The notes below the pieces were generated by a model. The model ran no database searches and had not been told where the DNA came from. It saw only the letters and a program-made list of their open reading frames with translations. From Candidatus Aminicenantes bacterium (GTDB taxonomy: Bacteria > Acidobacteriota > Aminicenantia > S016-38): DNA of 64,000 bases. Location: assembly GCA_026991555.1 (NCBI GenBank), contig JALXBI010000050.1, positions 245 to 64,244 of the forward strand. Reading direction: 5' to 3'. Positions 1 through 64,000 of the stretch are shown in pieces. The translations under genes and the position numbers were made by a program. The number at the start of each line of letters is the position of its first letter. Positions within the stretch are counted from its first letter, which is position 1.

Positions 1-27
1 GAAGCCAGAAAAAAGATAAGATACTAC

Positions 28-630
28 ATGGGGAAAGAGGAATTCAGGTGGGGTGAATGGACACTTCATGGAAATCCTCTTGATACAAAACCAAAAACAG
101 CTCTCAGAATTGATGATACAGAGTGGTTTTTAACAGGCGGTTTAGGAAGCGTTACATTATTAAGAGATATAGACGGAACCATCTACAAGATCGGTCATGC
201 TGCATTTGGACCCTACACTGTTTTAAGAGGTTTAAGAGATAATAAGTTTGATTTGTATGTGTTTGGAAAGCACATTCAAGACTTTGGAGGTTATAATTTG
301 AACTTTGCAGTTCTAAGACTCAGAGATGCTTACAAATACGGTTTTACCGGTTCTCAGGAAAGATACGATATTTACATGTTGGGGCTAGGCGGTGGCTCTA
401 TCCATGTATGGTTTGAAGTGCCGAAAGGTTATGAAGTTGTTGGTTTGATGCCTAGTATATCAAAAATTGTCCAAAAGGATAAAGATGGGGAAATCGTAAA
501 TGTATATGTTAGGGGAATGTATGTGGCATTGAAGAATAAAGAAACTGGGGAAGCATCTATCATTGGAGTTGGTGTTGGGGAGGATAAATATGGCATTTCC
601 GTGACTTTTCTCTTAGCCACGTCTAGGTGA
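28..630 (+). CDS. hypothetical protein, first gene of the low-GC accessory island; may extend 5' beyond the window edge
   Basis: ATG at 28 with an open frame back to position 1. No family recognised. The Gly-rich segment GVGVGEDKYGIS near the C-terminus loosely resembles a RAMP/Cas6 G-rich loop. Local GC is lower than the rest of the window by eye. Confidence 0.4.
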   Translation: MGKEEFRWGEWTLHGNPLDTKPKTALRIDDTEWFLTGGLGSVTLLRDIDGTIYKIGHAAFGPYTVLRGLRDNKFDLYVFGKHIQDFGGYNLNFAVLRLRDAYKYGFTGSQERYDIYMLGLGGGSIHVWFEVPKGYEVVGLMPSISKIVQKDKDGEIVNVYVRGMYVALKNKETGEASIIGVGVGEDKYGISVTFLLATSR

Positions 631-2228
631 AAAGGATGGTAATAGTTTTCCAAATTGATCTAGTGGGTGGTGAAACAGGAAAGAATCGACACTTGACACG
701 AGAAACAACAAAAACCCAACTCTCTCAACTCGAACAAGAACTTCGAGGATATGGCTTCACTAACGAAGAAATTAAATTCATAATAAGCAGTCCGGAATTC
801 GTTAGAGATATTTTAGTGGCTTATCTTAACCTGAAAAAACGAGGAGTAGATAAGAAAACTTTACCTAAGCAGGTTCTTGATCAGCTTAATCTTCCAGCTA
901 ATCCACCAGCTTTTATTCCAATGGGATATGTAAATATAGCAAATCCTCTGGTTCTTTATTCTCAGTTGGTAAACCGTTTTGTTGATAAATTTCAAAAAAT
1001 GGAGAGCGAAGGAAAAAATTTAGCATCTCTCCAAAACCTCATAGAACAAAGATTTTCATTCAAACTGGATGGTGAAAGGGTTTGGATTTATCTAAGTAAA
1101 GGAGAGGAAGGAAAGGCAATGGAGCAGGAGAAATGGAAATTCCGCATACCACCAGGATTACGCAAGAGCAACCCGGATTTGGCTCGGTTTTTTGATTTAA
1201 GCAATAAATTCAATATTGATGCGAGATCATGGATTGAGAATCCAGAAGAAGCGGCTAAGCAGTTTAATGATGAGGTTAGAAAGAGATTATTTAAAAAGAC
1301 TGAAAAGAAACCCGATTTAGTATTACACTTCGCAGAAATGTTCAAAGATATTAAATCAGATAAATTCCAACCTAAAAATTATGAAAGAGAACTAACATTC
1401 ATACGCGTGTTCTCCGAGTTTGATAATGCTGGAAAGTCAAAGCATAAGGACTATGTTAGAACCTATGTTTTAATACCTCTTGCAACAGGAGAAGCAACTG
1501 GAACTCAATTACTGAAAAGGGCAAAAGGTGATTTAAAGACTCTATTAGGACTTAAGGACGAAGATATTAACAAAATGGGTAAAACCGAACTTCTTATAAT
1601 GTGGGGAATTGTGAAAGGAGAGTATAACTGGTACTCATCTGTTCTTGGAGAGAGATTAGCAAAACTTGCACTCCGCTATCTTTACAGAGCAGATAAACGC
1701 CTAAATAAACGCTTTTTATCTTCTCTGAATTATCCTCCTGAAGAATATGGAAAAGAATATGAAATAGCAGTTGAGTTAGTTAAGTTTGATGTTAAGAATA
1801 GAAAGTTAAGTAAAAAAGATGGTAAACTTTTAGTAGTAGCACTAGCTAAGAAACTTACAGAAGATGCTTCCTTCTTTGTTAAAAATAAAACACTAACTCC
1901 AGATGAAGCGGCTTCCATGTTAAATGGATATATCTCCACAGTAGGAAAACTCTTTGGAAAGGATGTTGGGGATTTAGTCAAAGGAGCAATTCTAAGAACA
2001 TTGATACAGCTTGGAATGGAAGAAGTAACAGGTAAAATGCTTGATTTATCGTTGTCCAGATTCTTCAATAAAGACGGTTCTATAAAGAAAATCTCTGAGC
2101 AAGATGCAAAGGAAATTTTAGAAGAGTTAAATTTTGTCTTAGAAATGCCTCTCCCAGTAGGTCCAAACCGTCAAAACCAAATTTTCCCTCTGTTTCAGAA
2201 TTCAGCGTGGAACATTCTTTATTTGTAA
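627..2228 (+). CDS. hypothetical 533-aa protein, translationally coupled to the upstream ORF; no recognisable catalytic motif
   Basis: The start overlaps the stop of the previous gene (GTGA; GTG at 627 or ATG at 636). The ORF is long, AT-rich and uninterrupted, and predicted soluble. Confidence 0.4.
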   Translation: MKRMVIVFQIDLVGGETGKNRHLTRETTKTQLSQLEQELRGYGFTNEEIKFIISSPEFVRDILVAYLNLKKRGVDKKTLPKQVLDQLNLPANPPAFIPMGYVNIANPLVLYSQLVNRFVDKFQKMESEGKNLASLQNLIEQRFSFKLDGERVWIYLSKGEEGKAMEQEKWKFRIPPGLRKSNPDLARFFDLSNKFNIDARSWIENPEEAAKQFNDEVRKRLFKKTEKKPDLVLHFAEMFKDIKSDKFQPKNYERELTFIRVFSEFDNAGKSKHKDYVRTYVLIPLATGEATGTQLLKRAKGDLKTLLGLKDEDINKMGKTELLIMWGIVKGEYNWYSSVLGERLAKLALRYLYRADKRLNKRFLSSLNYPPEEYGKEYEIAVELVKFDVKNRKLSKKDGKLLVVALAKKLTEDASFFVKNKTLTPDEAASMLNGYISTVGKLFGKDVGDLVKGAILRTLIQLGMEEVTGKMLDLSLSRFFNKDGSIKKISEQDAKEILEELNFVLEMPLPVGPNRQNQIFPLFQNSAWNILYL

Positions 2229-2471
2229 ATATCTCCCCTGGCGCCTATGTAATCCACATAGATGGAGTTTTCCTCCTCTTCCATCCAGAAAATTACCCTG
2301 TATTTCCCAACTCTGAACCTCATATACCCTTCCCATTCTCCAACCATCTTTTTCACCCTAAGAGTTTTAAAATCACCCTCAGCAAGGAGCAGGAGTCGTT
2401 GTTTGATTTTTTATCTCTGTGATGGGGCAAGTCTCTTCAGAAAACTGGCTGCTCGTGGGTGAACTTTTACT

Positions 2472-2663
2472 TTATATTTCTGCAAGGTTCACATAAGCGT
2501 TGGGGTCCTTTCTTTCCTTTTTGGCCTTTTTCAGGTGCTCTTTTACTTCCTCTTCAAGGTCCAGGCCCAGAAGTTCCTCTATTTTCTTGTATTCTTTCCA
2601 GGGAATGATTATCTCCGCAGGTTTTCCCTTTTCGTCGTAAATTATTTTCTTGTGAATCTTCAT
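2472..2663 (-). CDS. small antitoxin-like protein (Phd/YefM- or AbrB-like, uncertain), orphan
   Basis: An internal start MKIHKK is preceded by GGAGG. The KIIYDEKGKPAEIIIPWKEYKKIEELLG pattern resembles the DNA-binding antitoxin families. Confidence 0.3.
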   Translation of the reverse strand: MKIHKKIIYDEKGKPAEIIIPWKEYKKIEELLGLDLEEEVKEHLKKAKKERKDPNAYVNLAEI

Positions 2664-2827
2664 TCCTCTTCCTCCAGATACATTATACCATCTTCCCACC
2701 ATGCACGAAAAGGCACTGAGCCTCTCTTCCCTAAAAAGCGAAAAGGGAACAGACCATGAACCAAAGGTTCGGGCAAATTTTATTTGATTTTTTCATACAT
2801 TATCATATAATATATGAGGAAGTAATC

Positions 2828-3055
2828 ATGGTGAGAAAAACTGTTAACATTAGCGAAGATTTAATAAAAGAACTCAAGGTATATGCCAGGAAGGAATCCA
2901 GGGATTTTTCCAGCGCATTGAGGCACATCTTAAGGATAGGTCTTCTTGCCCTTCAGAACCCGGAACTTACAGCCAGGGAAATAATGGATATTCTGGAAGC
3001 AAAAGCGGAACTGGAAGAAGGTCTGATAGAGGAATTTACCCTTGAAGATATTTGA
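2828..3055 (+). CDS. ribbon-helix-helix (CopG-like) antitoxin
   Basis: ATG at 2828 (MVRKTVNISEDLIKELKVYARKE...). Short and basic, and it overlaps the following RelE-like gene by 14 nt. Confidence 0.55.
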   Translation: MVRKTVNISEDLIKELKVYARKESRDFSSALRHILRIGLLALQNPELTAREIMDILEAKAELEEGLIEEFTLEDI

Positions 3056-3269
3056 AACGAGAAAATTTCGGCAGTTGAGGAAAAAAATCAGGGATGATAG
3101 GGAGAAGCAAGCCCTTAAGAGGGCAATATTGGAGATCGTCCAGAACCCCCTGGCTGGCAAGAAGTTGAAGGGGGAATTCAAGGAATTTCGCAGTTTCCGA
3201 TATTTTTCCAGGGGCCAAGAAAGGAGACTTATCTATAAATACGAAAATCAGGCGCTTTACCTTATCTAA
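3042..3269 (+). CDS. relE: RelE/ParE-family toxin, C-terminus apparently truncated
   Basis: MKIFETRKF...LEIVQNPLAGKKLKGEFKEFRSFRY...RLIYKYENQALYLI matches the RelE/ParE pattern, but it stops before the usual C-terminal ighRkdvY segment. The last codons lie inside repeat block A1. Confidence 0.55.
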   Translation: MKIFETRKFRQLRKKIRDDREKQALKRAILEIVQNPLAGKKLKGEFKEFRSFRYFSRGQERRLIYKYENQALYLI

Positions 3270-3329
3270 AATTTTCTCTACTGGAGTTCTACATTCTATC
3301 AGTCCATTTTGCCCTGGAAGTAAAGTTCT
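3230..3329. repeat. split direct repeat copy A (38-nt block 3230-3267 and 31-nt block 3299-3329)
   Basis: Block 1 is tatctataaatacgaaaatcaggcgctttaccttatct. Block 2 is tcagtccattttgccctggaagtaaagttct. Both recur at 4284-4387. Confidence 0.7.
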
Positions 3330-3342
3330 GTGTCCCCAATCA

Positions 3343-3360
3343 GGGACAGGTCCGATTTTG
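3343..3360 (-). repeat. single inverted copy of the GGAC-CT-GTCC short-repeat family
   Basis: gggacaggtccgattttg is the near reverse complement of aaaattcggacctgtccc, which is repeated at 53251-53327 and 57560-57776. Confidence 0.5.
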
Positions 3361-3400
3361 ACCTTCCAATAAATCGGGTGACTCATGATAAAATAGTCTT

Positions 3401-3679
3401 ATGAAGGAAAAGAGATTAAAGGAGCTTATAGAAAAAAATAAGCCTCTTTTCTGGTGGATTAAGGAACCGGATAAAATAAGCGAAGAACTGGTGGTTGAGA
3501 CTATTCTAAACTACGGAACCAGAGAGAGCGTAAAGGAGCTTTTTGAAATTCTTGGAACGGAAAGGGTGGCGGAGATATTCTTTTCTCAGATAAAAAGAAA
3601 GAGGAAGAATTACCATCCGAGAACCATAAATTTTTTCACCCTTTATTTCAGCCATGCACGAAGAGATTCTAACACCTGA
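3401..3679 (+). CDS. small partner protein of the AbiEii-like toxin (putative antitoxin)
   Basis: ATG at 3401. Overlaps the downstream nucleotidyltransferase gene by 26 nt. Basic C-terminus. Confidence 0.3.
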   Translation: MKEKRLKELIEKNKPLFWWIKEPDKISEELVVETILNYGTRESVKELFEILGTERVAEIFFSQIKRKRKNYHPRTINFFTLYFSHARRDSNT

Positions 3680-4268
3680 ACAGAGCGAACTCCTCCCCTT
3701 GCTGAAGATGTTTTCCGAAGAATTTTATCTTGCTGGAGGAACTGCAATAGCTCTTTACCTCGGCCATAGAAGGTCCATTGATTTTGACCTTTTCACGAAA
3801 AAACTTCATCCCATGAGGGTAAAGAACAGGATAAAAAAATCAGGGTTCAATGTGGATAGCATAATATTTGAAAGCAGCGAGGAGCTCCACTTGGTGGTAA
3901 ACTCTGTCAAAATAAGTTTTGTGGAGTTTCCCTTTGATATTCCTCCTCCTGTGCTTTTCAAAGACATCATTACCCTTCCCTCCCTTTTAGATCTTGCAGC
4001 GATGAAGGCTTACGCTCTGGGAAGCAGGGCTAAATGGAAGGACTATGTGGATTTTTATTTTCTTTTAAAATACAAATTCACGGTGGAAGAAATCATAAAA
4101 AGGGCAAAGGAGATATTCTCAGGCTATTTCAACAGTAAGCTTTTCCTTGAACAATTGGCTTATTTTGAGGATATAGATTACAGCGAAAATGTGGATTTTA
4201 TAAAAGAGGCTCCTTCTGATGAGGAGATAAAGGAATTTTTAAGGGAGGTTTCCCTGCAGGATTTTTAG
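3654..4268 (+). CDS. AbiEii/AbiGii-family nucleotidyltransferase toxin (type IV TA / abortive-infection family)
   Basis: The N-terminal YLAGGTAIALYLGHRRSIDFDLF motif is typical of this nucleotidyltransferase family. Confidence 0.6.
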   Translation: MHEEILTPEQSELLPLLKMFSEEFYLAGGTAIALYLGHRRSIDFDLFTKKLHPMRVKNRIKKSGFNVDSIIFESSEELHLVVNSVKISFVEFPFDIPPPVLFKDIITLPSLLDLAAMKAYALGSRAKWKDYVDFYFLLKYKFTVEEIIKRAKEIFSGYFNSKLFLEQLAYFEDIDYSENVDFIKEAPSDEEIKEFLREVSLQDF

Positions 4269-4283
4269 CCCCCTTGCAAAGCC

Positions 4284-4387
4284 TATCTATAAATACGAAA
4301 ATCAGGCACTATACCTTATCTCCTTTGGTCCCAGGGAGAAGATTCTTTTTATAATCTCAGTCCATTTTGCCCTGGAAGTAAAGTTCT
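4284..4387. repeat. split direct repeat copy B (block 4284-4321, 36/38 identical to A1; block 4357-4387, 31/31 identical to A2)
   Basis: Direct comparison with 3230-3329. The internal spacers differ (31 vs 35 nt). Block B2 overlaps the stop of the minus-strand gene 4357..6132. Confidence 0.7.
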
Positions 4388-6132
4388 ATGCCCTTTACCG
4401 CCCGTAGGCCGTCGGCTATGGCTGATATGGCATCCGCCACCCTGTTGGCCACATCTCCTCCTGCGAATATCCCTTCCACCGAGGTCATCTGCCGGTGGTT
4501 TACCTTTATTCTTCCCCTTTCCACTTCCATTTTCTCGGCTATTTCCGGGGGAAGGAAACTCAGGTCAGCCTGCTGGCCTATGGCAACTATTATCCTGTCC
4601 ACCACAAGCTCGTATTCCTCCCCTTCTATAAGAACAGGTTTGGGCCTCTTTCCTGGCCCCTGGTCCACCATTTTCGCCTTTCCGTAAACCAGTTTGACTT
4701 TACCTTCAGGGGCATCCTCTACCCTTATGGGGATAATCTTTTCCCATATCCTCACCCCTTCTTCCTCTGCCCCTTCAATTTCCTCGTGGTCTGCGGGCAT
4801 ATCCACCTTGCGGCGGCGATAGGCTATGGTAACTTCGGCTCCCAGTCTGCGGGAAACCCTGGCAGCATCCATGGCCACATCCCCTCCACCTATGACCACC
4901 ACCTCTTTCCCAACCTCCACAGGTTCTTTGAAGTTAATCTTTCTGAGAAAATCTATGGCATAGATTACATTAGGATGGTCTTCTCCGGGAACCCCTAAGG
5001 TCCAGGGTTTCATAAGTCCAACCCCTATGTATATGGCATGGTGTTTTTTCATGAGTTCCCTGAACCTCTCCTGGTCCACGAAATAGTTAAGCTTAAGTTC
5101 CACACCCTGGCTAAGTATGAAATCCACTTGTTTTTTAAGGGATGGGAAGGGGAAGCGGTATTTGGGAATTCCCGCCATGGTCATGCCGCCCGCCTCAGGC
5201 ATGGCCTCGTAAACGGTTACCTTGTATCCCCGAAGGGCAAGGTAGTAGGCGGCGGTGAGCCCCCCAGGGCCTGCCCCTATTATTCCCACGGATTTGTCCT
5301 TGGGCTCTGCCTTCTTAACCTTTATTACCTGCTTCAGGTCAGAGAACCTTTCAGTGGCAAACCTCTTGAGCCATCTTATGGCAACGGGGTCGCCCTCGTG
5401 GCCTAAGGAACAATAGGATTCGCACCTTCTGGTGCAGACCTTTCCGCAGAGCTCCGCAAAGGGGTTGTTCTCATACATGATGTTCACGGACCTGGCGTAT
5501 TCCCCAGAGGCTATGGCCCTTATGTAATCGGGTATGTGCATGCGGTCAGGACATCCGGCTATACAGAGGCCACATCCCACGCAGCGGTCCGCCTCCCTGC
5601 GGGCCTCCTCCTCGGCATACCCCAGGACCACCTCGGCAAAGGTCTCCACCCTTTCTTCCGGAGGAAGTTCCCTCATGGGAACCCTGTGGTAATCGGTGAA
5701 ACTGTGCTCCTTGTCCTTCCTGTATCCCTTTTCCTTTTTCTCAAATCCCTTTATGTGATAACCGGGTATGTAAACGAAGTCGTCGGGGGTTTCCCTTACC
5801 CAAATGTATTCGTTGGTCATTCTCAAGGAGGTGGTGGGACACGAGTCCACGCAAAGGCCGCACCAGCAACACCTTCCGTAATCAATTCTGGGACGGAAGC
5901 CTGAATCCCCCTTCTTGGGCTCTATTCCCTCCACAGGGACCATATCTATGGCTTCATTGGGACAGACTGCGGCGCATGTTCCGCACCCTATGCATTTTTC
6001 AAGGTCATTTACATGGAATCCCCTGTATCTTTCGGCAGCCTCCCTGGAAACCTTGGGAACGAGGATGGTATGGGGCCTTTTGGCTATCTGCCTCCAGGCA
6101 CCTAAGGGTTTTAAAACTTCTTTGAGTCCCAT
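4357..6132 (-). CDS. fusion protein: NuoI/MbxN-like 2x[4Fe-4S] ferredoxin plus GltD/NfnB/SudA-like NAD(P)H-dependent FAD oxidoreductase
   Basis: N-terminus has CIGCGTCAAVCP and CCWCGLCVDSCP (a NuoI-type dicluster). Next come CVGCGLCIAGCP and CGKVCTRRCESYC (GltD N-terminal Fe-S region). Then GIIGAGPGGLTAAYYL (FAD Rossmann fold) and VVVIGGGDVAMDAA (NAD(P)H Rossmann fold). RBS AGGGAGG lies upstream. Confidence 0.7.
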   Translation of the reverse strand: MGLKEVLKPLGAWRQIAKRPHTILVPKVSREAAERYRGFHVNDLEKCIGCGTCAAVCPNEAIDMVPVEGIEPKKGDSGFRPRIDYGRCCWCGLCVDSCPTTSLRMTNEYIWVRETPDDFVYIPGYHIKGFEKKEKGYRKDKEHSFTDYHRVPMRELPPEERVETFAEVVLGYAEEEARREADRCVGCGLCIAGCPDRMHIPDYIRAIASGEYARSVNIMYENNPFAELCGKVCTRRCESYCSLGHEGDPVAIRWLKRFATERFSDLKQVIKVKKAEPKDKSVGIIGAGPGGLTAAYYLALRGYKVTVYEAMPEAGGMTMAGIPKYRFPFPSLKKQVDFILSQGVELKLNYFVDQERFRELMKKHHAIYIGVGLMKPWTLGVPGEDHPNVIYAIDFLRKINFKEPVEVGKEVVVIGGGDVAMDAARVSRRLGAEVTIAYRRRKVDMPADHEEIEGAEEEGVRIWEKIIPIRVEDAPEGKVKLVYGKAKMVDQGPGKRPKPVLIEGEEYELVVDRIIVAIGQQADLSFLPPEIAEKMEVERGRIKVNHRQMTSVEGIFAGGDVANRVADAISAIADGLRAVKGIELYFQGKMD

Positions 6133-6142
6133 TTTTTCCTCC

Positions 6143-7258
6143 CTATCTTTCCATTTCAGGCGGACAGGTCTGAAGGGAAACCATTATGGGCGCAACATCC
6201 GCTATGTTCTGCCCAACCAGCAACCTTTCAAGAAGGGTTATGCCGTGGACGAAGGAGGGTCCGTTGACATGAACCCTTCTGGGCTTGTCAGAGCCGTCGC
6301 TCACCATGTAGTAGCCGAATTCCCCCCTGGTGGCCTCGGATTTAACATAGGTTTCCCCAGGTGGAATTTTCCAGTAAAGGACATTGGGGAGCCGGGCAAG
6401 GAATTCTCCCTTGGGCATTTTCTCTATAATTTGCCTTATAAGGTTTATGCTCAGGTCTATTTCCCTTCGCCTTACAAGGAGCATGGCCCAGGCATCGCAG
6501 CCATCCTCTGTTATCACATCAAAATCAAGGTATGGATAAGCCTCGTAAGGATGGTCCTTCCTCACATCGTAGGGGAAACCACATGCCCTGGCCACAGGAC
6601 CGGTTATCCCCATCTCGTCCACCCAGTCCCTGGGAATTTTCGCAAGCCCCTTCAGCCTCTTCTGCACCACGGCATTTTCCATTATTATCTCGTCGTATTC
6701 AGGAAGCCTCTGCTCTATAATGTCCATTAACTTAAGAACCCTCTCCTCAAAGCCCTCGGGAAGGTCCTTCCTTACCCCTCCTGGCATTATGTAAATGTGA
6801 TAAATTCTTCCTCCTGTGAGTTCCTCAAAGAGGTCAAGGATGTAATCCCTGTCCCCAATTCCCCACTGCACAGGGGTGGAAAGTCCCATGGAGCCTGCTA
6901 TCCCTCCATACCACATGATGAACATCTGGAGGCGGGAAAGTTCAAGGACTAAGGTCCTTATCCACTTTGCCCTTTCAGGAATCTCTATGCCGGCCAGTTC
7001 CTCAAGGCCCCTGGCAAAGTTTTCCTCGTTGGTGTCAGGCTCTGGAACGCAAATTCTGCAGACTAAGGGGAAGCTTTTTATGTAAATACGCCTTTCCATT
7101 AATTTCTCAAATCCCCGGTGGAGGTATCCTATGTGGGTTTTTGCCCAGGTTATAGTATCCCCTTTAAGGAGAACCTCCACGCTCATGTTTCCGGTTACCC
7201 CTGGATGCTGGGGACCTATGAAGAGTCTTACTTCTTCCTTGCTCATTTTCTTCTCCAT
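6143..7258 (-). CDS. NuoD/[NiFe]-hydrogenase large-subunit homologue (MbxL/MbsL-like), incomplete NiFe ligand motifs
   Basis: FIGPQHPG...HIGYLHRGFEKL is the NuoD/EchE signature. The N-terminal motif is CRIC, followed by VPEP rather than the usual xxxH. The C-terminus ends QTCPPEMER instead of DPCxxCxxH/R. Confidence 0.75.
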   Translation of the reverse strand: MEKKMSKEEVRLFIGPQHPGVTGNMSVEVLLKGDTITWAKTHIGYLHRGFEKLMERRIYIKSFPLVCRICVPEPDTNEENFARGLEELAGIEIPERAKWIRTLVLELSRLQMFIMWYGGIAGSMGLSTPVQWGIGDRDYILDLFEELTGGRIYHIYIMPGGVRKDLPEGFEERVLKLMDIIEQRLPEYDEIIMENAVVQKRLKGLAKIPRDWVDEMGITGPVARACGFPYDVRKDHPYEAYPYLDFDVITEDGCDAWAMLLVRRREIDLSINLIRQIIEKMPKGEFLARLPNVLYWKIPPGETYVKSEATRGEFGYYMVSDGSDKPRRVHVNGPSFVHGITLLERLLVGQNIADVAPIMVSLQTCPPEMER

Positions 7259-7785
7259 TCGTCGTATTGCTCGGAAATCTGCTTTCTTATGATTATCCCG
7301 CTCTTGGGCTCCCTTTCCCCGAACTTCTCCATGGAATACTTCAGGGTATCAAAATCCCTTCTCATGGGTGGAATATCGTCCCAGTCCTCAAGGATGAGTT
7401 CCTCATGCTGGGTGGGATTCCCCTCAAAATCCACCCCGAACATCTCGTGAATCTCCCTTTCGTAGGCCTCTGCCTGGGGCCAGATTTTGTATATGGTCTG
7501 AAACTTAGGAGCCTCCCGGGGAATTTTCGTCTTAACCAATATGTTGTGCTTCTTTGAGGGATTCCACAGGTTATAGACCAGTTCAAATTTCCCCTCCTCT
7601 ATCCAGTCCACGCAGGAAATCATCACCAGGGTTTTATACCCCTCGTATTCTTTAAGGTAAACAAGGAGAGGAATGAGGTCCTTTTCTGTGGTCCCGACCA
7701 GGGCCAGATCCTCTCTTTTTTCCTGGCTCTGGAGAATCTCAAATTTTTCCTTCAATTTATCCAAAATCTCCATTTTCCACCTCAC
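7243..7785 (-). CDS. NuoC/MbxK-like subunit
   Basis: 180 aa, NADH dehydrogenase 30-kDa subunit-like. Sits between the small- and large-subunit genes. Confidence 0.7.
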   Translation of the reverse strand: MRWKMEILDKLKEKFEILQSQEKREDLALVGTTEKDLIPLLVYLKEYEGYKTLVMISCVDWIEEGKFELVYNLWNPSKKHNILVKTKIPREAPKFQTIYKIWPQAEAYEREIHEMFGVDFEGNPTQHEELILEDWDDIPPMRRDFDTLKYSMEKFGEREPKSGIIIRKQISEQYDEWRRK

Positions 7786-8360
7786 CAGTTATAATTGGGC
7801 ATTCGCCAGTTCTTTATTATTTTCCTCTGGTTCTCCCTATACCAATCCAGGTTTTCAATGTATTTTTTCCACCCATCTGCCTTTCCGCTGTCTATAAGCT
7901 CCTGAAGCCTCTTAAACCCGGCTAAGATGGCCTCGGGTCTGGGCATACATCCCGTAATCCAGACATCCACCGGAAGGTAAAGGTCCAGTCTGTTTATGGC
8001 ATTGTAGGAGTCGTAATACATTCCCCCGTTTATGGGACAGGCCCCTAAGGCCACCACATATTTGGGGGATTGCATCTGCTCGTAAACCCTTATGACCCTC
8101 TTAAGGGTTTTCACCGTGAGGTATCCGCTTATTATAAGAACATCTGCCTGACGGGGGGTCCCCACCATCCTCATGCCCAGCCTTTCGGCATCAAACCTGG
8201 AGGTGAAGGTGGGACGAAGTTCTATGGAACCGCAACCTGTCCCGTAGGCCACCACCCACAGGGACCTCGCCCTTGCCCAGTCGTTTATTTTTCTGAAAAC
8301 CCCACCGTAGGTCATTTTTTCTGGCTTTTCGTTCAGGAAATAATTTTTATCCTTTCCCAT
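7782..8360 (-). CDS. NuoB/hydrogenase small-subunit homologue (MbxJ-like), [4Fe-4S]
   Basis: GCGSIE...GTPRQADVLIISG...ALGACPINGG is the NuoB/group-4 small-subunit pattern. Confidence 0.8.
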   Translation of the reverse strand: MGKDKNYFLNEKPEKMTYGGVFRKINDWARARSLWVVAYGTGCGSIELRPTFTSRFDAERLGMRMVGTPRQADVLIISGYLTVKTLKRVIRVYEQMQSPKYVVALGACPINGGMYYDSYNAINRLDLYLPVDVWITGCMPRPEAILAGFKRLQELIDSGKADGWKKYIENLDWYRENQRKIIKNWRMPNYNW

Positions 8361-8363
8361 CTC

Positions 8364-9275
8364 TCACCTCACCAAATAAATCCTTACAAGGTCAATGAGC
8401 CCAAGCAGGCTTGGCCAGGTCCAGAAGAAAAGCACAGATTGCTCCAAGCGAAACCTGGGGAAAACATTGGTTATGAAAAGGGGCCACAGGAAAATCACGA
8501 AGGTTTTAACGAAAGCCCAGAGCAAATTGCTGGCCCCTCCTAAGAAAAGGTTCATGAAAAGGAGGTATTTGGCCACAGCGAAAACACTCCTTCCGGAAAA
8601 CATGTAGGAAAGGAAGGTGGAGCTATATTCTGTAGGAGGTCCTATGGCTATTTCCTGGGGAGCGAGAACCACCTGAAAGGGATAGGAACCCATCATTCCC
8701 AGGAGGCTTATGAAGGCCGCGGCTGCGGCAAAGGGATGGGTAAAGAGGTGCCAGTGGAGAATTCCTCCCTGCTGTGCCCTTACTATTCCTTCAATGGAGG
8801 TGGTCTTGTCCGCCACCATTAGGACCACCACAGAGATGACGAAGGGAAGTTCGTATCCCGCCATCTGGGAAAGTCCCCTGGTAACCCCTATGGGGGCGTG
8901 GGGATGACCGCTCTCTGCAGCCCCAAGGGCCATTCCTAAGCATCCCAGAACCATGAAATACATGAGGACTATCAGGTCACCGCCGAAGGAGAAATTGCTA
9001 AGATAGGGACTTCCCACCACAATGGGAACCAGAAGGAAGGTTCCGGCGCCTCCTACCAAGCGAAACATTGGGGCTAAGTAAAACATAACCCCGTGGGAAA
9101 TGGCAGTTTTCTTTCGGAATAGCTTCCAAAGGTCAATGAAATTCTGCCATATGGTCGGTCCCCTTCTGTTCTGCATCCTGGCGGTTATTTTCCTTGAAAC
9201 TCCGCCTAAGAAAAGCCCATAGGCAATCCCGCCCAGAAGGGCTAAAAATGCGTAAAATATCTTTGCCCACATCAT
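8364..9275 (-). CDS. NuoH/HyfC/MbxM-like membrane subunit
   Basis: RKITARMQNRRGPTIWQNFIDLWKLFRKK is the NuoH signature. Multiple TM segments. Confidence 0.75.
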   Translation of the reverse strand: MMWAKIFYAFLALLGGIAYGLFLGGVSRKITARMQNRRGPTIWQNFIDLWKLFRKKTAISHGVMFYLAPMFRLVGGAGTFLLVPIVVGSPYLSNFSFGGDLIVLMYFMVLGCLGMALGAAESGHPHAPIGVTRGLSQMAGYELPFVISVVVLMVADKTTSIEGIVRAQQGGILHWHLFTHPFAAAAAFISLLGMMGSYPFQVVLAPQEIAIGPPTEYSSTFLSYMFSGRSVFAVAKYLLFMNLFLGGASNLLWAFVKTFVIFLWPLFITNVFPRFRLEQSVLFFWTWPSLLGLIDLVRIYLVR

Positions 9276-12200
9276 TTCACCCCTGTAAAGGCATAAAGGA
9301 TAATGATTGAAATGAGAATCACATAGGCGGCGTAGGTGTTAACATCCCCTGTGTAAATTCTCCTTCCCATCTCAGCAAAGGCCCCAATCCATTCGTAAAT
9401 TCCCCTCCATATTTTGCTCACTAAAGGATAAATCAGCCATTTCACCGCCCTGCGGAAGTGGTCGTAAAGACCATAACCGAAGTGAAGGTCCTGCGGGGTG
9501 CGGGGAACCTCCCCTGAATAGCCCACATCCAGCTGACCTACCTTTCTTATTCTGGCCGAGGTGAGGGCGAAGAATACCAGGGCAAGGAGGAAGGAGCCCA
9601 CAAAGAAAACCATGAGGAAGAAGGCATTCCAGTGGCCGAGTTTAGAAACAATCCCCAGGGCCTTATGATAATGGAAACCTGGGTTTTCCATACCCGGAAT
9701 ACCGGAAAGAACTTTGTTTATCGGATTGAGAAGAAGATTGGGGAAAGCACCCAGAACTCCAAGAGGAATTAAAAGGATTACCTCCACCAAGGCTATTGGC
9801 CAGGGGGCTTCCTTTACATTCTCGTTTTCCTCCTGGAGCTGGCCCAAGAAAACCGCATGGAGAATCTTAAAGCAGTAAAGGAAGGCTAAGGTGGAGGCGA
9901 GAAAAGCCACCACGGTTATAAAAATCCATCCCTTCTCAATGAGGGCCGAATAAAGGAGCCATTTTGCTGCGAATCCCGAAAGGGGAGGAATCCCGGCTAA
10001 GGCTATTATGGCAAGAAGGGTGGCAAAGAAGGTAAGGGGCATTCTCCTTATAAGCCCTCCCATGTGGGGCAGGTAGGAGGTTCCTACCCTGTAAATTATC
10101 CCTGCTGCTGCCACGAATAGAAGTCCCTTGAAAATGAAATGGTTTACCGTATGGTAAAGGGCAGCGTTCCATCCTAAGGGAGTAAAAAGGGAAAGCCCTA
10201 TAAGGATATAGCCCACCTGTCCCACGGAGGAATAGGCAAGGAGTTTTTTAAGATCGTCCTGAAACACTGCAAGGAGGGTCATGAAAAAGGCGGTCAGTGC
10301 TCCAGCCCATCCAAGAAGGTAACGAAAACCTGCCCCGGAAAGAGCAGTAAGCACATAGAGGAAAACCAGGCCAGAGCCGAAAACCCCCATTTTGGACATT
10401 ATCCCGGAAAGCAGGGGCGTAAATTCGTCGGGACTTTCCCCGTAGGCATCCCTGGCCCATATGTGGAGCGGGGAGGTGGCCATTTTAACCAGGAAGGCTA
10501 AGGAAATAAGGACCGCTGGAAGAAGGCCGTAAAATTTACCCGGAGCCAAACTCAGGGAAGGAAGGAGGTAAATTCCCCCGAGCATGGCATAAGCCCCTGC
10601 TGCGGAAAATACCGCATAAATCCAGGCAGCCTTTTTCCCTTTTCCCATGTTTATAAGGAGGAAGGAAGCCCAGCTCATTATCTCCCAGAAAACGAATACC
10701 GAAAGCCAGGTGGTGGAAAGGACAAGCCCGGCCATGGAAAAGAGAACAACCAGGTAGGCAGGATAAAAGGATGAGGAAAGTTTTTTAGAGCCGGGATAGG
10801 TGGCCAAAAGAAGGACCGCACCTCCGAAAAGAACAAGGGCAAGGAAAAACCCGTGAAGGTCGGGTTTTATGTGCGGATAGAGGGAATATATCCCGTAGAC
10901 CAAAACCCCCAAGGAGGCTATCCACTGAAGCAGCCTTGAGGCTCCAAGGAAGTAAACCAGAAGGGAAATTCCAAGAAGGAGCAAAATTTCTGGTTTTACC
11001 GGAATGTGAATTTTATCGGTGAACATTCCCCAGACCACTGGCACAGAAGCAATAAGAATCAGGGAAGATATTAATGGAGAGGCCAGATTTCTTCCCACCT
11101 TCTTTCCTTCCCCCTCGGAGGCTATCCTGTAAAACCGGAAGTAATAAACCACCTCGGCCAGGGCCCCGAGAAGAACCAGCCCCACAACCCAGGAATAATT
11201 TCTGGGAATAGCGAAGATGAGAAGTATCTTGGCCCAGAATCCCGGGAAGGGAGGAACCCCTGCAATGGAGAAAACCGATGTGGAAAAGGAAAACTTGAAT
11301 ACGGGATTGGAGGCAAGAACACCCCTCCAGCCATCAATTTCCCTTTCCTTCACATTGTCCGCAAGGAGAAAGAGGGAGGACTTGGCGAAGGAGTGATTAA
11401 AGACCAGAAGGACCATGGCAAGGCCCATCATGAGCCTTGAGGACGAAGAGAACGAAGGATTCAGGAAAAATCCGGCTGCCAGAATCAGAAGTCCCAGCTG
11501 GGCCACCGAGGAATAACCGAGGAGCCTTCGGACATCCCTCTGCCTCCAGGCGAAAAACTGGCTTACTAAATAGGTCATCCCTCCAAAGAGAAGGGCCAAG
11601 TGGAAAAAGGAAAACAGGGGAAGATAATGGGCCGTTTTTACGAAAACCAGATAAAAGGCCTTTACCGCCGCCCCTGCCAGAAGGGCCACCACCACAGGGT
11701 CTGCCCCCTGATAAACATCTAAGGCCCAGCCGTTTACAGGGAAAACCTCCAGTTCAATAAGAAGCCCGGCAAGAATCATAAGGGTAATCAGGGCCAGAAC
11801 TGCGGAGGAAATTCCCCCGGCCAGCTTGCCGGCTATATCCAGCATGTTCAGGCTTCCGGTGGCCTTGTAAAGAAAAACCACTCCTAAAAGTATGAAGGTG
11901 GAACTTATGGAACCTATAACCATGTATTTAAAGGCAGCCTCAAGGGCCCTCTCATCCTTAGAAGAAGCCACAAGCCCGTAGGCTGCTATGGAAGTAATTT
12001 CCACGAAAACGAACAGGTTGAAAAAGTCTCCGGTGAAGCTTATCCCCGTGGCACCTAAGGAGAGAAGGAGAAACAGGATGAGAGCCTTCCCTTCGGGCTG
12101 GGGAAGCCCCCTTACGAACCAGTGTATAGCACCTAAAAGGGCAATGGTGAAAATTAGAAATCCTAAGGCAGCCTCCGCTTTTCCTACCAGCAGGTTAATT

Positions 12201-12415
12201 CCTATGGGAGGAGGGAAACCGCCAATCTTTACCAGGATGGGTTTTGCGATTTTGCCTGTGATAAAGCCATAGAAATTAAGCCCTGAGACTAAAAAGTCAA
12301 AGGCAAGGGTGAGGAAGAAGAAAACCCTTGCCCATATTCTGTTGTAAACCTGAAGTATGCCTATGAAGAAGGCCGAAGCTAACGTGACTCCGATTATAAT
12401 TATGGGATTTACCAT
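9272..12415 (-). CDS. fused tandem antiporter-like subunits (MrpD/NuoN-like plus MrpA/NuoL-like, equivalent to MbxH-MbxH')
   Basis: 1047 aa. There are two successive proton-pumping-subunit cores: LLGYSSVAQLGLLILA around residue 300 and LLAYSSVGQVGYILIG around residue 730. Each has about 14 TM segments. Confidence 0.75.
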   Translation of the reverse strand: MVNPIIIIGVTLASAFFIGILQVYNRIWARVFFFLTLAFDFLVSGLNFYGFITGKIAKPILVKIGGFPPPIGINLLVGKAEAALGFLIFTIALLGAIHWFVRGLPQPEGKALILFLLLSLGATGISFTGDFFNLFVFVEITSIAAYGLVASSKDERALEAAFKYMVIGSISSTFILLGVVFLYKATGSLNMLDIAGKLAGGISSAVLALITLMILAGLLIELEVFPVNGWALDVYQGADPVVVALLAGAAVKAFYLVFVKTAHYLPLFSFFHLALLFGGMTYLVSQFFAWRQRDVRRLLGYSSVAQLGLLILAAGFFLNPSFSSSSRLMMGLAMVLLVFNHSFAKSSLFLLADNVKEREIDGWRGVLASNPVFKFSFSTSVFSIAGVPPFPGFWAKILLIFAIPRNYSWVVGLVLLGALAEVVYYFRFYRIASEGEGKKVGRNLASPLISSLILIASVPVVWGMFTDKIHIPVKPEILLLLGISLLVYFLGASRLLQWIASLGVLVYGIYSLYPHIKPDLHGFFLALVLFGGAVLLLATYPGSKKLSSSFYPAYLVVLFSMAGLVLSTTWLSVFVFWEIMSWASFLLINMGKGKKAAWIYAVFSAAGAYAMLGGIYLLPSLSLAPGKFYGLLPAVLISLAFLVKMATSPLHIWARDAYGESPDEFTPLLSGIMSKMGVFGSGLVFLYVLTALSGAGFRYLLGWAGALTAFFMTLLAVFQDDLKKLLAYSSVGQVGYILIGLSLFTPLGWNAALYHTVNHFIFKGLLFVAAAGIIYRVGTSYLPHMGGLIRRMPLTFFATLLAIIALAGIPPLSGFAAKWLLYSALIEKGWIFITVVAFLASTLAFLYCFKILHAVFLGQLQEENENVKEAPWPIALVEVILLIPLGVLGAFPNLLLNPINKVLSGIPGMENPGFHYHKALGIVSKLGHWNAFFLMVFFVGSFLLALVFFALTSARIRKVGQLDVGYSGEVPRTPQDLHFGYGLYDHFRRAVKWLIYPLVSKIWRGIYEWIGAFAEMGRRIYTGDVNTYAAYVILISIIILYAFTGVK

Positions 12416-12762
12416 TTCAACTCCTTGTATTCTTCAATTTCAAGGGTTTTCTTTTTGGAATACATGAGCATTACAATGGAAAGGGCCACTGCAGTCACCG
12501 CCACCCCTATGACTATAGCCGTAAGGACCAGAGCCTGGGGAAGGGGATCCACCACCTTGGAGGATGTGTTAACCAGAAGGTCCTTGATGTTGACGATGGG
12601 AGCGGTCCTTCCGCGGATGAAACCTAATGAAATGATGAGCACATTAACTCCCGTGTCCATAAGGGAAAGCCCTATAACTATCTTCATTATGTTCCTTTTA
12701 ACCAAAACCGCATAAAGCCCTATGAGTATCAAGAGTATTGAAGCGACGAAGAAAGCCATCAT
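12409..12762 (-). CDS. MrpC/NuoK-like small membrane subunit
   Basis: 117 aa with three TM segments and the MnhC-like sequence pattern. Confidence 0.65.
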   Translation of the reverse strand: MMAFFVASILLILIGLYAVLVKRNIMKIVIGLSLMDTGVNVLIISLGFIRGRTAPIVNIKDLLVNTSSKVVDPLPQALVLTAIVIGVAVTAVALSIVMLMYSKKKTLEIEEYKELKW

Positions 12763-13451
12763 TCCTCCTTGGTGGTATTTATCATATCGGTTATAAGGCC
12801 CGAAAGTTCGGAGCCCACTTTAAACCCCACCGCCACATATATGAGTGGAATTACACCGGCAGAAAAAAGGCGGTTCCACTGACCCAGGGGAATTATGTTG
12901 TTGGCCAGAAAACTCCCACCCCAGATGAGGCCTGCAAAACCTATAAGAACGAAGGTAATTCCTGCAAGTCCCTCCACCGTGGAAAGGGCCCTGTGGTTGG
13001 GATGGAAGGTAAAGTGGGCAAGGAGCATCAGCATTACTGCAGAGGCAATGACCGTTCCTCCCTGGAACCCTCCCCCTGGGGTCAGGTGCCCGTGAATGAA
13101 TATGTAGGCACCGAAAAGAATAAGGAGAGGATAAAGGGTCTCGGAGGCAGTTTTGACGATGAGACTGGCCTCCCTTCTTTCGTATCTTCTCCTGCAACGG
13201 CATGTGGAAAGGAGGAAAGCCAGGGCAGTAGCCGCTAAGAAAAGCACGGTTACCTCGCCAAGGGTATCAAATCCCCTGTAGTTTACCACTATGGAGGTTA
13301 CCAGGTTGGAGCCACGGTTCTCCTCAATTCCCCTGTCCACATAATGCTTGGATACCCCCCACTTCTCCTTTCCGAAGGGAAAGGAGGAGGTTATTTTGGC
13401 CATAAAGAACCCGAGAAGGATGAGGAAAATTACCGCCAGCCATTTTCTCAT
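12759..13451 (-). CDS. MrpB/MnhB-domain membrane subunit
   Basis: LVTSIVVNYRGFDTLGEVTVLFLAA is the MnhB signature. Confidence 0.65.
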   Translation of the reverse strand: MRKWLAVIFLILLGFFMAKITSSFPFGKEKWGVSKHYVDRGIEENRGSNLVTSIVVNYRGFDTLGEVTVLFLAATALAFLLSTCRCRRRYERREASLIVKTASETLYPLLILFGAYIFIHGHLTPGGGFQGGTVIASAVMLMLLAHFTFHPNHRALSTVEGLAGITFVLIGFAGLIWGGSFLANNIIPLGQWNRLFSAGVIPLIYVAVGFKVGSELSGLITDMINTTKEE

Positions 13452-13693
13452 TTCTCATACCTCTCAGTTTTTCTTATGGCGATTATGAAAATAAGGGTGG
13501 TAAGTCCTGCACCTATGGCAGCTTCGGTCATGGCCACATCAGGAGCCTGAAGGTAAAGGTAAACTATGGAAGCCACCAAGGAAACGAAACCCGCTGCCAC
13601 CACCGCTGCCAGAAGGTCCTTGGTCTCCACAGCATATATGGCCAGACCCAGCATGAGGAAAAGAAGGAAAAGCATGAAATATTCAAGAATCAT
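13448..13693 (-). CDS. MbhD/MbxD-like small membrane subunit (MrpB N-terminal-like); start chosen at the internal Met
   Basis: The ORF track extends to 13798 but overlaps mrpG out of frame. MILEYFMLFLLFLMLGLAIY...AIGAGLTTLIF resembles a hydrogenase subunit-D/DUF4040 protein. Confidence 0.45.
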   Translation of the reverse strand: MILEYFMLFLLFLMLGLAIYAVETKDLLAAVVAAGFVSLVASIVYLYLQAPDVAMTEAAIGAGLTTLIFIIAIRKTERYEK

Positions 13694-14039
13694 TTTCCGC
13701 CTCCTTGAGTCCCCTTTCCTTATCCTCGGCATACCTGTCAAGAACAGAACCCTTGGCAAGGGGAATGCCTTTATTGTGGGAGGCCCTGGCCAGGGCATGG
13801 GAAGAGACAGGATTGGTAAGAAGGATGAAAAGGGAAATTATGGCCGTTTTAAAGAACCACTGGGGGTGGTAAATGCCAACCCCCATTATAAGGGAAAGGG
13901 CTCCTAAGGTTGTGGCCTTTGTTCCTGTCTGCATCCTGTTGTAAACATCAGGCATTCTGAGGAGCCCTATGCCTGCAAGAAACAGGAATAGGGACCCCAC
14001 CAGTATAAGAAACTCACCCAGGGCACGGTAAACCATCAA
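13683..14039 (-). CDS. MrpG/MnhG-like subunit
   Basis: RMPDVYNRMQTGTKATTLGA is the MnhG signature. Confidence 0.65.
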   Translation of the reverse strand: MMVYRALGEFLILVGSLFLFLAGIGLLRMPDVYNRMQTGTKATTLGALSLIMGVGIYHPQWFFKTAIISLFILLTNPVSSHALARASHNKGIPLAKGSVLDRYAEDKERGLKEAENDS

Positions 14040-14293
14040 ACACCTCCTTCTAAATACCGGGCAAGGGCTATAACCCCCAGGAAGGCAAGAACCGCATAAA
14101 CCAGGGCCACATCAAGGTAAATTGCCCTGTGGAAGATCTGGGAGAAAAGAACTATCATGGCCGTGGTTATGGTGGTGGCTGTATCCAGTCCCACTGCCCT
14201 GTCGGAAATGGTAGGCCCCTTCACAATCCTGTAAACCGCCAGCAAAGTGGCCAAACTAACAAGGGCGAAAACTATTATAAGGAGATTACTCAA
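14036..14293 (-). CDS. MrpF/MnhF-like subunit
   Basis: 85 aa, VYRIVKGPTISDRAVGLDT pattern. Confidence 0.65.
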   Translation of the reverse strand: MSNLLIIVFALVSLATLLAVYRIVKGPTISDRAVGLDTATTITTAMIVLFSQIFHRAIYLDVALVYAVLAFLGVIALARYLEGGV

Positions 14294-14771
14294 AGATCAC
14301 CTCCAGAAACCTCTCAAATCCCTTTACTATTTCCTGGGTGGCCGCTTCTATGTCCGGGCTTTTAACATCTATCCAGTGAATGTAAAGATACTGACCAACA
14401 ATATCAACGGAAAGGGTGCCCGGGGTCAGGGTTATGGAGTTGGCCAAAGCGAGTTTTCCTGCATTGGTTTTGAGCTTGGTTTTCACCTTCACTATACCCG
14501 GATTTATGGGAAGCCGGGGATTTACGACCCTGCTTGCCACATCCAGGTTTGCCTTTACCATGGCATAGAGGAAGTAGAAAAGGTAGATGAAGGCAAAAAC
14601 ATACCTTTTTGGCTGAAGCCATTTTTTAGGCTCAGGACCAGCCACCCCCGGGGCTATCATGCTAATGACCGCAGCGGTTATAAGGCCTACGGAAAGCTCC
14701 TGAGGGTCAAAGCTTCCGGTCATGGCCACCCAGAGGACGAAAAGCACAACTGTTGAAACGGCAACCTTCAT
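14286..14771 (-). CDS. MrpE/MnhE-like subunit
   Basis: 161 aa with two N-terminal TM segments and an MnhE-like C-terminal domain. Confidence 0.6.
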   Translation of the reverse strand: MKVAVSTVVLFVLWVAMTGSFDPQELSVGLITAAVISMIAPGVAGPEPKKWLQPKRYVFAFIYLFYFLYAMVKANLDVASRVVNPRLPINPGIVKVKTKLKTNAGKLALANSITLTPGTLSVDIVGQYLYIHWIDVKSPDIEAATQEIVKGFERFLEVIFE

Positions 14772-15397
14772 GCCACACTCCCTTTTTTAATCTTGTAGGC
14801 TAAATACTCTATTTCCGATGCTATTTCCACATAATTTATGACGACCCCTGGCGGGGTTTCTATTCCCTGAAGGGCAAAACTGAGAATTCCCCTTATCCCT
14901 GCCTTGGAGAGTAGGTTTACCGTCTCCTGAAGCCCCTCTGGGGGGATGGCAAGGACAGCAATTTGTGGTGCCTTTTCCCTGTAAAAGTTCTCAATTTCCC
15001 CTATATGTAAAACCTCCACCCCGTTTATCCTCTTTCCGATCTTTTTAGGGTTTCTGTCAAAGGCGGCCAGAACCTTAAAATAAGGTATCTCCCTCAGGTG
15101 GTGGATGAGGGCCCTGCCCAGGTTTCCGGCTCCCACAATTACAACTTTTATGGGTTCGTTTATTCCTATTATCTCCTCTATGGCCTTAGCGAGCTCCCCT
15201 ACCCTGTAGCCCTTCCCCCTGATGCCAAATTCACCAAAATAGGAAAGGTCCTTTCTCACCAAGGAGCCTGAGATACCGCAGCTTCGGGCAAGATCGGAAG
15301 ACTGGATCCATTCCTGGCCCTCAGCCTTAGCCTGGCGGAGACACCTGAGATAGGTGCTTAATCTCCTTATGCTAACTTCAGGTATGGTTATAGCCAT
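14768..15397 (-). CDS. rex: redox-sensing transcriptional repressor Rex (NADH/NAD+ sensor), first gene of the operon
   Basis: N-terminal wHTH IRRLSTYLRCL. Rossmann fold VVIVGAGNLGRAL plus a Rex C-terminal domain. Overlaps mrpE by 4 nt. Confidence 0.85.
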   Translation of the reverse strand: MAITIPEVSIRRLSTYLRCLRQAKAEGQEWIQSSDLARSCGISGSLVRKDLSYFGEFGIRGKGYRVGELAKAIEEIIGINEPIKVVIVGAGNLGRALIHHLREIPYFKVLAAFDRNPKKIGKRINGVEVLHIGEIENFYREKAPQIAVLAIPPEGLQETVNLLSKAGIRGILSFALQGIETPPGVVINYVEIASEIEYLAYKIKKGSVA

Positions 15398-15473
15398 TTT
15401 TCTTGTGAAAGTTCTAACTTAAACAAGGTGACTATGATACCACAAGATGAAAAAAAATCAAGGGTTTTTGTTT

Positions 15474-15501
15474 TTGACAATATCTATTAAAATATTATAA
15501 T
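15474..15501 (+). promoter_or_regulatory. sigma-70-like promoter (TTGACA, 16-nt spacer, TATAAT) for the histidine-kinase operon
   Basis: Exact consensus hexamers at 15474-15479 and 15496-15501, about 20 nt upstream of the HK start. Confidence 0.45.
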
Positions 15502-15518
15502 TTCTGCCCATAAAGGAA

Positions 15519-16499
15519 ATGCCAATGATTGAGCGCGATGGTCATAGCTGCCAGCTCATAATGGAAGTGCTGAATTCCTTACCGATAGGTATAGGAATAT
15601 TTGACAACAACAGGAAACTTCTCCTTTCAAACCAGGAATTCAGAAAGCTTCTCAAAAGCATTGAAAACCTGGAAATATTCTTCAAGGAGCCCCCAGCGGT
15701 TAACGAACTGTTCATATCCTCTATGAGCAAGATAACTGGTTTCTCCTCCTACAGAACACCCCATGGATGGTTCGTAATAACCAAGGACATAACCAGCAAA
15801 CATACAGATGAAAGCGAAGACAGAAAAATCCTTGAACTATTGGACCACCTATTCTCCATGGTGAGGCACGAGGTAGGGAATCCCATAAACACCATCAAAT
15901 TCTCCCTATCTGTCATGAAGGAAGATATAGACAGTTTTTCCAAGGAGAAGCTTCTGGAATACATAGATCGTCTCCTTGAGGAAATAGAACAGCTTGAAGA
16001 AATTCTCCGGGCAATGAAACGCTACAGCAATTACGGCTATGTAGTGATCAAAAAAGTTAATCTGAATGAAACTTTAAGAAAGGTCCTGAGAATTATGGAA
16101 AACGAGATACTGATGAAGGACATAAGCCTGAAAAGCAATCTTCCCTCCCGGGAAATCTTTGTAAAGGCTGACCCTACAGCACTAAATCAGGTGCTTACGA
16201 ACCTGTTGAGAAACTCCATAGAAGCTCTCGAAAACCACCAAGGTTACAAAAAACTCATAGAAGTCTTCGTTAAAACTGACGAGGAGTTTGCCCGCATATA
16301 CATAAAGGACACAGGTCCTGGGATTCCAGAGGAAATAAGGGAGAAGATTTTCTTTCCATTTTTCTCAACCAAAAGGAACGGTTCAGGGATGGGTTTAACC
16401 ATATCCAAGGGACTTATAACAGCCATGGACGGAAAGCTGGACATAAGAAATCATCCCGATGGAGCAATTGCCGAGGTATCTCTCAAATTGTGGAAATGA
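15519..16499 (+). CDS. soluble sensor histidine kinase (N-terminal PAS-like domain); true start probably the ATG at 15525
   Basis: H-box HEVGNPINTIKFS, N-box NLLRNSIEA, G-boxes DTGPGIP and GSGMGL. No TM segments. Confidence 0.8.
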   Translation: MPMIERDGHSCQLIMEVLNSLPIGIGIFDNNRKLLLSNQEFRKLLKSIENLEIFFKEPPAVNELFISSMSKITGFSSYRTPHGWFVITKDITSKHTDESEDRKILELLDHLFSMVRHEVGNPINTIKFSLSVMKEDIDSFSKEKLLEYIDRLLEEIEQLEEILRAMKRYSNYGYVVIKKVNLNETLRKVLRIMENEILMKDISLKSNLPSREIFVKADPTALNQVLTNLLRNSIEALENHQGYKKLIEVFVKTDEEFARIYIKDTGPGIPEEIREKIFFPFFSTKRNGSGMGLTISKGLITAMDGKLDIRNHPDGAIAEVSLKLWK

Positions 16500-17857
16500 A
16501 GGTGAAACACAGGGCAAAAATATTGCTTATAGAGGATGATAGGAACTTCCTCATGCCCCTGAAGGAGTTCTTAGAATCCAGGGGATTTGAAGCTCACATA
16601 TCATCTAAGGCGAGGGACGCCATTGAATTATCCAGACACGAGCTATACGATATGTTCATTATAGACCAGAATTTACCGGATATGGAAGGTATAGAACTGG
16701 CTAAGGAATTGCTTTACTTTCAACCTGGAGCCGCCACACTGATAATGACCGCCTATCCCGACGTAAAGAAGGCAGTGAGAGCTATGAGATTAGGGGTGAT
16801 AAACTACATGATAAAACCCTTTGCCCCTGAAGAGCTTCTCGATGAAATCATCAAGACCCTTGAACTCAGAGAATATAAAAACCTGCGGGAACTCCATAAT
16901 TTTTCCCTAAGAAAGGAAAGGGAAAAAATTTGCATTATAGGCAAATCCAGATGGGCTCAGGAGATTCGGGAATTCATTGAAATGGCAGCTAACTCCCTTG
17001 ATACCCCTGTCCTTTTAACCGGCGAAACTGGCACGGGAAAATCCTTAGTGGCAAGGGCTATCCACTACAATAGCCCTATCAGGGAAAAACCGTTTTTAGT
17101 AGTGAACTGCGCCGCAATTCCAGAATCCCTTCTTGAAGCGGAACTTTTCGGTTTTGAGAAGGGGGCATTCACCGGAGCTGAAAAAAGCCGAAAGGGGGTA
17201 TTTGAGCTGGCCAATGGGGGCACTCTATTCCTGGACGAGATCGGTGACATGCCTATTCCAATGCAAGCTAAAATTCTCCATGTGCTGGATTCAGGAAGGA
17301 TAAGGAGAATAGGAGGGGAGAGGGAGATAAAGGTTAAGGTGAGAATTATTGCTGCCACCAACAAAAACATAGAAGAACTGGTCAAAAAGAAGGAGTTCAG
17401 AAGTGATCTTTACTATCGCCTGGCGGTATTGAGCTTTGAACTCCCTCCCCTCAGAAACCGAAGAGAGGATATAATCCCTCTTGCCGAACACTTCCTGAGA
17501 CAATTGTCCAGGGGAAACCATTATGAACTATCTCCCGAGGACAAAGAGGCGCTGGTCAATTACGATTTTCCAGGCAATGTAAGGGAACTGAGAAATATAA
17601 TAGAAAGAGCCTTAATTCTGTCACGCAGAAAAGGGGTTCTCAGTATAAAGGAACTAATCAATAGATCACCTTTCCGGGAAAACATCAGGAAAGATGAATC
17701 CGGGACTTCTGAGAGATTTCCTCCGCTTGAGGAAGTCATAAAAGAACACGTTCATAGGGCCCTTAAGATCACCCGGGGCAACAAGACCGAGGCGGCAAAA
17801 TTACTGGGTATTTCCATCTCCACATTAAAAAGATGGTTAAAAAAATGGTCAAATTGA
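16490..17857 (+). CDS. sigma-54-dependent response regulator (NtrC family: REC, AAA+, Fis-type HTH)
   Basis: REC domain with D at ILLIEDD...DQNLPDMEG. Walker A GETGTGKS. GAFTGA motif (FEKGAFTGA). C-terminal HTH. Confidence 0.85.
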   Translation: MEMKVKHRAKILLIEDDRNFLMPLKEFLESRGFEAHISSKARDAIELSRHELYDMFIIDQNLPDMEGIELAKELLYFQPGAATLIMTAYPDVKKAVRAMRLGVINYMIKPFAPEELLDEIIKTLELREYKNLRELHNFSLRKEREKICIIGKSRWAQEIREFIEMAANSLDTPVLLTGETGTGKSLVARAIHYNSPIREKPFLVVNCAAIPESLLEAELFGFEKGAFTGAEKSRKGVFELANGGTLFLDEIGDMPIPMQAKILHVLDSGRIRRIGGEREIKVKVRIIAATNKNIEELVKKKEFRSDLYYRLAVLSFELPPLRNRREDIIPLAEHFLRQLSRGNHYELSPEDKEALVNYDFPGNVRELRNIIERALILSRRKGVLSIKELINRSPFRENIRKDESGTSERFPPLEEVIKEHVHRALKITRGNKTEAAKLLGISISTLKRWLKKWSN

Positions 17858-17932
17858 TCCGAAGAAGTCATATTTGAGCGGCTCAATTTGACCTATGGTT
17901 ACTTATCGCCGCTTCTCATAAGACTCCAGGTT

Positions 17933-17948
17933 TGGCATGTTTCTTGCT
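17933..17948 (+). promoter_or_regulatory. sigma-54 (-24/-12) promoter TGGCATGTTTCTTGCT upstream of the REC-DUF4388 regulator gene
   Basis: GG and GC elements are separated by exactly 10 nt, matching TGGCAC-N5-TTGCW. It lies very close to the ATG at 17961. Confidence 0.45.
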
Positions 17949-17960
17949 TAATAAGAAACG

Positions 17961-19022
17961 ATGAAAAGGATATTAATAGTGGATGATGATAAAAACTTTC
18001 TTGTTAGCCTGAAGGATGCCCTGGAGAAATACGAAGGCTTTGAAGTCCTGACAGCAACCACCGGATCGGAAGCAGAAAAAATCCTCCGGGAGGAGCCAGC
18101 GGTGGATTTGATCATATCCGATCTGAAAATGGGGGAAATAGATGGCCTCCAGCTACTAACTTACGTTTCAAGGGAATTTCCCTCCCTGCCTTTTATTCTC
18201 ATGACAGCCTATGGATCCCCTGCCATAAAAAAGAAAGTTCAGGAATTGGGGGCAGGATATCTTGAGAAACCCCTCACCTTAAAAACTCTTACAAACGCTA
18301 TAAACACCGTTCTGAAGAAGGAAGAATCCCCAGAAGGGATAATCAAAAATTTCTCGGCTATTTCCCTAGCCCAGCTCATCCGTCTTGAGGGAAAATCCTG
18401 CGATGTGTTGATAATTTCGGAAAGAGGAGAAGAAGGTATTCTGGGCTTTTTATCCGGTGAGTTAACGTATGCAAGGGCTGGAACCCTGGAAGGGGATGAG
18501 GCGGCCAAGGAAATTTTTAAATGGAAAGGAACAAAATTATTCATTAAGGAGTTTCAGCCCCATCCCAAAAACATCCATAGGTCCCTTGAAAGCCTCATTC
18601 TTGAGGCCGCCAGGGAAAAGGACGAAGGGAAAAATTCAGGATTAAATCACAAAGAAAAAAACAAAAAGGAGGTAACTATGCCTTTACCCTATGAGGAAAT
18701 CGTGGAAAGTTTCAAGGAAATTCCCGGCTACGTTGGGTCAGCGATTTTCAATGTCAACGGAGAACAGCTGGTATTTCATGCGCTAAAGGATGCAGATAGG
18801 CTGAAAAAATACTTCCTTCAGATGACCAGCCTGTTCGTAGCAGGCCAAAAGGCAGCGGAGAAAACAGGAGCAGGAGGTCTGGATTTTATCCAGACTGACT
18901 CGGATCTTGGGAAATTCCTGGCAAGACGAGGGGAAAAATTCATCGCCATGCTTATGCTGGAAGAAGACGGCAACATAGCTCTGGCCAAGGAGGCTCTGGA
19001 AGAAGCAGCCAAGAAAATTTAA
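17961..19022 (+). CDS. response regulator: REC plus DUF4388 plus a C-terminal Roadblock/LC7-like domain
   Basis: REC domain (ILIVDDDKNF...DLKMGEIDG). Middle DUF4388-like segment (FSAISLAQLIRLEGKSCDVLI...GEEAAKEIFKWKGTKLFIKEF). C-terminal ~100-aa domain with an MglB/Roadblock-like pattern. Confidence 0.65.
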   Translation: MKRILIVDDDKNFLVSLKDALEKYEGFEVLTATTGSEAEKILREEPAVDLIISDLKMGEIDGLQLLTYVSREFPSLPFILMTAYGSPAIKKKVQELGAGYLEKPLTLKTLTNAINTVLKKEESPEGIIKNFSAISLAQLIRLEGKSCDVLIISERGEEGILGFLSGELTYARAGTLEGDEAAKEIFKWKGTKLFIKEFQPHPKNIHRSLESLILEAAREKDEGKNSGLNHKEKNKKEVTMPLPYEEIVESFKEIPGYVGSAIFNVNGEQLVFHALKDADRLKKYFLQMTSLFVAGQKAAEKTGAGGLDFIQTDSDLGKFLARRGEKFIAMLMLEEDGNIALAKEALEEAAKKI

Positions 19023-19134
19023 CGGGACATAACGGAATTTCCTTAAAAGGGGAGAACAGTATTATAGTTCTCCCCCTTGACATCTCATTTATAATTCTTC
19101 TTAATTACAATTTAATTTAAATAAGGGGTGTAAT

Positions 19135-19707
19135 ATGTCGCTTAGAATTAAGTTTGCGGATTTGTTGACCTTTCTTTCCTTCAAGTCCTCACCAAACAAA
19201 CTTATAAGGGTGCTTTTCTCTTACGGCTCACAAAATGGGGAAATGGCCTTTAAGAACGGAGAAATGTGGGAATTAAGATTCCCCGACATGGAAACGGACT
19301 CTGCCATAAACTTTCTCCATGACAGAAAAATAGTAATAAAAGAAATAAAGGAGCTGCTCCCGGGCAATACAATAGAAACCCTGTCACACCTCATTTCCGG
19401 ATTTTCAAAGGAATTTCTTATATACCACGCCCGGGAAGGAGAATTAACGTGGGAAATATCATCTGAAGAATTGAAGGATTTCTATTTAAAATCTAAAAAG
19501 AAAATCCTCGAAAATCTCAAGCACAGAACGGACATTGTATGGCTTGAGAACGACGAAAATCCGGGGATCTATGCTCTTAAGCTAAAGAAGGAGCTCGTGG
19601 TATTCACCTTCTTCAATACGTCCCCCTCTGCCAGGGAAGAATTCTTCAATTCAACTCCGCCTTTCCTCAGAGAACTGTCAAAGATTACATCAGAATGCGT
19701 TCCCTAA
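19135..19707 (+). CDS. stand-alone DUF4388-domain protein
   Basis: IKFADLLTFLSFKSSPNKLIRVLFSYGSQNGEMAFKNGEMWELRF matches the DUF4388 pattern. Paralogue of 60115..60714. Confidence 0.5.
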   Translation: MSLRIKFADLLTFLSFKSSPNKLIRVLFSYGSQNGEMAFKNGEMWELRFPDMETDSAINFLHDRKIVIKEIKELLPGNTIETLSHLISGFSKEFLIYHAREGELTWEISSEELKDFYLKSKKKILENLKHRTDIVWLENDENPGIYALKLKKELVVFTFFNTSPSAREEFFNSTPPFLRELSKITSECVP

Positions 19708-19767
19708 TTAAAAAGCGGGCCAGTATCACTTGTTTCTTTTTCCGTTTTCAGGAAGGAGGCTCACTTC

Positions 19768-20112
19768 TCAACAGGTCAGGTGAAAGGCTCCGCAAACCTT
19801 TTTCCCTTCTTCCACCAGCTGGTTGAAAATCTCCGCTGCCCTTGATGTCTTCTCCGCTACAAGGTGAATACCCAGCTCCTTCAGTTTTTCCTCCACCTCC
19901 CTTTGCACCTTCATAAAACCATAGGCACCGGTTCCCACCACCAGAACCTCGGGCCTATAGGAAATTATGTCCTGGATGTCATCCAGGTAAAGTTTGTGCC
20001 CCTCCTTTCTCCACCAGTTCTTAACTATGCGCTCGGGAAAAATCTTGAGGTCCGCGGTAAACTCCTCTCCATCAACGACCATAAGCCCAAATTTGTATTT
20101 CTCTATTTTCAT
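19768..20112 (-). CDS. Mth938-like domain protein
   Basis: RPEVLVVGTGAYGFMKV...LGIHLVAEKTSRAAEIFNQLVEEGKKVCGAFHLTC pattern. Confidence 0.5.
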   Translation of the reverse strand: MKIEKYKFGLMVVDGEEFTADLKIFPERIVKNWWRKEGHKLYLDDIQDIISYRPEVLVVGTGAYGFMKVQREVEEKLKELGIHLVAEKTSRAAEIFNQLVEEGKKVCGAFHLTC

Positions 20113-22157
20113 TCTGCTTTTTTCAAAAGCTCCTTCACCGAAGGCTGGTCGGGATTGATTTTAAGGGAAGCCTCAAGGACCTTCCTTGCCTCCCCCTTCT
20201 TACCCAGTTTCAGGTAACAAGCACCTAAGGAATTCAAAACCCTGACATCGCTGTCGTAAATCAAAAGAGATCGCCTATAATAGGATATGGCAGTTTGGCA
20301 ATCCCCCTGAAGCTCGTAGGCCTTTCCCTTGTAAAATAGAATTTCCGGTTCCCCCTTTTCCTCAAATCCTGAAAGAATCCTCAGGGCATCCTTAGGCCTT
20401 TTTTCCACCAGGTATGCTTTTGCAAGGTAAACCGCTGCCTCCTTGAAATCCGGTTTTCCTTCCAGGGCCTTTTCAAGATAAGGGATGGATTTTCTGTATT
20501 CACCCGCATTCTGATACTGAAGGGCCAGGGCGTAGTAAACTATATATTTCCTCTCAAGGGGAAGGTTTTTCGTCACCACCGAGGGTCTGGGGAGAGCGGA
20601 AATCGGACTGACCATGAAGTCCGCAGGGGGGGATTTCTTTTCCCCGATTCTCGCAAAAAGCACATATTCATCCGAAGGAAGTTTCTCCGCTATGGCTCCG
20701 GAATAAACAAAATCCCTTTTGTAGGGAAGGGTGGAAAGCTTTACTGAGGCCAGAACCTTTTCCTCCTCCTCGGTTTGCAGCACCAACTCCAGTTTTTCCT
20801 TCTGCCAAATCTCCTTTGGAAGAGACCAAATTTCCACGGCATATACAATTTTGTCCTTAGGAGTAAAGGCCTTTTTGGCATCCATGTAGTAATAGACATT
20901 GGCTAAGGTAAAGGGTTTCAGGGCGTAAAGGGAAAATTGAGAGGTTTTATATGCCAGAATTGGCTTTCCTATATTGAATTCCCCGGAGGAAGGCACTGCT
21001 ATTCTTTTGTCCCAGTAGGAAAATTCCTTGGATACGGTGTTTTTTACAAGGAGCACCACATCATATGTCCCTTCTATAATGGGGACCTCACCCTGAAGCG
21101 CAAGTCCCCCGCTCTTTACTGCGGAAAGCTCTGAACTTTTGACCTCCACGGTGTAGGTATTCTTAAATTTGGCAAGGACCTTTTCCTCGGATTGTTTTAA
21201 TATAACATCAACCTCAAAGGCAGCCAGGTATTTTCCACCTCCCTCCTTCTGGAAGGTAACCGAGGAGGGCTGGATGGAATAGTGGAGAAAATTTACCCCC
21301 AGGTTCAGGTCCTTTAAGATGTAGGTAATGAAGTCAGCCTTTATGTAATTGAGGCTGTAGTCCACATCAACCATCCCTTTGTATTTAAGAAAATCCTCTG
21401 CGTAGGAAGTATCAAATTCCTTTTCTGGAAGGGAAAGAACATTGGCTATTATAGATGCAGCCTGGGGAGAAGGCTGATAATTGTAAGGTATAGTGCCCGG
21501 TATAAGAGAAAGGGCCACATCGGCAATGGCCGGCGCGTGCTCTCTTAAATATTCGTAGAGCTGCTCGTAATCGGTGGGATTAAGGTCCATGGTATTGGTA
21601 GTTTTAAGAAGCAGGGCATAGGGACCGTCGGAAAGGGGATCGTAAAGCTTGAATTCCCCCATCCCATTCCTCTTGAAGAAAATTATGGCAAAATGGGGAG
21701 GGAGTCCGGGTTTTCCCTGCCCGTAATAATACCAGACCTCTATGGGAACCAATACCTGGCTCATGTAATATCTTTCAATGCTGACGGGCTTTCCCAGAAG
21801 GATGTAAATCCTGCCCCTGTCCGTCTTCCATCCTGGCTTTGGGGAATCTATTCCTAAATATTTATTGGCATAATTAAACCTTTTTATCAGCTCCTGCTTG
21901 AATTCGTTCTGAGGGGTGGCTGGATTGGGGTCCCTGACCCTCCAGAAGGCCTTTATAAAAATGTCCCTTTCCCGGTTGTTCTTCAGTTTAAGGAAAACCT
22001 CCTTCTCCTTGGGGGTTATGACCCACCAGACCAGCTCCAGCCATTTCTGATACTTCAGAGGAAGCTCCTTGATTATCTTCTCTTCCTTAGAAGGAAAGAG
22101 AAAAAAGGCCACAAGGAAAAGAAGAAGTAGTTTCTTTGCCAATCCTGTTTTTCTCAT
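20109..22157 (-). CDS. secreted GWxTD-domain protein with C-terminal TPR repeats
   Basis: Signal peptide. GWKTDRGRIYILLGKP motif. C-terminal TPR-like repeats (YYALALQYQNAGEY..., AVYLAKAY..., LNSLGACYLKLGK). Confidence 0.55.
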   Translation of the reverse strand: MRKTGLAKKLLLLFLVAFFLFPSKEEKIIKELPLKYQKWLELVWWVITPKEKEVFLKLKNNRERDIFIKAFWRVRDPNPATPQNEFKQELIKRFNYANKYLGIDSPKPGWKTDRGRIYILLGKPVSIERYYMSQVLVPIEVWYYYGQGKPGLPPHFAIIFFKRNGMGEFKLYDPLSDGPYALLLKTTNTMDLNPTDYEQLYEYLREHAPAIADVALSLIPGTIPYNYQPSPQAASIIANVLSLPEKEFDTSYAEDFLKYKGMVDVDYSLNYIKADFITYILKDLNLGVNFLHYSIQPSSVTFQKEGGGKYLAAFEVDVILKQSEEKVLAKFKNTYTVEVKSSELSAVKSGGLALQGEVPIIEGTYDVVLLVKNTVSKEFSYWDKRIAVPSSGEFNIGKPILAYKTSQFSLYALKPFTLANVYYYMDAKKAFTPKDKIVYAVEIWSLPKEIWQKEKLELVLQTEEEEKVLASVKLSTLPYKRDFVYSGAIAEKLPSDEYVLFARIGEKKSPPADFMVSPISALPRPSVVTKNLPLERKYIVYYALALQYQNAGEYRKSIPYLEKALEGKPDFKEAAVYLAKAYLVEKRPKDALRILSGFEEKGEPEILFYKGKAYELQGDCQTAISYYRRSLLIYDSDVRVLNSLGACYLKLGKKGEARKVLEASLKINPDQPSVKELLKKAE

Positions 22158-22192
22158 GATAATATTTTATCAGAAAAATAAGGAGGAATATC

Positions 22193-22750
22193 ATGAGGAA
22201 AGTTTTACTGGTTTTTATTTTCCCCTTCGTTGTTCTCGCAACCTCCTTTGATATAATGCCCGGGGTGGGAATAGTTAAGGGCTCAGAGGTTCTCGATACT
22301 CACCTTTTCAACATTAAGCTATCCTCAGGGGCCGATTACGGGATAAGGGCTCAGCTCTCCACTACCCTGTTGGGCCTGGAGGCTTATTACGTTGTAAATT
22401 CCCTGGAAACCAATGCCATTGATAAAATCCGCCACCTTGACCTGGACTTTTCGGACAAGTTCGTAAATTACGGGGTAGGCGTATTCCTTCACGGAAGCGG
22501 TCTTATCGCTCCCTATCTTTCCTTAACCTACGGTAAGACGAAATTTACCGGCACCCATCGTTACGCTCCCGACGGCAAGCACTTCACGGTGGGACTGGGT
22601 GCAAAGGTCATGCTTTCCTCCATAGGAGTATGGGGAGAGGCAAGGGTTCTCAGGGTTATGGATATTCTGGAAGAATACGAGGAATTTGCTGATCCGGGGA
22701 AATTCACCACCTTCTCCGTGAATGTAGGCGCGGTGCTCAGGTTTAAGTGA
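22193..22750 (+). CDS. small outer-membrane beta-barrel protein (porin/OmpW-like)
   Basis: Signal peptide, alternating amphipathic beta strands, C-terminal aromatic residue (LRFK). Confidence 0.4.
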   Translation: MRKVLLVFIFPFVVLATSFDIMPGVGIVKGSEVLDTHLFNIKLSSGADYGIRAQLSTTLLGLEAYYVVNSLETNAIDKIRHLDLDFSDKFVNYGVGVFLHGSGLIAPYLSLTYGKTKFTGTHRYAPDGKHFTVGLGAKVMLSSIGVWGEARVLRVMDILEEYEEFADPGKFTTFSVNVGAVLRFK

Positions 22751-23448
22751 AGAAAGTAAAGGAGGCCAGGGAACTTTTAAAAAACAGGGAAGCTGTTCCC
22801 TTAGAGGGAAAACATCTGGTGGCCGATGGCCTCCGTTGGGGATTGAAGCCCCTTTATCTCTTCCTTTCCAAGGAGGATCCGCAAGTCATCGCCCTTGCCG
22901 AGAAAAGGGGAATCTCTCCCATTTTCATCGGCGAAAGGGCCATGCGTTCCCTTTCTTCCCTGAAGACCCCACCGGGGGAACTCCTTTTAGTTGCTCCTCC
23001 CCAGTGGAAGGAGGAAGATTTTTCAAAAATCGTGGTCCTGGAGGAAGTTCAGGACCCCACCAATGTAGGAAGCATACTGAGAACGGCCTATTGTTTGGGA
23101 TATGATGCTGTATATATCGATGCTCATTCCGCCCACCCCTTCTCCCCAAAAACCGTAAGGGCCAGTGCCGGATATTCCCTGAGAATGCCGGTCTTCCGGG
23201 TAGCTCTTCCCGAAAAACTACGGGAATGGAAGGGCAGAAAAAGGATTCTCGGCACCTTTCCTAAGGGAGGAGAGGCCCCGAAGCCATTAAAGGAAGATTT
23301 CGTTCTGATCTTTGGAAACGAATCCAGGGGAATAAGCCCTCAGCTGAGTCAGCTTGTGGAGCGCAAGCTCACCATACCCATGGAAAGGGGGGAGTCCTTG
23401 GGGGTGGCGGCCTCTGCTGCCATACTCCTCTATCTTCTCAGGGGCTGA
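22747..23448 (+). CDS. TrmH/SpoU-family RNA 2'-O-methyltransferase
   Basis: VVLEEVQDPTNVGSILRTAYCLG, FGNESRGI and GVAASAAILLY are the SPOUT motifs. Confidence 0.75.
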   Translation: MKKVKEARELLKNREAVPLEGKHLVADGLRWGLKPLYLFLSKEDPQVIALAEKRGISPIFIGERAMRSLSSLKTPPGELLLVAPPQWKEEDFSKIVVLEEVQDPTNVGSILRTAYCLGYDAVYIDAHSAHPFSPKTVRASAGYSLRMPVFRVALPEKLREWKGRKRILGTFPKGGEAPKPLKEDFVLIFGNESRGISPQLSQLVERKLTIPMERGESLGVAASAAILLYLLRG

Positions 23449-24418
23449 AGAAGGTGGCCAGGTTAACCCCTTTTTCGAAAAACCAGCCCAAGGGAGGATA
23501 GTGGGCCCTGGAGGGAGGAAGGGAGAGGGAGGCTGAGGTTCTCTGGAGGAGGAGCCTTTCCTCAGAAGGGGAAATCACAGCCTGAATATACTCCTTCCTT
23601 TCCCCGAGGAAATTTAAAACCTCCTCGGGACCCGGGACCTCCTTTAGAAGCACCGTTCTCGCCGGGATTAGAGGGGGAAATTCCTTTACCAGAAAAAGGG
23701 CTTCATGGGAAAGAAGGCAAAAATCCTCAGCATAATAGGTGAGATATTTTGTGTAATACTCAAAGGAAAACCTGTTGAAACTTCCCTGGGGGGGTCTTTC
23801 CCAGGCGGCTTCCTTAAAAATCTCACAAGCCCTTTTAAGTTCCCATTTTTCAGCGAACAAAACCACCGGCGAAAGACAACCCTCCCCATCAAAGCTCAGG
23901 GCGTCCAGGAAAAAGGGATAGGGGTCATCCTTCACTATACCTATGGAAAAGCGAGGGCCAAAGAACCTGAAGGGAACCCCGAGCTTGGAAAGGGCCTGCC
24001 CCAGACCCTTCGCTCCGAAACCCACCACAAAGTCAAATTCCCGGGCATAACTATTTAAATGGCTGTGGGGAAAAAACACGAATTTCAAACCGGAAAACTC
24101 CCCAAGGAGCCGGTAAAAAAGTTCTTCAGCCAGGGGTCTTTTAAAAACTGCCTCCAGACCGTAGGCATCAAGGAGTGGCCCCATCTGGAAAGGTATGAGG
24201 GGGACATTGGCCGGCAGAAGCACCAGGACCCTGCGGGGGCCTGAAAGGTGAGGGGGCTCAAATTCCAGAAGCTGGCGGGAAAGGTAAAGGAGAATGTCCT
24301 TTAAAACATTCTCCTGATAACCCTTAGAGGATACAGGCCTTCCCTTTTCAATTTCCCGGACAATCTTAAGGGCAGCCTCGGCCAGCCTTTCTGTCCACTT
24401 ATCTGAAGACATATCCAC
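23438..24418 (-). CDS. LuxC-like acyl-CoA reductase candidate (assignment mostly by context)
   Basis: 326 aa, overlaps the upstream LuxE-like gene by 20 nt. No strong motif recognised by eye. Confidence 0.35.
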   Translation of the reverse strand: MDMSSDKWTERLAEAALKIVREIEKGRPVSSKGYQENVLKDILLYLSRQLLEFEPPHLSGPRRVLVLLPANVPLIPFQMGPLLDAYGLEAVFKRPLAEELFYRLLGEFSGLKFVFFPHSHLNSYAREFDFVVGFGAKGLGQALSKLGVPFRFFGPRFSIGIVKDDPYPFFLDALSFDGEGCLSPVVLFAEKWELKRACEIFKEAAWERPPQGSFNRFSFEYYTKYLTYYAEDFCLLSHEALFLVKEFPPLIPARTVLLKEVPGPEEVLNFLGERKEYIQAVISPSEERLLLQRTSASLSLPPSRAHYPPLGWFFEKGVNLATFFSP

Positions 24419-25316
24419 AGCCCCTTTCTTCTTCGGTGGCCCTTCCTAAGACGAAAAATCCATCCTCGGTTGCCTCCACGAGGTCAGGAACTAAAAGGGC
24501 AGAAACCGTGCACAGATTGGCAAAATCAAAAACCCTGAGGAGCCCCCTCCCCTCGGTTAAAACCCCTGCCCAGGGATGTGGGGTATAGGGTCTTAGCGAT
24601 GGGGCGTAAAACTGGGAAAAAAGCTCCGCCATTCCGTATTCGCTCCAGAACTCCGCCCAAGGAAAGAATCGCTTAGCGTAATTATGAAGCTGATTTCTAT
24701 CGTATTTAAGACCCAGGCCCTTGTATCCTCCTGTTTCTATAACCACCTCTATTTCCGGAAGGAGGCTTCCCTCATCCTCAAGCCACCGGCAAAGGCGAAG
24801 TAGCTGAGTGGAGGTGAGGAACAAAACCCCTTTTTTGCCCTTTAGTTTTTCGTAAGCCTCCTTGGGTTCCAGCTCATAGGACCAATTTAGGTATTCAACG
24901 GCGGGAAAAAGACTTATCATGAAGGAAAGGGAGGAGCGAGGAAAAAGGGAAAAGGGAGGAATAAGGGATAAAACCCTTCTTCCCTTAAAGGGAAAAGAGC
25001 GAAGGGCTGATATTTTGTAGAGCTGGAGGGAGTGGACGCTGTAAAAAACCCTGCTTTTTTCTCCGGTGGTTCCGCTGGAGAGAAAAAAAACCTCTGCCTT
25101 CCCGCAGGAGAACACCCTTTCCCTTTTGAAAAATTCCACGGGAAGGAAGGGAATATCCTCCAGTCTTTTTACCCTCCCCTTACCCAATTTCTCTGCAAAT
25201 TTCCTGTAGACAGGATTATTTTTCAGTTGAAAATTCACCACCTCTAAGGCAAGCTCAGGGGAAAAACTTTCCCCTTCCTTTATAAATTCCTGAACCCTCT
25301 TAAAAAGCTCCTTCAT
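24399..25316 (-). CDS. LuxE/PaaK-like acyl-adenylate-forming enzyme (acyl-protein synthetase family)
   Basis: SSGTTGEKSRVFYS is the adenylate-forming P-loop-like motif. Its size fits the LuxE clade. Confidence 0.5.
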   Translation of the reverse strand: MKELFKRVQEFIKEGESFSPELALEVVNFQLKNNPVYRKFAEKLGKGRVKRLEDIPFLPVEFFKRERVFSCGKAEVFFLSSGTTGEKSRVFYSVHSLQLYKISALRSFPFKGRRVLSLIPPFSLFPRSSLSFMISLFPAVEYLNWSYELEPKEAYEKLKGKKGVLFLTSTQLLRLCRWLEDEGSLLPEIEVVIETGGYKGLGLKYDRNQLHNYAKRFFPWAEFWSEYGMAELFSQFYAPSLRPYTPHPWAGVLTEGRGLLRVFDFANLCTVSALLVPDLVEATEDGFFVLGRATEEERGCGYVFR

Positions 25317-25810
25317 AGATAACCCATGTTTTTCAGGGCCTGAGTATAAGTTTTTCCTTCCCTATTCCCCGTGGAAGGAGCACACCCCACATATTTTTTC
25401 CCTTCAAGATAAAGGGAGCAGAAGGGAAGACCGTTTTCCTTTATGGCCTTCCATATCTCAAAATCGCTCAGCCCTTTGAGGGGAAAGATTTCCTTTACAG
25501 GGCCGGAAAGAGGTTTGGGTTTTCTTAGGGGTTCGTAGACTTCGGAAAAGCCCTGCGAGGAAAGATAGGGAAGGAGGAATTCCTCCCTCAGGTAATTGCA
25601 CCATTCATCCCTTCCCCCTTCAAAATCCCCTGCCTCCACATCCAGCCTGATGGCTTTGAACCCGAAGTGCCTCTCCGCTTCCATTAAATAATCGTAAACC
25701 TGAGGGAGATAAAATCCTGGGTCAATGAATAGCACGGCATCAACCTCTCTGGCATAGAGATGCAAAAGAAGGGTGGTTTCCTTATCTCCCACAAACCAAA
25801 GCGCCTTCAT
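25313..25810 (-). CDS. PAPS-reductase-family (adenine-nucleotide alpha-hydrolase fold) protein with a degenerate PP-loop
   Basis: FVGDKETTLLLHL sits where SGGKDS is expected. The C-terminal LPFCSLYLEGKKYVGCAPST resembles the conserved LY..Gy.siGC..CT region. Confidence 0.5.
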   Translation of the reverse strand: MKALWFVGDKETTLLLHLYAREVDAVLFIDPGFYLPQVYDYLMEAERHFGFKAIRLDVEAGDFEGGRDEWCNYLREEFLLPYLSSQGFSEVYEPLRKPKPLSGPVKEIFPLKGLSDFEIWKAIKENGLPFCSLYLEGKKYVGCAPSTGNREGKTYTQALKNMGYL

Positions 25811-27180
25811 CCTAACCCCAGCTTTTTCCAGTAATACCTGAAGGAACGATAGGAAATGCCAAGAAGCTCTGCCGCCTTTTTCTTATCACCCTTGGCCTTG
25901 ACTACCGCGGTTTTTAGGAATTTCCTCATCTCCTCGTTCAGGTAATCCTCCAGGTTAAATTTTCCCTTCATTTCAAGGAATTCTTCTATGTTAATTCCGC
26001 TATCAATCTTCTTTTTCTGAAATAGTTTTTCCGGAAGGTCCTGAACGGTTATATAGGAGCCCGTTTCCATAACCACAGCTCTTTCCACCACATTCTGAAG
26101 CTCCCGTATATTTCCAGGCCAATGATATGTTTCCATGGCCACGAGGGCATCCTTTTCTATCCCGAGAATCCCTTTATCGTGCTTTTTGTTAAACTGGTCA
26201 ATGAAATGCTGGACCAGAAGGGGTATGTCCTGCCTCCTTTTTCTGAGGGGCGGAAGTTCTATTCTTACCACATCCAGTCTGTAGAAAAGGTCCTCCCTGA
26301 ACTCCCCCCTTCTGACAATCTCATCTATGTCCTGATTGGTGGCGGTTATTATTCTCACATCAACTTCTATTTCCTCCTCCCCCCCAACCCTTCTTATTTT
26401 TTTATCCTGGATAGCGGTAAGGAGTTTTGCCTGCATGTTTAAACTCATCCCCGAGATCTCATCAAGAAATAGCGTCCCTCCCTTTGCCACCTCAAACAAT
26501 CCCCTTTTCCTGGAGACCGCTCCGGTGAAAGCTCCCTTTTCGTGGCCGAAGAGTTCGCTTTCCAGAAGGTGTTCCGGGATAGCCGCACAGTTTATAGAGA
26601 CAAATTTCTGCCTCCTTCTGGGACTCAACTCGTGAATAACCCTGGCAAGGAGGGTTTTGCCGGTGCCGCTCTCTCCGGTAATAAGAACATTCACATCGCT
26701 GGGGGCTATCCTCCTTACCAGATCCATGATTTTCTCCATGGCAGGACTTTTGGCCACCAGCTTTTTTTCCTGGTAAATAGCTTGAAGCTCACGTCTGAGT
26801 TCCTCCACCTCCCTGCGGAGGGAACTGGACTCTAAGGCCTTCCTCACCACAATTTCAAGGGTTTCAAGGTCAAAGGGCTTCAGTATGTAATCCTCTGCCC
26901 CCATTTTAAGAGCCTTTACGGCATCCTCCACTGACGCATAAGCCGTTATTAAAATGACGGGGACTTCCGGAGAAGATTTCTTTATTCTTTCCAGAAGGTC
27001 AATTCCATTAAGTTCTCCGGGAAGTTTTATATCGCTTAAAACGATATCAAAATCCTCGTAAATTGAAAGGGCTTCTTCTGCGGTTACCACTCCCTTGGTA
27101 AAATAACCCTTTCCCTGGAAAAAGAGGACCAGTATCTCCAGGAGCTGTTCGTCGTCTTCCACAACTAAGATTTTTTCCAT
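25807..27180 (-). CDS. pilR: sigma-54-dependent response regulator, PilR-like
   Basis: REC, AAA+ (GESGTGKT; FEVAKGGTLFLDEI) and C-terminal HTH domains. Adjacent to the pilS-like kinase and pilBTC. Confidence 0.75.
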   Translation of the reverse strand: MEKILVVEDDEQLLEILVLFFQGKGYFTKGVVTAEEALSIYEDFDIVLSDIKLPGELNGIDLLERIKKSSPEVPVILITAYASVEDAVKALKMGAEDYILKPFDLETLEIVVRKALESSSLRREVEELRRELQAIYQEKKLVAKSPAMEKIMDLVRRIAPSDVNVLITGESGTGKTLLARVIHELSPRRRQKFVSINCAAIPEHLLESELFGHEKGAFTGAVSRKRGLFEVAKGGTLFLDEISGMSLNMQAKLLTAIQDKKIRRVGGEEEIEVDVRIITATNQDIDEIVRRGEFREDLFYRLDVVRIELPPLRKRRQDIPLLVQHFIDQFNKKHDKGILGIEKDALVAMETYHWPGNIRELQNVVERAVVMETGSYITVQDLPEKLFQKKKIDSGINIEEFLEMKGKFNLEDYLNEEMRKFLKTAVVKAKGDKKKAAELLGISYRSFRYYWKKLGLG

Positions 27181-28424
27181 CTTATCCTGACCTCCCCTGA
27201 AGTGGCGGTGAGTATACCGTTTATGCTGGCTATAACATAGGCCAGCTCCAGGGCAGAGAAGCCTTTACCGGTGGGAAGTTTCTTCAGATTCGGACTGAGA
27301 ATCATTGAGATTTCCTCCTCCCTCAGAGGGGGCTCCCTTCTGAGGATAATCTCCCCCTCTTTCACCTCCTCCTCAAATCTTGCCCCATCCAAGTATAAAA
27401 TTTCCTTGAGAATAGCCAGAGCTCTTGTTGGAGATGGATTGGCCCCTAAGGAAGTCCAGCGAAGAAGAATCTCGTTAATTTTCTCTGCCCTTTCCCTGAT
27501 TTTCCACATAAGTTCGTTTTTTCTTTCCTCCTCAAGGCTGGGAAGAAGCTGAAGCAGACCGAGAATGGATGCCAGGGGATTTCTGAGTTCGTGGGCAATG
27601 ATGGATATGGTTTCTCTCACCCCTTCCCTCCTCAGCATAAACCATCTCTGAGTATTGTCGCTTATGACGAAAATTTGCCCGTAGGAAAGGGGAAATCTCT
27701 TTACTGTGTAAACCCTCCCCGAACTTCTTACAGTCCCCTCCTTGCCTATAAGTTCTTGGAGGGGCATCTCCTCGCACCCGCGGCCTTTAAGGACCACCTT
27801 CCCGTCCTGCATTAAAACCACGCATTCGTGGGTATGGCTCAGTATTTCGTCCAGTTTTGAGGCAAAAACCTTCTCCTCCTCCCTCAACATGATTTTTTTC
27901 GTTAACTTGTTTAGTTCATCTCTGGAAATTATCAGTATATAAGCCAGGGCAGGGAATCCCAGGGAGTAAACTAAAAGCCCTGTGGTAAACTCCTTATAGT
28001 TGAAATTAATGTTGGGTATTTTAAAATAAAAGGTAGTGAAGGAAAAGAGAAGGTAGGAAAGCAGTGGGGTCAGAGAGGCTATAAAGAGCCTCTTCCGGTC
28101 CGAAAGGAAGTAGAAGGCCTCCAGTAGCAGGAAAACGAAAAGAAAATAAAGAAGGCTTTCGTATCCCCCGGTATTCAATATTAGATAGGATATGAGAAAC
28201 CAATCTCCTATAAGTTGGGCCACTATAAGCCGGTCTTCTCTTACCCCTATACGAAGAAGGAACAGGTAAAGAACCGACAGGGTAAAAAGAAGACCGAGAA
28301 ACGAGAAGAAAAATCTCACCGGAAATAAGTTCAGGAAGGCAAGATGGATAATTATGAGGGATAGTAGAAGAAAGAAACCTATAAATATGCGAAGTTCTAT
28401 AAGCTTAAGAATCTTGCGGGGCAT
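27165..28424 (-). CDS. pilS: membrane sensor histidine kinase, PilS-like
   Basis: N-terminal polytopic membrane domain of about 6 TM segments. H-box HELRNPLASILG. Degenerate C-terminal ATPase domain. Confidence 0.65.
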   Translation of the reverse strand: MPRKILKLIELRIFIGFFLLLSLIIIHLAFLNLFPVRFFFSFLGLLFTLSVLYLFLLRIGVREDRLIVAQLIGDWFLISYLILNTGGYESLLYFLFVFLLLEAFYFLSDRKRLFIASLTPLLSYLLFSFTTFYFKIPNINFNYKEFTTGLLVYSLGFPALAYILIISRDELNKLTKKIMLREEEKVFASKLDEILSHTHECVVLMQDGKVVLKGRGCEEMPLQELIGKEGTVRSSGRVYTVKRFPLSYGQIFVISDNTQRWFMLRREGVRETISIIAHELRNPLASILGLLQLLPSLEEERKNELMWKIRERAEKINEILLRWTSLGANPSPTRALAILKEILYLDGARFEEEVKEGEIILRREPPLREEEISMILSPNLKKLPTGKGFSALELAYVIASINGILTATSGEVRIRWKKS

Positions 28425-29623
28425 TAAAATCTGCCCAGAAGGTTGAATATGGGAAGGTACATGGAAAGAACTATACCTCCCACCAGACCTCCCAGGAACA
28501 GAACCATTATGGGCTCCATTACGGAGATCAATGCGCTTACTGCAGAATCCACCTCTTCTTCGTAGAAATCCGCTATTTTATTTAACATTGTATCCAGAGC
28601 ACCTGTGGCCTCCCCGGCTTCCACCATCTGACTTATCATAACAGGTATATAGGGACTTTTCCGCAGGGGTTCGCTTAGGCTCTTTCCTGCTGCTACCTCC
28701 TCCCTGGCATCCAGGATCAATTTTTCTATTATGGTATTTCCAGCCGTTTTTGCAGAAATGTCCAGGGCAAGGAGTATGTCCACTCCTGATGTGACAAGGG
28801 TCGCCAGGGTCCTCATCACCTTGGCCAGTGCTCCCTTTAAAATTAGAGGCCCTATTACCCAGAGCTTCAGTTTAAGCTTATCTACAGTCCTCCTCCCACC
28901 TGGAGTGGAAACATAAAATTTATACAGGAGAAAGAGCCCTATCAGACCTCCCATCCAGAGGTAAAATTGGTGGATAAGGAAATTGCTCGTGCTGATAACT
29001 ATTTGGGTAGGAAGAGGCAGTTCAGCACCCAGATCGTGGTAAAGTTTTGCAAAGGCAGGAATAACCTTCCAGAGGATAAAGGCCGTAATAAGAATAGCTA
29101 TGGTTAAAACGGCTATAGGATAGGCCAGAGCTGATTTTATTTTGCTCACCAGGGCCTTTATTTTTTCCAGGTAATCCGCAAGTCTCTGCAGGATTATATC
29201 AAGGGTTCCACCAGTCTCTCCGGCAGCTACCATATTTACATATAGGGAATCAAAGACCTCCGGATGTTTGGCAAAGGCGTTGGAAAGGGAACTTCCGCCC
29301 CTTACATCTTCGGTCACCTTTTCCAGCACTGCTTTAAACCTTTTGTTGCTCTGTTGCTCTGCTAAGGCAGCAAGCGCCTGGTCTATAGCAAGACCTGCGT
29401 TTACCATAACAGAGAGTTGTCTGGTAAATATAGCGAGTTCCTTAAGGCTTGCGGCTTTTTTAAGCCTCGGAAGCTTGAGTTCAAAACCCTTCTTTTTAAG
29501 GTAGGATATCTGAATACCTTCTCTTAATAGAGCTCTCCTTACGTCTTCTTCCGAGGGGGCAGCCCTCTCGCCGGTTACCATCTGCCCCATCCTGTTGATG
29601 CCTTTAAAAACAAAAACAGGCAT
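28424..29623 (-). CDS. pilC: type IV pilus inner-membrane platform protein PilC (GspF family)
   Basis: Two GspF repeats, 399 aa, typical PilC architecture. Confidence 0.85.
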   Translation of the reverse strand: MPVFVFKGINRMGQMVTGERAAPSEEDVRRALLREGIQISYLKKKGFELKLPRLKKAASLKELAIFTRQLSVMVNAGLAIDQALAALAEQQSNKRFKAVLEKVTEDVRGGSSLSNAFAKHPEVFDSLYVNMVAAGETGGTLDIILQRLADYLEKIKALVSKIKSALAYPIAVLTIAILITAFILWKVIPAFAKLYHDLGAELPLPTQIVISTSNFLIHQFYLWMGGLIGLFLLYKFYVSTPGGRRTVDKLKLKLWVIGPLILKGALAKVMRTLATLVTSGVDILLALDISAKTAGNTIIEKLILDAREEVAAGKSLSEPLRKSPYIPVMISQMVEAGEATGALDTMLNKIADFYEEEVDSAVSALISVMEPIMVLFLGGLVGGIVLSMYLPIFNLLGRF

Positions 29624-29632
29624 TACTACCTC

Positions 29633-30775
29633 CTACATGGATTTTCTTAACTTGGTTTCTATTACACCCGCCATGGCCGGAGGGGTGTAAATATGCCTCA
29701 CCGCTGCAGGCCCTCTTCTTATAAGATCATGAAGCTCCTCAGGATAGGAACTGGCCCCCATGGCGGTCTCTAAGGTGATAAGCCGCTTAAAATAAAGGGC
29801 TGCAAGGGACTGATTAAAGGTGTGCATCCCAGTGGCTTCCTGACCTGTTTGCATTGATGAATAGATCTGATGAATCTTGTCCTCCCTGATGAGGTTCCTT
29901 ATGGCTGGAGTGGGGACTAACACTTCGGTGGCGAGAATCCTTCCCCTGCCATCAGCCCTGGGAAGAAGGGATTGGGTTACTATACCTTCAAGTATCATGG
30001 AAAGCTGGGTTCTAACCTGGGACTGCTGATGGGGAGGGAATATGTCTATTATCCTGGTTATGGTTTGAGCCGCAGAATTGGTATGGAGGGTGGCCAGGGT
30101 AAGGTGCCCGGTTTCGGCAATCCTCAGGGCCGCCTCCACAGTTTCCAGATCCCTCATCTCACCGATGAGAACCACATCCGGGTCCTCCCTGAGCACAGAC
30201 CTCAGGGCATTGTGAAAGGACTTGGTGTCGGTATGAATTTCCCTCTGGTTTATAAGCGCCCTCTTGTGAGAATGAAGATATTCAATGGGGTCTTCTATGG
30301 TTACTATGTGGACTGGCCTTTCCTTATTAATCTTGTCAATCATAGTGGCCAGAGTGGTGGATTTTCCTGAGCCTGTGGGCCCTGTGACCAGAATGAGTCC
30401 CCTGGGTTTCTCACAGAACTTCTTAACCACCGGAGGAATTCCCAGCTCCTCAAAGGACCTTATTTCATAGGGAATCTTTCTGAAGGCCCCTGCCACTGCA
30501 CCTCTCTGCATAAAAACATTGGCCCTGAATCTGGCAAGCCCCTTTATGCCGAAGGAGAAATCAATTTCCCAGTTTTCCTCAAAACGGTGCTTCTGGGTAT
30601 CGGTTAATATGGAATATATGAGGCTCTTGGTCTCTGGAGGGGATAGAGGGGGAAAGTTGAGCCTTTCCAGCGCCCCGTTTACCCTTATAACAGGAGGAGA
30701 GCCTGTGGTTACATGCAGGTCTGTTCCTCCCCTTTCTATCATGATCCTCAAAAGTTCCACCAGAGTAAGAGCCAT
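29633..30775 (-). CDS. pilT: twitching-motility retraction ATPase PilT
   Basis: Walker A GPTGSGKST, then DIHV...IEDPIEY and the PilT C-terminal region. Confidence 0.85.
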   Translation of the reverse strand: MALTLVELLRIMIERGGTDLHVTTGSPPVIRVNGALERLNFPPLSPPETKSLIYSILTDTQKHRFEENWEIDFSFGIKGLARFRANVFMQRGAVAGAFRKIPYEIRSFEELGIPPVVKKFCEKPRGLILVTGPTGSGKSTTLATMIDKINKERPVHIVTIEDPIEYLHSHKRALINQREIHTDTKSFHNALRSVLREDPDVVLIGEMRDLETVEAALRIAETGHLTLATLHTNSAAQTITRIIDIFPPHQQSQVRTQLSMILEGIVTQSLLPRADGRGRILATEVLVPTPAIRNLIREDKIHQIYSSMQTGQEATGMHTFNQSLAALYFKRLITLETAMGASSYPEELHDLIRRGPAAVRHIYTPPAMAGVIETKLRKSM

Positions 30776-30785
30776 TTTTCCTCCT

Positions 30786-32537
30786 TTAATACTTCACTGT
30801 TTCCCTCACCACTTCCTCTATGGAAGTAATACCCTGTTTTATTTTCTCAAGGCCGCTTCTTCTGAGGGTAATCATACCCTGTTCTATGGCCTTTCTCCTT
30901 ATTTCCGCAGATGAGGCTCCGGAAAGTATGAGTTCCTGAATTTCCTCCGTCACCTCAAGGACCTCAAAAAGACCTATCCTGCCCTTGTAACCCGTGTTAT
31001 TGCAGTGCTTGCAGCCAACGGGTTTGTAAACGGTGACATTTTTCGCCTCCTCCGGGGTAAATCCGAGCTCTATTAGAACCTGAGGAGGCACATCTGCAGG
31101 CTCCTTACATTTATTGCACAGCCTTCTTACGAGCCTCTGAGCCACTATAGCCACCACGGAGGTTGCCACTAAGAAGGGCTCTATTCCCATGTTTATGAGC
31201 CTGGTAACAGCGCTGGCAGCATCATTGGTATGGAGGGTGGAAAGAACCAAGTGACCCGTAAGGGCTGCTTTAATGGCTATCTCAGCGGTTTCGAAATCCC
31301 TTATTTCTCCCACCAGTATTATGTTGGGGTCCTGCCTTAGAAAAGCCCTGAGGGCTGATGCAAAGGTTAACCCTATGTCCTCCCTTATGTGGACTTGGTT
31401 TATTCCATAAAGATTAAATTCCACAGGGTCCTCGGCAGTCATTATATTAACTTCCGGGGTATTGAGGGTGGAAAGGGCAGAGTAAAGGGTATTGGTTTTT
31501 CCGGAGCCTGTGGGGCCGGTCACCAGTATCATTCCCCAGGGCCTTTTTATGGCCTTCTGGAATTTTTCAAGACTTTCCGGTTCAAAACCCAGCTGGGTAA
31601 GGTCAAGTCGGAGCTGATCCCTATCCAGAATCCTTATAACCACCTTCTCCCCGAAAATAGTGGGAAGAATGGAAACCCTCATGTCCACTTCCTTTTTCCT
31701 TCCCTCGTCTGTTTTCACCTTCATCTTTATTCTGCCATCCTGGGGAAGCCTTTTCTCGGCTATGTTAAGATGGGACAGAATCTTGATTCTTGAAACTATA
31801 CCGTCCTTCATTCTGAGGGGAGGTGTCATAACGGGATGAAGCACACCGTCTATTCTGTATCTAACCCTTAATTCCTTCTCGTAAGGTTCTATATGTATGT
31901 CTGAAGCTCCCCGGTTTATGGCTTCCCTTAAAATAAGATTAACCAGCCTTACTACGGGTTTTTCCTCCGCCTCCTTGCTCAGTGTCCTCACATCCGCCTC
32001 TTCCTCCTCCTCCACCATTTCCAGATCCTCTGCCTCCAGATCAAGGTCAGCAAATTCATCCATGCTTTCTCCCATTATGTCTTCCATCTCCTCTTTAACC
32101 TCTATTTCGTGCTCAGAACCGTAAAGTTTCTCTATGGCTTCTATTATAGAAGACTCCGAGGCCACCGCCGGCTGTATGTTAAGGCCGGTAAGGAATTTTA
32201 GCTCCTCTATGGCGTAAAGATTGGTTGGGTCGGCCATAGCTACAGTTAAAGTAGCCCCTGCCCTGTCAACGGGAACAAGCATGTATTTTCTGGCGATCTC
32301 CGCGGGAACCCATTCTTTTACCTTCGGGGAAAGTTCAAACTTCGAAAGGTTTATATAGGGATAACCGTATTGCCTGGAAAGAACAGAAGTAACTTGCTCT
32401 TCAGTGGCAAAGCCCAATTTAATTAATATGGAACCGAGCCTGCCCCCATGGAGTCTCTGATATTCCAGAGCTTCTTCAAGTTGTGAGGGTGTGATTATCC
32501 CCTCTTTGACCAGGAGCTCACCCAATTTGCTCGCCAT
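30786..32537 (-). CDS. pilB: type IV pilus assembly ATPase PilB (GspE family with N-terminal T2SSE_N domain)
   Basis: Walker A GPTGSGKT. Tetracysteine CNKC...CKHC. N-terminal MshEN-like domain. Confidence 0.85.
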   Translation of the reverse strand: MASKLGELLVKEGIITPSQLEEALEYQRLHGGRLGSILIKLGFATEEQVTSVLSRQYGYPYINLSKFELSPKVKEWVPAEIARKYMLVPVDRAGATLTVAMADPTNLYAIEELKFLTGLNIQPAVASESSIIEAIEKLYGSEHEIEVKEEMEDIMGESMDEFADLDLEAEDLEMVEEEEEADVRTLSKEAEEKPVVRLVNLILREAINRGASDIHIEPYEKELRVRYRIDGVLHPVMTPPLRMKDGIVSRIKILSHLNIAEKRLPQDGRIKMKVKTDEGRKKEVDMRVSILPTIFGEKVVIRILDRDQLRLDLTQLGFEPESLEKFQKAIKRPWGMILVTGPTGSGKTNTLYSALSTLNTPEVNIMTAEDPVEFNLYGINQVHIREDIGLTFASALRAFLRQDPNIILVGEIRDFETAEIAIKAALTGHLVLSTLHTNDAASAVTRLINMGIEPFLVATSVVAIVAQRLVRRLCNKCKEPADVPPQVLIELGFTPEEAKNVTVYKPVGCKHCNNTGYKGRIGLFEVLEVTEEIQELILSGASSAEIRRKAIEQGMITLRRSGLEKIKQGITSIEEVVRETVKY

Positions 32538-32576
32538 TTCTATCTCCTTAAAAAATCTTCCTTTCTAAAAATTATA

Positions 32577-33584
32577 TTAAAACGCATTGGTAATAGCAAG
32601 GGAAATCATAAATCCGGCTTTCTCCCCGTCTCTCAAGTTCATCCCAGCCCTTAAGCTTAATCTTCTGTAACGAAGGGCGCCGTAAAGGGAATAGAATTTT
32701 TCCCCTTCCCACTGGCGAAGCCCAACTCCCAGGTTAATTACCCTGGCATCAAATAACAAGGAGAGAAAATACCTGTTTTTGTAGGAGGAGGCATCCGCCC
32801 CGGCCGATAGGTAAAGGGCAGAGGAAATTTTGTAGGAACCTGCCACAAGGATGTATTCAGGCGTAAGCTTTTCGCCCCTGGATATGGGAATGTCAAGCAT
32901 GGATACCGCAAACATTAATTTTCCGGTGAGAAAACCCGCAAAGCCCACATCCAGGGCCATCCTCTTTCCTGCCTCTTCCTCCCCTTCCTCAAGGGAAAGG
33001 AGTTCTCCCGGAGAAGCGAAATTCCTCCCGTCGGATATGGGCAAACTGAAACTCCAATTTTTGTAAAAAACATATTTTGTGGTTATCCCCATGAAAATTC
33101 TGTTTTTTCTCAAAAAATATGCCTTGGAAAAGAAAACCTCCTTTCTTTGTCTTATCTTATAATTCACCAGGAAATCTTCAGGATTTTCAGGGGAAAATTT
33201 CTCGCCCTCTGTGCCGAAAGCCGCAAGTTCCCTGTGATAAATGTATCCAAAGGCCCCTCCCCTCCCGCTAACATATACCGTCCTGGAAAAACTGGTGTAG
33301 GAGCTTCCCTCTTCCGCCCTTTTGAGCTCATCGTAAGAAGGGGGGGATTTTTCCCCAAGCACTGAGAAAAGCCCGGAACAATCCATGGCGAAGTTTCCCT
33401 GGGAATACTGAAGGGAAGGGAAGTTAAAGGCTGCTAAGGCCGGATTGTAAAAAGCTCCAGACTCCTGAGCCAGTGCTGTAAGGGCAGCCGAGGGCATTAC
33501 TCCAATGGGATCAAGAACCGGAGGCTGGAAATCCGAAGCCAGAATTGAAGAAGAAAGAATTAGAATAAACAGAATTTTTCTCAT
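32577..33584 (-). CDS. outer-membrane protein, unknown family
   Basis: Signal peptide, beta-rich, C-terminal Phe (ITNAF). Confidence 0.35.
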   Translation of the reverse strand: MRKILFILILSSSILASDFQPPVLDPIGVMPSAALTALAQESGAFYNPALAAFNFPSLQYSQGNFAMDCSGLFSVLGEKSPPSYDELKRAEEGSSYTSFSRTVYVSGRGGAFGYIYHRELAAFGTEGEKFSPENPEDFLVNYKIRQRKEVFFSKAYFLRKNRIFMGITTKYVFYKNWSFSLPISDGRNFASPGELLSLEEGEEEAGKRMALDVGFAGFLTGKLMFAVSMLDIPISRGEKLTPEYILVAGSYKISSALYLSAGADASSYKNRYFLSLLFDARVINLGVGLRQWEGEKFYSLYGALRYRRLSLRAGMNLRDGEKAGFMISLAITNAF

Positions 33585-34294
33585 AGTCCGAGAATGCTCT
33601 TCTCCAGTTTGATTATTTCACCGATTTTTTCAAGACCTATATCCATAAGTTCAATGAGAACTTTTTTAGAAAAGCTCCCTCCTTCTCCTGTTCCCTGAAT
33701 TTCCACGAGTTCTCCTTTCTCCGTGGCGATGATGTTAAGGTCCAAGGAAGCCTTGGAATCCTCCTCGTAGTCCAGGTCCACCAGAATTTTTCCATCCACA
33801 ATCCCAAGGCTTACCCCTGCGATAAGTTCCTTCATGGGGTTGTCGAATAATTGATTTTCGTAAACCATTTTTTTGAAGGCAGAGTAAACCGCAATTACCC
33901 CCCCAAGAAGACTTGCCATTCTGGTGCCCCCATCCGCCTGAATAACATCACAATCTACGGTTACCGTTCTTTCTCCCAGCATTTCAAGGTCCACCACCGC
34001 CCTCAGGGCTCTGCCTATGAGCCTCTGAATCTCGTGGCTTCTGCCGGAGACCTTGGTTTCCCTGCCCTCCCGGAGTTTCCTTCTGTCGGTGGAACGGGGA
34101 AGCATATTGTATTCGGCGGTTATCCAGCCCTTTCCGCTTCCCTTGAGCCATGCAGGAACCTTCTCCTCCACCGAAGCGGCCACGATTATTATGTTATCCC
34201 CCCAGCGGACCAGGGCAGAACCCTCTGCGTATTTAAGATAATCGGGAATTACCTCAATCTTGCGGAGTTCGTTCCAGTCCCTATTCTTTCTCAT
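33581..34294 (-). CDS. rph: ribonuclease PH
   Basis: Start taken at the internal MRKNRDW; the upstream part of the ORF is probably not coding. GSALVRWGDNIIIVAASVEE and TAEYNMLPRSTDRR are RNase PH motifs. Confidence 0.85.
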   Translation of the reverse strand: MRKNRDWNELRKIEVIPDYLKYAEGSALVRWGDNIIIVAASVEEKVPAWLKGSGKGWITAEYNMLPRSTDRRKLREGRETKVSGRSHEIQRLIGRALRAVVDLEMLGERTVTVDCDVIQADGGTRMASLLGGVIAVYSAFKKMVYENQLFDNPMKELIAGVSLGIVDGKILVDLDYEEDSKASLDLNIIATEKGELVEIQGTGEGGSFSKKVLIELMDIGLEKIGEIIKLEKSILGL

Positions 34295-34919
34295 ATCCTG
34301 CTTTCTTAATAAGAGCCTTCTCAAAGTTTTTGGCAAAAAGCTCTGCATCCCTGCTGGAACCCACGATCTTCCCCCAATGCATGGGTATGGCAACTCCCAC
34401 ATCCATTTTCTTTGCTGCCTCCACCGCCTGAGCCCAATCCATGGTATATGTCCCGCCCACGGGCAAAAGGGCCACATCCACCTTTATACCCTCCATTTCA
34501 GGAATGAGGTCGGTATCTCCTGCATGATAAACGCTGCCTATAGGGGTCTCCACAATGTAACCTACCCAGCCCTTTTCCTTCGGGTGAAAACTCTTCTCCA
34601 GGTTATAGGCTGGAATTGCCCTTATGAGAAATTCCCCTAAGGTAATATCCTGTCCAGGCATCACATAGACCGCGTTGGTATGAGTAAATTTTTCCCTGGC
34701 CTCCTGCGGTAGCACCACCACGGTCCCCTTTCTTTCCACCTTTTCAATGTCCTGGGGAGAGAGGTGGTCAAAATGGGAGTGGGTTATCAATATTATGTCC
34801 GCTTTAGGTAAACCCTCTGGAATAGAATAGGGATCAATATAAATGTTTTTATTCCCCACCTTTAAAAGAAAACTGGCATGTCCGAGCCAGTAGACATTAT
34901 CCACTAAGTCCTGCCTCAT
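34281..34919 (-). CDS. MBL-fold metallo-hydrolase
   Basis: ILITHSHFDH (HxHxDH) motif. Confidence 0.7.
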   Translation of the reverse strand: MRQDLVDNVYWLGHASFLLKVGNKNIYIDPYSIPEGLPKADIILITHSHFDHLSPQDIEKVERKGTVVVLPQEAREKFTHTNAVYVMPGQDITLGEFLIRAIPAYNLEKSFHPKEKGWVGYIVETPIGSVYHAGDTDLIPEMEGIKVDVALLPVGGTYTMDWAQAVEAAKKMDVGVAIPMHWGKIVGSSRDAELFAKNFEKALIKKAGYEKE

Positions 34920-34924
34920 AATTC

Positions 34925-35824
34925 TTATTTTAGGACAAGGGGCCAGGATTTCAAGAGTTCGTCAAGTCTCAGAAGGGCTTCTTGAGAAACCTTTGCCCTC
35001 CAATTGATCACGAAAATCCCTCCCCTGAAATTTTCGAGTCTTTTTATTTTAACGAAGTCCTTTTCCGTGGTATAAACTGGCAATCCGCGGCTCCTGCGAT
35101 AAACCTCATCCAGGTCCTGCGGGGTATATCTATGGTGGTCCGGGAAAATAAGGGAATTTTCCAGTTTAGGGAAAAGAGACAGAAATTTCTCTGGTCTTGC
35201 AATGCCACAGAAGGCAAAAACCCTTTCCTCAGGGACTCCCTCGGGGTAAAGGAAGTATGTATAGGGAGTGTTCGAGGCCTCCTTGAGGGGTTGAAGAATC
35301 AGGTGAGCCCGGCGCAGGGCCCTTTTACTTTCCCTTAGATAAAAATCAGGAACTTCCAGAGAATGCAGAACCACTTCTATCTTCTTCAACTTCAGATACT
35401 GGAAGGCATCGTCAAGAATGAGGAGGTTAATTCCCCTGCTTTTAGCCATTTCTGCAAGGACTTCCCTCCTTTTTCCCACAAAGATCCAGGCATTAGGAAG
35501 GGCTTCCCTCAAAACCGCTGCTTCGTCTCCGGCTTCAAAGGGATTTATCTCCTCCTGTGGAGGAAAGGCCCTTTCCCTTTTAATTTTGCCCCGGTAACCA
35601 CGAATTCCCACCCCCACGGAGAAATCCTTTTTACTATAGTGCTGGGAAAGAAATATAGTAACCGGGGTTTTACCCGTTCCCCCGAAGGCTATGTTGCCCA
35701 CGGAAATAACCGGAATCGCAGGAATTTCCCCCCTAATTAAATACCTTCTTAAAAATACAAGTTCCCTGTAGGGGAAAAGCAGGGGCGCGAACAGTCTAAA
35801 TATTCTGGAGGATAATTTCCGCAT
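34925..35824 (-). CDS. lpxK: tetraacyldisaccharide 4'-kinase
   Basis: VISVGNIAFGGTGKTPV is the P-loop signature. Confidence 0.8.
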   Translation of the reverse strand: MRKLSSRIFRLFAPLLFPYRELVFLRRYLIRGEIPAIPVISVGNIAFGGTGKTPVTIFLSQHYSKKDFSVGVGIRGYRGKIKRERAFPPQEEINPFEAGDEAAVLREALPNAWIFVGKRREVLAEMAKSRGINLLILDDAFQYLKLKKIEVVLHSLEVPDFYLRESKRALRRAHLILQPLKEASNTPYTYFLYPEGVPEERVFAFCGIARPEKFLSLFPKLENSLIFPDHHRYTPQDLDEVYRRSRGLPVYTTEKDFVKIKRLENFRGGIFVINWRAKVSQEALLRLDELLKSWPLVLK

Positions 35825-36995
35825 TTCTTCTCGTGGCCCCCTTCAGCCTCTCAAGTATTTCCCTTCCCTTTTCCCCGGCCCAGGCCAATTTACCATCCAG
35901 GGCCTGGCTCATTATACTGGAAAGTTCATCCCTGGTTCGGAAAAGGAGGGCGCCTCCTTCCCTCAAAAATTCCTCGGCAAGGTCCCGGAAGTTTTCCATG
36001 TGGGGTCCAAAGGCAACAGGCGAAGAAAAGAAGGCAGGTTCCAGCAGGTTATGCCCGCCGTAGGGTCTAATACTGCCCCCTATGATAGAAAGGAGGGAAT
36101 TTCGGTAAAGGAGGGCAAGCTCTCCCATGGTATCAAGAATCATCACCTGCCAATTTCCTTCCTGGCCCTGGCTTCTTTTTATCGTAGAAAATCCCATGGA
36201 AACCGCCTCTGCGAAACTCTCCCCTGCCCTTTCGGGATGCCTCGGTGCTAAAACCAACCTTGCCCTTTCCCTAAACTTCCAGAAGGCACGCAGGACGAAT
36301 TTGTCCTCCTCCCTGTCCATGGTGCTTCCAGCTACCATATAAGGTCCGGGGATTTTAAAGGGAAGTTCTCCTTTAATCTCAAAATCCGCCTTCATATTTC
36401 CGGTTATGAATATTCTCTCTGCAGGGGCACCCAGTTCAAGAAACCTCTGATAATACTCCCTGTTTTGAACGCATATGGCGTCAAAACTGGAGATTACCCT
36501 TTTCATAAGGCTCCTTAATCTTCGATACCAGCGGAAACTCGCCGGAGAAATTCTGCCGTTTACAAGAAAAAGTTTCACCCCTTTCCTGTGAGCTCTCAGG
36601 ATGAAGTTGGGCCAGAGCTCCGTCTCGGCTATAACCACCCCATCGGGCTCCACCTCCTCCAGAAACCGCTCAACCACATGGGGAAAATCTAAGGGAAAAT
36701 AAAAAACAGGGTGGTTAGGAAATTTTCCCTTGGCCACCCTCATCCCGGTGGAAGTGGTGGTGGAGATGGCGAGTTCCAGATTCTTATCCTCCAGGGCTTT
36801 TACTAAGGGAGCTAAAGATAAAACCTCCCCCACGGAAACCCCGTGAAGCCATATTCTTTTCTGTTTCTTAGGCGGAAGTTCTGGAGGCCGGAATTTATCT
36901 TTTAAAACGAAGTCCTTTCCCTTAATCCTGCTTTTGAGATAAAAATAGGAAAGGGGGAAGGGAGAAAGCAGGTAGGTTGCTATTTCCAAAATCAC
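35796..36995 (-). CDS. waaA: 3-deoxy-D-manno-octulosonic acid (Kdo) transferase
   Basis: 399 aa. The N-terminal pattern and the WLHGVSVGE motif are typical of KdtA/WaaA. Confidence 0.85.
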   Translation of the reverse strand: MILEIATYLLSPFPLSYFYLKSRIKGKDFVLKDKFRPPELPPKKQKRIWLHGVSVGEVLSLAPLVKALEDKNLELAISTTTSTGMRVAKGKFPNHPVFYFPLDFPHVVERFLEEVEPDGVVIAETELWPNFILRAHRKGVKLFLVNGRISPASFRWYRRLRSLMKRVISSFDAICVQNREYYQRFLELGAPAERIFITGNMKADFEIKGELPFKIPGPYMVAGSTMDREEDKFVLRAFWKFRERARLVLAPRHPERAGESFAEAVSMGFSTIKRSQGQEGNWQVMILDTMGELALLYRNSLLSIIGGSIRPYGGHNLLEPAFFSSPVAFGPHMENFRDLAEEFLREGGALLFRTRDELSSIMSQALDGKLAWAGEKGREILERLKGATRRNAEIILQNI

Positions 36996-37017
36996 GGAAA
37001 AATTTTAACATATTAAC

Positions 37018-37857
37018 ATGATGGAAAAATTACTTGTGCGGATGCCCAACTGGCTGGGAGATTCGGTAATGTCCGTGGCTGCCCTGAGGCCCCTTTCCCG
37101 CAAATACGAACTTTACCTTCTGGGAAAACCATGGTTGGGGGAATTGTTCTACGGCGAGGAGTTTTTCAAAGGAATTTACCCCTACAGGTTTCTCCTCACC
37201 TGCACCCCCATTAAAAACCTGGGTCTTCTCCTCACCAATTCCTTCTCCTCAGCCCTGAACTTCCTCCTTTGTGGAGTCAAGGAAAGGATAGGTTATCAGA
37301 AGGATGGCAGGGGCTTTCTTCTGACCAAAAAAATAAAATGGACTGAGGAGCACCAGGTTCTGAGATACACCAGGCTGGCGGAATTTCTTCTGAAGGAAAG
37401 GATAAACCCTGAGGTGAAACTCAAACCACCGGTTCAGGAAAAGGAAATAGACGTGGTGCTGGTTCCAGGGGGCTCAAAATCATCCAGGAGATGGCCTGCT
37501 TCCCATTTCAGAAGACTTGGCAAAATGCTCCGGGAGAAAAGGCTTTCGGTCCTTTATGTTGGCTCTGAAAAGGAAAAGGAATTGCTTCAACAGGCCTCTG
37601 ATAATCTCCCCTTCTCCACCCCCGACATGCTGGGCCTGAAGGAAATCCTGGCCAGGGCAAGGCTGGTTCTGGGAAATGATACAGGTCCCATGCATTTAGC
37701 AGATGCCATGGGAACAAGGGTTCTGGTGATTTTCGGACCGGCCACTGATCCTGAAATAAATGCTCCCTGGAACCAGAGGGAAAACTATATAAGGACTGGA
37801 AAACTCGCCGGCCTTGAGCCCCAACAGGTGCTTGAAAAAGCCCTTGAGCTCTTGTGA
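37018..37857 (+). CDS. glycosyltransferase family 9 (LPS heptosyltransferase-like)
   Basis: LLVRMPNWLGDSVMSVAALRPL is the GT9 N-terminal signature. Confidence 0.75.
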   Translation: MMEKLLVRMPNWLGDSVMSVAALRPLSRKYELYLLGKPWLGELFYGEEFFKGIYPYRFLLTCTPIKNLGLLLTNSFSSALNFLLCGVKERIGYQKDGRGFLLTKKIKWTEEHQVLRYTRLAEFLLKERINPEVKLKPPVQEKEIDVVLVPGGSKSSRRWPASHFRRLGKMLREKRLSVLYVGSEKEKELLQQASDNLPFSTPDMLGLKEILARARLVLGNDTGPMHLADAMGTRVLVIFGPATDPEINAPWNQRENYIRTGKLAGLEPQQVLEKALELL

Positions 37858-37930
37858 CAAAATTTGTCAAATTTCGGTGCCATATTTTGTTAGCCCGAAA
37901 CCAGGGGGTATTTTATAGGCTCATCCAATT

Positions 37931-37946
37931 TGGCATGGTTTTTGCT
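37931..37946 (+). promoter_or_regulatory. sigma-54 promoter TGGCATGGTTTTTGCT upstream of pilA
   Basis: GG-N10-GC spacing with TGGCAT and TTGCT elements. Followed by RBS AAGGAGG and the ATG at 37983. Consistent with PilR-dependent pilin expression. Confidence 0.5.
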
Positions 37947-37982
37947 TTATAAAAAATGAAAAAAATTTAAAAGGAGGTTACG

Positions 37983-38438
37983 ATGAAAAGACAAAAGGGA
38001 TTCACCCTTATCGAGCTTTTGATCGTGGTGGCCATAATCGGAATTCTGGCTGCCATTCTAATACCCAATCTGCTGGTAGCTATCCAGAAATCCAAACAGA
38101 AATCCACCATGGCGGACCTGAGGAACATCGCCACCGCCGTGGAGGAATACAGGCTGGACAACAATGTTCCCCCGTCCTCTCTGGAACTGCTCACCCAGAA
38201 CAGCGGCTTCTACATCAAGGCGATAAAGACCATTGACGCCTGGGGACACACCTTTGATTATCAGGTTAACCAGGATGATTACTGGGTTGGTTCTCCTGGA
38301 AGGGACTCCGGATATACCGCCGGTCTTACTGGATGCTCTACCCTTTATGACCCTCCGTCTCAGCTTAGCGATTTTGACAACGATATAATCTTCTCTGACG
38401 GCCAGCTTATCTGCGGACCCAGGTCCAAGCAGCAGTAA
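37983..38438 (+). CDS. pilA: type IV pilin (prepilin with N-terminal methylation motif)
   Basis: MKRQKGFTLIELLIVVAIIGILAAI is the class-III signal peptide, with G|F cleavage and Glu at +5. Confidence 0.8.
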   Translation: MKRQKGFTLIELLIVVAIIGILAAILIPNLLVAIQKSKQKSTMADLRNIATAVEEYRLDNNVPPSSLELLTQNSGFYIKAIKTIDAWGHTFDYQVNQDDYWVGSPGRDSGYTAGLTGCSTLYDPPSQLSDFDNDIIFSDGQLICGPRSKQQ

Positions 38439-38462
38439 AGCTTAACTAACCGCAATTACCCT

Positions 38463-38492
38463 CCCCGCCCTGAAAAGGGCGGGGTTTTTTTA
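38463..38492 (+). terminator. rho-independent terminator after pilA
   Basis: Stem CCCCGCCC and GGGCGGGG around the loop tgaaaa, followed by a T7 tract. Confidence 0.7.
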
Positions 38493-38554
38493 TTTTTAAC
38501 CTTTCCCCTCCGAAATCGTAAAATTCTTTTAGAAAATACCGTAAGGAGGGTATT

Positions 38555-40714
38555 ATGAAAAAAATTCTGGTCTTTACCCTGGCTTTGGTGATGACAGTTT
38601 TCTCCTTGTTCGCTGATGAAGGAATGTTTCTCCCACAACGGATTTCCCCGGCCCTTTATTCCAGGATGAAAGCCATGGGCCTTGAGCTTTCTCCGGAACA
38701 AATATGGAAACAGGGAGGCCCTTCCCTCTCCCAGGCGGTGGTAAACCTTATGGGGGGAACCGGCTCCTTCGTCTCACCCAACGGCCTTATAGTTACAAAC
38801 CATCATGTGGCCTTTGGGGCTATTCAGCGCCAGAGCGCCAAAAGGGGAATTGACCTCATAAGGAAGGGTTTCCTGGCAAAAAACATGGCAGAGGAAATTC
38901 CGGCCCCGGGCTATAAGGCTTTAGTTCTTTTGAGAATGGACGATGTGACCCACAAGGTGCTAAAGGGCGTTATGAAGATAAAGGATCCCTACAAGAGATA
39001 TCTTCGCTTAGAGAAAAACAGGAAGAAAATCATTAAAAAATTCGAAAAACCTGGCTACCGCTGCGTTATCAGGAGTTTTTATGGAGGGGAAAAATATTAC
39101 CTTTTTACCTACTTAGAACTTAAGGACATAAGAATAGTGTATGTTCCTCCCTCCAGTATAGGAAACTATGGAGGGGAAATAGACAACTGGATGTGGCCAC
39201 GCCATACAGGGGATTTTTCCTTCCTCAGGGCCTATGTGGGACCTGACGGAAAACCCGCAGAGTATTCCCCCAAAAATGTTCCATACCACCCCATGGTTTA
39301 CCTTAAATTCTCGGCCAGGAACATAAATCCCGGGGATTTCATGTTCATCCTCGGATATCCTGGCTCCACTGAAAGATACATGCCCAGCTTCTATGCGGAG
39401 TTCATGGAAAAGGAGTTTTATCCCCAAAGGATAAAATTTCTCGAGGGATGGATAAAAATTCTGGAACAGGGCTCCCGCAGGAGCAAAATTGCTGAACTTA
39501 AAAATGCCGGCATACTCAAGGGATTAAACAATGCCATAAAAAACTGGAGAGGACAGCTTCAGGGATTCAAAAAATTGCATGTGGTGGAGAAGAAAAGGGC
39601 CCTGGAGGCGAAGATTCAAAGGGCTTTAGAGAAGAACCCGGAACTTCGGGCAAAATACGGGGATGTCTTTCCCCGTTACAAACGATACTTCGAGAAGGCC
39701 AAAAACCTATCCATGAAGTCCTTCTATTCCGGATGGTTTCCCTATGGCTCCCGCCTCCTTGCCTCTGCCATAGAAATAGTCTACTGGACCAGGGAAAGGC
39801 TCAAGAAGGACATAGACAGAAAGCCCGGATACATGGACAGGGACAGGGAAAACCATATTATCAGGCTAAAAATGGTGGATATGGCCTACGAACCCTGGAC
39901 AGATAGGCAGGTGCTTAAATACTTTATCCTCCAGCAAGGAAAGGTCCCACCTAAATACAGGCTTAAAGCCCTGGAAAGGCTGCTCAATGGAGATTACTCC
40001 GAAAAAAATGTTGACGCTTTCCTGGACAAGCTTTACAAAAACACCAGGCTGGGGGATCTCAAGTTCCGTTTGAAACTCTTCAATTCCCCATACAAAAAAA
40101 TCGTAAAATGCAGGGACCCCTTCATTAAATTGGCCCTGGAGCTGGTTCCTGAAATGGACAGGATGGAAAGGCAGGCCAAGGCCCTTGCCGGTGAGGCTCT
40201 GGAGTTTCTCCCTAAATATTACGCCCTGTGGAGAGCGGTTTTCGGAAGCGAATTTATGTATCCCGATGCCAATGGGACCCTCAGGCTCACCTACGGCACA
40301 GTAAAGGGGTATTCCCCAAGGGATGCGGTATTCTACCTGCCCCAGACCACCCTTACCGGGGTTATGGAAAAGGAAACTGGAAAGGAACCCTTTATAGTGC
40401 CGAAAAAACTAAAGGAACTCTGGCAGAGGAAGGACTTCGGTTCATACGAAGACCCGGAACTGAAAGATGTGCCCGTGGACTTTCTAACCACCCATGACAC
40501 TACCGGGGGAAATTCAGGTTCGCCGGTGCTTAACGGAAAGGGAGAACTGGTGGGTCTTCTCTTTGACGGAAATCTTGAAAGCGTTGTGAGCGATTATTAT
40601 TTCTGGTCCCCCATTACCCGTTCCATTTCCGTAGATAGCAGATATGTTCTCTTTATAACAGATAAATTCCAGGGAGCCGAAAGGATTCTTAAGGAGCTTA
40701 AAATAGTCAGGTGA
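38555..40714 (+). CDS. S46-family serine peptidase (dipeptidyl-peptidase 7/11-like), secreted
   Basis: Signal peptide. Catalytic His in VTNHHVAFG. Ser in GGNSGSPVLN. Confidence 0.75.
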   Translation: MKKILVFTLALVMTVFSLFADEGMFLPQRISPALYSRMKAMGLELSPEQIWKQGGPSLSQAVVNLMGGTGSFVSPNGLIVTNHHVAFGAIQRQSAKRGIDLIRKGFLAKNMAEEIPAPGYKALVLLRMDDVTHKVLKGVMKIKDPYKRYLRLEKNRKKIIKKFEKPGYRCVIRSFYGGEKYYLFTYLELKDIRIVYVPPSSIGNYGGEIDNWMWPRHTGDFSFLRAYVGPDGKPAEYSPKNVPYHPMVYLKFSARNINPGDFMFILGYPGSTERYMPSFYAEFMEKEFYPQRIKFLEGWIKILEQGSRRSKIAELKNAGILKGLNNAIKNWRGQLQGFKKLHVVEKKRALEAKIQRALEKNPELRAKYGDVFPRYKRYFEKAKNLSMKSFYSGWFPYGSRLLASAIEIVYWTRERLKKDIDRKPGYMDRDRENHIIRLKMVDMAYEPWTDRQVLKYFILQQGKVPPKYRLKALERLLNGDYSEKNVDAFLDKLYKNTRLGDLKFRLKLFNSPYKKIVKCRDPFIKLALELVPEMDRMERQAKALAGEALEFLPKYYALWRAVFGSEFMYPDANGTLRLTYGTVKGYSPRDAVFYLPQTTLTGVMEKETGKEPFIVPKKLKELWQRKDFGSYEDPELKDVPVDFLTTHDTTGGNSGSPVLNGKGELVGLLFDGNLESVVSDYYFWSPITRSISVDSRYVLFITDKFQGAERILKELKIVR

Positions 40715-41560
40715 TTACTTCACGCAGAAAAACACCTGATAAAAGGCAGCAGCCAGTTCTCGCTTGTCCGGGCTACCCTTGCTGACCTGGGCGGGGACGA
40801 AGCTTTTGTCCGCTTCAAAACGGATTATAAACTCGTCCCCGCTCCCCATAAGGTCAGGGGTTATGGTAAAAAGCCTCTGAAACTGAGGGCGGGTTATTTC
40901 ACCTATAAGGTGGTCGTTTATAAATACTCTTATTTTCTGGTGGGGTAAGTATTTTTCGGGGAAAAAGCCCTTAACATAGAGCAGGGAAGTTTTTCTCGGA
41001 TTTTCCACCCTGCAAATTGCGGTCTTGGCCATCCATCTCCAGGTTCTGCCGGAGCTATCGGCTTCCTCGTTATACCATCCCTTAGCATATATTTTCTGAG
41101 GCAGCATTTCAGGGTTTATCTTTATGCTTATAGGCTTTTTTAAAACCTCTATCTTGTCACCGGTCTTAGGATTGAAGAACCCAACGGAAAAATCAACCTT
41201 AAAACTATCCCCGCTTATTTCCTCCACATATTCCGGGAAAACAAGAAGTCTCTCGTAGGATATTTCCTCTCCGGGCTTCCACTGGGAGAAAGCCACCGGG
41301 GGTTTATGGTCATCAATGAGATACATAGTCTTGGCTTTCCCATCCCAGAAATGCACATAAACCCAGTAATCATTTTTAAGGGAAAAACCCTTCTGGGGCA
41401 TCCAGGTGTATTTCATCCTGACCACATACGCATCCCTGAGCTGCGGAGGGTCAAAGCTTATATTAAGATTCACAGGAACTCTCTTGCCTCTTTTACTGCC
41501 ACAGAACGGAAGTAAAAACATAACCAAAAGTATTAACGCCAGAACAGTTATTTTCCTCAA
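40715..41560 (-). CDS. hypothetical lipoprotein
   Basis: Signal peptide with a lipobox-like LPFCGS. Confidence 0.35.
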   Translation of the reverse strand: MRKITVLALILLVMFLLPFCGSKRGKRVPVNLNISFDPPQLRDAYVVRMKYTWMPQKGFSLKNDYWVYVHFWDGKAKTMYLIDDHKPPVAFSQWKPGEEISYERLLVFPEYVEEISGDSFKVDFSVGFFNPKTGDKIEVLKKPISIKINPEMLPQKIYAKGWYNEEADSSGRTWRWMAKTAICRVENPRKTSLLYVKGFFPEKYLPHQKIRVFINDHLIGEITRPQFQRLFTITPDLMGSGDEFIIRFEADKSFVPAQVSKGSPDKRELAAAFYQVFFCVK

Positions 41561-41572
41561 TTTTCTCCTCCT

Positions 41573-42289
41573 TTAAAGGGTTATCTCAAGGGATGTTATA
41601 AGAATTATATCATTTTTCTTAAGGGTAGCTAAGGGAGGCTGGTTATTATACCTCTCCGTAAGGGAAAAATTTAACCATAAGGGTTTTTTCATGAGAAATT
41701 TCATGGAGGCCTCTCCCTCAAATCTGAAATCCCCGGGATCAAGAAGCGAGGGGGTGTAAAGGGCAGCTAAGGAAAATTGCGCCCCCGAATCCATTTTTCT
41801 CCTGAGATTCATGGCAAGGGCCAGTCTCCTGGTTTTCTTTACCGAAGTTTTAGTAAAATAAGCCTCGTATTCCTCGGAATAGGATGCAGAGAAGGAGACT
41901 TTCTTTATGGATTTCACTTCCATGGAGTAATTAAGCCCAAGGCTGAAATCCACCCTTCCCTGTATGTCCGCCATTTTGTCAAAGAAATAGGAAGCGGAGG
42001 AAATAAGTTTCCACCTCCCGAACACCGGTTTTTCTGTAGAGAAAGTCAGATTTCCCTGGTTGGTATCAACCTCCTTCTCACCTCTACCGTAAATGTAGTT
42101 GCTGGATATTATGAATCCGGCATCCTTCCTCAGGAATTTTATGATTCCTTTTCCGTAAAACCTGGTATAGTTAGAATTACCCCGGCTAAGGGAAAGCCCT
42201 GCGGAGAAATCAAAGGTATTGTCCTGGGGAAATAAGGAATAAAGGAGAAGGGACAGGACAAGTAATCTTACCGTTGCTCCTTTCATCAT
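41573..42289 (-). CDS. hypothetical outer-membrane beta-barrel protein (DUF481-like?)
   Basis: Signal peptide, beta-strand periodicity. Confidence 0.3.
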   Translation of the reverse strand: MMKGATVRLLVLSLLLYSLFPQDNTFDFSAGLSLSRGNSNYTRFYGKGIIKFLRKDAGFIISSNYIYGRGEKEVDTNQGNLTFSTEKPVFGRWKLISSASYFFDKMADIQGRVDFSLGLNYSMEVKSIKKVSFSASYSEEYEAYFTKTSVKKTRRLALAMNLRRKMDSGAQFSLAALYTPSLLDPGDFRFEGEASMKFLMKKPLWLNFSLTERYNNQPPLATLKKNDIILITSLEITL

Positions 42290-42323
42290 TAGAAATTATA
42301 ATTAACCCCAGGAGAAAAACAAA

Positions 42324-43361
42324 ATGGGTTTTTTAGAAGAGCTAAAAGCCGGAAGAGTAAGTGAAGACATCAAGGAGCTTGCGGCTGAGGGTGCTATACC
42401 CCTCTCCCCCAAGGAACAATTTGAGGTTCTTGCCCTCCTTCTGAAGGACCCATCCGGCAAAATCTCCGACAGAGCATTTAACACATTGATTTCCCTTCCC
42501 CCATCCACCATAAAATCCTATTTAAGCAGCAGGGAAGCTTCCTGGGAGCTCCTCCATTTCTACGCTGAATGGGCCCTGGAGGAGAAGGATTATCAACTTA
42601 TAGAGACCATCGTCAGGAATCCCTCAGTAAAGGATGAAACCCTACTTTTCCTTGCGGAAAACGGCGACGAAAGGATAACCGAATTGGTAGCTTCAAACCA
42701 GGTCAGAGTTATGTCCAATCCCAACCTGATAAAAGCTCTCCTCAACAATTCACATTCCCCTGTGAGAGTCAAAGCCTTAATGGAAGAGTGGAGAAGGCTT
42801 TACTACAGCACCGGAGAGGAAAAGGCTGTTGAGCAGGTGGAAACTATGCTTGAAGAGCTGGAGGAGATTGAGGAGCTGGAAGAAATTGACGAATTGGAAG
42901 AGGTTTTAGAAGGAAGAGAGCCTGCCGAAAAAAACATATATACCCTGACATGGAACGAGATAAAAAACCTGCCCATTCCTGCCAAGGTTAAACTGGCTCT
43001 GATGGGTTCAAAAATGCATAGGGCCATTCTCATAAGGGATAACAACAAAATAGTTGTTGATGCGGTGCTGGAAAGTCCCAAACTCACTGAAAACGAAATA
43101 GCCATATATGCCAAGATGAAGTCCCTTTCCCAGGATGTGATAAGGAAGATCGCCTCCTCCCGGGAATGGACAAAGCACTATTCGGTAGTTCTTAACCTGG
43201 TCAGGAACCCCAAAACTCCCCTTCCCATAGCAATAGGTTTTCTCTCAAGGCTCAGGGAAAAGGACCTGAGGGAAATAGCCCGGAGCCGGGAGGTTCCCGA
43301 CCCGGTAAGGAGAGAAGCCCAGAAAATACTGACGCGAAAGGAAAAACAGAAGAAGATATAA
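42324..43361 (+). CDS. hypothetical helical-repeat protein with an acidic EELEEIEELEEIDELEE tract
   Basis: Predicted alpha-helical repeats. No known family recognised. Confidence 0.35.
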   Translation: MGFLEELKAGRVSEDIKELAAEGAIPLSPKEQFEVLALLLKDPSGKISDRAFNTLISLPPSTIKSYLSSREASWELLHFYAEWALEEKDYQLIETIVRNPSVKDETLLFLAENGDERITELVASNQVRVMSNPNLIKALLNNSHSPVRVKALMEEWRRLYYSTGEEKAVEQVETMLEELEEIEELEEIDELEEVLEGREPAEKNIYTLTWNEIKNLPIPAKVKLALMGSKMHRAILIRDNNKIVVDAVLESPKLTENEIAIYAKMKSLSQDVIRKIASSREWTKHYSVVLNLVRNPKTPLPIAIGFLSRLREKDLREIARSREVPDPVRREAQKILTRKEKQKKI

Positions 43362-43855
43362 TGCTTGTTTTTTTGCTAATCCTGAACATACTTTACAATA
43401 CCCACTCTGCGGTTTGCCAGTTTGCTGAAACCGTAAAGGTCCAGGGGGATGTGTTAAAGGAGCATGGTTATTTTTACTTCAAAAGGGGCGAGGGGATAAG
43501 GTGGGATTATATTGGGCAAGAGAAAAAAATCTTTCTCCTGGCCAGGGGGAAAATGTGGGAATACCATCCTAAGGAAGGCTTTTTCAGAACTTACGAGATA
43601 AGAAGGAGTTTCTGGGAGCTCCTGCAGGACCCAGGGAAATGGAAGGAGATAGTTAAGGAAGTGCAGGGGAAAAACGGAAAATTTTTCGTAAAACTTAAAG
43701 GAGGAGAGGAGATTTTGATGGAAGTAAAAAAGAACAGGATCAGAAAAATTTCCTTTGAGGATACAAGTTTTGAATTTCATAATTGCCGATATAACATTTC
43801 CCTGCCCTCTTCCCTTTTTAATCCAACCTTTCTCTCCCGGGTTCGTAAAAAATAA
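43361..43855 (+). CDS. LolA-like periplasmic lipoprotein-carrier-fold protein
   Basis: FKRGEGIRWDYIGQEKKIFLLARGKMWEYHPKE matches the LolA FRW.Y...G..W.Y core. Confidence 0.45.
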   Translation: MLVFLLILNILYNTHSAVCQFAETVKVQGDVLKEHGYFYFKRGEGIRWDYIGQEKKIFLLARGKMWEYHPKEGFFRTYEIRRSFWELLQDPGKWKEIVKEVQGKNGKFFVKLKGGEEILMEVKKNRIRKISFEDTSFEFHNCRYNISLPSSLFNPTFLSRVRKK

Positions 43856-44418
43856 TGGATGAAAAGGAACTGGCTTTAAGGGCAAAAAATGGAGACAAGG
43901 AGGCTTTTGAGATGCTGGTAAGAAGATATCAAAAAGGACTTTACAACTATATATACAGGCTCACCGGAGAGAGGGAGTTAGCGGTGGACTTCACCCAGGA
44001 AGCTTTCCTGAGGGCCTACACTTCCATGAAAAAATATAACCCTTCCTATCATTTTTCCACCTGGCTCTGGAGGATAGCCCACAACTTAGTGGTGGACCAT
44101 TTCAGAAAGGGAAAACTGAATACCGTTTCCCTTCAAATGGGAGAAGAGGGGGAGGAAGTAGAATATGATGTGGAAAGCAATGAGCGCGGACCCTTTGAAA
44201 ATCAGCTTAATCGGGAGAGAAAGAGGATAATCATGCAGGCCCTGGAAAAATTACCTCCCACCCTGAAGGAACTCATTATTTTACGGCATTTCAACGAGCT
44301 TTCCTATCAGGAAATTTCAGAGGTTACCGGTATGCCCTTTCATGAGGTAAAGAGCAAATTATATAGGGCAAGGGAAAAATTAAGAGCACTTCTGGAGGCT
44401 TATCGTGAAGCATTATAA
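43855..44418 (+). CDS. ECF-subfamily RNA polymerase sigma factor
   Basis: Sigma-70 regions 2 and 4 (FLRAY, HFNELSYQEISEVTGMP). Confidence 0.85.
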   Translation: MDEKELALRAKNGDKEAFEMLVRRYQKGLYNYIYRLTGERELAVDFTQEAFLRAYTSMKKYNPSYHFSTWLWRIAHNLVVDHFRKGKLNTVSLQMGEEGEEVEYDVESNERGPFENQLNRERKRIIMQALEKLPPTLKELIILRHFNELSYQEISEVTGMPFHEVKSKLYRAREKLRALLEAYREAL

Positions 44419-44875
44419 CTACGAAGAAATCTATCTCTACCTGGATGGCGAAATGTCTCCCATGGAAAGGAGTCTTTTTGAGGACCACATTTTAGTATGT
44501 GAGGAATGCGCAGAAAAACTGCAAAGGGCTAAAGCCCTCTTTCAGGGGATAAAACTGGAGGAAGAGAACCCTCCCGTGGATATAGCCTCTCTGGTTATGG
44601 CGAAAATAGATAAGAAAAGGAAGCTTCTGCCGGTAATCTACGGGATTTTCATATTATTGATTGCCCTCCTGACCGTTCCAGTATTCTTCGGTCTGGACAG
44701 AGCCATATTTTTCTATTACATAATCTTTGATTCTTTAAACAGAGTTTACCTTGTATCTAAGGCTGGACTTTCATATTTGTTTTCCCTTAAAATTCCAGCC
44801 TGGGTGTTTGTGGGGGCAGGGTTGATGCTATTTCCTGTATACTTTGCCCTTCGCAAAATATGGAGGAATACATGA
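44405..44875 (+). CDS. anti-sigma factor (zf-HC2 type) with TM segments
   Basis: HILVCEECAEKL zinc-finger motif directly downstream of the ECF sigma gene, overlapping it by 14 nt. Confidence 0.6.
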   Translation: MKHYNYEEIYLYLDGEMSPMERSLFEDHILVCEECAEKLQRAKALFQGIKLEEENPPVDIASLVMAKIDKKRKLLPVIYGIFILLIALLTVPVFFGLDRAIFFYYIIFDSLNRVYLVSKAGLSYLFSLKIPAWVFVGAGLMLFPVYFALRKIWRNT

Positions 44876-45720
44876 GGAAAACACTGATTTTTCTCCTCTT
44901 AGTTTTTTCTCTGGCCGCTTCCATAAAGGTGGAAAAGGGGGAGGTAAAAAACGGAGATGTGGTTTGCATAGGCGATACCGCTGTGGTGGAGGGTAAAATA
45001 AACGGGGATTTAGTTGCCATAAAATGCGACCTCACCTTTTCCGGTAAGGTGAACGGAGACCTCATAGCTATATTCTCAAAGGTTAAAGCAGAAGAAGGGA
45101 CAAGGGTTAATGGGGATCTGGTGGAGATTTTCTCCAGCGGAAATACTTCTGCGATAAAGGTGAACGGTTCCAGGGTAGGCATGACAGGGGGACCCGGAAG
45201 AAGCTTCCTGCACAAGCCAAAATTCATTCACATAACAGGGACAGGGAATTTCTTTGACAGCTACAAATTCGTGTCCTACCTGATCCTGTGGGGAATTCTT
45301 TCCCTACTTATTTTTCTCCTCTTTCAGAAAAACGTAATGTTAGCAGCTTCATCCCTTCTTAACCGGCCCTTTAATCACTGGCTCAGGGGGCTGCTCATCT
45401 TCATTGTTCTTATTATCCTCCTGATAATATTCGCCATCCTCAGTGCCATAATTATAGGGATTCCCTTTCTTATAATTGTGGTCTTCCTGATTATTGGAGC
45501 CATACTCTTCGGCTACACTTCCATCTTTTACGCCGTAGGCAATCTCATACTCAACAGCGAAGTTCACCCGGTGTATTCCGTCCTTCTGGGGATGGTTATG
45601 TTTTCCTTCGTAAAATCCCTCTACTTAGTGGGTTCCATTCTGAGCCTGATCATGATTCCCTTAGCCTTCGGCATCACCCACTCCACCTCCTTTGGCAGAA
45701 AACTCCCTCCCTCAGAATGA
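44860..45720 (+). CDS. membrane protein with bactofilin-like V-x-GD repeats
   Basis: Repeated VNGDLVAI, VNGDLIAI and VNGDLVEI units. C-terminal polytopic region. Confidence 0.45.
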   Translation: MEEYMRKTLIFLLLVFSLAASIKVEKGEVKNGDVVCIGDTAVVEGKINGDLVAIKCDLTFSGKVNGDLIAIFSKVKAEEGTRVNGDLVEIFSSGNTSAIKVNGSRVGMTGGPGRSFLHKPKFIHITGTGNFFDSYKFVSYLILWGILSLLIFLLFQKNVMLAASSLLNRPFNHWLRGLLIFIVLIILLIIFAILSAIIIGIPFLIIVVFLIIGAILFGYTSIFYAVGNLILNSEVHPVYSVLLGMVMFSFVKSLYLVGSILSLIMIPLAFGITHSTSFGRKLPPSE

Positions 45721-47202
45721 GCTGAGGAAGGAAAGGAATATCCTCTTATCCTCCCTATCCATAAGGGACGAGACGAGGGCTACAGAGCCAATGGGAAAGA
45801 AAATAACGGGAAGCCAGGGATTTAAACTCTTCAAAAATAGGGAAAGGATGAGGAGCCCCAGGAAGAGCATTGTTCCCTTTAAAACCGAATAGGAAAAAAC
45901 CCACATATTTAATCTTTTCCTTACATATAAAAGCTCAAGTATTTTGGAAAAAACCAAAGAAAAACCCGTAGCCACTGCAGCCCCCTTAATTCCCCATAGG
46001 GGAATTAATAAAACATCCCCAGCGAAGTTCAATATTACTGAAAGCAGCGTCGCCCTGAAAAAGAAGCCCTGGTGTTCGGTCATAGAAAGAACATATCCCA
46101 CAGAACCTATAGCCACACTGAGAATCTGGGCTGAGGTTAAAATCAAAAGCGGTTCTCTGCCCGCGGAAAATCCCCTGCCGAACACACCGAGAATTTTCAG
46201 GGGATAAACGGCATAAACCAGGGCGAGAACCAGGGCATAGGTAAAAGCCCATCGGGCGCTCCTTCTTCCTAAAGCCTCTATTTCAGCCATTTTTCCCTGG
46301 GAAAAAAGGTAGGAAATTATGGGGGGAAAAATATAGTTGATTATGTTGAGCCCGAAGCCAACGAAAAGGGCAGCTTTTGAAGCGGCTGAGTATATGCCTA
46401 CCTCTTCAGCGGGTCTGAAATATCCCACCATCAGGGTGTCCACCTGAGTGAGGAAAAGGTAAAAAAGCCCCGAGGCCATAAGCAGGAGAGAAACCTTAGC
46501 AAAGGGAGAAAAATTTATACGGGTGGCTTTTACCCCGGAGAAGAACCTCCGGTAAACCAGAATAGCGAGAATCAGCATAAGGGTAGCAGAGAGAAAAAAG
46601 GAAAGGGCCGGAGAAGAAATTCCGAAATTCACCTTCCACAAAAAAGAAAAAAACAAACAGCTCAGGGAGAAAAGACCGATGCTTTGAATCAGAACCAACA
46701 GGTCAGTTCTTCTCAGGGCTTTAAAACTTTCCGTAAGAAAATAAAAAAGGGCCAGAACAGGCAGGAAAAACCCGAAAAGTTTAACGTAGGAAACGAAGTG
46801 AGGTTTGGAAAAGAACCTGGCCACATGATGGGAAGCAAGAAAGAAAACTACACCTGTTGGAATAGAAACACGTAGTATTACACGAATTCCCATCAGAAGA
46901 AATCCCTTCACAAAGGCAAAATCCCCCTTACCGTAAGCTTCCCCTGCATATTTCAGGATAGAGGCATGGAGCCCCAGAGGCAACAACCTGACCATTATCA
47001 TGTAGAAGGTGAGAATCATGGAAAAATAGCCAAGGATTTTGGCTCCGGCCATGCGGGATATGAGCACCATAAACACCAGGGAAAGGACCATTCCCGTAAC
47101 TTTACCCACAAAGGCAACCACCCCTCCCTTAGCTACCTCCAGGGCATGGGCTCTTACTTCTTCTTCACCTTTATTCTTATGGGAACTCCCTTGAATTGCC
47201 AT
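45712..47202 (-). CDS. polysaccharide/oligosaccharide flippase (MOP superfamily, Wzx/MurJ-like)
   Basis: About 14 TM helices with the typical MOP length and pattern. The start is uncertain (49-nt overlap with der). Confidence 0.65.
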   Translation of the reverse strand: MAIQGSSHKNKGEEEVRAHALEVAKGGVVAFVGKVTGMVLSLVFMVLISRMAGAKILGYFSMILTFYMIMVRLLPLGLHASILKYAGEAYGKGDFAFVKGFLLMGIRVILRVSIPTGVVFFLASHHVARFFSKPHFVSYVKLFGFFLPVLALFYFLTESFKALRRTDLLVLIQSIGLFSLSCLFFSFLWKVNFGISSPALSFFLSATLMLILAILVYRRFFSGVKATRINFSPFAKVSLLLMASGLFYLFLTQVDTLMVGYFRPAEEVGIYSAASKAALFVGFGLNIINYIFPPIISYLFSQGKMAEIEALGRRSARWAFTYALVLALVYAVYPLKILGVFGRGFSAGREPLLILTSAQILSVAIGSVGYVLSMTEHQGFFFRATLLSVILNFAGDVLLIPLWGIKGAAVATGFSLVFSKILELLYVRKRLNMWVFSYSVLKGTMLFLGLLILSLFLKSLNPWLPVIFFPIGSVALVSSLMDREDKRIFLSFLSSF

Positions 47203-48455
47203 TTTTCCCTTATTTTCCTCTCAAGAAATTTCCTGTAAGAATCATCCAGTTTTATTCTCCTGTTGGCAAAGAAAACAAAAAGCGGAGGGTTGACCCCGCT
47301 CTGGACCACATAGAAGAACTTTACCTCCCTGGTATCGGGGACCTTTGGAGGGCTTTCCCTGAGTATGGGAAGGAGATACCGGTTAAGATCTGCGGTTTTA
47401 ATTCTTTTTCCTGCCTCCTTAAGAACCTCCTCCACCTCCTCCATTATATTTGTGATTCTTCTCCCGGTAAGGGCTGAGACGAAAAGAAGGGGGGCAAAGG
47501 AGGCGAAATGGAGCTTATCCATAAATTCTTCCCTTATTTTGAAATACTTTACAGTATCCGCCTTTACTAAGTCCCATTTATTGGCAACGAGAACCAGGGG
47601 TTTCCCCTCCTCCACCACCTTTCCGGCTATGGCCCCATCATAATGGGTGGGTCCCTGGGAGGCATCCATTACCAGGACGCAAACATCAGCCCCCCTTATG
47701 GCTTTGGTAGCCTTGATAATTCCGGCAGCCTCAAGGGAATCCGAGGCTCGGGAAAGCCTCCTCATTCCAGCGGTATCTAAAAGCCTGTATTTTTTACCCC
47801 TGAATTTGACCTCCACATCTATTACATCCCTGGTGGTTCCTGGCCTCTCGTCCACTATAACCCTCTCCTTTCCAGCCAAGCGGTTCACTATGGAGCTCTT
47901 TCCCACATTGGGCCTCCCCAAAACGAGCACCTTGACGGCCTCCTCCTTAGGACATTCCCTCCGGGGAATCTTGCTCACTACAAGGTCAAGAAGCTCAGCC
48001 AAGCCTTGATTGTGCTCTGCTGAGACAGGCACCATTTCCTCAATGGCTAAGGAATGGAAGGGAAGGGGGTCAAAGGAGCGTTTTACATCCATTTTATTCA
48101 CAACAACAACCACATCCTTTCCCATCTTCCTGAGCCTTTTCGCCACCTCTTCTTCCCATGGAAGAGGGCTTCTGGTCCCGTCCACAACAAGAAGAACTAA
48201 TGCCGCATCCTCCGCGTATTCTAAAGCTTTCCTGGTTATTTTCTCGTTAAGAGGCTGGGAAGGGTTTTCAAAAAGCCCTCCGGTATCCAGGAGCTCAAAG
48301 CAATATCCTTGCCATTCTGCCACGGAGGAAAGAACATCCCTGGTCATTCCTGGCTTCCGGTGAACTAAGGCCTTTTTTCTCCTTACTATTTTGTTGAAGA
48401 GGGTGGATTTTCCCACATTGGGAAGGCCTAATATAACTACCCTGGGTAAGGACAT
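47154..48455 (-). CDS. der: ribosome-biogenesis GTPase Der (EngA)
   Basis: Two G domains (GLPNVGKSTLFN and GRPNVGKSSIVN) plus a KH-like C-terminus. Confidence 0.9.
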   Translation of the reverse strand: MSLPRVVILGLPNVGKSTLFNKIVRRKKALVHRKPGMTRDVLSSVAEWQGYCFELLDTGGLFENPSQPLNEKITRKALEYAEDAALVLLVVDGTRSPLPWEEEVAKRLRKMGKDVVVVVNKMDVKRSFDPLPFHSLAIEEMVPVSAEHNQGLAELLDLVVSKIPRRECPKEEAVKVLVLGRPNVGKSSIVNRLAGKERVIVDERPGTTRDVIDVEVKFRGKKYRLLDTAGMRRLSRASDSLEAAGIIKATKAIRGADVCVLVMDASQGPTHYDGAIAGKVVEEGKPLVLVANKWDLVKADTVKYFKIREEFMDKLHFASFAPLLFVSALTGRRITNIMEEVEEVLKEAGKRIKTADLNRYLLPILRESPPKVPDTREVKFFYVVQSGVNPPLFVFFANRRIKLDDSYRKFLERKIREKWQFKGVPIRIKVKKK

Positions 48456-48456
48456 T

Positions 48457-49338
48457 TTAAAGGGCCAGTTCCCCGGTTCCGTCTATGTTCTTGAGGAGTT
48501 TTCCCGGTGCAATTCTTTTTATAAGGCCGGTAAGCACCCTCCCAGGACCTATCTCCACGAATTCCTCCACCCCATCCTCCACCATCTTCAGAACTGACTG
48601 GGTCCAGAGCACCGGAGATGAAATCTGGACCTTCAGGGCCTCCATGGCCTCAGAGGCGGTTTTCACCGGCCTTGCCCAGGCGTTTACATAAACAGGAAAG
48701 GCCGGATTTAAAAACTCCCTTTTTTTCATCTCTTCCCACAACCTTTCCTCCACCTCCTTCATGAATTCGGAATGGAAGGGAGCGGAAACTTTAAGGTAAA
48801 CCTTCCTTTTTGCCTTTATTCTCTCCTCTGCCAGCTTAAGGGCCTCTGTTCTTCCCGAAAGGACTATCTGTCCTGGATTGTTATAGTTTGCCACCTGAAC
48901 CCCATCAATTTCCGAAACTACCTTTTCTATTTCCTTCTGGTCCCCGCCCAGGATTGCCAGCATCCCACCGAATCCCGGTGGGGCCGCCTCGCTCATAAAT
49001 TCTCCCCTTTTTCTCACCAGATAAACCCCATCTTCAAAACTCAGGGTTCCAGCGGCCACGAAGGCGGTCCACTCCCCGAGGCTGTGCCCCGCAGCACAAT
49101 CGGGCCTTTGCCCCAGCACCCTGTAAATGGCATAACTCACGGTAAGAAGGGCAGGCTGGGCATTCTGGGTAAGGGTGAGGCTCTCCTCAGGTCCCTCAAA
49201 AATTATCTTAGTAAGGTCAAAGCCCAGAACCTCGTTGGCCTTTTCAAAAATTCCCCGGGCAGCGGGATAATTCTCGTAAACCTCCCTCCCCATTCCCACC
49301 CTCTGGCTTCCCTGTCCCGGAAAAACAAAGCACCTCAT
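48457..49338 (-). CDS. fabD: malonyl-CoA:ACP transacylase
   Basis: GQGSQ and GHSLGE active-site motifs. Confidence 0.85.
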   Translation of the reverse strand: MRCFVFPGQGSQRVGMGREVYENYPAARGIFEKANEVLGFDLTKIIFEGPEESLTLTQNAQPALLTVSYAIYRVLGQRPDCAAGHSLGEWTAFVAAGTLSFEDGVYLVRKRGEFMSEAAPPGFGGMLAILGGDQKEIEKVVSEIDGVQVANYNNPGQIVLSGRTEALKLAEERIKAKRKVYLKVSAPFHSEFMKEVEERLWEEMKKREFLNPAFPVYVNAWARPVKTASEAMEALKVQISSPVLWTQSVLKMVEDGVEEFVEIGPGRVLTGLIKRIAPGKLLKNIDGTGELAL

Positions 49339-50702
49339 TTTCCCTCCAGAACCGGATATTTTCCTGTAAAACAGGCATAACAGAAGTCCTCAGGATAATC
49401 CAGAACCCCCCTGAGCTCCTCCACGGTCAAATAAAGAAGGGAATCCGCCTCTATGAACTCCCTTATCTTTTCAATGCTCATTTTATTGGCTATGAGCTCC
49501 TCATAGGTTGGGGTGTCTATCCCGTAGCGGCAAGGAAACCTCACCGGGGGAGAGGCAATCCTTACATGAACCTCCTTTGCCCCTGCTCCCCTCACCATCC
49601 TGACAATCTTCCTTATGGTGGTTCCCCTTACTATGGAGTCGTCCACCAAGATTACCCTTTTTCCTGAGAAAAATTTATAAAGGGGATTGAACTTCTGCCT
49701 TACCGATTCGTCCCTTATGCTCTGGGTTGGCTTTATGAAGGTCCTTCCCACATAATGGCTTCTTATAAGCCCAAAACAAAGGGGAATTCCCCTCTTCCTT
49801 GAATAACCTAAGGCCATGAAATTGGACGAGTCGGGAACAGGAACCACGGCATCTGCCTCCACATGGTCCTTTTCCGCCAGTTTTTCCCCGAGAAGGATTC
49901 TCTTATCGTGAATAAACTGGCGGTATTGGAAACTGTCTGGTCTTGCGAAGTAAATTATCTCAAAGGAGCAATGGGCTCTCCTGCCTCCCCCCCTCAATTC
50001 TTCCTCGTTAAATTTAACCCCCTCAACCCCTTCCTTGCTTATTATAAGAAGCTCGGCAGGTTCCACCTCCCTCCATTCCTGAGCTCTTATTATGTCCATG
50101 GCAACGCTTTCAGAGGCCACTGCATAGCCCTTTTCTGTCCTTCCGAAAACCATGGGCCGGAATCCCCAGGGGTCCCTGAAGGCGTAAATCTTAGTTGGGG
50201 TAAGGAAAAGTGCTGAATACGCTCCCTTAACCTCTTCCATAAGTTCAAGAACTGCCTGGATGGGCTCTTTCCCCTCCTTTTCTATTTTGTAAACCAACAT
50301 CCTTCCCAGCAGTTCACCGTCGTTGTCGGAAAGGAAGAAAACTCCTCTTTTTTCGTATTTATCCCTTAGTGTCCGATAATTCACCACATCCCCGTTGCTG
50401 GCAGAGGCGTAAAGGGGACCCTGAAGGGTGGTTATGAGATGGGGCTGGGCGTTTTCCACCGTAGGGGTTCCCCGGGTGGGGTATCTCACATGACCGATGG
50501 CAGCGAAACCGTCAAGCTCCTTAAGCCGCTCCTGATAGAAAACTTCCTTCACATATCCCAATTCCTTAATAAGCTTAAGCCTCCTTCCGTCACTTACCGC
50601 TATTCCACAGGCTTCCTGTCCCCTGTGCTGAAGCATGAAAAGCCCTAAGGCGGTCATCTCTGCCGCTGGCTCTTCGCCTATATAACCAAAAATCCCACAC
50701 AT
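49335..50702 (-). CDS. purF: amidophosphoribosyltransferase
   Basis: N-terminal MCGIFG nucleophile plus a PRTase domain. Confidence 0.9.
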   Translation of the reverse strand: MCGIFGYIGEEPAAEMTALGLFMLQHRGQEACGIAVSDGRRLKLIKELGYVKEVFYQERLKELDGFAAIGHVRYPTRGTPTVENAQPHLITTLQGPLYASASNGDVVNYRTLRDKYEKRGVFFLSDNDGELLGRMLVYKIEKEGKEPIQAVLELMEEVKGAYSALFLTPTKIYAFRDPWGFRPMVFGRTEKGYAVASESVAMDIIRAQEWREVEPAELLIISKEGVEGVKFNEEELRGGGRRAHCSFEIIYFARPDSFQYRQFIHDKRILLGEKLAEKDHVEADAVVPVPDSSNFMALGYSRKRGIPLCFGLIRSHYVGRTFIKPTQSIRDESVRQKFNPLYKFFSGKRVILVDDSIVRGTTIRKIVRMVRGAGAKEVHVRIASPPVRFPCRYGIDTPTYEELIANKMSIEKIREFIEADSLLYLTVEELRGVLDYPEDFCYACFTGKYPVLEGK

Positions 50703-51113
50703 TTAAAGCACCTTCTCCATTATTATTAGATTACCCCTTTGAAATTCATATCTTACAACATCCATAACCTGTTTCACAATGCAAAGACCCCTCCCCCTTT
50801 CCCTCATTATGTCCTGCTCTCCCCTTTTCAGGATGCCTTCAAAATCAAAGGCCTCCCCCTGGTCCTTCACCTCAAACCTAATTTTCTTCCCATAAAATAC
50901 CCTGATTCTAACCTCCTTTTTAGGGTCATTCCTGTTACCGTGCACGATCCCATTACTCACCACTTCCCTCAGGGCGAGAAAAACCTTCCAGTGCTTCTCC
51001 ACATCCATACCCATACCTGCCAGCATCTCCTCAAGAGTTTCCAGAACTATGTTCATGATTTTAATGGAGGATGAAAAAGAAATCTCTATTATTTTTCCTT
51101 TACCCATGACCAA
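50703..51113 (-). CDS. anti-sigma regulatory factor (RsbW/SpoIIAB-like HATPase)
   Basis: 136 aa with GHKL ATPase motifs (ERGRGL). Confidence 0.6.
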   Translation of the reverse strand: MVMGKGKIIEISFSSSIKIMNIVLETLEEMLAGMGMDVEKHWKVFLALREVVSNGIVHGNRNDPKKEVRIRVFYGKKIRFEVKDQGEAFDFEGILKRGEQDIMRERGRGLCIVKQVMDVVRYEFQRGNLIIMEKVL

Positions 51114-52306
51114 AGCTGACTCAAAGTGGGTTTTGCCCCGGTATGAAGCATCCCCACCCGGAATATTTTAGCGGAGACCCACACAGAGGCTAAGGAAGTT
51201 AAAAACACGAGGAGCAGGGAGAGGACGATTTCTAAAATCGAAGGTGAGGAAAGAATGGCCCTCATCATCATGAAAAAGGGAGCGGTGTAGGGAAAATAGG
51301 CCAGAGCAACTTTTATCCAGTTATCAGGGGTCATAAAAAGCACGAAACTCAGGGCAAAGGGAAAGCTGATTATCATCATAATGGGTCCCAGAAGGTGCTG
51401 GGCATCCTCTTCGGTCTCCACAATAGAGCCTACGGTTAGGAAGATCGTTGAATAAAGGAAAAATCCAGCAAAGAAAAACAGGAGGAAAATTATAAATTTA
51501 GGAAAGAAACCCGAAAGCTGAAACTGGGGAAAATAGGAAATGGCGTAAAGATAAGCCCCAACACCCAGCATTAACCAAAAAAGAAGCTGGAATATACCTG
51601 CCAGGCCTACTCCAAGGAGTTTTCCAGCAAAGATCTGTGTGGGGGTTGCAGAAGAATAAAGAATCTCCACCACACGGAACCTCTTATCCTCAAGAACCCT
51701 GCGAAGGAGTATCTGACCGTATCCGATGAGGCCCATAAATAGGAGGATGGCGAAAATCATATACAGGGTAAAGGAGGACTCCATGGTTTCCTTTTTCACT
51801 TTACCTTTCTCCACCTTGAGGGTCTCCACCTTAACCCCGGCCAGAATTTCCTTCAAAACTTCCTCTTTAATCCCCAACTTGCGGAGTTTATCCCTTTGAA
51901 TTACCCTGTTTATCCTCGTTTTTACCGTGGAGACCAAGGTAATATCCCCAACATTCCTCATGTAAAGGGTAACCTTCCTGGAAGTAAAAACATCCGCAGG
52001 AACCACCAAAAGGGCATCCAGTTTTTTCTTCGCTAAAAGGGAAAAGCCTTCCTGCCTGGAACCTATTTTCTTCACCTTCAGGGGTATTTCCATTTTTTCC
52101 CTGCTGGGGGCCCTCATGAATTCAATAATCCTTCCGGTGGGATCAATTATCCCCAGGTTTCTCTGGCGATTGGAAAGCTTTCCCACCAGAGCAGGAAAAG
52201 CAGCATAGAGGAGAACGAAAACCGGGGTAAGAACCGTGGAGATTATAAACCATTTTTTCTTTACCACCCTTTTCAGTTCAAATTTAGTTATTATCCAGGT
52301 TTTCAC
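51089..52306 (-). CDS. ABC-2 family transporter permease
   Basis: N-terminal TM segment, large periplasmic loop, C-terminal 5-TM bundle. Confidence 0.6.
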   Translation of the reverse strand: MKTWIITKFELKRVVKKKWFIISTVLTPVFVLLYAAFPALVGKLSNRQRNLGIIDPTGRIIEFMRAPSREKMEIPLKVKKIGSRQEGFSLLAKKKLDALLVVPADVFTSRKVTLYMRNVGDITLVSTVKTRINRVIQRDKLRKLGIKEEVLKEILAGVKVETLKVEKGKVKKETMESSFTLYMIFAILLFMGLIGYGQILLRRVLEDKRFRVVEILYSSATPTQIFAGKLLGVGLAGIFQLLFWLMLGVGAYLYAISYFPQFQLSGFFPKFIIFLLFFFAGFFLYSTIFLTVGSIVETEEDAQHLLGPIMMIISFPFALSFVLFMTPDNWIKVALAYFPYTAPFFMMMRAILSSPSILEIVLSLLLVFLTSLASVWVSAKIFRVGMLHTGAKPTLSQLWSWVKEK

Positions 52307-53189
52307 CTTCTCCTCCTACCAGGCTTATGTAAATCTGATTCAGGGAAGGTTCAGTCCTCTCCACCTTCTGAACCTTCACCTTATCAATTATGAGGCGGAG
52401 AACATCGTTAACTTCAAGTTCTGTCTCCAGTTCAGCGAACCTTTCGTAGAGCCTGAGGGAAGAGTGGGGAATCTGCTTTATTGCTTCCCCGTCCCCCTCA
52501 AATTCTATTTTTATGGTTCTCTTCCCGTATTTTGCCTTTATCTCCGAGAGTTTTCCGTCCACCACCTTCTTTCCCTTGGAAATAAGGGCCACATAATCGC
52601 ACATTTTTTCCGCCTGCTCAAGGATGTGGGTGGAAAAGAGGACGGTCTTTCCCTTAGCCCTTTCGTCCATTATCCTTTCCCTCAAAATCTCAGAATTTAT
52701 AGGGTCAAGGCCGGAAAAGGGCTCATCAAGGATGAGAATGTCCGGCCCGTGGAGGAGAACTGAAATAAACTGAAGTTTCTGCTGCATCCCCTTGGAAAGC
52801 TCCTCTATTGCAGAAAAGGCCCTGGAGGAAAGGCCGAATTCCTCAAGATACTTAAGGGCCTTAGCTTTAGCCTCTCCCTTAGGAAGGCCTTTGAGCTCGC
52901 CTAAATAAACAAGAACATCAAGCACCTTTTCCTTGGGATAAAGCCCCCTCTCCTCAGGAAGGTAACCAATCCTGGAAAGAACACTTACATCCACAGGCCT
53001 TCCCATAATGCTGACCTTCCCTTCATCGGGCTTTAAAATACCCAGAATCATCCTTAAAGTCGTGGTTTTACCTGCCCCGTTGGGACCCAATATTCCGTAG
53101 ACCACTCCCCGGGGTATGCTCAGGGAAAGGGAGTCCACTGCCTTAACCTCACCGAAACTCTTGCTTATCCCTTGGACCTCAATGACCAT
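52284..53189 (-). CDS. ABC transporter ATP-binding protein
   Basis: Walker A GPNGAGKTT. Signature LSKGMQQKL. Walker B ILILDEP. Confidence 0.85.
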   Translation of the reverse strand: MVIEVQGISKSFGEVKAVDSLSLSIPRGVVYGILGPNGAGKTTTLRMILGILKPDEGKVSIMGRPVDVSVLSRIGYLPEERGLYPKEKVLDVLVYLGELKGLPKGEAKAKALKYLEEFGLSSRAFSAIEELSKGMQQKLQFISVLLHGPDILILDEPFSGLDPINSEILRERIMDERAKGKTVLFSTHILEQAEKMCDYVALISKGKKVVDGKLSEIKAKYGKRTIKIEFEGDGEAIKQIPHSSLRLYERFAELETELEVNDVLRLIIDKVKVQKVERTEPSLNQIYISLVGGEGENLDNN

Positions 53190-53250
53190 GGCCCTATTTT
53201 ACCATCTTTGCCCTTCCTCTTTAAATCCTGGGAATTGCCTCATTAAAAAT

Positions 53251-53327
53251 CTGTCCCCTTTGGTGAATTCGGACCTGTCCCGTTTTTCAGGAGAATTGGA
53301 AATTCGGACCTGTCCCTAAAATTTCGG
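53251..53327. repeat. two tandem copies of the GGAC-CT-GTCC short repeat in a divergent intergenic region
   Basis: gaattcggacctgtcccgttttt at about 53265-53287 and gaaattcggacctgtccctaaaatttcgg at about 53298-53327. Confidence 0.7.
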
Positions 53328-53401
53328 CCTAAAGAAGGGAAAGCTGGAGGATTCGGAAAAAAGAACTTCCCAAACCTGAGAGAAGGGTATAAACTTGTTT
53401 T

Positions 53402-54793
53402 ATGAGAACAAAAATAGTGGCAACCACGGGACCCTCCCTTGGCACCCTCCAGGAGCTGGAGGAAGCCATAAAAATAGGGGCAAGGGTATTCAGGCTCAAT
53501 TTTTCCCACGGAGAATACTCCTCCCACAGGAAGATTGCAGAGGCTATAAGGCAGGCAGAGAAAAGCACGGGCATTCCCGTGGCCATCCTCCAGGACCTTT
53601 CCGGTCCCAAAATCCGGGTGGGAAAGCTTCCTTCCCCTATTACATTAAAGAAGGGTCAGAAAGTCCGGGTGAGGAGGGAAGGGAAAGCAGGACCAGGGGA
53701 GATCCCCGTTAACTATCCTTACATAGTGGAAGACCTTTCTCCCGGCGAGAGGATTTTTATTGAGGACGGGAAAATAGCCCTTAAGGTTATAGGAAAGGGC
53801 AGGGATTTCGTGGAGGCCGAGGTAATTTCACCGGGGACGGTGAAGGCCGAGAAGGGGGTAAATCTCCCGGACTCCTCTCTCAGGATTCCCCCCTTCACCG
53901 AAAAGGACCGCAGGGACTTAGAATTCGGACTTTCCTTAGGAATTGACCTTATTGCCCTCTCCTTCACCAGGTCCGGGGAAGATGTAAAGCCGGTAAGGGA
54001 AATGGCCGGGGAAATTCCGGTAATCGCCAAGGTTGAAAGGAAGGAGGCGGTGAAAAATCTCCCCTCCATAGTGGAAGCCTTTGACGGCATAATGGTGGCC
54101 AGGGGGGATTTGGGGGTGGAGGTTCCCCTGGAGGAGGTCCCTATTCTTCAAAAGAGGATGATTTCCATGGCCAACTCCGCAAGGAAAATGGTAATAACCG
54201 CCACCCAGATGCTCAGCACCATGATAGAAAATCCCTTCCCTACCAGGGCCGAGGTGAGCGATGTGGCCAACGCAGTTTTTGATGGCTCCGATGCCCTGAT
54301 GCTCTCCGGGGAGACTGCCATAGGTGCTTATCCCTTAGAGGCCATTTCCACCATGGCAAGGGTAATTGAGGAGGTGGAAAAAAGTCCTGAATTCTGGGCC
54401 ATGCGAAACCTGCTGGATAGCAACCCCTCTGACCCCACCGAGGCCTTAGCGGAAAGTGCGGTTATAACGGCAGAGAAAATAGGCGCCGAGGCTATAATAG
54501 TCTTTACCACCTCAGGCGCCACCGCTATAAAGGTTTCCAAGTTCAGGCCAAAAACTAAAATATTCGCCATAACCCCAGACCAGGGCGTAAGAAGGCGGCT
54601 TGCCCTGGTTTGGGGAGTTGATTCCTTCCTCCTTCCCTTCATGGAAAACACAGACCTCATGATGGAAAAGGGGGTGGATCTCCTCCTCTCCTCTGGAAAT
54701 TTAAGCCCTGGTAGCACCGTGGTGGTAACCGCAGGTAAAACCCCCATGAGGGGAGCCACAGACATGGTTAAGGTCTTAAAGGTGGGAGGTTGA
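53402..54793 (+). CDS. pyk: pyruvate kinase
   Basis: MRTKIVATTGPS start and the canonical PK domain pattern. Confidence 0.9.
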   Translation: MRTKIVATTGPSLGTLQELEEAIKIGARVFRLNFSHGEYSSHRKIAEAIRQAEKSTGIPVAILQDLSGPKIRVGKLPSPITLKKGQKVRVRREGKAGPGEIPVNYPYIVEDLSPGERIFIEDGKIALKVIGKGRDFVEAEVISPGTVKAEKGVNLPDSSLRIPPFTEKDRRDLEFGLSLGIDLIALSFTRSGEDVKPVREMAGEIPVIAKVERKEAVKNLPSIVEAFDGIMVARGDLGVEVPLEEVPILQKRMISMANSARKMVITATQMLSTMIENPFPTRAEVSDVANAVFDGSDALMLSGETAIGAYPLEAISTMARVIEEVEKSPEFWAMRNLLDSNPSDPTEALAESAVITAEKIGAEAIIVFTTSGATAIKVSKFRPKTKIFAITPDQGVRRRLALVWGVDSFLLPFMENTDLMMEKGVDLLLSSGNLSPGSTVVVTAGKTPMRGATDMVKVLKVGG

Positions 54794-54794
54794 A

Positions 54795-55769
54795 ATGGGA
54801 CTTTTTGACCTGGAGGAAAAGCCTACGGTTAGCAGGATAAAAAGGGAAAAGGAAGAGAGGACCTTCAAGGGAACCTTCCTGATAAGGGAGATTTCCCTTA
54901 GACAGGGACAGGGCGGTCCCTATCTCTCCTTCATCCTCATGGACAGAACCGGGGCTATTTCCGCTTCCTTCTTCGGTGGGAAACTGCAGGACCGGTTAAT
55001 TGCCAGGGACGAGATAACCGCAGACCTCCTCCAGGAAGGGGTTTATGAGGTATCCCTCAGAAGGCAGAAAGAAAGGAACAATGTGGTGGTGGATTCCCTG
55101 AGGAGGGTTGAAGCAGATCCCGGGGATTACACAATAATTCCCAGGGCAGTTTACCCCGATGCCAAGGACATTCGCCAGGAGCTGGACCGGATGGCGGAAG
55201 AACACATAAAAACCCCTGAGGGAAGAACACTTTATAAGCTCTTCTGGAAGAAATACGGGGAAAGGTTTCTAAAGGCAAAGGGGGGTGTCAGAAAGCACCA
55301 TCATCAGGAAGGAGGCCTTGCCCTTCACACCTACATGGTTCTTAAAATAGCCCTTTTTCTGGGAGAACTCTATTCCTTGGACAGGGAGGTTATCTTTCTG
55401 GCAGGGCTTCTTCACGATGTGGGAAAAATGGAGGAAATAGGCGAAGACGGATTCACCAGGGAGGGGGACCTTCTGGGACACACGGTTCTTTCCCTCCTTG
55501 AGGCGAGGCATCTTTGCGAGGAGGCGGGATACACGGGAAAAAGGGAGGCAAATCTCCTCCACTGCATAGCCTCCCACCACGGTCAGTTGGAGTTTGGGGC
55601 TCCTGTTTCTCCGAAAACCCTTGAGGCCTTCGTCCTTCACATAGCTGACTTGGCGGACTCAAAAATATACCAGTTTTTTAAGGCCATTTCAGAAATAGGC
55701 CAGGGTGAGGAAAGCTCTGGGTACTTTAAGGACCTGGCCCGCAAAATTTACCTCCTTGACGGGGATTGA
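54795..55769 (+). CDS. YhaM-like OB-fold/HD-domain 3'-5' exonuclease
   Basis: N-terminal OB fold. HD motif LHDVGK and downstream His cluster. Confidence 0.65.
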   Translation: MGLFDLEEKPTVSRIKREKEERTFKGTFLIREISLRQGQGGPYLSFILMDRTGAISASFFGGKLQDRLIARDEITADLLQEGVYEVSLRRQKERNNVVVDSLRRVEADPGDYTIIPRAVYPDAKDIRQELDRMAEEHIKTPEGRTLYKLFWKKYGERFLKAKGGVRKHHHQEGGLALHTYMVLKIALFLGELYSLDREVIFLAGLLHDVGKMEEIGEDGFTREGDLLGHTVLSLLEARHLCEEAGYTGKREANLLHCIASHHGQLEFGAPVSPKTLEAFVLHIADLADSKIYQFFKAISEIGQGEESSGYFKDLARKIYLLDGD

Positions 55770-55861
55770 GCCGTTTAGCACCCAACCTAAGTAAATTTTT
55801 TCTGAAAGATTTGCGGTGAGGTGATATTATATTTTAGTAAATCCTAAAAAGGAGGTCTGAA

Positions 55862-57508
55862 TTGAAAAGAAAAATTTTAGTTTCAGTGCTTTTCCTTTCT
55901 ATCTTGGGATTTGCGGCATCAAAGGACATCTATGTAAGGGCAGGGGCCAGCGGAAACGGAACTAAAGAGGCTCCTTACGGTTATCTTTGGAAGGCCCTAC
56001 GAAAGGCAGAAAGGGGGGATGTGATACATGTGGCCCAGGGAATTTATTACGGAAAGGGCGGAAGCGGACATTTCGTAATCTCTGTTCCAGACCTGAAATT
56101 GGTGGGAGGATACAGCAAGGATTTTTCTCAGAGAGATCCCTTTAAATACCTGACCATACTTGAAAGGGAGAAAAATTATCGGGGAAAATTCACGGGATTG
56201 GGAGAGGGAATAATTGAAGGAGATTATCAGAAGGACCACAGCGGGCTGGTGGTGGACGGTTTTGTCCTCAATGGGGAAACGAGGAACGGTTACGCTCCGG
56301 ATAAAAGCAAAATCGTCCCCAGAAAATCCTGGAGGGGAGCCCTTTTTAAGGCCTACAGCCCAAACATAAAAATAAGAAACTGCATTCTCATAAATCCCTA
56401 CGGCAAGGGAATTTATGTGAAATGGCAGGGGAAAGAAAACGAAATTTCCAATAATTTCATAATAAATACCTTTTACGCAGCCATAAGCACCAGGAGCGCC
56501 CAGGCCGATGCCAGGATTCTCATAAAGAACAACACCATAGCCTTCGGATGGTTCCAGCCGGGAAACGGCGGGTCCTATGGCGTATTCGTGGGAAGACAGG
56601 GAGAGGCGATAATTGAGGACAATATTTTTGCCTATTTGCTCACCGAGGGGGGAGAGGCAGGATACGGGGTAAGCAATACCTTCGGAAACGACCTCACAGT
56701 GCTTAAGGGTAATATTTTCTATCAGAATCAGGGCGGATACTATGTTTACACCGATGAGGACGGAAGCACATTGGTGGTATGGAAAAAACAGGACCTTCAG
56801 GACCTGAACTCAGATCCGGAATCCTACATGCTGGCAGAGGCAGGGGGAAACTCTGACCAGGACCCCGGACTGAGGCCCGACAAATGGTTCTTCCGCAAGT
56901 TCTCAAATTTCGTGGCATCAAAACCTGGAAAACTCAGGATGGACGATATAAACCGTCTTAGAAGAATGCTGGGGCTTCCCCTGCAGGCAGAGAAGGCAAG
57001 CGCCCGCTCCAATTGGGGCATGCCCTATCCCCTGGAAAAGGTGGTTCCCAACCTGGTTTCCCCCACGGGAAAGGGGGTTCAGGTAAACAAAACCTTTGAG
57101 ACTTATACTTCTGCGGCAAAGATTCAGGCTCCTTCCTCCTACCAGGCAGTGGAATTTGACCAGTTCTTCGTGGATGCGAAGGGAAAGGAATTCAAAGGCG
57201 AAGCAGTGGAGTTTAAAGCCGGCATAGGCTCCTCCTGTTATAATTACTTCCTCAAGGATGCTCCCGAGAAGGATTACGCATGTATAAAACTGCTAAAACC
57301 CGGCGAATCCGATTTTACCAGAAAATACATCTTCGGATATTTCCTGAAAGGCTCAAAGGCCCACCAGAAACTCCTTAAATATTTAAAAAGAAGGAGGACC
57401 TACAACCAGCGGGGAGGAATAAGGATAAGGGGAAAAGCCTATTACATAGGAAACCCCACTTACCGTTATCCCGTGGCGGTTATAGTTTACGAGGTAAGGA
57501 AAAGATAA
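55862..57508 (+). CDS. secreted protein with parallel beta-helix-like repeats
   Basis: TTG start after the AAGGAGG RBS, signal peptide, repeated N-x-I beta-helix-like units. Confidence 0.4.
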   Translation: MKRKILVSVLFLSILGFAASKDIYVRAGASGNGTKEAPYGYLWKALRKAERGDVIHVAQGIYYGKGGSGHFVISVPDLKLVGGYSKDFSQRDPFKYLTILEREKNYRGKFTGLGEGIIEGDYQKDHSGLVVDGFVLNGETRNGYAPDKSKIVPRKSWRGALFKAYSPNIKIRNCILINPYGKGIYVKWQGKENEISNNFIINTFYAAISTRSAQADARILIKNNTIAFGWFQPGNGGSYGVFVGRQGEAIIEDNIFAYLLTEGGEAGYGVSNTFGNDLTVLKGNIFYQNQGGYYVYTDEDGSTLVVWKKQDLQDLNSDPESYMLAEAGGNSDQDPGLRPDKWFFRKFSNFVASKPGKLRMDDINRLRRMLGLPLQAEKASARSNWGMPYPLEKVVPNLVSPTGKGVQVNKTFETYTSAAKIQAPSSYQAVEFDQFFVDAKGKEFKGEAVEFKAGIGSSCYNYFLKDAPEKDYACIKLLKPGESDFTRKYIFGYFLKGSKAHQKLLKYLKRRRTYNQRGGIRIRGKAYYIGNPTYRYPVAVIVYEVRKR

Positions 57509-57559
57509 CCTGATTTCGTAGGAAAGGTTCGGAGTGGTAAATTTGAAATAAAAAGAATC

Positions 57560-57776
57560 AAAATTCGGACCTGTCCCGTTTTTGGAATCAAAATTCGGAC
57601 CTGTCCCGTTTTCAAAATTCGGACCTGTCCCGTTTTTGCAAAATTCGGACCTGTCCCGTTTTTGGGCTCGTTTTTGGAATCAAAATTCGGACATGTCCCG
57701 TTTTTGGGCTGGAAGAAGGGAGAATTTTACCGCCCGGCCCCTGACACCTAACACAGCATTCTGTCCCTAAAATTCG
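57560..57776. repeat. tandem array of five ~24-bp direct repeats AAAATTCGGACCTGTCCCGTTTTT plus a partial terminal copy
   Basis: Copies start near 57560, 57590, 57614, 57640 and 57682, with spacers of 1-18 nt. The fifth copy has one substitution (ACATGTCC). The partial copy ctgtccctaaaattcg is at 57761-57776. Confidence 0.85.
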
Positions 57777-57867
57777 ATTAGATAAAAGGGACCCATCCAG
57801 TTATTCGATTTGTTTACGGTATTTACGATATACGATAGGAGGTGGGAACTTGGGGAAAGAGGAAGAG

Positions 57868-59097
57868 TTAAATTCTTTTCAGAATATTAACAGTCCTTTC
57901 AAGATTGTATTTGGCAAGGCACACATCTCCTTCCTGCCCTAGCAGAAGCATAATTAGGTTTTTCCCATGACGGTGAACCAGGAAATTGCCTTCAGAAGCT
58001 TCGGTCAGGAAACTCCTAAGTTCCTGAGCAGTGGCCTTTTTGTAAACATTGAATGCCAGGGCAAACAACCCGGTCATCCTTGAGAAAAACTCCTCCATTT
58101 TCTCCTTCTCTCTTTCGTTTATAACATCAATGGCCATTATTCTTTCATCTTCCCCTATAATGGCCGATGCGAGGTAACCCGGAACCGTTCTCAGGCTGGC
58201 CAGCACTTCTTCCTGAGAAAGCAGAGGTTCGTGGGCCTCTATTTCCTCCTCTTCCATTTCATGACGTCCCAGGGGTTCTTCATCCATGGGGGGTAATTCC
58301 GAGGTATCCGCCTCTCTGGGTTCTTTCTGCTCCCGGGGAGGTTCCTCCTGGGCAGAACTCATTTTTGCAGTGTCCACTTCTTTTGCTGTTTTTCCCTTTG
58401 TCTCACCCATGCCCTTCCTTTCGTCCTTTATCTTTATGGACTCCATTATGAGCTCTTCCAGGGGCTTTTCTACGGTTATTAATTTCCTCTTTCCCAGCCT
58501 TTTCATGACGACGATGTTCACGTTTTCCCAGGTTAGTATTTCAAGGGCTGCTTCTTCTCCCTCCTCCTTTTCTGTCTTAGCGTGCACGAGAACCCCTTCG
58601 TCAAAGTGGAGGGCCCCCCTTCTTCCGTCCTTGGTGGTTACTATCATGGTGCATGTTTTCTCCTCATACTGGATGAGCTGGGCCAGGTGCGCCGCAGAGA
58701 GAAAGGTAAATTCTTCCTTCATGAGGAGGTCCTGGTCAAAGACTTCAAGGATGGCCTTGGCCAGCTGGTCCAGGGATATGGGCTTTTCCAGATACCTTAT
58801 GGCTCCTATACTTTCGGCTTTTAATTTTATCGGTAAAGAGCCGTAGGCTGTTATAAGCACGAAGGGAATGTAAGGAAATTCCTGCACCACAAAGGATAAA
58901 AGGTCCAGCCCGTCAACTTCCGGCATCTTAAGGTCCGAAACCACCAGGTCTATTTTCTCCTTCCGGAGTATTTCCATGGCCTTTTTTCCTGATGAGGCGA
59001 AGATGGGCTCTATCCGATCCCTGTATTTTTTCAGACCATCTTTAAGGGTTAAAAGAAGGTTTTCATCGTCATCTACTATGAGAACTTTTTTGGTCAT
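57868..59097 (-). CDS. response regulator: REC plus DUF4388 plus acidic linker plus Roadblock/LC7-like domain (paralogue of 17961..19022)
   Basis: Aligns by eye along its whole length with the regulator at 17961. REC: VLIVDDDENL...DLKMPEVDG. DUF4388: FTFLSAAHLAQLIQYEEKTCTMIV. Confidence 0.65.
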   Translation of the reverse strand: MTKKVLIVDDDENLLLTLKDGLKKYRDRIEPIFASSGKKAMEILRKEKIDLVVSDLKMPEVDGLDLLSFVVQEFPYIPFVLITAYGSLPIKLKAESIGAIRYLEKPISLDQLAKAILEVFDQDLLMKEEFTFLSAAHLAQLIQYEEKTCTMIVTTKDGRRGALHFDEGVLVHAKTEKEEGEEAALEILTWENVNIVVMKRLGKRKLITVEKPLEELIMESIKIKDERKGMGETKGKTAKEVDTAKMSSAQEEPPREQKEPREADTSELPPMDEEPLGRHEMEEEEIEAHEPLLSQEEVLASLRTVPGYLASAIIGEDERIMAIDVINEREKEKMEEFFSRMTGLFALAFNVYKKATAQELRSFLTEASEGNFLVHRHGKNLIMLLLGQEGDVCLAKYNLERTVNILKRI

Positions 59098-59109
59098 ATT
59101 AAACCTCCC

Positions 59110-60111
59110 TTATTTCTCGTCATTTTTTTCCTTCCAAAGGGGAAGGTAAACCATAGCCAGGGCCCCTCCTGAGGCATTTACGATTTCCAGATGCCCTCCC
59201 ATGGCAGTTACGAGTCTTTTAGAAATCGCAAGCCCCATGCCGGTTCCGTTCTTTTTGGTAGTGAAGAAAGGAACAAAAATTTTCTTGAGAACCTCCGGAG
59301 GAATGCCGGGGCCGCTATCGTATATGGATATTCTTGCGAAACCCTTCATGGTATGGACTCTTACCTGGATTATTTTTTCTCCCCGGGTTTTTTCCATGGC
59401 TTCTACGGAGTTCTTTATCAGGTTTACTAAAACCTGCCGGAGGGCCATGGGATCTGCTTTAACAAAGACATCGGGGATTTCGTCCAGGAATATGCTTATA
59501 TTAGAGGACTTTTTGAGTTCATCACCGAACAAAACCGTTTTGGGGATAAACTCCCGGAGATTAACTTTTGTCAGGGACAATCTGCCAACTGCCAGGAAGT
59601 TTTTCATGGTTGCCAGAACCTTTTCTATGGATTCCGCCTCCTGCATTATTCTGTTCAGGTATTCCTCAATTTTCTCAGGGGCAAATTCTTTGTACTGTTC
59701 CCTTAAAACCCCCAAGGAGAGCTTTATTATGTTAAGGGGATTGCCTATCTCATGTCTCAGTATTGAAAAGAGCTGGTTGAATCTTTCAACGGCCCCCCTT
59801 TCCCTTTGCAAACCCAGAAGAAAAAGGGCTTCGGAAATGTTTTTTATGAAAAAAATCAGGTATTTTCCGTACTCCTCGAAAACATAGCCGTAGGTTTCCT
59901 GACCTATGGAAATTTCGGACATTTTAATGTCTTTTTTTATGGCGTCTTCAAGGAGATTCGGCAGGATTACTTTTAATCCTTTTTCCATAAGTTGGTTGAG
60001 AAATCTGTTGGAATAAAGAATGGAATATTTTTCCGGGTTTATTATTCCAAAGCCCACGGAAACGCTATTGATGATTTCCTCAAGGGCAAATTCTACTCCG
60101 TTTACCTGCAT
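59110..60111 (-). CDS. soluble sensor histidine kinase (paralogue of 15519..16499)
   Basis: H-box HEIGNPLNIIKLS. G-boxes DSGPGIP and GTGMGL. Confidence 0.8.
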   Translation of the reverse strand: MQVNGVEFALEEIINSVSVGFGIINPEKYSILYSNRFLNQLMEKGLKVILPNLLEDAIKKDIKMSEISIGQETYGYVFEEYGKYLIFFIKNISEALFLLGLQRERGAVERFNQLFSILRHEIGNPLNIIKLSLGVLREQYKEFAPEKIEEYLNRIMQEAESIEKVLATMKNFLAVGRLSLTKVNLREFIPKTVLFGDELKKSSNISIFLDEIPDVFVKADPMALRQVLVNLIKNSVEAMEKTRGEKIIQVRVHTMKGFARISIYDSGPGIPPEVLKKIFVPFFTTKKNGTGMGLAISKRLVTAMGGHLEIVNASGGALAMVYLPLWKEKNDEK

Positions 60112-60114
60112 AGT

Positions 60115-60714
60115 TTACCCGGTAATTTTGGCGATGTTATTGAACAGGATTTTTATTTTGCTGATGGAGCTTCTGGAGCCCACGGCCACCACGGCGTTGA
60201 GCTCCGGTTTTAATTTCACCCCTACAAATATGAGCCCGTTCTTCATCTCCCTTTCAATCATTCTGGCTGTAAGGGATGCCCCCCTCGTAAGATGGGGAAG
60301 AATCTCTGTTCGCACAAGCTTTAGGTTCTCCTCCTCAGGTTCGGGAAGGCTCTCTATGTAAGGCTCACCGTGGTCGTCCAGTATAACAAATCCCTTTACA
60401 TCGTCTATGTTTTGAAGATGCTGGGTCATGAAGCTGGAGAGAAGGTTCATAGCAGGAGCGGATATAACCTCCCTCATGTCCATCAGTTCAATTTCCCGCT
60501 CCTGTAGAAGGGCATCCAGGGCCTCATCCCCTTCAGAATGCCCATACTTGATCCACCTGACCTCACCGTCCCTGTAAAGAAGATGTCCCAGCCCCCTTTT
60601 TCCCTTAAAGGTAAGCCTGAGAACTTCCTCCGGGCTTTTCAGCGACAGGAGGGTAAGGACATCGTCAAATTTCATCCTGATTCCCATAACAAACCAACCC
60701 TCAAAACCGTTCAA
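60115..60714 (-). CDS. stand-alone DUF4388-domain protein (paralogue of 19135..19707)
   Basis: KFDDVLTLLSLKSPEEVLRLTF pattern. The annotated start is a TTG; an ATG start 27 nt downstream with a GAGGG RBS is also possible. Confidence 0.45.
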   Translation of the reverse strand: MNGFEGWFVMGIRMKFDDVLTLLSLKSPEEVLRLTFKGKRGLGHLLYRDGEVRWIKYGHSEGDEALDALLQEREIELMDMREVISAPAMNLLSSFMTQHLQNIDDVKGFVILDDHGEPYIESLPEPEEENLKLVRTEILPHLTRGASLTARMIEREMKNGLIFVGVKLKPELNAVVAVGSRSSISKIKILFNNIAKITG

Positions 60715-60730
60715 AATTTAGAGAGCTTAA

Positions 60731-60759
60731 AAAATATCAAAAATCTCCTATTGTGTCAA
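60731..60759 (-). promoter_or_regulatory. sigma-70-like promoter (TTGACA, 17-nt spacer, TATTTT) for the minus-strand DUF4388-HK-RR operon
   Basis: The reverse complement of 60731-60759 reads TTGACAcaataggagatttttgaTATTTT. Confidence 0.35.
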
Positions 60760-60815
60760 TAATAGCATAGCATAAACAAATGCATCTTCAAGTGGCAAAA
60801 GTAAGGAAAAATATG

Positions 60816-61196
60816 TCATTGATGCTTTCTATCCTCCTTTTTATCGCACTCGCCGGATTTTTCTATGGGTGATATTTTTCCCTTTAAGATCAAGGTAATG
60901 ACCTCTTCTACTCTCCCGGAGACCCCAACGAAGGGTTTTACCCCGAGATCCAAAAACCACTGCTGTGCCCTGGGACCCATTCCTCCTGAGACTATAATGC
61001 CGGCTCCCTGCTCTGCTATGAACTGGGGGATTTGCCCTGGAGAATGCTCGTTGGCCGCAGGATTTTCTACCACCAGATAATCCCTTATCTCCCCATTTTC
61101 CACATCAACGAAGGTATAATAAGGACATCGTCCGAAGTGCTGGGCTATTTTTCCCTTAAGCCCCTCAGGGGTTTCAGTTGCAAATGCTATTCTCAT
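60816..61196 (-). CDS. NifB/NifX-family (dinitrogenase FeMo-cofactor-binding fold) small protein
   Basis: RIAFATE...GKIAQHFGRCPYYTFVDVENGE...GAGIIVSGGMGPRA matches the PF02579-like pattern. Confidence 0.6.
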   Translation of the reverse strand: MRIAFATETPEGLKGKIAQHFGRCPYYTFVDVENGEIRDYLVVENPAANEHSPGQIPQFIAEQGAGIIVSGGMGPRAQQWFLDLGVKPFVGVSGRVEEVITLILKGKISPIEKSGECDKKEDRKHQ

Positions 61197-61254
61197 ATCC
61201 TAATTATAGCAGAGATTGACAGGGGTGAAGGCCTTGATATATAATTTTTTACCT

Positions 61255-61328
61255 GGCGGCGTAGCTCAGTTGGTTAGAGCATGCGGCTCATATCCGCAGC
61301 GTCGGGGGTTCAAATCCCTCCGCCGCCA
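61255..61328 (+). tRNA. tRNA with anticodon CAU (elongator Met, or Ile2 after lysidine modification)
   Basis: Cloverleaf: acceptor GGCGGCG/CGCCGCC, D-arm AGCTCAGTTGGTTAGAGC, anticodon stem TGCGG/CCGCA with loop CTCATAT, T-arm GGTTCAAATCC. CCA is not encoded. Confidence 0.85.
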
Positions 61329-61337
61329 TTTTTTTTT

Positions 61338-62693
61338 ATGCCCTACAGAAAGTTCAAGGAAACGGTCAGAAAAAATTCTCTTATTTCCCCGGGGGATAGA
61401 ATTCTGGTGGCTTTTTCCGGAGGACCGGATTCCACGGTTCTTCTCCATTTTCTTTTTCTTTTTACCGAAGAGATAAATTATTCTTTGGCAGTGGCCCATT
61501 TTAACCACGGCTTGAGGGAGGAAGCGGACCATGAGGAGGAATTCTGCAGGCAAAGGGCCAGGGAATACGACCTTCCCTTTTTCTCGGCTAAAGAGGATGT
61601 GAGAAGATTTGCCAGAGAAAGGGGATTAAACCTTGAGGAGGCAGGCCGGATTCTGAGGTATGAATTTCTGGACCAATTGGCCAGGAAAGAGGGCTACAAT
61701 AAAATTGCCACAGGCCATACCCTTTCCGACCAGGCTGAAACCCTCCTTTACAGAATGCTCAGGGGAGCTGGGACCAGCGGTCTTTCCGGAATACCTCTGC
61801 TGCGGGAGGGAAAATACATAAGGCCCCTGCTTAATATTTCCCGCAGGGAAATAATGGACTTTATTAAAAGGGTGGGAATACCCTTCCTTGAGGACCCGTC
61901 CAATCTGGACCTTTCCTTTGACCGAAACTGGTTAAGGCACAAACTGATCCCTATTTTAAAGGAAAGGTTCTCCGGGATTGAGGAAACTCTGGCCCGGGAA
62001 GCGGACATCCTCTATCACGAAAACCTGTGGATTGATTCCTTGGTGGAGGGGGAACTGGAGAAAAGACTTAGGGGAAGAAGACTGAAGGTTGAGGACTGGG
62101 ATTTGCTGCCTCTGGGTTTTAAAAGGAGACTTTTAAGGGGCTTTTTGAGAAAAATGAGGGGGAACCTCAGGAGAATAAATTTTGACCACATTGATCACCT
62201 GGTTAACCTGAAGCCTGGAGAAGAATACTACATACCCGGAGGGGAAAGGGTTTTAAGGCAGAGCAGGCATTTCTTTTACCTTGGAAAAATTCCCGAATAC
62301 AGGGAGCTTTACCTTGAGATTCCCCGCCCTGGTGAATACGAGGCGGAGGGGTTGTGGAGGATAAAACTCAGGGAATGGGAAGGAGAGGGGGATTTTTCCA
62401 GGAGGGCCGTTGCCTACATCTCCGGGGTGGAACTTCCCATCGTGGTAAGAAACTGGAGGCCCGGCGATAAATACACTCCCTTAGGCTCTGACAGTCCCAG
62501 GAAGCTTTCCAACATGTTCAACGCCGGGGGGATTCCCGGGCCTTTAAGGAGGTTCATTCCGGTTTTTGAAAAGGACGGGGAGATAATCTGGGTTTATTCC
62601 CTTCCAGTGGCTGAGCGGTTTAAGTTTACAGGTAAGGGCTTTGTGGTAAAGGTAATCCCGCTGCTTCCGGTTTTTCAGGCCCTGGTGGATTGA
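61338..62693 (+). CDS. tilS: tRNA(Ile)-lysidine synthetase
   Basis: PP-loop SGGPDSTVLL plus TilS downstream domains. Start taken at the ATG at 61338, because the track ORF start at 61281 lies inside the tRNA. Confidence 0.85.
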   Translation: MPYRKFKETVRKNSLISPGDRILVAFSGGPDSTVLLHFLFLFTEEINYSLAVAHFNHGLREEADHEEEFCRQRAREYDLPFFSAKEDVRRFARERGLNLEEAGRILRYEFLDQLARKEGYNKIATGHTLSDQAETLLYRMLRGAGTSGLSGIPLLREGKYIRPLLNISRREIMDFIKRVGIPFLEDPSNLDLSFDRNWLRHKLIPILKERFSGIEETLAREADILYHENLWIDSLVEGELEKRLRGRRLKVEDWDLLPLGFKRRLLRGFLRKMRGNLRRINFDHIDHLVNLKPGEEYYIPGGERVLRQSRHFFYLGKIPEYRELYLEIPRPGEYEAEGLWRIKLREWEGEGDFSRRAVAYISGVELPIVVRNWRPGDKYTPLGSDSPRKLSNMFNAGGIPGPLRRFIPVFEKDGEIIWVYSLPVAERFKFTGKGFVVKVIPLLPVFQALVD

Positions 62694-62745
62694 ACTGGCG
62701 TTCCGTTTTCTGAAAAACAGGGATTTTCAAGTAAAATATCATGGC

Positions 62746-63900
62746 ATGCAGGTGGTAAGTGTAATATATCTTTCCAGGATTTCCCTGATAGTCCAGATGG
62801 GAGTGGTTTTGGTTCTTCTCCTGTTTTTCTTCACTGGATGGTTGACAGTGAAAAGGTTCCTCATGAAGATATGGGCCCTTGCCTGGCTTCTTGATTTTCT
62901 CGCCTTAGCAAGCGTCGCTGCCTCAACTTTTTTCCTTTACGGTGGATTTATAAATAGACTTTTGTATTTCCTTTATTCAATCCTTAAAACATCCTTTCTT
63001 TCCCTATTAATTCTGGGCGTGCTTCTGGTGCTGGGATACCAGGAATTTGATAGATTTAAAAAATACTATTTAGGCTTATCCCTGGTTTTTACCGGGATTT
63101 ACCTGTGGGTAATTTTTGCCTTTTCTCCAGCACATCTTCAGGGAGTGGTGGATATTGCGATAGGATTGATGTCGCTGGTTACCGGTTTGAAGGTTTTAGG
63201 GAAGAGAATAGAGCTCTATCCTATAAAATTGCTTTCCTCCGGCCTGATTTTCTATGGAGCTATTTTTCTCCACCACGGTTTCCTTATCCTTCCCCTTTTC
63301 TGGGGGAGGAAACCCCCGAGATACATGGGACATATTTCTTTTGTAGATGCCATAGTGGAGCTGGTGCTGGGTGTTTTCATATTTCTTAGCTATCAAATTT
63401 ATTCTCTAAGGAAGGTAAAACTCATGAACCTGCAGCTGGAGGAGAACCAGCGGAAGCTCCGAAGTCTGGTGGATGTGGATCCTTTAACAGGGCTTTACAA
63501 CAGGAGAAAATTGAGGGAATATGCTCTGGGACTGCAGTGGGGAATCCTGGCCTTTATTGACATTGACGATTTTAAGCAGATAAATGACCGGTGGGGCCAC
63601 GAGGTGGGCGACGAATATCTGAAGGCCATGGCGGAAGTCCTGAAAAGCTCCTTTCGCTCTGAAGGGCTTTTTAGAATAGGGGGGGACGAGTTTTTAATAG
63701 TTAGTTTCCAGGAGGATAAGGAAAGTTTCCAGGGGAGAATAGAGGAAATGCGATCCAGACTGAGGAGGATTCGTGCACTTCCCTCTCCCCTAAGGATTTC
63801 CGTGGGAATTTCAGAATTTGGAAAGGACAAGAGCTTTTCCCAGGCCCTCCATGAGGCCGACCTTTCCATGTATTCAGAAAAGAGGGAAAAGAAAGCATAG
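62746..63900 (+). CDS. membrane-anchored GGDEF-domain diguanylate cyclase
   Basis: N-terminal polytopic domain of about 6 TM segments. GGDEF motif RIGGDEF. Upstream DxLTGLYNRR. Confidence 0.8.
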   Translation: MQVVSVIYLSRISLIVQMGVVLVLLLFFFTGWLTVKRFLMKIWALAWLLDFLALASVAASTFFLYGGFINRLLYFLYSILKTSFLSLLILGVLLVLGYQEFDRFKKYYLGLSLVFTGIYLWVIFAFSPAHLQGVVDIAIGLMSLVTGLKVLGKRIELYPIKLLSSGLIFYGAIFLHHGFLILPLFWGRKPPRYMGHISFVDAIVELVLGVFIFLSYQIYSLRKVKLMNLQLEENQRKLRSLVDVDPLTGLYNRRKLREYALGLQWGILAFIDIDDFKQINDRWGHEVGDEYLKAMAEVLKSSFRSEGLFRIGGDEFLIVSFQEDKESFQGRIEEMRSRLRRIRALPSPLRISVGISEFGKDKSFSQALHEADLSMYSEKREKKA

Positions 63901-64000
63901 TTTAAAGTGAGGGCTCAGCTATGTATAATATTAAAGTGAGGAAATTGATATTTCTCGTTTTCCCCCTTTACCTTCTGGGAGCCACGGTCTTCCTTTGCAG

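Follow-up and report, generated by a model that had tools for sequence, protein, structure and literature searches.

An AT-rich two-gene cassette at a repeat-marked insertion hotspot in a narrow lineage of uncultured bacteria

The first 2,228 nt of the window (the whole stretch of 64,000 nt that was analyzed) carry two genuine genes on the same strand, ORF1 and ORF2, referred to here as gene 1 and gene 2, which make up an AT-rich accessory cassette. This cassette is restricted to a narrow lineage of uncultured bacteria, the organism label 'Candidatus Aminicenantes' being attached to one contig, and it sits in a hotspot of insertion and rearrangement that short REP-like repeats mark in dispersed copies. 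We tentatively propose that the pair is a mobile conflict-type cassette that encodes an exported protein together with a matched cytoplasmic partner, a reading that we regard as possible rather than probable. The features on which the argument draws are listed below, with related loci numbered L and database proteins numbered P.

1-630 (+): 3' part of ORF1; the frame is open from base 1 and has 209 codons, with an ATG at 28
181-1395 (+): hyper-divergent allelic block from the comparison of the window with L001, reaching from ORF1 codon ~61 to ORF2 codon ~253
636-2228 (+): ORF2, 530 aa (as is database protein P0001), predicted cytoplasmic two-domain all-alpha protein
636-1268 (+): ORF2 N-domain, residues 1-211, ending in ...AAKQFN; variable and modular, the part kept in truncated relatives
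1329-2141 (+): ORF2 C-domain, residues ~232-502, modelled as a helical-hairpin bundle; dS 0-0.05 against L001
2148-2228 (+): context-dependent tail of ORF2; pLDDT below 50 for residues 504-530
2219-2485 (-): RelE/ParE-family toxin pseudogene, its frame interrupted by a stop after codon 24; once this stop is masked it matches PF05016 (E = 4.9e-6)
2472-2702 (-): RelB-like antitoxin; PF18506, E = 2.8e-7
2828-3055 (+), with an earlier start at 2756: ParD-like antitoxin; PF11903, E = 1e-7
3042-3269 (+): ParE-like toxin; PF15781, E = 4.9e-11
3343-3355 (+): one copy of the REP-like repeat core GGGACAGGTCCGA, between toxin-antitoxin (TA) cassettes
3401-3679 (+): small DUF6922-like gene (sub-threshold match), overlapping the AbiEii-family gene
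3654-4268 (+): AbiEii-family nucleotidyltransferase; profile match, including in PADLOC

Several lines of evidence set positions 1-2228, two same-strand genes that are followed by three TA modules, apart from the core genome. The low GC reported in the preliminary description holds when the profile is computed over the whole window: GC is 0.365 at 1-2228 and 0.383 at 1-4300, against a mean of 0.471 (sd 0.022, minimum 0.425) for 2228-nt windows in the remainder, that is, 36.5% versus 47.1 +/- 2.2%, or z = -4.9 for 1-2228. The 50-58% that had been given for the core genes describes the nearest of them but not the rest of the window, with its mean of 0.471. GC3 is 0.33 in ORF1 and 0.28 in ORF2, compared with 0.60 and 0.58 in the adjacent gltD-like and NuoD-like genes, and in every related locus, the 44%-identical L003 included, the pair has a GC of 0.33-0.39 against flanks of 0.45-0.55. 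Because the stretch is AT-rich in all contexts, has no housekeeping homology, is followed by varied right-hand neighbors and is often disrupted, the evidence supports its being foreign-looking accessory cargo and not part of the core genome.

The window contains the C-terminal 209 codons of ORF1, in keeping with a product of at least 200 aa, but this is merely the C-terminal part of a protein whose full-length relatives (P0004, P0007, P0008 and L011:22-1080) are 343-363 aa long; the N-terminal ~150 codons lie upstream of the window, as had been suspected. Full-length relatives carry a hydrophobic N-terminal segment (Kyte-Doolittle 19-residue mean 1.9-2.2), which is preceded by a basic n-region in P0004, P0007, P0008, L003 and L011. 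Gene 1 would thus encode a beta-rich protein of ~350 aa with a predicted signal peptide or anchor, consistent with Sec export. P0007 and P0008 have a basic stretch, KDRRKDKRK, after the hydrophobic segment, which makes the topology of this subtype ambiguous. Between the window and L001 the dN/dS of ORF1 is 0.26, and the gene is, judged by its codon substitutions, under purifying selection. The family retains 43 invariant columns down to 40% identity, including AVLRL..AYKYGF.G..ER.D and EVP.GYEVVG, and its most conserved motifs sit in the C-terminal half of the protein. A structure model of ORF1 (pLDDT 38) was set aside as unusable.

ORF2 most likely starts at ATG 636, which has an AGGTGA box 6 nt upstream, corresponds to the start of P0001 and lies 5 nt past the ORF1 stop, so that the two genes would not overlap. 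The 533-aa product described earlier results from the alternative start GTG 627 (627-2228), whereas the likelier ATG gives 530 aa. The two genes are tightly linked, with gaps of 14-22 nt in relatives, but the 4-nt stop/start overlap exists only with GTG 627 and translational coupling by overlap is not established. No transmembrane segment or signal was found in ORF2 (maximum 19-residue Kyte-Doolittle mean 1.13), and the AlphaFold2 model, which is confident (pLDDT 79.1, pTM 0.75), presents gene 2 as a soluble protein of two all-alpha domains. In the model the last helix of the N-domain spans residues 203-218 and is followed by a loop at 219-231; P0010, P0011, P0013, P0014 and P0015 all terminate at KQFN. 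The window and L001 have nearly the same C-domain; in L002 and L005 it is detached or in part missing, and L009-L011 lack it. Similarity of ORF2 to L002 and L005 stops near 2128-2147, and the last ~27 codons run into flanking sequence, where they overlap the 3' end of the convergent RelE pseudogene.

Neither protein has a significant match in Pfam, NCBIfam, PADLOC or PHROGs, and none of the family members has one in Pfam or PHROGs, which agrees with the earlier remark that no enzymatic motifs are recognizable. The absence of Pfam and NCBIfam matches, at least three different right flanks and frequent disruption likewise place the pair outside housekeeping families. In PADLOC-DB 2.0 no family matched ORF1 or ORF2 at E <= 0.1 and none matched P0004 or P0015 at E <= 0.001; the only PADLOC match in the neighborhood of the window pair is the AbiEii gene. 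Profile searches of PDB sequences gave nothing significant (best E = 0.083-0.18), nor did Foldseek with the ORF2 model (best E = 0.28 in PDB and 0.039 in BFVD, TM <= 0.22), the best non-significant neighbors being helical-repeat, 14-3-3 and TPR proteins. No C-terminal toxin domain was recognizable in gene 1 in Pfam, PDB or PHROG. A type II TA module combines an antitoxin of ~70-130 aa that has a DNA-binding fold with a small toxin of a known superfamily; ORF1 and ORF2, at ~350 aa and 530 aa, carry no TA Pfam domain. Searches with tblastn for both proteins in PLSDB plasmids and INPHARED phages, and a scan for the ORF1 family in the 2.9 million viral contigs of IMG/VR, returned nothing, and none of the loci has an integrase, transposase, capsid or other mobile-element or viral gene beside the pair. 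Rfam gave no match within 1-4500 at E <= 0.1, and 1-6000 contains no CRISPR-like, DGR-like or other template/variable repeat pair. Among sub-threshold signals, ORF2 residues 485-499 resemble a SHOCT-like motif (16 bits against a cut-off of 27), and single members match tape-measure (E = 0.002) and tail-fibre (E = 0.0038) PHROGs, which we judge to be chance.

The family is extremely rare. Seven ORF2 relatives emerged when 1.84 billion representative proteins were scanned exhaustively with HMMER, and the pair is kept in another 10 distinct contigs, which come from several metagenomes and metagenome-assembled genomes, its long open frames being conserved in independent assemblies from at least five samples. 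Its right-hand neighbors are of at least three kinds across the loci: gltD/Nuo-like genes in the window; PTA/POR in L002, where core metabolic genes directly adjoin the pair and TA genes are absent; and in L009-L011 an adjoining AAA-ATPase_like/PDDEXK_9 gene and then ACPS-UvrC. On the left, L005 and L008 share the same recD2-like helicase. In all loci but one the pair adjoins TA or accessory genes; TA or Abi-type neighbors occur in the window, L001 (which lacks 147 nt of the RelE/ParE pseudogene) and L005, and in L003 two genes match PADLOC candidates, a DUF234-type ATPase (PDC-S27) and the nucleotidyltransferase of a HEPN/NT pair (PDC-S09). At least six of the 10 related loci have a truncated gene 2, and in L003 and L009 gene 1 is broken by a frameshift or split.

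Comparison of the window with L001 reveals a divergent, mosaic block (181-1395) that is flanked on both sides by near-identical sequence and takes in the C-terminal two-thirds of gene 1 before reaching into the gene 2 N-domain. Within it dS is 0.43-0.87, except in the first ~128 codons of ORF2 (0.13-0.15), and outside it dS is at most 0.085; dN/dS inside the block is 0.15-0.3 in ORF1 and 0.4-1.2 in ORF2, reaching about 1.2 in ORF2 codons 1-68. P0010 is itself a mosaic, residues 21-140 being 95-100% identical to L004 and residues 141-203 85-100% identical to the window. The cassette thus evolves through recombinational exchange of alleles.

The dispersed REP-like repeat consists of ~26-nt units (CAAAATTCGGACCTGTCCCGTTTTTG) with the palindromic core GGACnnGTCC; the core GGGACAGGTCCGA has nine matches in the window against 1.15 expected, and L005 and L008 show seven copies of the repeat upstream of ORF1. 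The repeat-bearing junction CAGTTTAAT/TAAAAACGGGACAG, at which ORF2 is truncated, is identical in L005, L009, L010 and L011. In L005 it is followed by a DUF433/PIN TA cassette that has repeat copies on either side and replaces ORF2 codons ~212-465, and the 117 nt after this cassette are 100% identical to window positions 2031-2147. The position of the repeats at junctions suggests that they may have a part in moving the cassette. Like REP/BIME elements, they cluster in tandem in intergenic regions and occur at rearrangement junctions and contig ends; they differ in that their stem is too short for a stable hairpin, and the sequence at hand contains no RAYT-type transposase.

The same hotspot accounts for the TA genes beside the pair. 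Profile matches bear out the three modules that had been named, and the ribbon-helix-helix/RelE pair is indeed a ParD-like gene with a ParE-like gene (2756/2828-3269, +), preceded by a promoter-like site at 2784-2811, ahead of the ParD-like start at 2828. The first antitoxin, however, is no orphan, since the RelE/ParE toxin pseudogene adjoins it at 2219-2485 (-), and of the supposed AbiEi/AbiEii pair only the AbiEii nucleotidyltransferase stands, its upstream partner being DUF6922-like (sub-threshold) and not a canonical AbiEi. An AbiEii-family nucleotidyltransferase at 3654-4268 with a small overlapping upstream partner recalls the AbiE type IV TA/abortive infection systems, but in the window this module is a separate cassette within its own direct repeat of ~106 nt (3230-3335 and 4284-4393) and is unrelated to ORF1 and ORF2. 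We considered the TA genes as partners of the pair and rejected this, as L002 lacks TA genes and the L005 TA cassette sits inside ORF2. Because of that position in L005, we view the TA genes as independent insertions into one hotspot that collects such cassettes, which explains their presence beside the pair; their co-location with it is therefore due to a common hotspot, not to membership in one system.

These findings bear directly on the preliminary suggestion that the pair is candidate defence-island cargo, of which foreign-looking accessory cargo is supported but an anti-phage system, with neither a PADLOC match nor an effector domain, is not. The locus does resemble defence islands and TA hotspots: it is low in GC, strain-variable and placed between core genes, it has RelBE-, ParDE- and AbiEii-type modules, and relatives carry PIN/DUF433, HEPN/NT, DUF234 ATPase and AAA-ATPase/PDDEXK_9 genes. 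A new two-gene anti-phage system of one sensor and one effector, carried as island cargo, would fit the low GC and variable locus, the TA/Abi-type neighbors in the window, L001 and L005, the PDC-S27 and PDC-S09 matches in L003, the AAA-ATPase_like/PDDEXK_9 neighbor in L009-L011, and the allelic diversification that is typical of conflict genes. However, the neighbors are TA modules and one AbiEii gene rather than a dense cluster of established defence systems, and TA modules gather in any hotspot. The pair matches no defence model: neither protein nor the full-length relatives match PADLOC, the searches revealed no effector-type domain such as a nuclease or an ATPase, and export of gene 1 would be unusual for a defence system. 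Furthermore, a TA cassette interrupts ORF2 in L005, L002 has no defence neighbor, and the truncation of gene 2 in at least six of 10 related loci and breakage of gene 1 in L003 and L009 fit poorly. An anti-phage function of the pair is possible, but we consider a system of this kind unlikely.

The frequent truncation, splitting and frameshifting could instead mark a decaying mobile-element or viral remnant, two AT-rich ORFans moved at REP-like repeats and functionless in most genomes. The rarity of the family, its AT-richness in all hosts, the dN/dS of about 1.2 in the first 68 codons of ORF2 and the weak, non-significant tape-measure and tail-fibre matches of single members would suit such a remnant, which is nevertheless a doubtful explanation given that no mobile-element or viral gene lies beside the pair in any locus, that the ORF1 family had no hit in 2.9 million viral contigs and both proteins none in INPHARED and PLSDB, that both genes are kept together in at least three contexts, and that ORF1 (dN/dS 0.26, 43 invariant columns) and the intact ORF2 C-domain, almost invariant between the window and L001, look maintained. 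It is quite unlikely that gene 1 encodes an envelope or surface protein specific to this lineage, and gene 2 its cytoplasmic helical scaffold or regulator, in routine accessory physiology, for example adhesion or substrate capture; here variability would arise because phages and grazers target surface proteins, the pair itself being neither weapon nor defence. The predicted signal peptide of gene 1, the solenoid-like helical gene 2 and the recD2-like left neighbor common to L005 and L008 speak for this, and the varying right-hand context, the AT-richness relative to the host, the frequent loss or truncation and the lack of a DNA-binding or signalling domain in gene 2 speak against it. That the frames are spurious, arising from non-coding AT-rich DNA or chimeric assembly, is almost certainly wrong: contig breaks in or near ORF1 and the read-through of ORF2 in L004 could hint at it, but it is effectively refuted by independent contigs with conserved frames from at least five samples, by the excess of synonymous over non-synonymous changes in ORF1 and by the confident ORF2 model.

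Our preferred, tentative reading of a conflict-type pair draws on real genes, an exported gene 1, a soluble gene 2, a co-divergent block, module shuffling and the hotspot. The exported product of gene 1 would work outside the cell or at its envelope, either on competitors or as a surface feature that viruses recognize. The N-domain of gene 2 would be its allele-matched partner and would hold, neutralize or escort it until export, which is why the two would need to be exchanged together. Gene 2 could dispense with its C-domain, and the cassette would be readily lost or broken without selection. This arrangement recalls polymorphic toxin/immunity pairs (CdiA-CT/CdiI, Rhs-CT/RhsI), a likeness drawn from general knowledge of those systems and not from homology: the genes are adjacent, on the same strand and AT-rich relative to the host, gene 1 is predicted to be exported, the variable block covers the 3' part of gene 1 and the adjoining part of the downstream gene, and alleles are swapped by recombination to leave mosaics and truncated or orphan copies. 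In classical polymorphic toxins, however, the C-terminal domains are unrelated folds, whereas all alleles of gene 1 share a homologous C-terminal part, which holds the invariant, most conserved motifs of the family. Moreover, gene 2, at 530 aa with two helical domains of which only the N-domain varies, is far bigger than typical immunity proteins, no toxin, immunity, chaperone, trafficking or secretion domain is recognizable in either protein, and no dedicated secretion system lies nearby. A Sec-exported protein has no obvious need of a cytoplasmic neutralizer, co-divergence of adjacent segments may be simple linkage, and the gene 2 truncations and gene 1 frameshifts equally fit a functionless decaying element. 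It is a long shot that this is a novel two-component conflict module, made up of an exported beta-rich effector or surface determinant and an allele-matched cytoplasmic protein with a new two-domain all-alpha fold, that is propagated and varied through cassette exchange at REP-like repeats and serves inter-strain antagonism or an envelope anti-viral barrier in thermophilic Aminicenantes-like bacteria.

If the pair does function as a conflict module, the catalogue of bacterial antagonism or defence systems would gain a new fold and a new exported-protein/cytoplasmic-partner architecture, in a phylum for which we know of no cultured genetics, and the pair would be a clear natural case of cassette exchange at short dispersed repeats. 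If not, it is another lineage-restricted ORFan pair on a variable island, and the lesson would be that low GC next to TA genes points to an insertion hotspot but need not mean a defence system.

Most related contigs break within or just upstream of ORF1. An upstream CRISPR array or rRNA operon as the cause of these breaks was rejected, as what is visible upstream is the recD2-like gene and then REP-like repeats; we ascribe the breaks to the dispersed repeats together with strain-level allelic mosaicism. The called ORF2 of L004 reads through a repeat into non-coding sequence, and L002 and L011 come from the same metagenome.

The two genes at the left end of the window, ORF1 and ORF2, form a real, AT-rich, lineage-restricted and recombining cassette, which sits in a repeat-marked hotspot where toxin-antitoxin (TA) cassettes insert independently. 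The relevant features of the window are as follows.

1-630, +: ORF1, frame open from base 1
GTG 627 or ATG 636 to 2228, +: ORF2
2219-2485, -: RelE/ParE-family toxin pseudogene, in-frame stop after codon 24 (PF05016, E = 4.9e-6 with the stop masked)
2472-2702, -: RelB-like antitoxin
2828-3269, +: ParD-like and ParE-like pair
3343-3355: REP-like repeat, between TA cassettes
3401-4268, +: small DUF6922-like gene (sub-threshold) and AbiEii nucleotidyltransferase
53269-53316: REP-like repeat
57558-57700: REP-like repeat, five tandem copies

The GC content of positions 1-2228 is 36.5%, which is 4.9 sd below that of the surroundings (mean 47.1%, sd 2.2%, minimum 42.5% over all 2228-nt windows in the rest of the stretch), so the low GC noted by eye in the preliminary description holds when the profile is computed properly. 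The drop reaches to about 4300, and the TA genes have ~40% GC. Third-position GC is 0.33 in ORF1 and 0.28 in ORF2; the neighbouring gltD-like and NuoD-like genes, both confirmed as core-type, have values of 0.60 and 0.58. ATG 636 is a better ORF2 start than GTG 627, because AGGTGA lies 6 nt upstream, the database copy of ORF2 (P0001) has 530 aa and the gap between the two genes in relatives is 14-22 nt. Thus, the tight linkage of the genes stands, whereas the stop/start overlap proposed as the basis of translational coupling is not established.

The pair is present in 10 further distinct contigs (L001 and L007 are one contig), with these contexts.

L001: TA context as in the window, 84-93% nucleotide identity
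L002: pair immediately beside PTA/POR/acetate-kinase genes; ORF2 split
L003: ORF1 44% identical and frameshifted, short 170-aa ORF2-like gene; neighbours DUF234 ATPase and HEPN/NT
L004: labelled Candidatus Aminicenantes, the sole contig that carries any organism label
L005, L008: recD2-like helicase upstream; REP-like repeats at 1160-1430, 3365-3500 and 4160-4220 (L005) and 200-450 (L008)
L006: full-length ORF1 and a partial 344-aa ORF2 with an alternative C-terminal half
L009, L010, L011: pair, then AAA-ATPase_like/PDDEXK_9, then ACPS, with UvrC next in L011; REP-like repeats in L009 at 1384-1402 and 3255-3300

The GC content of the pair is 33-39% at every locus, as against 45-55% in its flanks, and the right flanks of L002 and L011 differ although both contigs come from one metagenome (ENA ERZ23491050). 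This marks the pair as accessory and mobile rather than core, and the "island cargo" half of the earlier defence reading is borne out. In ERZ23491050 the pair lies both beside PTA/POR and beside ACPS/UvrC, in two genomes or at two loci of one genome.

Searches of Pfam, PADLOC, PHROGs and NCBIfam gave no match to either protein, so the housekeeping homology that would have spoken against the earlier reading is absent and the PADLOC result for the pair is negative; separate scans of every family member gave only scattered sub-threshold matches. Plasmid and phage collections contain no match to ORF1 or ORF2, and viral contigs none to the ORF1 family. Among 5.8 billion proteins, a word-indexed search retrieved ORF2 and 2 relatives; a profile search brought the number to 9 proteins, counting the query's own database copy, and HMMER, run exhaustively on 1.84 billion cluster representatives, found 7 relatives. 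ORF1 has 6 relatives. The AlphaFold2 model of ORF2 is confident (pLDDT 79, pTM 0.75), with a helical N-domain in which residues 141-170 form a three-stranded sheet, then a loop (residues 219-231) and a C-domain of helical hairpins to residue 502. By Foldseek, no structure in the PDB resembles it (best E = 0.28), nor does any predicted viral protein (best E = 0.039); profile searches against PDB sequences were empty, and no hydrophobic segment was found in ORF2. Neither of the two families has been described before, and nor has the ORF2 fold, but it is common for metagenome-assembled genomes to carry ORFan pairs on variable islands.

The ORF1 model has no usable fold (pLDDT 38), and invariant residues of the family concentrate in AVLRL..AYKYGF.G..ER.D and EVP.GYEVVG. 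At the N-terminus of full-length copies (three relatives of 343-363 aa and the 352-aa copy in L011), a hydrophobic segment of 17-19 residues comes after a basic stretch. From this N-terminus we infer that the full product is an exported or membrane-anchored protein, of which the window holds only the C-terminal 209 codons; the suspected upstream continuation of ORF1 is thus supported by the length of its relatives. The predicted products of the cassette are a beta-rich protein that is exported and an all-alpha protein that is soluble.

Comparison with L001 reveals a mosaic. The two sequences hardly differ over ORF1 codons 1-60 and over ORF2 from codon 254 onwards (dS <= 0.085), whereas most of the intervening block has diverged deeply (dS 0.43-0.87), with lower dS (0.13-0.15) over the first ~128 ORF2 codons. 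For the part of this divergent block in ORF1, dN/dS is 0.15-0.3; for the part in ORF2 it is 0.4-1.2. The relative P0010 shares 95-100% identity with L004 over residues 21-140 and 85-100% with the window over residues 141-203; comparable switches occur in other ORF2 alleles, some of which carry extra copies of a ~55-aa helical unit. ORF2 N-domains are thus built from interchangeable modules.

Five ORF2 relatives terminate exactly at ...AAKQFN, and the DNA junction that follows, CAGTTTAAT|TAAAAACGGGACAG, is identical in L005, L009, L010 and L011. A dispersed repeat copy starts directly after ORF2 codon 211, near the boundary of the two domains. The cargo past the junction differs, being a DUF433/PIN TA cassette in L005 and the AAA-ATPase_like/PDDEXK_9 gene in L009-L011. 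In L005 (3355-4358) the TA cassette has further repeat copies on both sides, and after it come 117 nt matching window 2031-2147 at 100% identity; it has thus replaced the middle of a window-like ORF2. The repeat unit is CAAAATTCGGACCTGTCCCGTTTTTG, with a variant GGGGACAGACCCGA; it has 9 matches in the window, compared with 1.15 expected by chance. In L005 and L008, seven copies lie in the stretch from recD2 to ORF1. Copies cluster intergenically and also sit at cassette junctions and near contig ends. Eight of the 10 related contigs start within ORF1 or <=425 nt upstream of it, which we attribute to the repeats and to strain-level allelic heterogeneity. These repeats resemble REP/BIME elements but are seen here without a cognate transposase.

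All three TA modules described beside the pair are present, but the RelB-like antitoxin is not an orphan, as the interrupted RelE/ParE gene lies downstream of it. The 3' end of this pseudogene overlaps that of ORF2, and L001 has a 147-nt deletion in the region (window 2285-2431). The DUF6922-like/AbiEii module is bracketed by a ~106-nt direct repeat (3230-3335 and 4284-4393), detected as a pair of 37-38-nt segments with 95% identity and equal offset and containing the ParE-like gene 3' end and a copy of the gltD-like 3' end. The module looks like a duplicative cassette insertion, and its repeat is another sign of cassette-wise insertion. The locus is more similar to a TA-rich integration hotspot than to a defence island in the strict sense.

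We tentatively favor the hypothesis that the pair is a conflict module of matched partners, in which the exported gene 1 protein would act at the envelope or outside it, and the gene 2 N-domain, in the cytoplasm, would hold, neutralise or escort this protein. We favor it because the divergent block joins the C-terminal part of gene 1 to the gene 2 N-domain, and because truncated loci retain exactly that domain. Of known systems, the pair is most similar in form to polymorphic toxin/immunity cassettes, although no toxin domain, the defining feature of such systems, is recognisable in it. A new anti-phage system, as originally proposed, seems unlikely: guilt by association is the only argument for it, whereas the pair matches no defence model, has no effector domain and includes a component predicted to be exported.

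The frequent truncation is consistent with a decaying remnant of a mobile element, but ORF1 is under purifying selection and hallmark genes of mobile elements are absent; we consider this as unlikely as an anti-phage system. Somewhat less probable still is that gene 1 encodes an ordinary, variable surface protein and gene 2 a cytoplasmic scaffold. The substitution pattern and the confident ORF2 model all but exclude an artefact of assembly or coding.

Some smaller observations concern individual sites. The top sigma-70-like promoter match in 1-4500 (TTGATT-16-TATAAT, 10/12) is found at 2784-2811, a short way before ATG 2828. This ATG is likely the true ParD-like start; from there the protein has 75 aa, as in L001, compared with 99 aa for the ORF from 2756. 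A tRNA-Met (CAT) at 61254-61329 was the sole RNA gene found in the 64 kb, with no rRNA, CRISPR-like array or other Rfam family at the gathering threshold. In L003 (280-340 and 820-910), GATGGTAGACGGTG-like units form a short tandem repeat upstream of the ORF1 homologue, and a +1 frameshift near 830 splits this homologue into calls of 187 aa and 207 aa. The frameshift may reflect an error in sequencing or mark a true pseudogene. In L004 the ORF2 homologue called at 305-1609 (434 aa) runs through a REP-like repeat (1305-1317) into apparently non-coding sequence, and the real protein probably has ~330 aa.

Follow-up and report, generated by a model that had tools for sequence, protein, structure and literature searches.

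The window, the whole 64-kb stretch of DNA analysed here, stems from a genome of Candidatus Aminicenantes and harbors 13 tightly packed minus-strand genes that run as one unit from position 15397 to 4357. Neighbouring genes either overlap by 4–16 nt or are separated by gaps of 3–10 nt. The first gene, rex, is followed by seven Mrp-type genes, one of which encodes a fused H-H′ double antiporter, then by genes for NuoH-, NuoB-, NuoC- and NuoD-like proteins, and finally by the gene for a 591-aa NuoI::NfnB/GltD fusion. An operon of this composition and position, headed by rex, had been proposed in the initial annotation; all 13 genes were found, and the gene-by-gene assignments agree with our Pfam and NCBIfam profile searches. 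The proposed duplication of the antiporter module is visible as two Proton_antipo_M stretches in a single 1047-aa protein. The features are, beginning upstream of rex:

15434..15461, minus strand: promoter-like site TTGATT-16-TATCAT with TG extension, upstream of rex (consensus scan)
15403..15426, no strand assigned: candidate operator, the 24-nt imperfect palindrome TTGTTTAAGTTAGAACTTTCACAA (written for the minus strand), between the −10 element and the rex ATG (half-site scan)
14768-15397, minus strand: rex, NADH/NAD+-sensing repressor, first gene (Pfam Put_DNA-bind_N and CoA_binding; NCBIfam Rex NF003995, 218 bits against a cutoff of 126)
14286-14771, minus strand: MrpE/MbsA-like membrane subunit (Pfam MNHE, 3e-41)
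14036-14293, minus strand: MrpF/MbsB-like subunit (Pfam MrpF_PhaF, 6e-19)
13683-14039, minus strand: MrpG/MbsC-like subunit (Pfam PhaG_MnhG_YufB, 3e-26)
13448-13693, minus strand: MbhD/MbsD-like subunit, a piece of MrpA, 81 aa (Pfam MbhD, 6e-22)
12759-13451, minus strand: MbsE-like subunit with MbhE and MnhB domains (Pfam MbhE and MnhB)
12409-12762, minus strand: MrpC/NuoK/MbsG-like subunit (Pfam Oxidored_q2, 1e-25)
9272-12415, minus strand: fused antiporter-like MbsH (N half) and MbsH′ (C half), 1047 aa (two Proton_antipo_M stretches)
8364-9275, minus strand: NuoH/MbsM-like membrane anchor of the peripheral arm (Pfam NADHdh)
7782-8360, minus strand: NuoB/MbsJ-like subunit with the proximal [4Fe-4S] cluster (6u8y_J, 8.8e-67)
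7243-7785, minus strand: NuoC/MbsK-like subunit (Pfam Complex1_30kDa, 3e-30)
6143-7258, minus strand: NuoD/MbsL-like large subunit with a vestigial NiFe site (6u8y_L, 3.7e-102)
4357-6132, minus strand: MbsN/NuoI domain (two [4Fe-4S]) joined to an NfnB/GltD/SudA-type module (two [4Fe-4S], FAD, NAD(P)H), 591 aa (Pfam; NCBIfam PRK13984; PDB matches)

The start of the MbhD-like gene was placed at an internal ATG at 13693, which is preceded by GGAGG, instead of the listed ORF start at 13798; proteins at this position in related loci comprise 81–83 aa.

The rex product consists of a winged-helix and a Rossmann domain, as expected for Rex, and its gene is translationally coupled to the following one by a 4-nt overlap. 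While the description of the operon as Rex-led thus holds for the window, it does not extend to the family as a whole, given that a rex-first layout occurs in 7 of 36 informative loci, all belonging to the Aminicenantes clade. The canonical 18-mer TTGTGAA-N4-TTCACAA has no match with three or fewer mismatches near the operon, whereas the 24-nt palindrome qualifies as a conserved, non-canonical candidate. Its half-sites resemble those of Rex operators but are spaced by 10 nt instead of 4, and no other site in the 64-kb window comes within two mismatches of TTGTGAA/TTCACAA at any spacing between 2 and 14. The palindrome occupies the same position in the related loci L001, L003 and L004, and the close relatives L001 and L003 also share the promoter-like block. 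Rex presumably binds to the palindrome at 15403–15426.

Kinship with archaeal MBS

Judged by its sequence, the encoded complex is a bacterial relative of MBS (Mbx), the archaeal complex of the Mrp/complex-I superfamily that reduces sulfur and pumps ions. The succession of MrpE-F-G, D, E, G, H, H′ and NuoH-like genes ahead of those for NuoB/C/D/I-like proteins corresponds to the MBS/Mbx layout, for which the archaeal mbs/mbx gene order served as reference. The closest solved relative of all six subunits compared (H, H′, M, J, L and the N domain) is MBS of Pyrococcus furiosus (6U8Y), which confirms the earlier assignment to Mbx/MBS rather than Mbh. The NuoD-like L subunit scores 345 bits (3.7e-102) with MbsL (6u8y_L), compared with 240 bits (2.4e-70) for Nqo4 and 155 bits (2.6e-44) for MbhL. 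The NuoB-like J subunit reaches 228 bits with 6u8y_J as opposed to at most 140 with others, the NuoH-like M subunit 125 bits (3.7e-35) with 6u8y_M as opposed to 61 bits (1.2e-15) with 6cfw_M, and the antiporter halves H and H′ 232 and 240 bits with MBS as opposed to 186. Within the 1047-aa antiporter, residues 6–256 match best to 6u8y_H and residues 552–1040 to 6u8y_X (H′); the best PDB match of the fusion protein's N-terminal part is 6u8y_N.

The J subunit possesses only C43, C108 and C138, which in an ungapped alignment correspond to C28, C93 and C123 of P. furiosus MbsJ. This three-Cys site is kept in 66 of 66 bacterial homologues, along with a shortened loop of the same length as in P. furiosus MbsJ, and a single cysteine is present where NuoB of complex I has a tandem. 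The non-ligand C25 of P. furiosus MbsJ, by contrast, is replaced by glycine in all 66. In the L subunit, the motifs CRICVPEPD and CPPEMER are invariant among 76 homologues. They include C70 and C365, equivalent to C85 and C385 of the P. furiosus protein and representing two of the four NiFe cysteines, whereas the second cysteine of each NiFe motif is a glutamate in every homologue. An additional invariant cysteine, C67, which creates the sequence CRIC, is absent from P. furiosus MbsL. Residues equivalent to H38 and Y87 of Nqo4 are V/I and V, and the window complex is predicted to lack a canonical quinone site. Yu et al. 2020 (PMC7684303) tied the three-Cys cluster and the vestigial L cysteines to catalysis and family identity of MBS. 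An energy-converting [NiFe] hydrogenase of the Mbh/Ech type, or an ordinary Mrp antiporter beside unrelated nuo genes by chance, shares Pfam families with the operon but was rejected on sequence as exceedingly improbable in view of the glutamates at two of four NiFe ligand positions (RICVPE, CPPEMER) in 76 of 76 homologues, the far weaker match to MbhL than to MbsL, and the cohesion of 12 genes, in order, across phyla.

The window complex thus shares with P. furiosus MBS the subunit set and order, two antiporter-like subunits plus a full Mrp module, the three-Cys proximal cluster, two vestigial NiFe cysteines and the lack of quinone-site His and Tyr. It differs from MBS in the extra L cysteine and in that H and H′ form one polypeptide in the window clade. 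Moreover, archaeal MbsN is free-standing and fed by ferredoxin, whereas its counterpart here continues into a FAD/NAD(P)H module of the NfnB/GltD type that brings two extra [4Fe-4S] clusters. Archaeal MBS is regulated by SurR; the host of the present operon is a bacterium, and Rex is the putative regulator. Similarity to complex I (NDH-1) extends to the homologous Q- and P-module subunits (NuoB, C, D, H, I, K, L/M/N) and to a pyridine nucleotide as the likely substrate. However, no NuoE, NuoF or NuoG genes are found in the operon and the NAD(P)H module is of unrelated origin; in addition, the quinone-binding His/Tyr and the tandem cysteine are missing, and a full Mrp E/F/G module is present.

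The fusion protein and its relatives

The 591-aa protein combines a NuoI part (residues ~1–130) with Fer4_20 (161–264; 5e-27) and Pyr_redox_2 (281–575; 9e-32) domains, and NCBIfam model NF010590/PRK13984 matches it over the full length. A frameshift artefact as the source of the fusion was rejected because more than 120 full-length homologues of 577–619 aa exist and tblastn matches are uninterrupted in 80 genomic loci; the exact protein of the window is present in public databases. The previously proposed NuoI::GltD/NfnB fusion is therefore genuine and not a frameshifted gene pair. Across 22 sequences, there is no variation in the 16 cluster cysteines, the GxGxxG motifs or Y438-RRR. Among the invariant residues are C184/187/190/194 and C229/233/237/241 of the NfnB-type module and the dinucleotide motifs G286-x-G288 and G415-G-G417. 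The invariant YRRR after β2 of the second Rossmann fold points to NADPH as the nucleotide that is probably bound. An AF2 model of the protein was too poor in the NuoI part for cluster-to-cluster geometry.

Residues ~150–591 align end to end with members of the NfnB/SudA/GltD family (Thermotoga maritima NfnB, 4YLF; P. furiosus NfnI, 5JCA), with the eight cluster cysteines, the FAD and NAD(P)H motifs and YRR kept. The C-terminal module is closer to T. maritima NfnB (4ylf_B; 283 bits, 2.5e-83; YRR aligned) than to true GltD (211 bits, about 1e-61). Its best PDB relatives, 9n5u ‘NfnA’, 9bov and 8oh5, are long chains that embed the same module; 8oh5 we take to be a bifurcating Stn-type complex. The window module differs in having no NfnA partner, in its fusion to a di-cluster domain of the NuoI type and in its attachment to a membrane complex. 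An NfnA gene (PyrK-like FAD/[2Fe-2S]) was not found in the operon or in the window ORFs scanned, which cover roughly 1–40.7 kb of the 64 kb. The NfnB-type NAD(P)H module is intact. It was reasonable to propose, as had been done earlier, that the complex takes electrons from pyridine nucleotides, or passes electrons to them, directly.

Relatives of the fusion protein are encoded in 276 species genomes of many phyla, and each of the 45 fetched loci that extend as far as mrpE has the same 12-gene order. Members of the family are also found in many lineages that are not thermophilic, for example Bacteroidales and Ignavibacteria, and according to record titles only, many of its MAGs come from sulfidic hydrothermal sediments. 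H and H′ are fused in six inspected loci of Aminicenantes, Acidobacteria and Krumholzibacteriia and split into proteins of ~490 and 620 aa in six other inspected loci. A rubrerythrin gene follows the fusion gene in 11 of 68 related loci, and a DHO_dh-like gene is attached to the operon, at two different positions, in about 38 of 80; in the window, no rubrerythrin gene follows the fusion gene and the DHO_dh-like gene is absent.

The coupling of this type of complex to pyridine nucleotides had been considered undescribed. This view proved incorrect: besides the NCBIfam model and the 276 species genomes, there is a report by Degli Esposti 2015 (PMC4758237), who described, for Thermotoga and proteobacteria, mbx-like operons with a flavoprotein related to gltD that takes the place of NuoI and provides the NAD(P) site. 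According to the same report, bacterial mbx-like operons often end with rubrerythrin. The operon of the window is a further case of a known kind of complex that is biochemically uncharacterised, as no biochemical data were found in the literature for any bacterial complex of the fused type. With the mbx-like (Mrp-Mbx) operons of T. maritima (MBX), Mesotoga, Magnetococcus and Endoriftia it shares the gltD-type flavoprotein at the NuoI position and, in part of its relatives, the rubrerythrin end. By contrast, rex in first position, the H-H′ fusion and the lack of a rubrerythrin or DHO_dh-like neighbour set the window operon apart.

Proposed function and alternatives

Based on these features, the most likely function, to which we give about an even chance, is that of an NAD(P)H-fed MBS-type sulfane-sulfur reductase with ion pumping, for which we infer donor, direction, acceptor and pumped ion. 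NAD(P)H would reduce the FAD of the C-terminal module, from where electrons would pass via the two [4Fe-4S] clusters of the module and the two of the NuoI domain to the proximal [4Fe-4S] cluster of the MbsJ-like subunit, five [4Fe-4S] clusters in all. Since the proximal cluster has only three Cys ligands, one iron would be free for chemistry, and polysulfide or a similar sulfane-sulfur compound could be reduced in a chamber made up of subunits L, J and M. This reaction would drive movement of H+ or Na+ via the H-H′ and Mrp modules. In the Aminicenantes lineage, the operon would be repressed by Rex and expressed only once NADH builds up, a timing consistent with a complex that serves to discharge reducing equivalents. 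A 4.4-fold rise of mbxA on addition of S0 in T. maritima (PMC9431562) is in keeping with the proposed function; MBX of this species, likened here to the window family by published description and not by sequence, is described as having 13 subunits. With ferredoxin as donor, MBS has 42 kJ/mol per 2e− available (PMC8165549). NAD(P)H would leave about 12 kJ/mol per 2e−, the value quoted for MBH, which does conserve energy (PMC8165549). This is little driving force for a complex that has to power two antiporter modules, and counting against the proposed function are also the mismatch between NADH-sensing Rex and the NADPH-type appearance of the module, and the CRIC cysteine and DHO_dh-like genes, which hint at a chemistry other than that of archaeal MBS.

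Published genome papers ascribe to the bacterial complex either ferredoxin:NAD(P)+ activity or ferredoxin-driven sulfur reduction (including PMC4758237 and PMC9431562). The former is the older reading of bacterial Mbx (Degli Esposti 2015, PMC4758237; Mesotoga, citing Schut 2013; Caldanaerobacter) and would make the complex an Rnf-like oxidoreductase in which ferredoxin docks on the NuoI domain, NAD(P)H is made at the NfnB-type module and ions are pumped. It is compatible with the reversibility of NfnB-type modules and with the ferredoxin-side location of the NuoI-type domain in archaeal MBS (PMC7684303). We nevertheless regard it as unlikely. The archaeal prototype behind it has since turned out to be a sulfane reductase (PMC7684303), and electrons would bypass the proximal cluster, yet the three-Cys site, the L cysteines and the chamber subunits are invariant in 66–76 homologues, and coupling in the superfamily is presumably tied to chemistry at that very site. 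Moreover, one would hardly expect an enzyme that produces NAD(P)H to be released from Rex repression when NADH is high.

A similarly low probability is assigned to the same architecture acting on another acceptor at the J/L/M site, be it a membrane quinone, an organic disulfide or persulfide reduced via the extra CxxC of L, or a substrate supplied by the DHO_dh-like partner of other lineages, or running in reverse such that the ion gradient reduces NAD(P)+. The position of the invariant CRIC beside the vestigial NiFe site, without counterpart in archaeal MbsL, speaks for it, as do the recurrent DHO_dh-like genes, the spread into non-thermophilic lineages and the presumably low driving force with polysulfide. 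On the other hand, the canonical quinone residues and the complex I tandem cysteine of the NuoB-like subunit are absent, the window lacks the DHO_dh-like gene, the two L-subunit cysteines are dispensable for activity of P. furiosus MBS (PMC7684303), and the record titles of many MAGs refer to sulfidic sediments.

Flavin-based bifurcation or confurcation, in which the NfnB-type FAD would split electrons between, or merge them from, the MBS chain and another partner, for instance ferredoxin, appears improbable: the greater proximity of the module to NfnB than to true GltD and its occurrence within the larger proteins 9n5u, 9bov and 8oh5 would suit such a mechanism, but the operon encodes neither an NfnA/PyrK-like protein nor any other second electron branch, and GltD-type modules also serve as plain two-electron NAD(P)H inputs, as they do in glutamate synthase and dihydropyrimidine dehydrogenase.

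Returning to the NAD(P)H-fed sulfane-sulfur reductase, it is tempting to speculate, with somewhat less than even confidence, that the fused family as a whole represents a pyridine-nucleotide-driven MBS. Its NfnB-type input would have evolved independently of NuoEFG, sulfane sulfur or a related substrate would be reduced at the three-Cys cluster with the help of the bacterial-specific CxxC of L, ions would be pumped, and the DHO_dh-like protein would act as a 14th subunit in some lineages.

Composition of the operon and relationship to MBS

The operon consists of 13 genes on the minus strand, with neighbours that overlap by 4-16 nt or lie 3-10 nt apart.

Operon genes in order of transcription (window 15397-4357, minus strand; Pfam and NCBIfam)
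Gene 1: Rex
Genes 2-4: MrpE, MrpF, MrpG
Gene 5: MbhD-like
Gene 6: MbhE+MnhB protein
Gene 7: NuoK/MrpC-like
Gene 8: 1047 aa; two antiporter (Proton_antipo_M) units
Genes 9-12: NuoH-, NuoB-, NuoC- and NuoD-like
Gene 13: 591 aa; NuoI-type di-cluster domain (about 1-130), Fer4_20 (161-264), Pyr_redox_2 FAD/NAD(P)H module (281-575)

The initial annotation had described such a 13-gene unit, and coordinates, Pfam and NCBIfam confirm it together with its gene identities. Likewise, the double antiporter module is borne out by the two units of the 1047-aa protein, and the NuoI::GltD-type fusion by the presence of all three domains in one 591-aa polypeptide. The sole correction concerns the MbhD-like gene, which starts with the ATG at 13693 after GGAGG and not at 13798. 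The exact operon proteins of the window are present in public databases, where members of their clusters bear Candidatus Aminicenantes names, and the closest genomes in a species-genome scan are Aminicenantes MAGs (93% identity).

The same scan detected relatives of the fusion in 276 genomes, the best 80 loci of which were fetched; no Thermotoga locus is among them. The 12-gene set occurs in the same order in all fetched loci extending as far as mrpE (45/45), and this conserved synteny excludes an Mrp antiporter that merely lies beside unrelated genes. Phyla represented include Aminicenantes/Acidobacteriota, Calditrichota, Bacteroidota, Ignavibacteria/Chlorobiota, Krumholzibacteriia and Marinimicrobia, and a short Sulfurovum contig carries the nuoD-like gene and the fusion only. 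H and H', the two antiporter-like subunits, form one polypeptide in 6/6 inspected loci of Aminicenantes, Acidobacteria and Krumholzibacteriia, and are encoded by two genes in 6/6 other inspected loci.

Six subunits (H, H', M, J, L and the N domain) were compared with solved structures, and the closest relative of each belongs to P. furiosus MBS (formerly Mbx), a membrane-bound reductase of sulfane sulfur.

Closest solved relatives of the compared subunits
L (NuoD-like): 6U8Y, 3.7e-102; T. thermophilus Nqo4, 2.4e-70; MbhL, 2.6e-44
J (NuoB-like): 6U8Y, 8.8e-67; next best, 9e-40
M (NuoH-like): 6U8Y, 3.7e-35; MbhM, 1.2e-15
Double antiporter, N half: MbsH
Double antiporter, C half: MbsH'
NuoI domain: MbsN

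The features characteristic of MBS, as described by Yu et al. 2020 (PMC7684303), were used as tests. The MbsJ-like protein contains three cysteines in all, in gap-free alignment with the ligands C28, C93 and C123 of P. furiosus MbsJ, and the position of the non-ligand C25 is glycine in 66/66 bacterial homologues. The vestigial NiFe cysteines C70 and C365 of the L subunit are kept in 76/76 homologues. Because of these tests the MBS reading holds while two others fail: glutamates occupy the remaining two NiFe ligand positions in all 76 L subunits, which speaks against a hydrogenase, and V/I and V stand in place of Nqo4's quinone-headgroup His and Tyr, which speaks against a quinone reductase. 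Thus, the six best structure matches, the three-Cys cluster and the vestigial NiFe cysteines agree with the earlier assignment to an Mbx/MBS-type complex.

The L subunit of the window differs from P. furiosus MbsL by having C-R-I-C (7051-7062, residues 67-70) instead of L-R-I-C. The extra cysteine, three residues before the vestigial NiFe cysteine, is invariant in the window and in 76 related loci. It could form a redox-active dithiol beside the proximal cluster.

The fused subunit and its previous description

The C-terminal 440 residues of the fusion align end to end with the NADPH-binding NfnB of T. maritima (2.5e-83), whereas true GltD gives a poorer match (about 1e-61). A homologue search yielded at least 120 full-length fusions (54-93% identity); these, and uninterrupted matches in genomic loci, exclude a frameshifted gene pair. 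In 22 fusion sequences from several phyla, none of the 16 cluster cysteines varies, nor do the two dinucleotide-binding glycine motifs or Y438-R-R-R. In Rossmann folds, a basic end of β2 generally goes with NADPH; the invariant Y438-R-R-R therefore suggests that the nucleotide site is of the NADPH type. The subunit should bind four [4Fe-4S] clusters and FAD, which together with the MbsJ cluster would make up a wire of five clusters linking nucleotide site and catalytic chamber. The AlphaFold2 model of the fusion (22-sequence alignment) has a pLDDT below 50 for residues 1-148 and is too poor for domain packing or cluster geometry. In the NuoI domain, the second cluster motif is R-C-C-W-C; its two adjacent cysteines (fusion residues 88-89, window 5866-5871) are invariant in the 22 sequences, which is one cysteine more than the standard CxxCxxCxxxCP needs.

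The initial annotation had regarded this coupling as apparently undescribed, a view that is untenable given the 276 genomes with relatives, a full-length NCBIfam model matching the fusion (PRK13984) and the study of Degli Esposti 2015 (PMC4758237). According to that study, Thermotoga and proteobacteria have mbx-like operons in which a gltD-related flavoprotein takes the place of NuoI and is the NAD(P) site, and which often terminate with a rubrerythrin gene. A rubrerythrin gene lies directly 3' of the fusion gene in 11 of the 68 loci having downstream sequence (e.g. L013:11868-12323, L035:11798-12256, L062:11810-12262), which identifies the family of the window, itself without a rubrerythrin gene after the fusion, with that of 2015; the tie to T. 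maritima MBX is taken from the literature. The architecture has thus been known since 2015, and the operon is a further member of that family. Its own additions are the lineage-specific link to Rex and the fused H-H' subunit.

The bacterial complex is routinely labelled 'Mbx' in genome papers; those on Caldithrix and Pelobacter contain no description of it, and our literature search found no biochemical characterisation. A 2022 study of T. maritima (PMC9431562) called the complex putative, assumed ferredoxin as the donor and reported 4.4-fold induction of mbxA by S0.

Possible electron donor and acceptor

The best-supported model, which we consider plausible, is electron transfer from NAD(P)H to sulfane sulfur with ion pumping. 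NAD(P)H would reduce the FAD of the NfnB-type module, from where electrons would pass through the four [4Fe-4S] clusters of the fusion to the three-Cys proximal cluster and on to sulfane sulfur, driving the pump. Rex control suits an enzyme that relieves NADH, and the standard driving force, estimated at about 12 kJ/mol per 2e-, equals the value quoted for the related hydrogenase MBH, which conserves energy at that span (PMC8165549). A ferredoxin:NAD(P)+ oxidoreductase is an unlikely alternative, since strict conservation of the MBS catalytic site would serve no purpose with electrons merely shuttled between ferredoxin and NAD(P)+ at the distal end.

Three points count against NAD(P)H-dependent sulfane sulfur reduction. 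For a pump of this size the energy margin is narrow; Rex responds to NADH, whereas the nucleotide site looks like an NADPH type; and the C-R-I-C cysteine and a DHO_dh-like gene of about 38 related loci, both specific to bacteria, hint at a different chemistry. Another acceptor, or operation in reverse, is likewise unlikely, and flavin-based bifurcation is highly improbable.

The DHO_dh-like gene (PF01180, about 290-330 aa, 56-89% identity between loci), absent from the window, accompanies the operon in about 38/80 loci. It directly precedes mrpE in Bacteroidota-type loci (L057:10-891, L024:4-882, L025:8-886) and directly follows the fusion in Calditrichota/Ignavibacteria-type loci (L043:12214-13206, L047:11787-12776, L016:11885-12868). 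A GltD-like module beside a DHODH-like protein recalls dihydropyrimidine dehydrogenase, and the product may serve as a 14th subunit or as a second exit for electrons.

Should NAD(P)H prove to be the donor, the family would represent a second, independently assembled way to link an Mrp-type ion pump with the oxidation of pyridine nucleotides, and would take a place between MBS and complex I. MBS-type sulfur respiration, if it occurs here, would reach many uncultured sediment bacteria (Aminicenantes, Calditrichota, Bacteroidota and Ignavibacteria among them).

Rex and the regions flanking the operon

The first position belongs to rex in the Aminicenantes-type clade alone (7 loci with rex versus 29 without, among those with enough upstream sequence). 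In other Acidobacteriota/Thermoanaerobaculia and in Krumholzibacteriia loci an ArsR-family regulator takes this position (L041:777-1127, L029:538-906, L062:772-1110; also L052, L056 and L061), with an HTH_5 match, 112-122 aa and a conserved cysteine in 'ACVxEL'. Thus, the leading regulator has been swapped between lineages.

Elements upstream of rex
15461-15434, minus strand: promoter-like TTGATT-16-TGgTATCAT
15403-15426: 24-nt imperfect palindrome between the -10 element and the ATG, half-sites 10 nt apart
15474-15501, divergent from rex: perfect TTGACA-16-TATAAT promoter

The canonical Rex box did not turn up near the operon: allowing up to 3 mismatches, a search for TTGTGAANNNNTTCACAA found just two sites, both at chance level and far away. 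The sole Rex-like site of the 64-kb window is the palindrome, which is conserved in three related genomes, with symmetric changes in one, and is a candidate for Rex binding. It was found by a search over all spacings, for which about 2-3 chance matches are estimated in 64 kb; its support therefore comes from position and conservation, not from rarity.

The region that begins with the divergent promoter (15474-19022) carries genes for a histidine kinase and for two response regulators, one of the sigma-54 NtrC type and one with DUF4388. This region is apparently not conserved, as close relatives differ upstream of rex.

On its other side the operon adjoins a low-GC flank (1-4300; GC 0.37-0.40 versus about 0.48 elsewhere), probably a mobile or defence islet. 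It encodes a ParD-like antitoxin (2756-3055) and a DUF6922 + AbiEii toxin-antitoxin pair (3401-4268), AbiEii being the only PADLOC match; ORFs of 200 aa (28-630) and 533 aa (627-2228) match neither Pfam nor PADLOC. At 25807-32537, a second pair of sigma-54 response regulator and histidine kinase adjoins genes for type IV pili/type II secretion, namely T2SSF and two T2SSE ATPases. These, and the lipopolysaccharide core genes that follow for LpxK, Kdo transferase and heptosyltransferase (34925-37857), are consistent with a diderm host of the Acidobacteriota type.

Follow-up and report, generated by a model that had tools for sequence, protein, structure and literature searches.

A NuoI–GltD fusion gene at the end of an MBS-type, Mrp-linked operon from an Aminicenantes bacterium, and its possible role as NAD(P)H input to a sulfane-reducing ion pump

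The last gene of a 12–13-gene, Mrp-linked, complex-I-like operon of the MBS/Mbx type in an Aminicenantes (Acidobacteriota) bacterium is a genuine, conserved fusion, in which an MbsN/NuoI subunit carrying two [4Fe-4S] clusters is continued by a GltD/NfnB-type module with two more [4Fe-4S] clusters, FAD and an NAD(P)H site. Sequence comparison makes this architecture, and the complex to which the operon is assigned, close to certain. Most likely, electrons would run from NAD(P)H through FAD and four [4Fe-4S] clusters to a three-cysteine cluster and on to sulfane sulfur, coupled to ion pumping. We put the chances of the donor, direction and acceptor being as proposed slightly below even; for the statement as a whole, fusion in an MBS-type operon and NAD(P)H-to-sulfane mechanism taken together, we regard them as evenly balanced. 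The NuoI::GltD architecture is already known, from the NCBIfam family PRK13984 and from Degli Esposti 2015 (PMC4758237). At present the protein is annotated only as "FAD-dependent oxidoreductase" or "glutamate synthase small chain".

The fusion gene and its domains

A preliminary description of this DNA, made from the letters alone, had placed a single polypeptide at positions 4357-6132 of the window, i.e. of the whole 64-kb stretch that was analyzed. The span coincides exactly with the limits of the open reading frame, but the gene lies on the minus strand; translation of the plus strand is riddled with stops. The features of the gene are as follows.

4357..6132, minus strand: nuoI::gltD-like fusion gene, last in the operon (open reading frame with ATG start, 591 aa; Pfam and NCBIfam matches; full-length homologues)
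5770..6117, minus strand: NuoI/MbsN-like domain, aa 6-121, with two [4Fe-4S] motifs, C47/50/53/57 and C88/91/94/98 (6u8y_N 85 bits; TIGR01971 95 bits)
5653..5769, minus strand: conserved linker, aa 122-160, between the NuoI-like and GltD-like modules, with the reading frame unbroken
5341..5652, minus strand: GltD/NfnB/DPD-type Fer4_20 region, aa 161-264, with two [4Fe-4S] motifs (PF14691 5e-27)
4408..5292, minus strand: FAD and NAD(P)H Rossmann module, aa 281-575, with GAGPGG, GGGDVA and Y438-RRR (PF07992 8.9e-32)

Pfam, NCBIfam and solved-structure matches bear out the domain composition originally proposed, a NuoI-type 2x[4Fe-4S] part followed by a GltD-type Fe-S/FAD/NAD(P)H part. Far above chance level, Pfam detects Fer4 (2.8e-14), Fer4_7 (3.8e-12) at aa 46-100, Fer4_20 (5e-27) at aa 161-264 and Pyr_redox_2 (8.9e-32) at aa 281-575, the scores for PF14691 and PF07992 being 94 and 111 bits against cut-offs of 25.8 and 26.1. 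The two CxxCxxCxxxCP motifs that had been noticed near the N-terminus are C47-IG-C50-GT-C53-AAV-C57-P and C88-CW-C91-GL-C94-VDS-C98-P. Also present in the translation are the GltD-type Fe-S region (C184-VG-C187-GL-C190-IAG-C194-P and C229-x3-C233-x3-C237-x3-C241) and the two Rossmann motifs, G286-A-G288-P-G-G291 of the FAD fold and G415-G-G417-DVA of the NAD(P)H fold. All eight NuoI-type and all eight GltD-type cysteines are invariant in an alignment of 76 sequences. In an AlphaFold2 model based on the same number of aligned sequences, the GltD part has a pLDDT above 90, and the NuoI domain with the linker (aa 1-141) a pLDDT below 50.

Profile and structure matches suggest that the N-terminus is NuoI-type and not a generic ferredoxin. 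The NuoI profile TIGR01971 covers aa 14-121 (model positions 7-116 of 121) with 95.2 bits, against a cut-off of 113.05; the FpoI profile scores 97 bits, and the best solved match is Pyrococcus furiosus MbsN (6u8y_N, 85 bits, aa 6-118).

The source being a metagenome-assembled contig, a frameshift or misassembly might a priori have fused neighbouring nuoI and gltD genes, or the contig might be chimeric. The artificial fusion about which the preliminary description had worried is excluded by full-length homologues, independent assemblies and a conserved linker, leaving this explanation a vanishingly small probability. As one open reading frame of ~590 aa, the fusion is found in 80 species-level genomes and, from independent assemblies, in over 120 protein clusters; the best 120 homologues, almost all full length, measure 577-619 aa, with coverage of 96-100% and identity of 54-93%. 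Both NCBI and ENA contain the identical protein, and 20 proteins from independent assemblies make up its 90% cluster. Around the junction, G124 and R150 are invariant among the 76 sequences, and Y109, P123, P152, M153, E160 and R161 are at least 90% conserved. Finally, the curated family PRK13984 is itself full length. A search of representative sequences with aa 1-165 gave many fragments and stand-alone NuoI proteins, besides distant full-length relatives such as those of Thermosipho and WOR-3.

The operon and its neighbourhood

Upstream of the fusion gene, the window encodes the following subunits and elements.

6143..7258, minus strand: NuoD/MbsL-like subunit, 371 aa, no NiFe or quinone site
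7243..7785, minus strand: NuoC/MbsK-like subunit (PF00329 3.1e-30)
7782..8360, minus strand: NuoB/MbsJ-like subunit; predicted proximal [4Fe-4S] with three Cys
8364..9275, minus strand: NuoH/MbsM-like membrane anchor (PF00146 4.2e-53)
9272..12415, minus strand: fused antiporter-like subunits, MbsH plus MbsH'-like, 1047 aa (two PF00361 stretches and PF10125)
12409..14771, minus strand: Mrp-type module, whole (Pfam, open reading frames; same genes called in related locus L001)
12409-12762, 12759-13451 and 13448-~13693, minus strand: NuoK-like, MbhE/MnhB and MbhD genes of the Mrp-type module
13683-14039, 14036-14293 and 14286-14771, minus strand: MnhG, MrpF-like and MnhE genes of the Mrp-type module
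14768..15397, minus strand: Rex-type redox-sensing regulator gene, its stop overlapping the MnhE start by 4 nt (PF06971 and PF02629)
15402..15461, minus strand: promoter-like TTGATT-16-TG-TATCAT (15461-15434) and palindrome CTTGTTTAAGTTAGAACTTTCACAAG (15427-15402), just before the rex ATG

The resulting order, MnhE-(MrpF)-MnhG-MbhD-MbhE/MnhB-NuoK-H/H'-NuoH-NuoB-NuoC-NuoD-NuoI::GltD, with the fusion gene last, recurs in all 80 species genomes compared and in 82 of 82 related loci (L001-L082) wherever the sequence extends upstream. These loci belong to Acidobacteriota/Aminicenantes, Calditrichota, Bacteroidota, Ignavibacteria/Chlorobiota, Krumholzibacteriia, Marinimicrobia and Deferribacteres. 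The fusion gene is the sole NuoI homologue of its operon, in which Pfam and open reading frame analysis found no NuoE, NuoF or NuoG gene; a GltB gene is likewise absent from the operon. Degli Esposti described the fused architecture for Thermotoga and proteobacteria, where the fused protein takes the place of NuoI in mbx-like operons, rubrerythrin often being the last gene (PMC4758237); in 9 of the 82 loci here, rubrerythrin-like genes come after the fusion gene. Elsewhere in the window, the large open reading frames are ordinary chromosomal ones, such as those for sigma-54 regulators, type IV pili, LPS and pyruvate kinase.

Among the 82 loci, a rex gene lies upstream only in those of the Aminicenantes type, and the promoter-like and palindromic region before it is conserved in L001, L003, L005 and L006. 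The palindrome has Rex-like half-sites with a spacer longer than the canonical one, suggesting a candidate Rex operator; a search for the canonical operator TTGTGAA-N4-TTCACAA gave just two weak matches, both elsewhere and below chance expectation. Co-transcription of the Rex gene suggests that the operon is induced when the pyridine-nucleotide pool is reduced, which would fit NAD(P)H oxidation by the complex.

An MBS-type complex

Since the operon is complete for the Mrp/NuoHBCD type and has no NuoI homologue besides this fusion protein, the natural reading is that NAD(P)H is wired into the Fe-S chain of a membrane complex. To that extent the preliminary description stands, its electron direction and terminal acceptor being matters of inference. 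The subunit comparisons identify the complex as MBS/Mbx-type and not as complex I. The NuoD-like subunit matches MbsL (6u8y_L) with 345 bits, against 240 for Nqo4 and 155 for MbhL, and the NuoB-like subunit matches MbsJ (6u8y_J) with 228 bits, the second-best match reaching 140. Two of the four NiFe cysteines of the NuoD-like subunit are lost; the other two, C70 and C365, correspond to MbsL C85 and C385 and are conserved in 79-82 relatives, and an additional C67 creates the sequence C67-R-I-C70. In the NuoB-like subunit, C43, C108 and C138 align with MbsJ C28, C93 and C123, and the position of MbsJ C25 is occupied by G40, a glycine in 68 of 68 relatives ("YGTGCG" or "FGTGCG"). The proximal [4Fe-4S] cluster is predicted from this alignment to be held by three cysteines only, as described for the catalytic cluster of MBS (PMC7684303).

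These residues also bear on whether the complex could be an NAD(P)H:menaquinone oxidoreductase, a complex I analogue in which one GltD-like domain replaces the three-subunit N-module. NuoH, NuoB, NuoC and NuoD homologues are all present, the energy available from NAD(P)H to menaquinone would be ample, and menaquinone use, known from many of the carrier phyla (Bacteroidota, Ignavibacteria, Acidobacteriota), counts in favor of such an enzyme. The wide, hydrophobic chamber of MBS, moreover, resembles a quinone chamber (PMC7684303). However, the ligands of the quinone head group are absent from the NuoD-like subunit, Nqo4 H38 and Y87 aligning with T22 and V71; the NuoB-like subunit has one cysteine in "GTGCG" where complex I has a tandem pair, and three ligands in all; and both subunits are much nearer to MbsL and MbsJ than to those of any complex I or NDH. 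NuoEFG genes are missing from the operon as well, which does not fit respiratory complex I proper. We consider menaquinone reduction quite improbable. A Pfam survey of 30 other large open reading frames of the window found no sulfur-metabolism or quinone genes that would point to the acceptor; the lack of sulfur genes counts against the sulfane proposal.

Relatives of the flavin module

Among solved structures, the C-terminal module is matched by NfnA 9n5u_A (299 bits), T. maritima NfnB 4ylf_B (283), P. furiosus NfnI-L 5jca_L (273) and GltD 6s6s_G (210), and it aligns end to end with the NADPH-binding large subunits of NfnB/NfnI, YRR included. The invariant YRR(R) motif suggests that NADPH can be used.

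Three more specific assignments were rejected. The protein is not a glutamate synthase small subunit proper, since both equivalog scores fall below cut-off (TIGR01316, 328 against 472; TIGR01317, 177 against 448) and the operon has no GltB gene; nor is it an AegA/YgfT member, both profile scores lying far below the cut-offs of 1003 and 1154. An NfnAB-type bifurcating transhydrogenase is rejected because no NfnA-like partner stands beside the gene in the window or the 82 loci.

That the three closest solved relatives of the C-terminal module are bifurcating subunits, ranking above true GltD, could nevertheless mean that the NfnB-like flavin bifurcates or confurcates, splitting the two electrons of NAD(P)H between the NuoI chain and a second partner, or that ferredoxin and NAD(P)H jointly reduce the acceptor. 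Against this, neither an NfnA-like [2Fe-2S]/FAD partner nor any other second branch is part of the operon, here or at any of the 82 loci, and GltD in glutamate synthase has the same fold and does not bifurcate. We regard bifurcation as very improbable.

Proposed mechanism

In the favored scheme, the fused C-terminal module would act as a one-piece "N-module". Hydride from NAD(P)H would be transferred to FAD, from which single electrons would pass via the two GltD-type and the two NuoI-type [4Fe-4S] clusters to the proximal [4Fe-4S] cluster of the NuoB/MbsJ-like subunit. There, in the chamber between the NuoB-, NuoD- and NuoH-like subunits, the free iron of the three-cysteine cluster would reduce sulfane sulfur (polysulfide or persulfide), as in P. 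furiosus MBS, and turnover would drive H+/Na+ movement through the Mrp module and the antiporter-like H/H' fusion. The donor is probably not ferredoxin, as it is in archaeal MBS, because the operon's sole NuoI/MbsN homologue continues into a GltD-like flavoprotein. In the literature searched, no biochemical study of any fused-type member was found, and only Degli Esposti 2015 mentions the type.

Energetically, this scheme is strained. With the textbook potentials of ~-320 mV for NAD(P)H and ~-260/-270 mV for polysulfide, only ~10-12 kJ per 2 e- would be available, so that pumping through two antiporter-like units and an Mrp module would be marginal. The gain is as small as the 12 kJ of MBH (PMC8165549), and ferredoxin-driven MBS yields far more, 42 kJ/2e-. 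A further tension with the scheme is that the YRRR motif points to NADPH, whereas Rex senses NADH.

The greater yield of electron transfer from ferredoxin to the acceptor favors a reverse or dual role, in which reduced ferredoxin would dock on the NuoI/GltD clusters, similarly to archaeal MBS, and the flavin would be an electron outlet making NAD(P)H, possibly in parallel with sulfane reduction. NfnB-type modules, to which homology was found here, are reversible between ferredoxin-level clusters and NADP(H). Degli Esposti 2015 (PMC4758237) read the complex as such a ferredoxin:NAD(P)+ oxidoreductase, as did the older "Mbx" model. However, the path from ferredoxin via NuoI and FAD to NAD(P)+ would bypass the NuoB/NuoD/NuoH coupling site, which is strictly conserved in all relatives, including the three-cysteine cluster and the CxxC. 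From established Rex biology, moreover, an operon under Rex control would be expected to consume rather than produce reduced pyridine nucleotide. We consider the reverse role unlikely.

Extending the NAD(P)H-to-sulfane scheme, we tentatively suggest a widespread bacterial, NAD(P)H-driven, Mrp-coupled pump that reduces sulfane sulfur or disulfides. The GltD/NfnB-to-NuoI fusion would be a pyridine-nucleotide input gained independently of complex I, and the catalytic site would be unlike that of archaeal MBS, with a hard-wired three-cysteine cluster (Gly for the fourth Cys) and the family-specific C-R-x-C pair of the NuoD-like subunit as a possible redox-active dithiol beside it. Ferredoxin:thioredoxin reductase and heterodisulfide reductase would be the models for such a role.

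Repeats at the end of the gene

The last codons of the fusion gene lie in a 31-bp repeat which, exactly as first noted, is duplicated at 3299-3329 (= 4357-4387). No chance matches of this kind are expected. The similarity extends to 37 nt at 35/37 identities and is accompanied by a second block, 3230-3267 versus 4284-4321, with 36/38 identities and an exact 24-nt core.

3230..3335: repeat copy A; its 38-nt block forms the 3' end of a ParE-like open reading frame (3042-3269), and after a spacer comes a 37-nt orphan duplicate of the final codons of the fusion gene
4284..4393: repeat copy B; its 38-nt block (4284-4321) is followed, beyond a diverged spacer, by the 37-nt block (4357-4393) forming the genuine 3' end of that gene

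We interpret the repeat as an insertion scar flanking a toxin-antitoxin cassette. No empty site that would date the arrival of the cassette was found: in BLASTN, the DNA downstream of the fusion gene shares nothing with close relatives past the gene end.

Significance

If NAD(P)H is the donor, the fusion would represent a second, independent route by which pyridine nucleotides are plugged into a complex-I-type ion pump, with a bearing on the origin of the complex I N-module from ferredoxin-dependent ancestors (MBH, MBS). The proposed mechanism, if true, would imply energy conservation from NAD(P)H-linked sulfur reduction in many anaerobic sediment and hot-spring bacteria, with Aminicenantes, Calditrichota, Bacteroidales, Ignavibacteria, Marinimicrobia and Thermotogae among the carriers. 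Genes mislabelled "gltD" can now be read as encoding a membrane-complex subunit.

Comparison with known systems

The P. furiosus MBS complex (formerly Mbx; PDB 6U8Y) shares the gene order Mrp module, H/H', M, J, K, L, N; MbsL, MbsJ and MbsN are the best solved matches, and the two vestigial NiFe cysteines and the three-cysteine proximal cluster are common to both. In contrast to archaeal MBS, which uses free ferredoxin, the MbsN-like part here bears a C-terminal GltD/NfnB-type module of ~450 aa. Gly occupies the position of MbsJ C25, a non-ligand; the NuoD-like subunit has an additional conserved Cys, forming C-R-x-C, in place of a Leu of MbsL; H and H' are joined in one protein; and the host is bacterial.

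The Thermotogae PRK13984 protein of Thermosipho melanesiensis (ABR31076.1) has the same full-length architecture, with 41% identity over aa 4-587. It scores 1195 bits with the PRK13984 model, which is titled "putative oxidoreductase"; the window protein, at 642.4 bits (aa 3-589, model 8-609), falls below the equivalog cut-off of 946 and therefore represents a sister subfamily. The Thermosipho protein has S-L-E-R in place of Y438-RRR, which suggests a different nucleotide preference, and the window protein has an extra invariant Cys89. In T. maritima, mbxA is induced by S0, in a study that does not discuss the fusion (PMC9431562).

The NfnB/NfnI large subunit, GltD and the N-terminal half of dihydropyrimidine dehydrogenase share the Fer4_20 two-cluster region and the FAD/NAD(P)H Rossmann folds. 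Unlike NfnB and GltD, the fusion protein has no NfnA or GltB partner gene, carries a NuoI-type domain at its N-terminus and has a canonical CxxCxxCxxxCP as first cluster motif. E. coli AegA/YgfT also combine N-terminal [4Fe-4S] ferredoxin domains with a GltD-like module (PRK12769, 256 bits, aa 45-586), but those ferredoxin domains are not NuoI orthologues and, to our knowledge, the AegA/YgfT genes lie outside Mrp/Nuo-type operons. The N-module of complex I (NuoE/F/G) would share the proposed role, from pyridine nucleotide through flavin to the NuoI-NuoB clusters, with an unrelated fold: three subunits with the FMN of NuoF there, a single fused GltD-type FAD domain here, leading to an acceptor site that is no quinone site.

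Architecture and integrity of the fusion protein

The preliminary description had placed a single polypeptide with a NuoI-type and a GltD-type module at 4357-6132. Its coordinates are exact (591 codons), but the ORF lies on the minus strand, the plus-strand translation being interrupted by stops throughout. Both CxxCxxCxxxCP motifs (C47/50/53/57 and C88/91/94/98) are found in the minus-strand translation, as are the GltD-type Fe-S region, in the form of a second cluster-motif pair (C184/187/190/194 and C229/233/237/241), and the two Rossmann motifs, GAGPGG of the FAD fold and GGGDVA of the NAD(P)H fold. Pfam annotation, proposed earlier as a check, agrees, with Fer4-type domains at residues 41-104, Fer4_20 at 161-264 (5e-27) and Pyr_redox_2 at 281-575 (8.9e-32). 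The NuoI model TIGR01971 matches the protein with 95 bits over model positions 7-116 (cut-off 113), and in a profile search the N-terminal part also aligns with FpoI; judged by sequence, this part is NuoI-like, not a generic ferredoxin. An extra cysteine, C89 (5866-5868, minus strand), adjoins the second NuoI-type cluster motif in 'R-C-C-W-C'; it is invariant among the 76 aligned sequences of the subfamily and is Ser in the Thermosipho homologue.

The possibility of an artificial fusion, by frameshift or chimeric join, is excluded by full-length homologues, independent assemblies and a conserved linker. An identical protein is recorded in NCBI and ENA, and 20 proteins from independent assemblies, one of which bears the name Candidatus Aminicenantes, make up its 90%-identity cluster. 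The best 120 database matches are 577-619 aa long and cover 96-100% of the query at 54-93% identity; when one genome per species was scanned, 276 related stretches came up, of which the best 80 align nearly end to end. All 16 cluster cysteines are invariant in the 76-sequence alignment, and so are G124 and R150 of the linker, with Y109, P123, M153 and R161 conserved in at least 90%.

The NuoI::GltD architecture itself is already known. NCBIfam has a matching family, PRK13984 ('putative oxidoreductase'), whose 611-position model aligns with the entire protein at 642 bits, under its 946-bit cut-off; a 616-aa protein of Thermosipho melanesiensis, 41% identical over the full length, scores 1195 bits, above it. 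By these sequence comparisons, the kind of protein is known, though biochemically uncharacterised, and the fusion protein represents a sister subfamily within it.

The closest solved relatives of the flavoprotein half are NfnA (9n5u_A, 299 bits) and T. maritima NfnB (4ylf_B, 283), with the large subunits of P. furiosus Xfn/NfnI at 276 and 273 and true GltD at 210. They align with the protein from the Fer4_20 helix through to the C-terminus. The aligned stretch contains, behind the second Rossmann strand, Y-R-R, which we take to be the 2'-phosphate site of these NADPH enzymes; Y438-R-R is invariant in the family (76 sequences), the Thermosipho homologue having S-L-E-R there. Such relatives bring to mind Nfn-like bifurcation at the flavin, yet neither a GltB nor an NfnA partner gene was found near the fusion gene in the window or in 82 related loci. 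A glutamate synthase small subunit is rejected, the protein falling under the equivalog cut-offs with no GltB gene nearby.

The operon and its membrane complex

The fusion gene is the last of a series of overlapping or abutting minus-strand genes.

Genes of the operon, in order of transcription
14768-15397, minus: rex, first in operon
12409-14771, minus: MnhE, MrpF-like, MnhG, MbhD, MbhE/MnhB and NuoK-like, in this order
9272-12415, minus: fused pair of antiporter-like subunits, 1047 aa
8364-9275, minus: NuoH-like
7782-8360, minus: NuoB-like
7243-7785, minus: NuoC-like
6143-7258, minus: NuoD-like
4357-6132, minus: fusion gene

No second NuoI homologue and no NuoE/F/G genes were found in this operon. 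TBLASTN of its proteins against all 82 related loci gave identical order and strand wherever upstream DNA was available, in 80 genomes whose record titles name Aminicenantes/Acidobacteriota, Calditrichota, Bacteroidota, Ignavibacteria/Chlorobiota, Krumholzibacteriia, Marinimicrobia and Deferribacteres. In the Aminicenantes-type clade, MbsH and MbsH' form one 1047-aa ORF (9272-12415, minus); the pattern of TBLASTN matches in other phyla points to a separate gene for each. A rubrerythrin-like gene (~150 aa) follows the fusion gene in 9 of the 82 loci (e.g. L015, about 11868-12325), consistent with PMC4758237, where such a flavoprotein takes the place of NuoI in mbx-like operons and a terminal rubrerythrin gene is frequent, and a DHO_dh-like gene (329 aa) in 12 (e.g. 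L018, about 11885-12875), the eight listed including four Calditrichaceae and two Melioribacteraceae; neither gene is in the window. T. maritima mbxA is S0-induced (PMC9431562).

Against solved structures, the NuoD-like protein matches MbsL (6u8y_L) of the P. furiosus membrane-bound sulfane reductase MBS with 345 bits, T. thermophilus Nqo4 with 240 and MbhL with 155, and the NuoB-like protein matches MbsJ with 228 (next match 140). A hydrogenase is rejected on the MbhL score and on the single Cys left per former NiFe motif, C70 and C365, which correspond to MbsL C85 and C385. NAD(P)H:menaquinone reduction would call for a quinone site, and in a gap-free alignment to Nqo4 the positions of its two quinone head-group ligands, H38 and Y87, are occupied by Thr and Val in the NuoD-like protein; a quinone-reducing complex I is thus rejected, and menaquinone reduction is an unlikely rival. 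Because MbsL and MbsJ are the best matches, the equivalents of MbsL C85 and C385 and of the three MbsJ cluster ligands are kept and the quinone ligands are absent, the complex is assigned by sequence to the MBS/Mbx type.

In MBS the proximal cluster is bound by MbsJ C28, C93 and C123, C25 being too distant, and its free iron is the proposed site of polysulfide reduction (PMC7684303). The NuoB-like subunit keeps the three ligands, with Gly at the C25 position in 68 of 68 relatives. Unlike the archaeal MbsL of P. furiosus, which has Leu there, the NuoD-like subunit carries an extra Cys three residues before C70, giving C67-R-I-C70 (within 6143-7258, minus); C-R-[I/F/M]-C occurs in 79 of 79 relatives with a fusion-type operon and could be a redox-active pair beside the three-Cys cluster.

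Among the 82 loci, only those of the Aminicenantes-type clade have the rex gene. Upstream of it (15402-15461, minus) lie an extended -10 promoter-like site, TTGATT-16-TG-TATCAT, and after this a palindrome, CTTGTTTAAGTTAGAACTTTCACAAG, both common to close relatives and near-perfect in L006 (CTTGTGAAAGTTAGAACTTTAACAAG) as regards the palindrome; its TTGT...ACAA half-sites are Rex-like, with an unusually long spacer. In the opposite orientation, a perfect TTGACA-16-TATAAT (15474-15501, plus) points to a histidine kinase gene.

The region downstream and other features

Positions 1-4300, downstream of the operon, are a strain-specific islet of toxin-antitoxin pairs.

Genes of the islet
2472-2702, minus: RelB-like
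2219-2356, minus: ParE fragment, paired with RelB-like
2756-3055, plus: ParD-like
3042-3269, plus: ParE-like, paired with ParD-like
within 3401-4268: AbiEii pair, the third

The 31-nt block noted earlier at the end of the fusion gene is an exact duplicate within a larger repeat of ~105 bp, in which 3230-3335 (the 3' end of the ParE-like ORF, a spacer and an orphan copy of the fusion gene's last 37 nt) corresponds to 4284-4393. The blocks share 95% identity, with a diverged spacer between them, and the copies, bracketing 3401-4268, flank a cassette of ~950 bp encoding a DUF6922-like protein and an AbiEii nucleotidyltransferase toxin. By BLASTN, the DNA past the stop codon has nothing in common with close relatives, where different defence genes follow (in L001, 93% identical, an N6/N4 DNA methylase along with unknown genes). 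The duplication looks like the scar of a recombinational (Campbell-type) insertion in a variable toxin-antitoxin/defence islet, and it leaves the fusion protein unaltered.

Elsewhere, a tRNA with anticodon CAT (61254-61329, plus) directly precedes tilS and overlaps its longest ORF (61281-62693, plus; PP-loop and TilS_C); it may be tRNA-Ile2, the TilS substrate, rather than tRNA-Met.

Proposed electron transfer

That NAD(P)H is wired into the Fe-S chain of the membrane complex, as first suggested, is supported by the position of the sole NuoI homologue in a complete operon. In the simplest reading, electrons would pass in a linear chain from NAD(P)H to FAD, through the two GltD-type and the two NuoI-type clusters to the three-Cys cluster and on to sulfane sulfur; as in MBS, this would drive ion translocation where NuoB, NuoD and NuoH meet. 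The alternative of ferredoxin:NAD(P)+ oxidoreduction was proposed in PMC4758237. The linear chain would have a small driving force; rex at the operon head, with its conserved promoter-like site and palindrome, is in keeping with an operon switched on by a reduced pyridine-nucleotide pool, i.e. with NAD(P)H consumption. Rex is an NADH sensor, however, and the YRRR motif points to NADPH. Further weak points of the linear chain are an AlphaFold model that leaves the NuoI domain unresolved and a literature search that found neither enzymology nor a structure of the fused type. From textbook potentials, NAD(P)H to sulfane sulfur yields about 10-12 kJ per 2 e-. If the linear chain is true, the complex would be a pump of the MBS type that runs on NAD(P)H and has a modified catalytic pocket, operating on an energy yield similar to that of MBH (PMC8165549) and far below that of ferredoxin-driven MBS.
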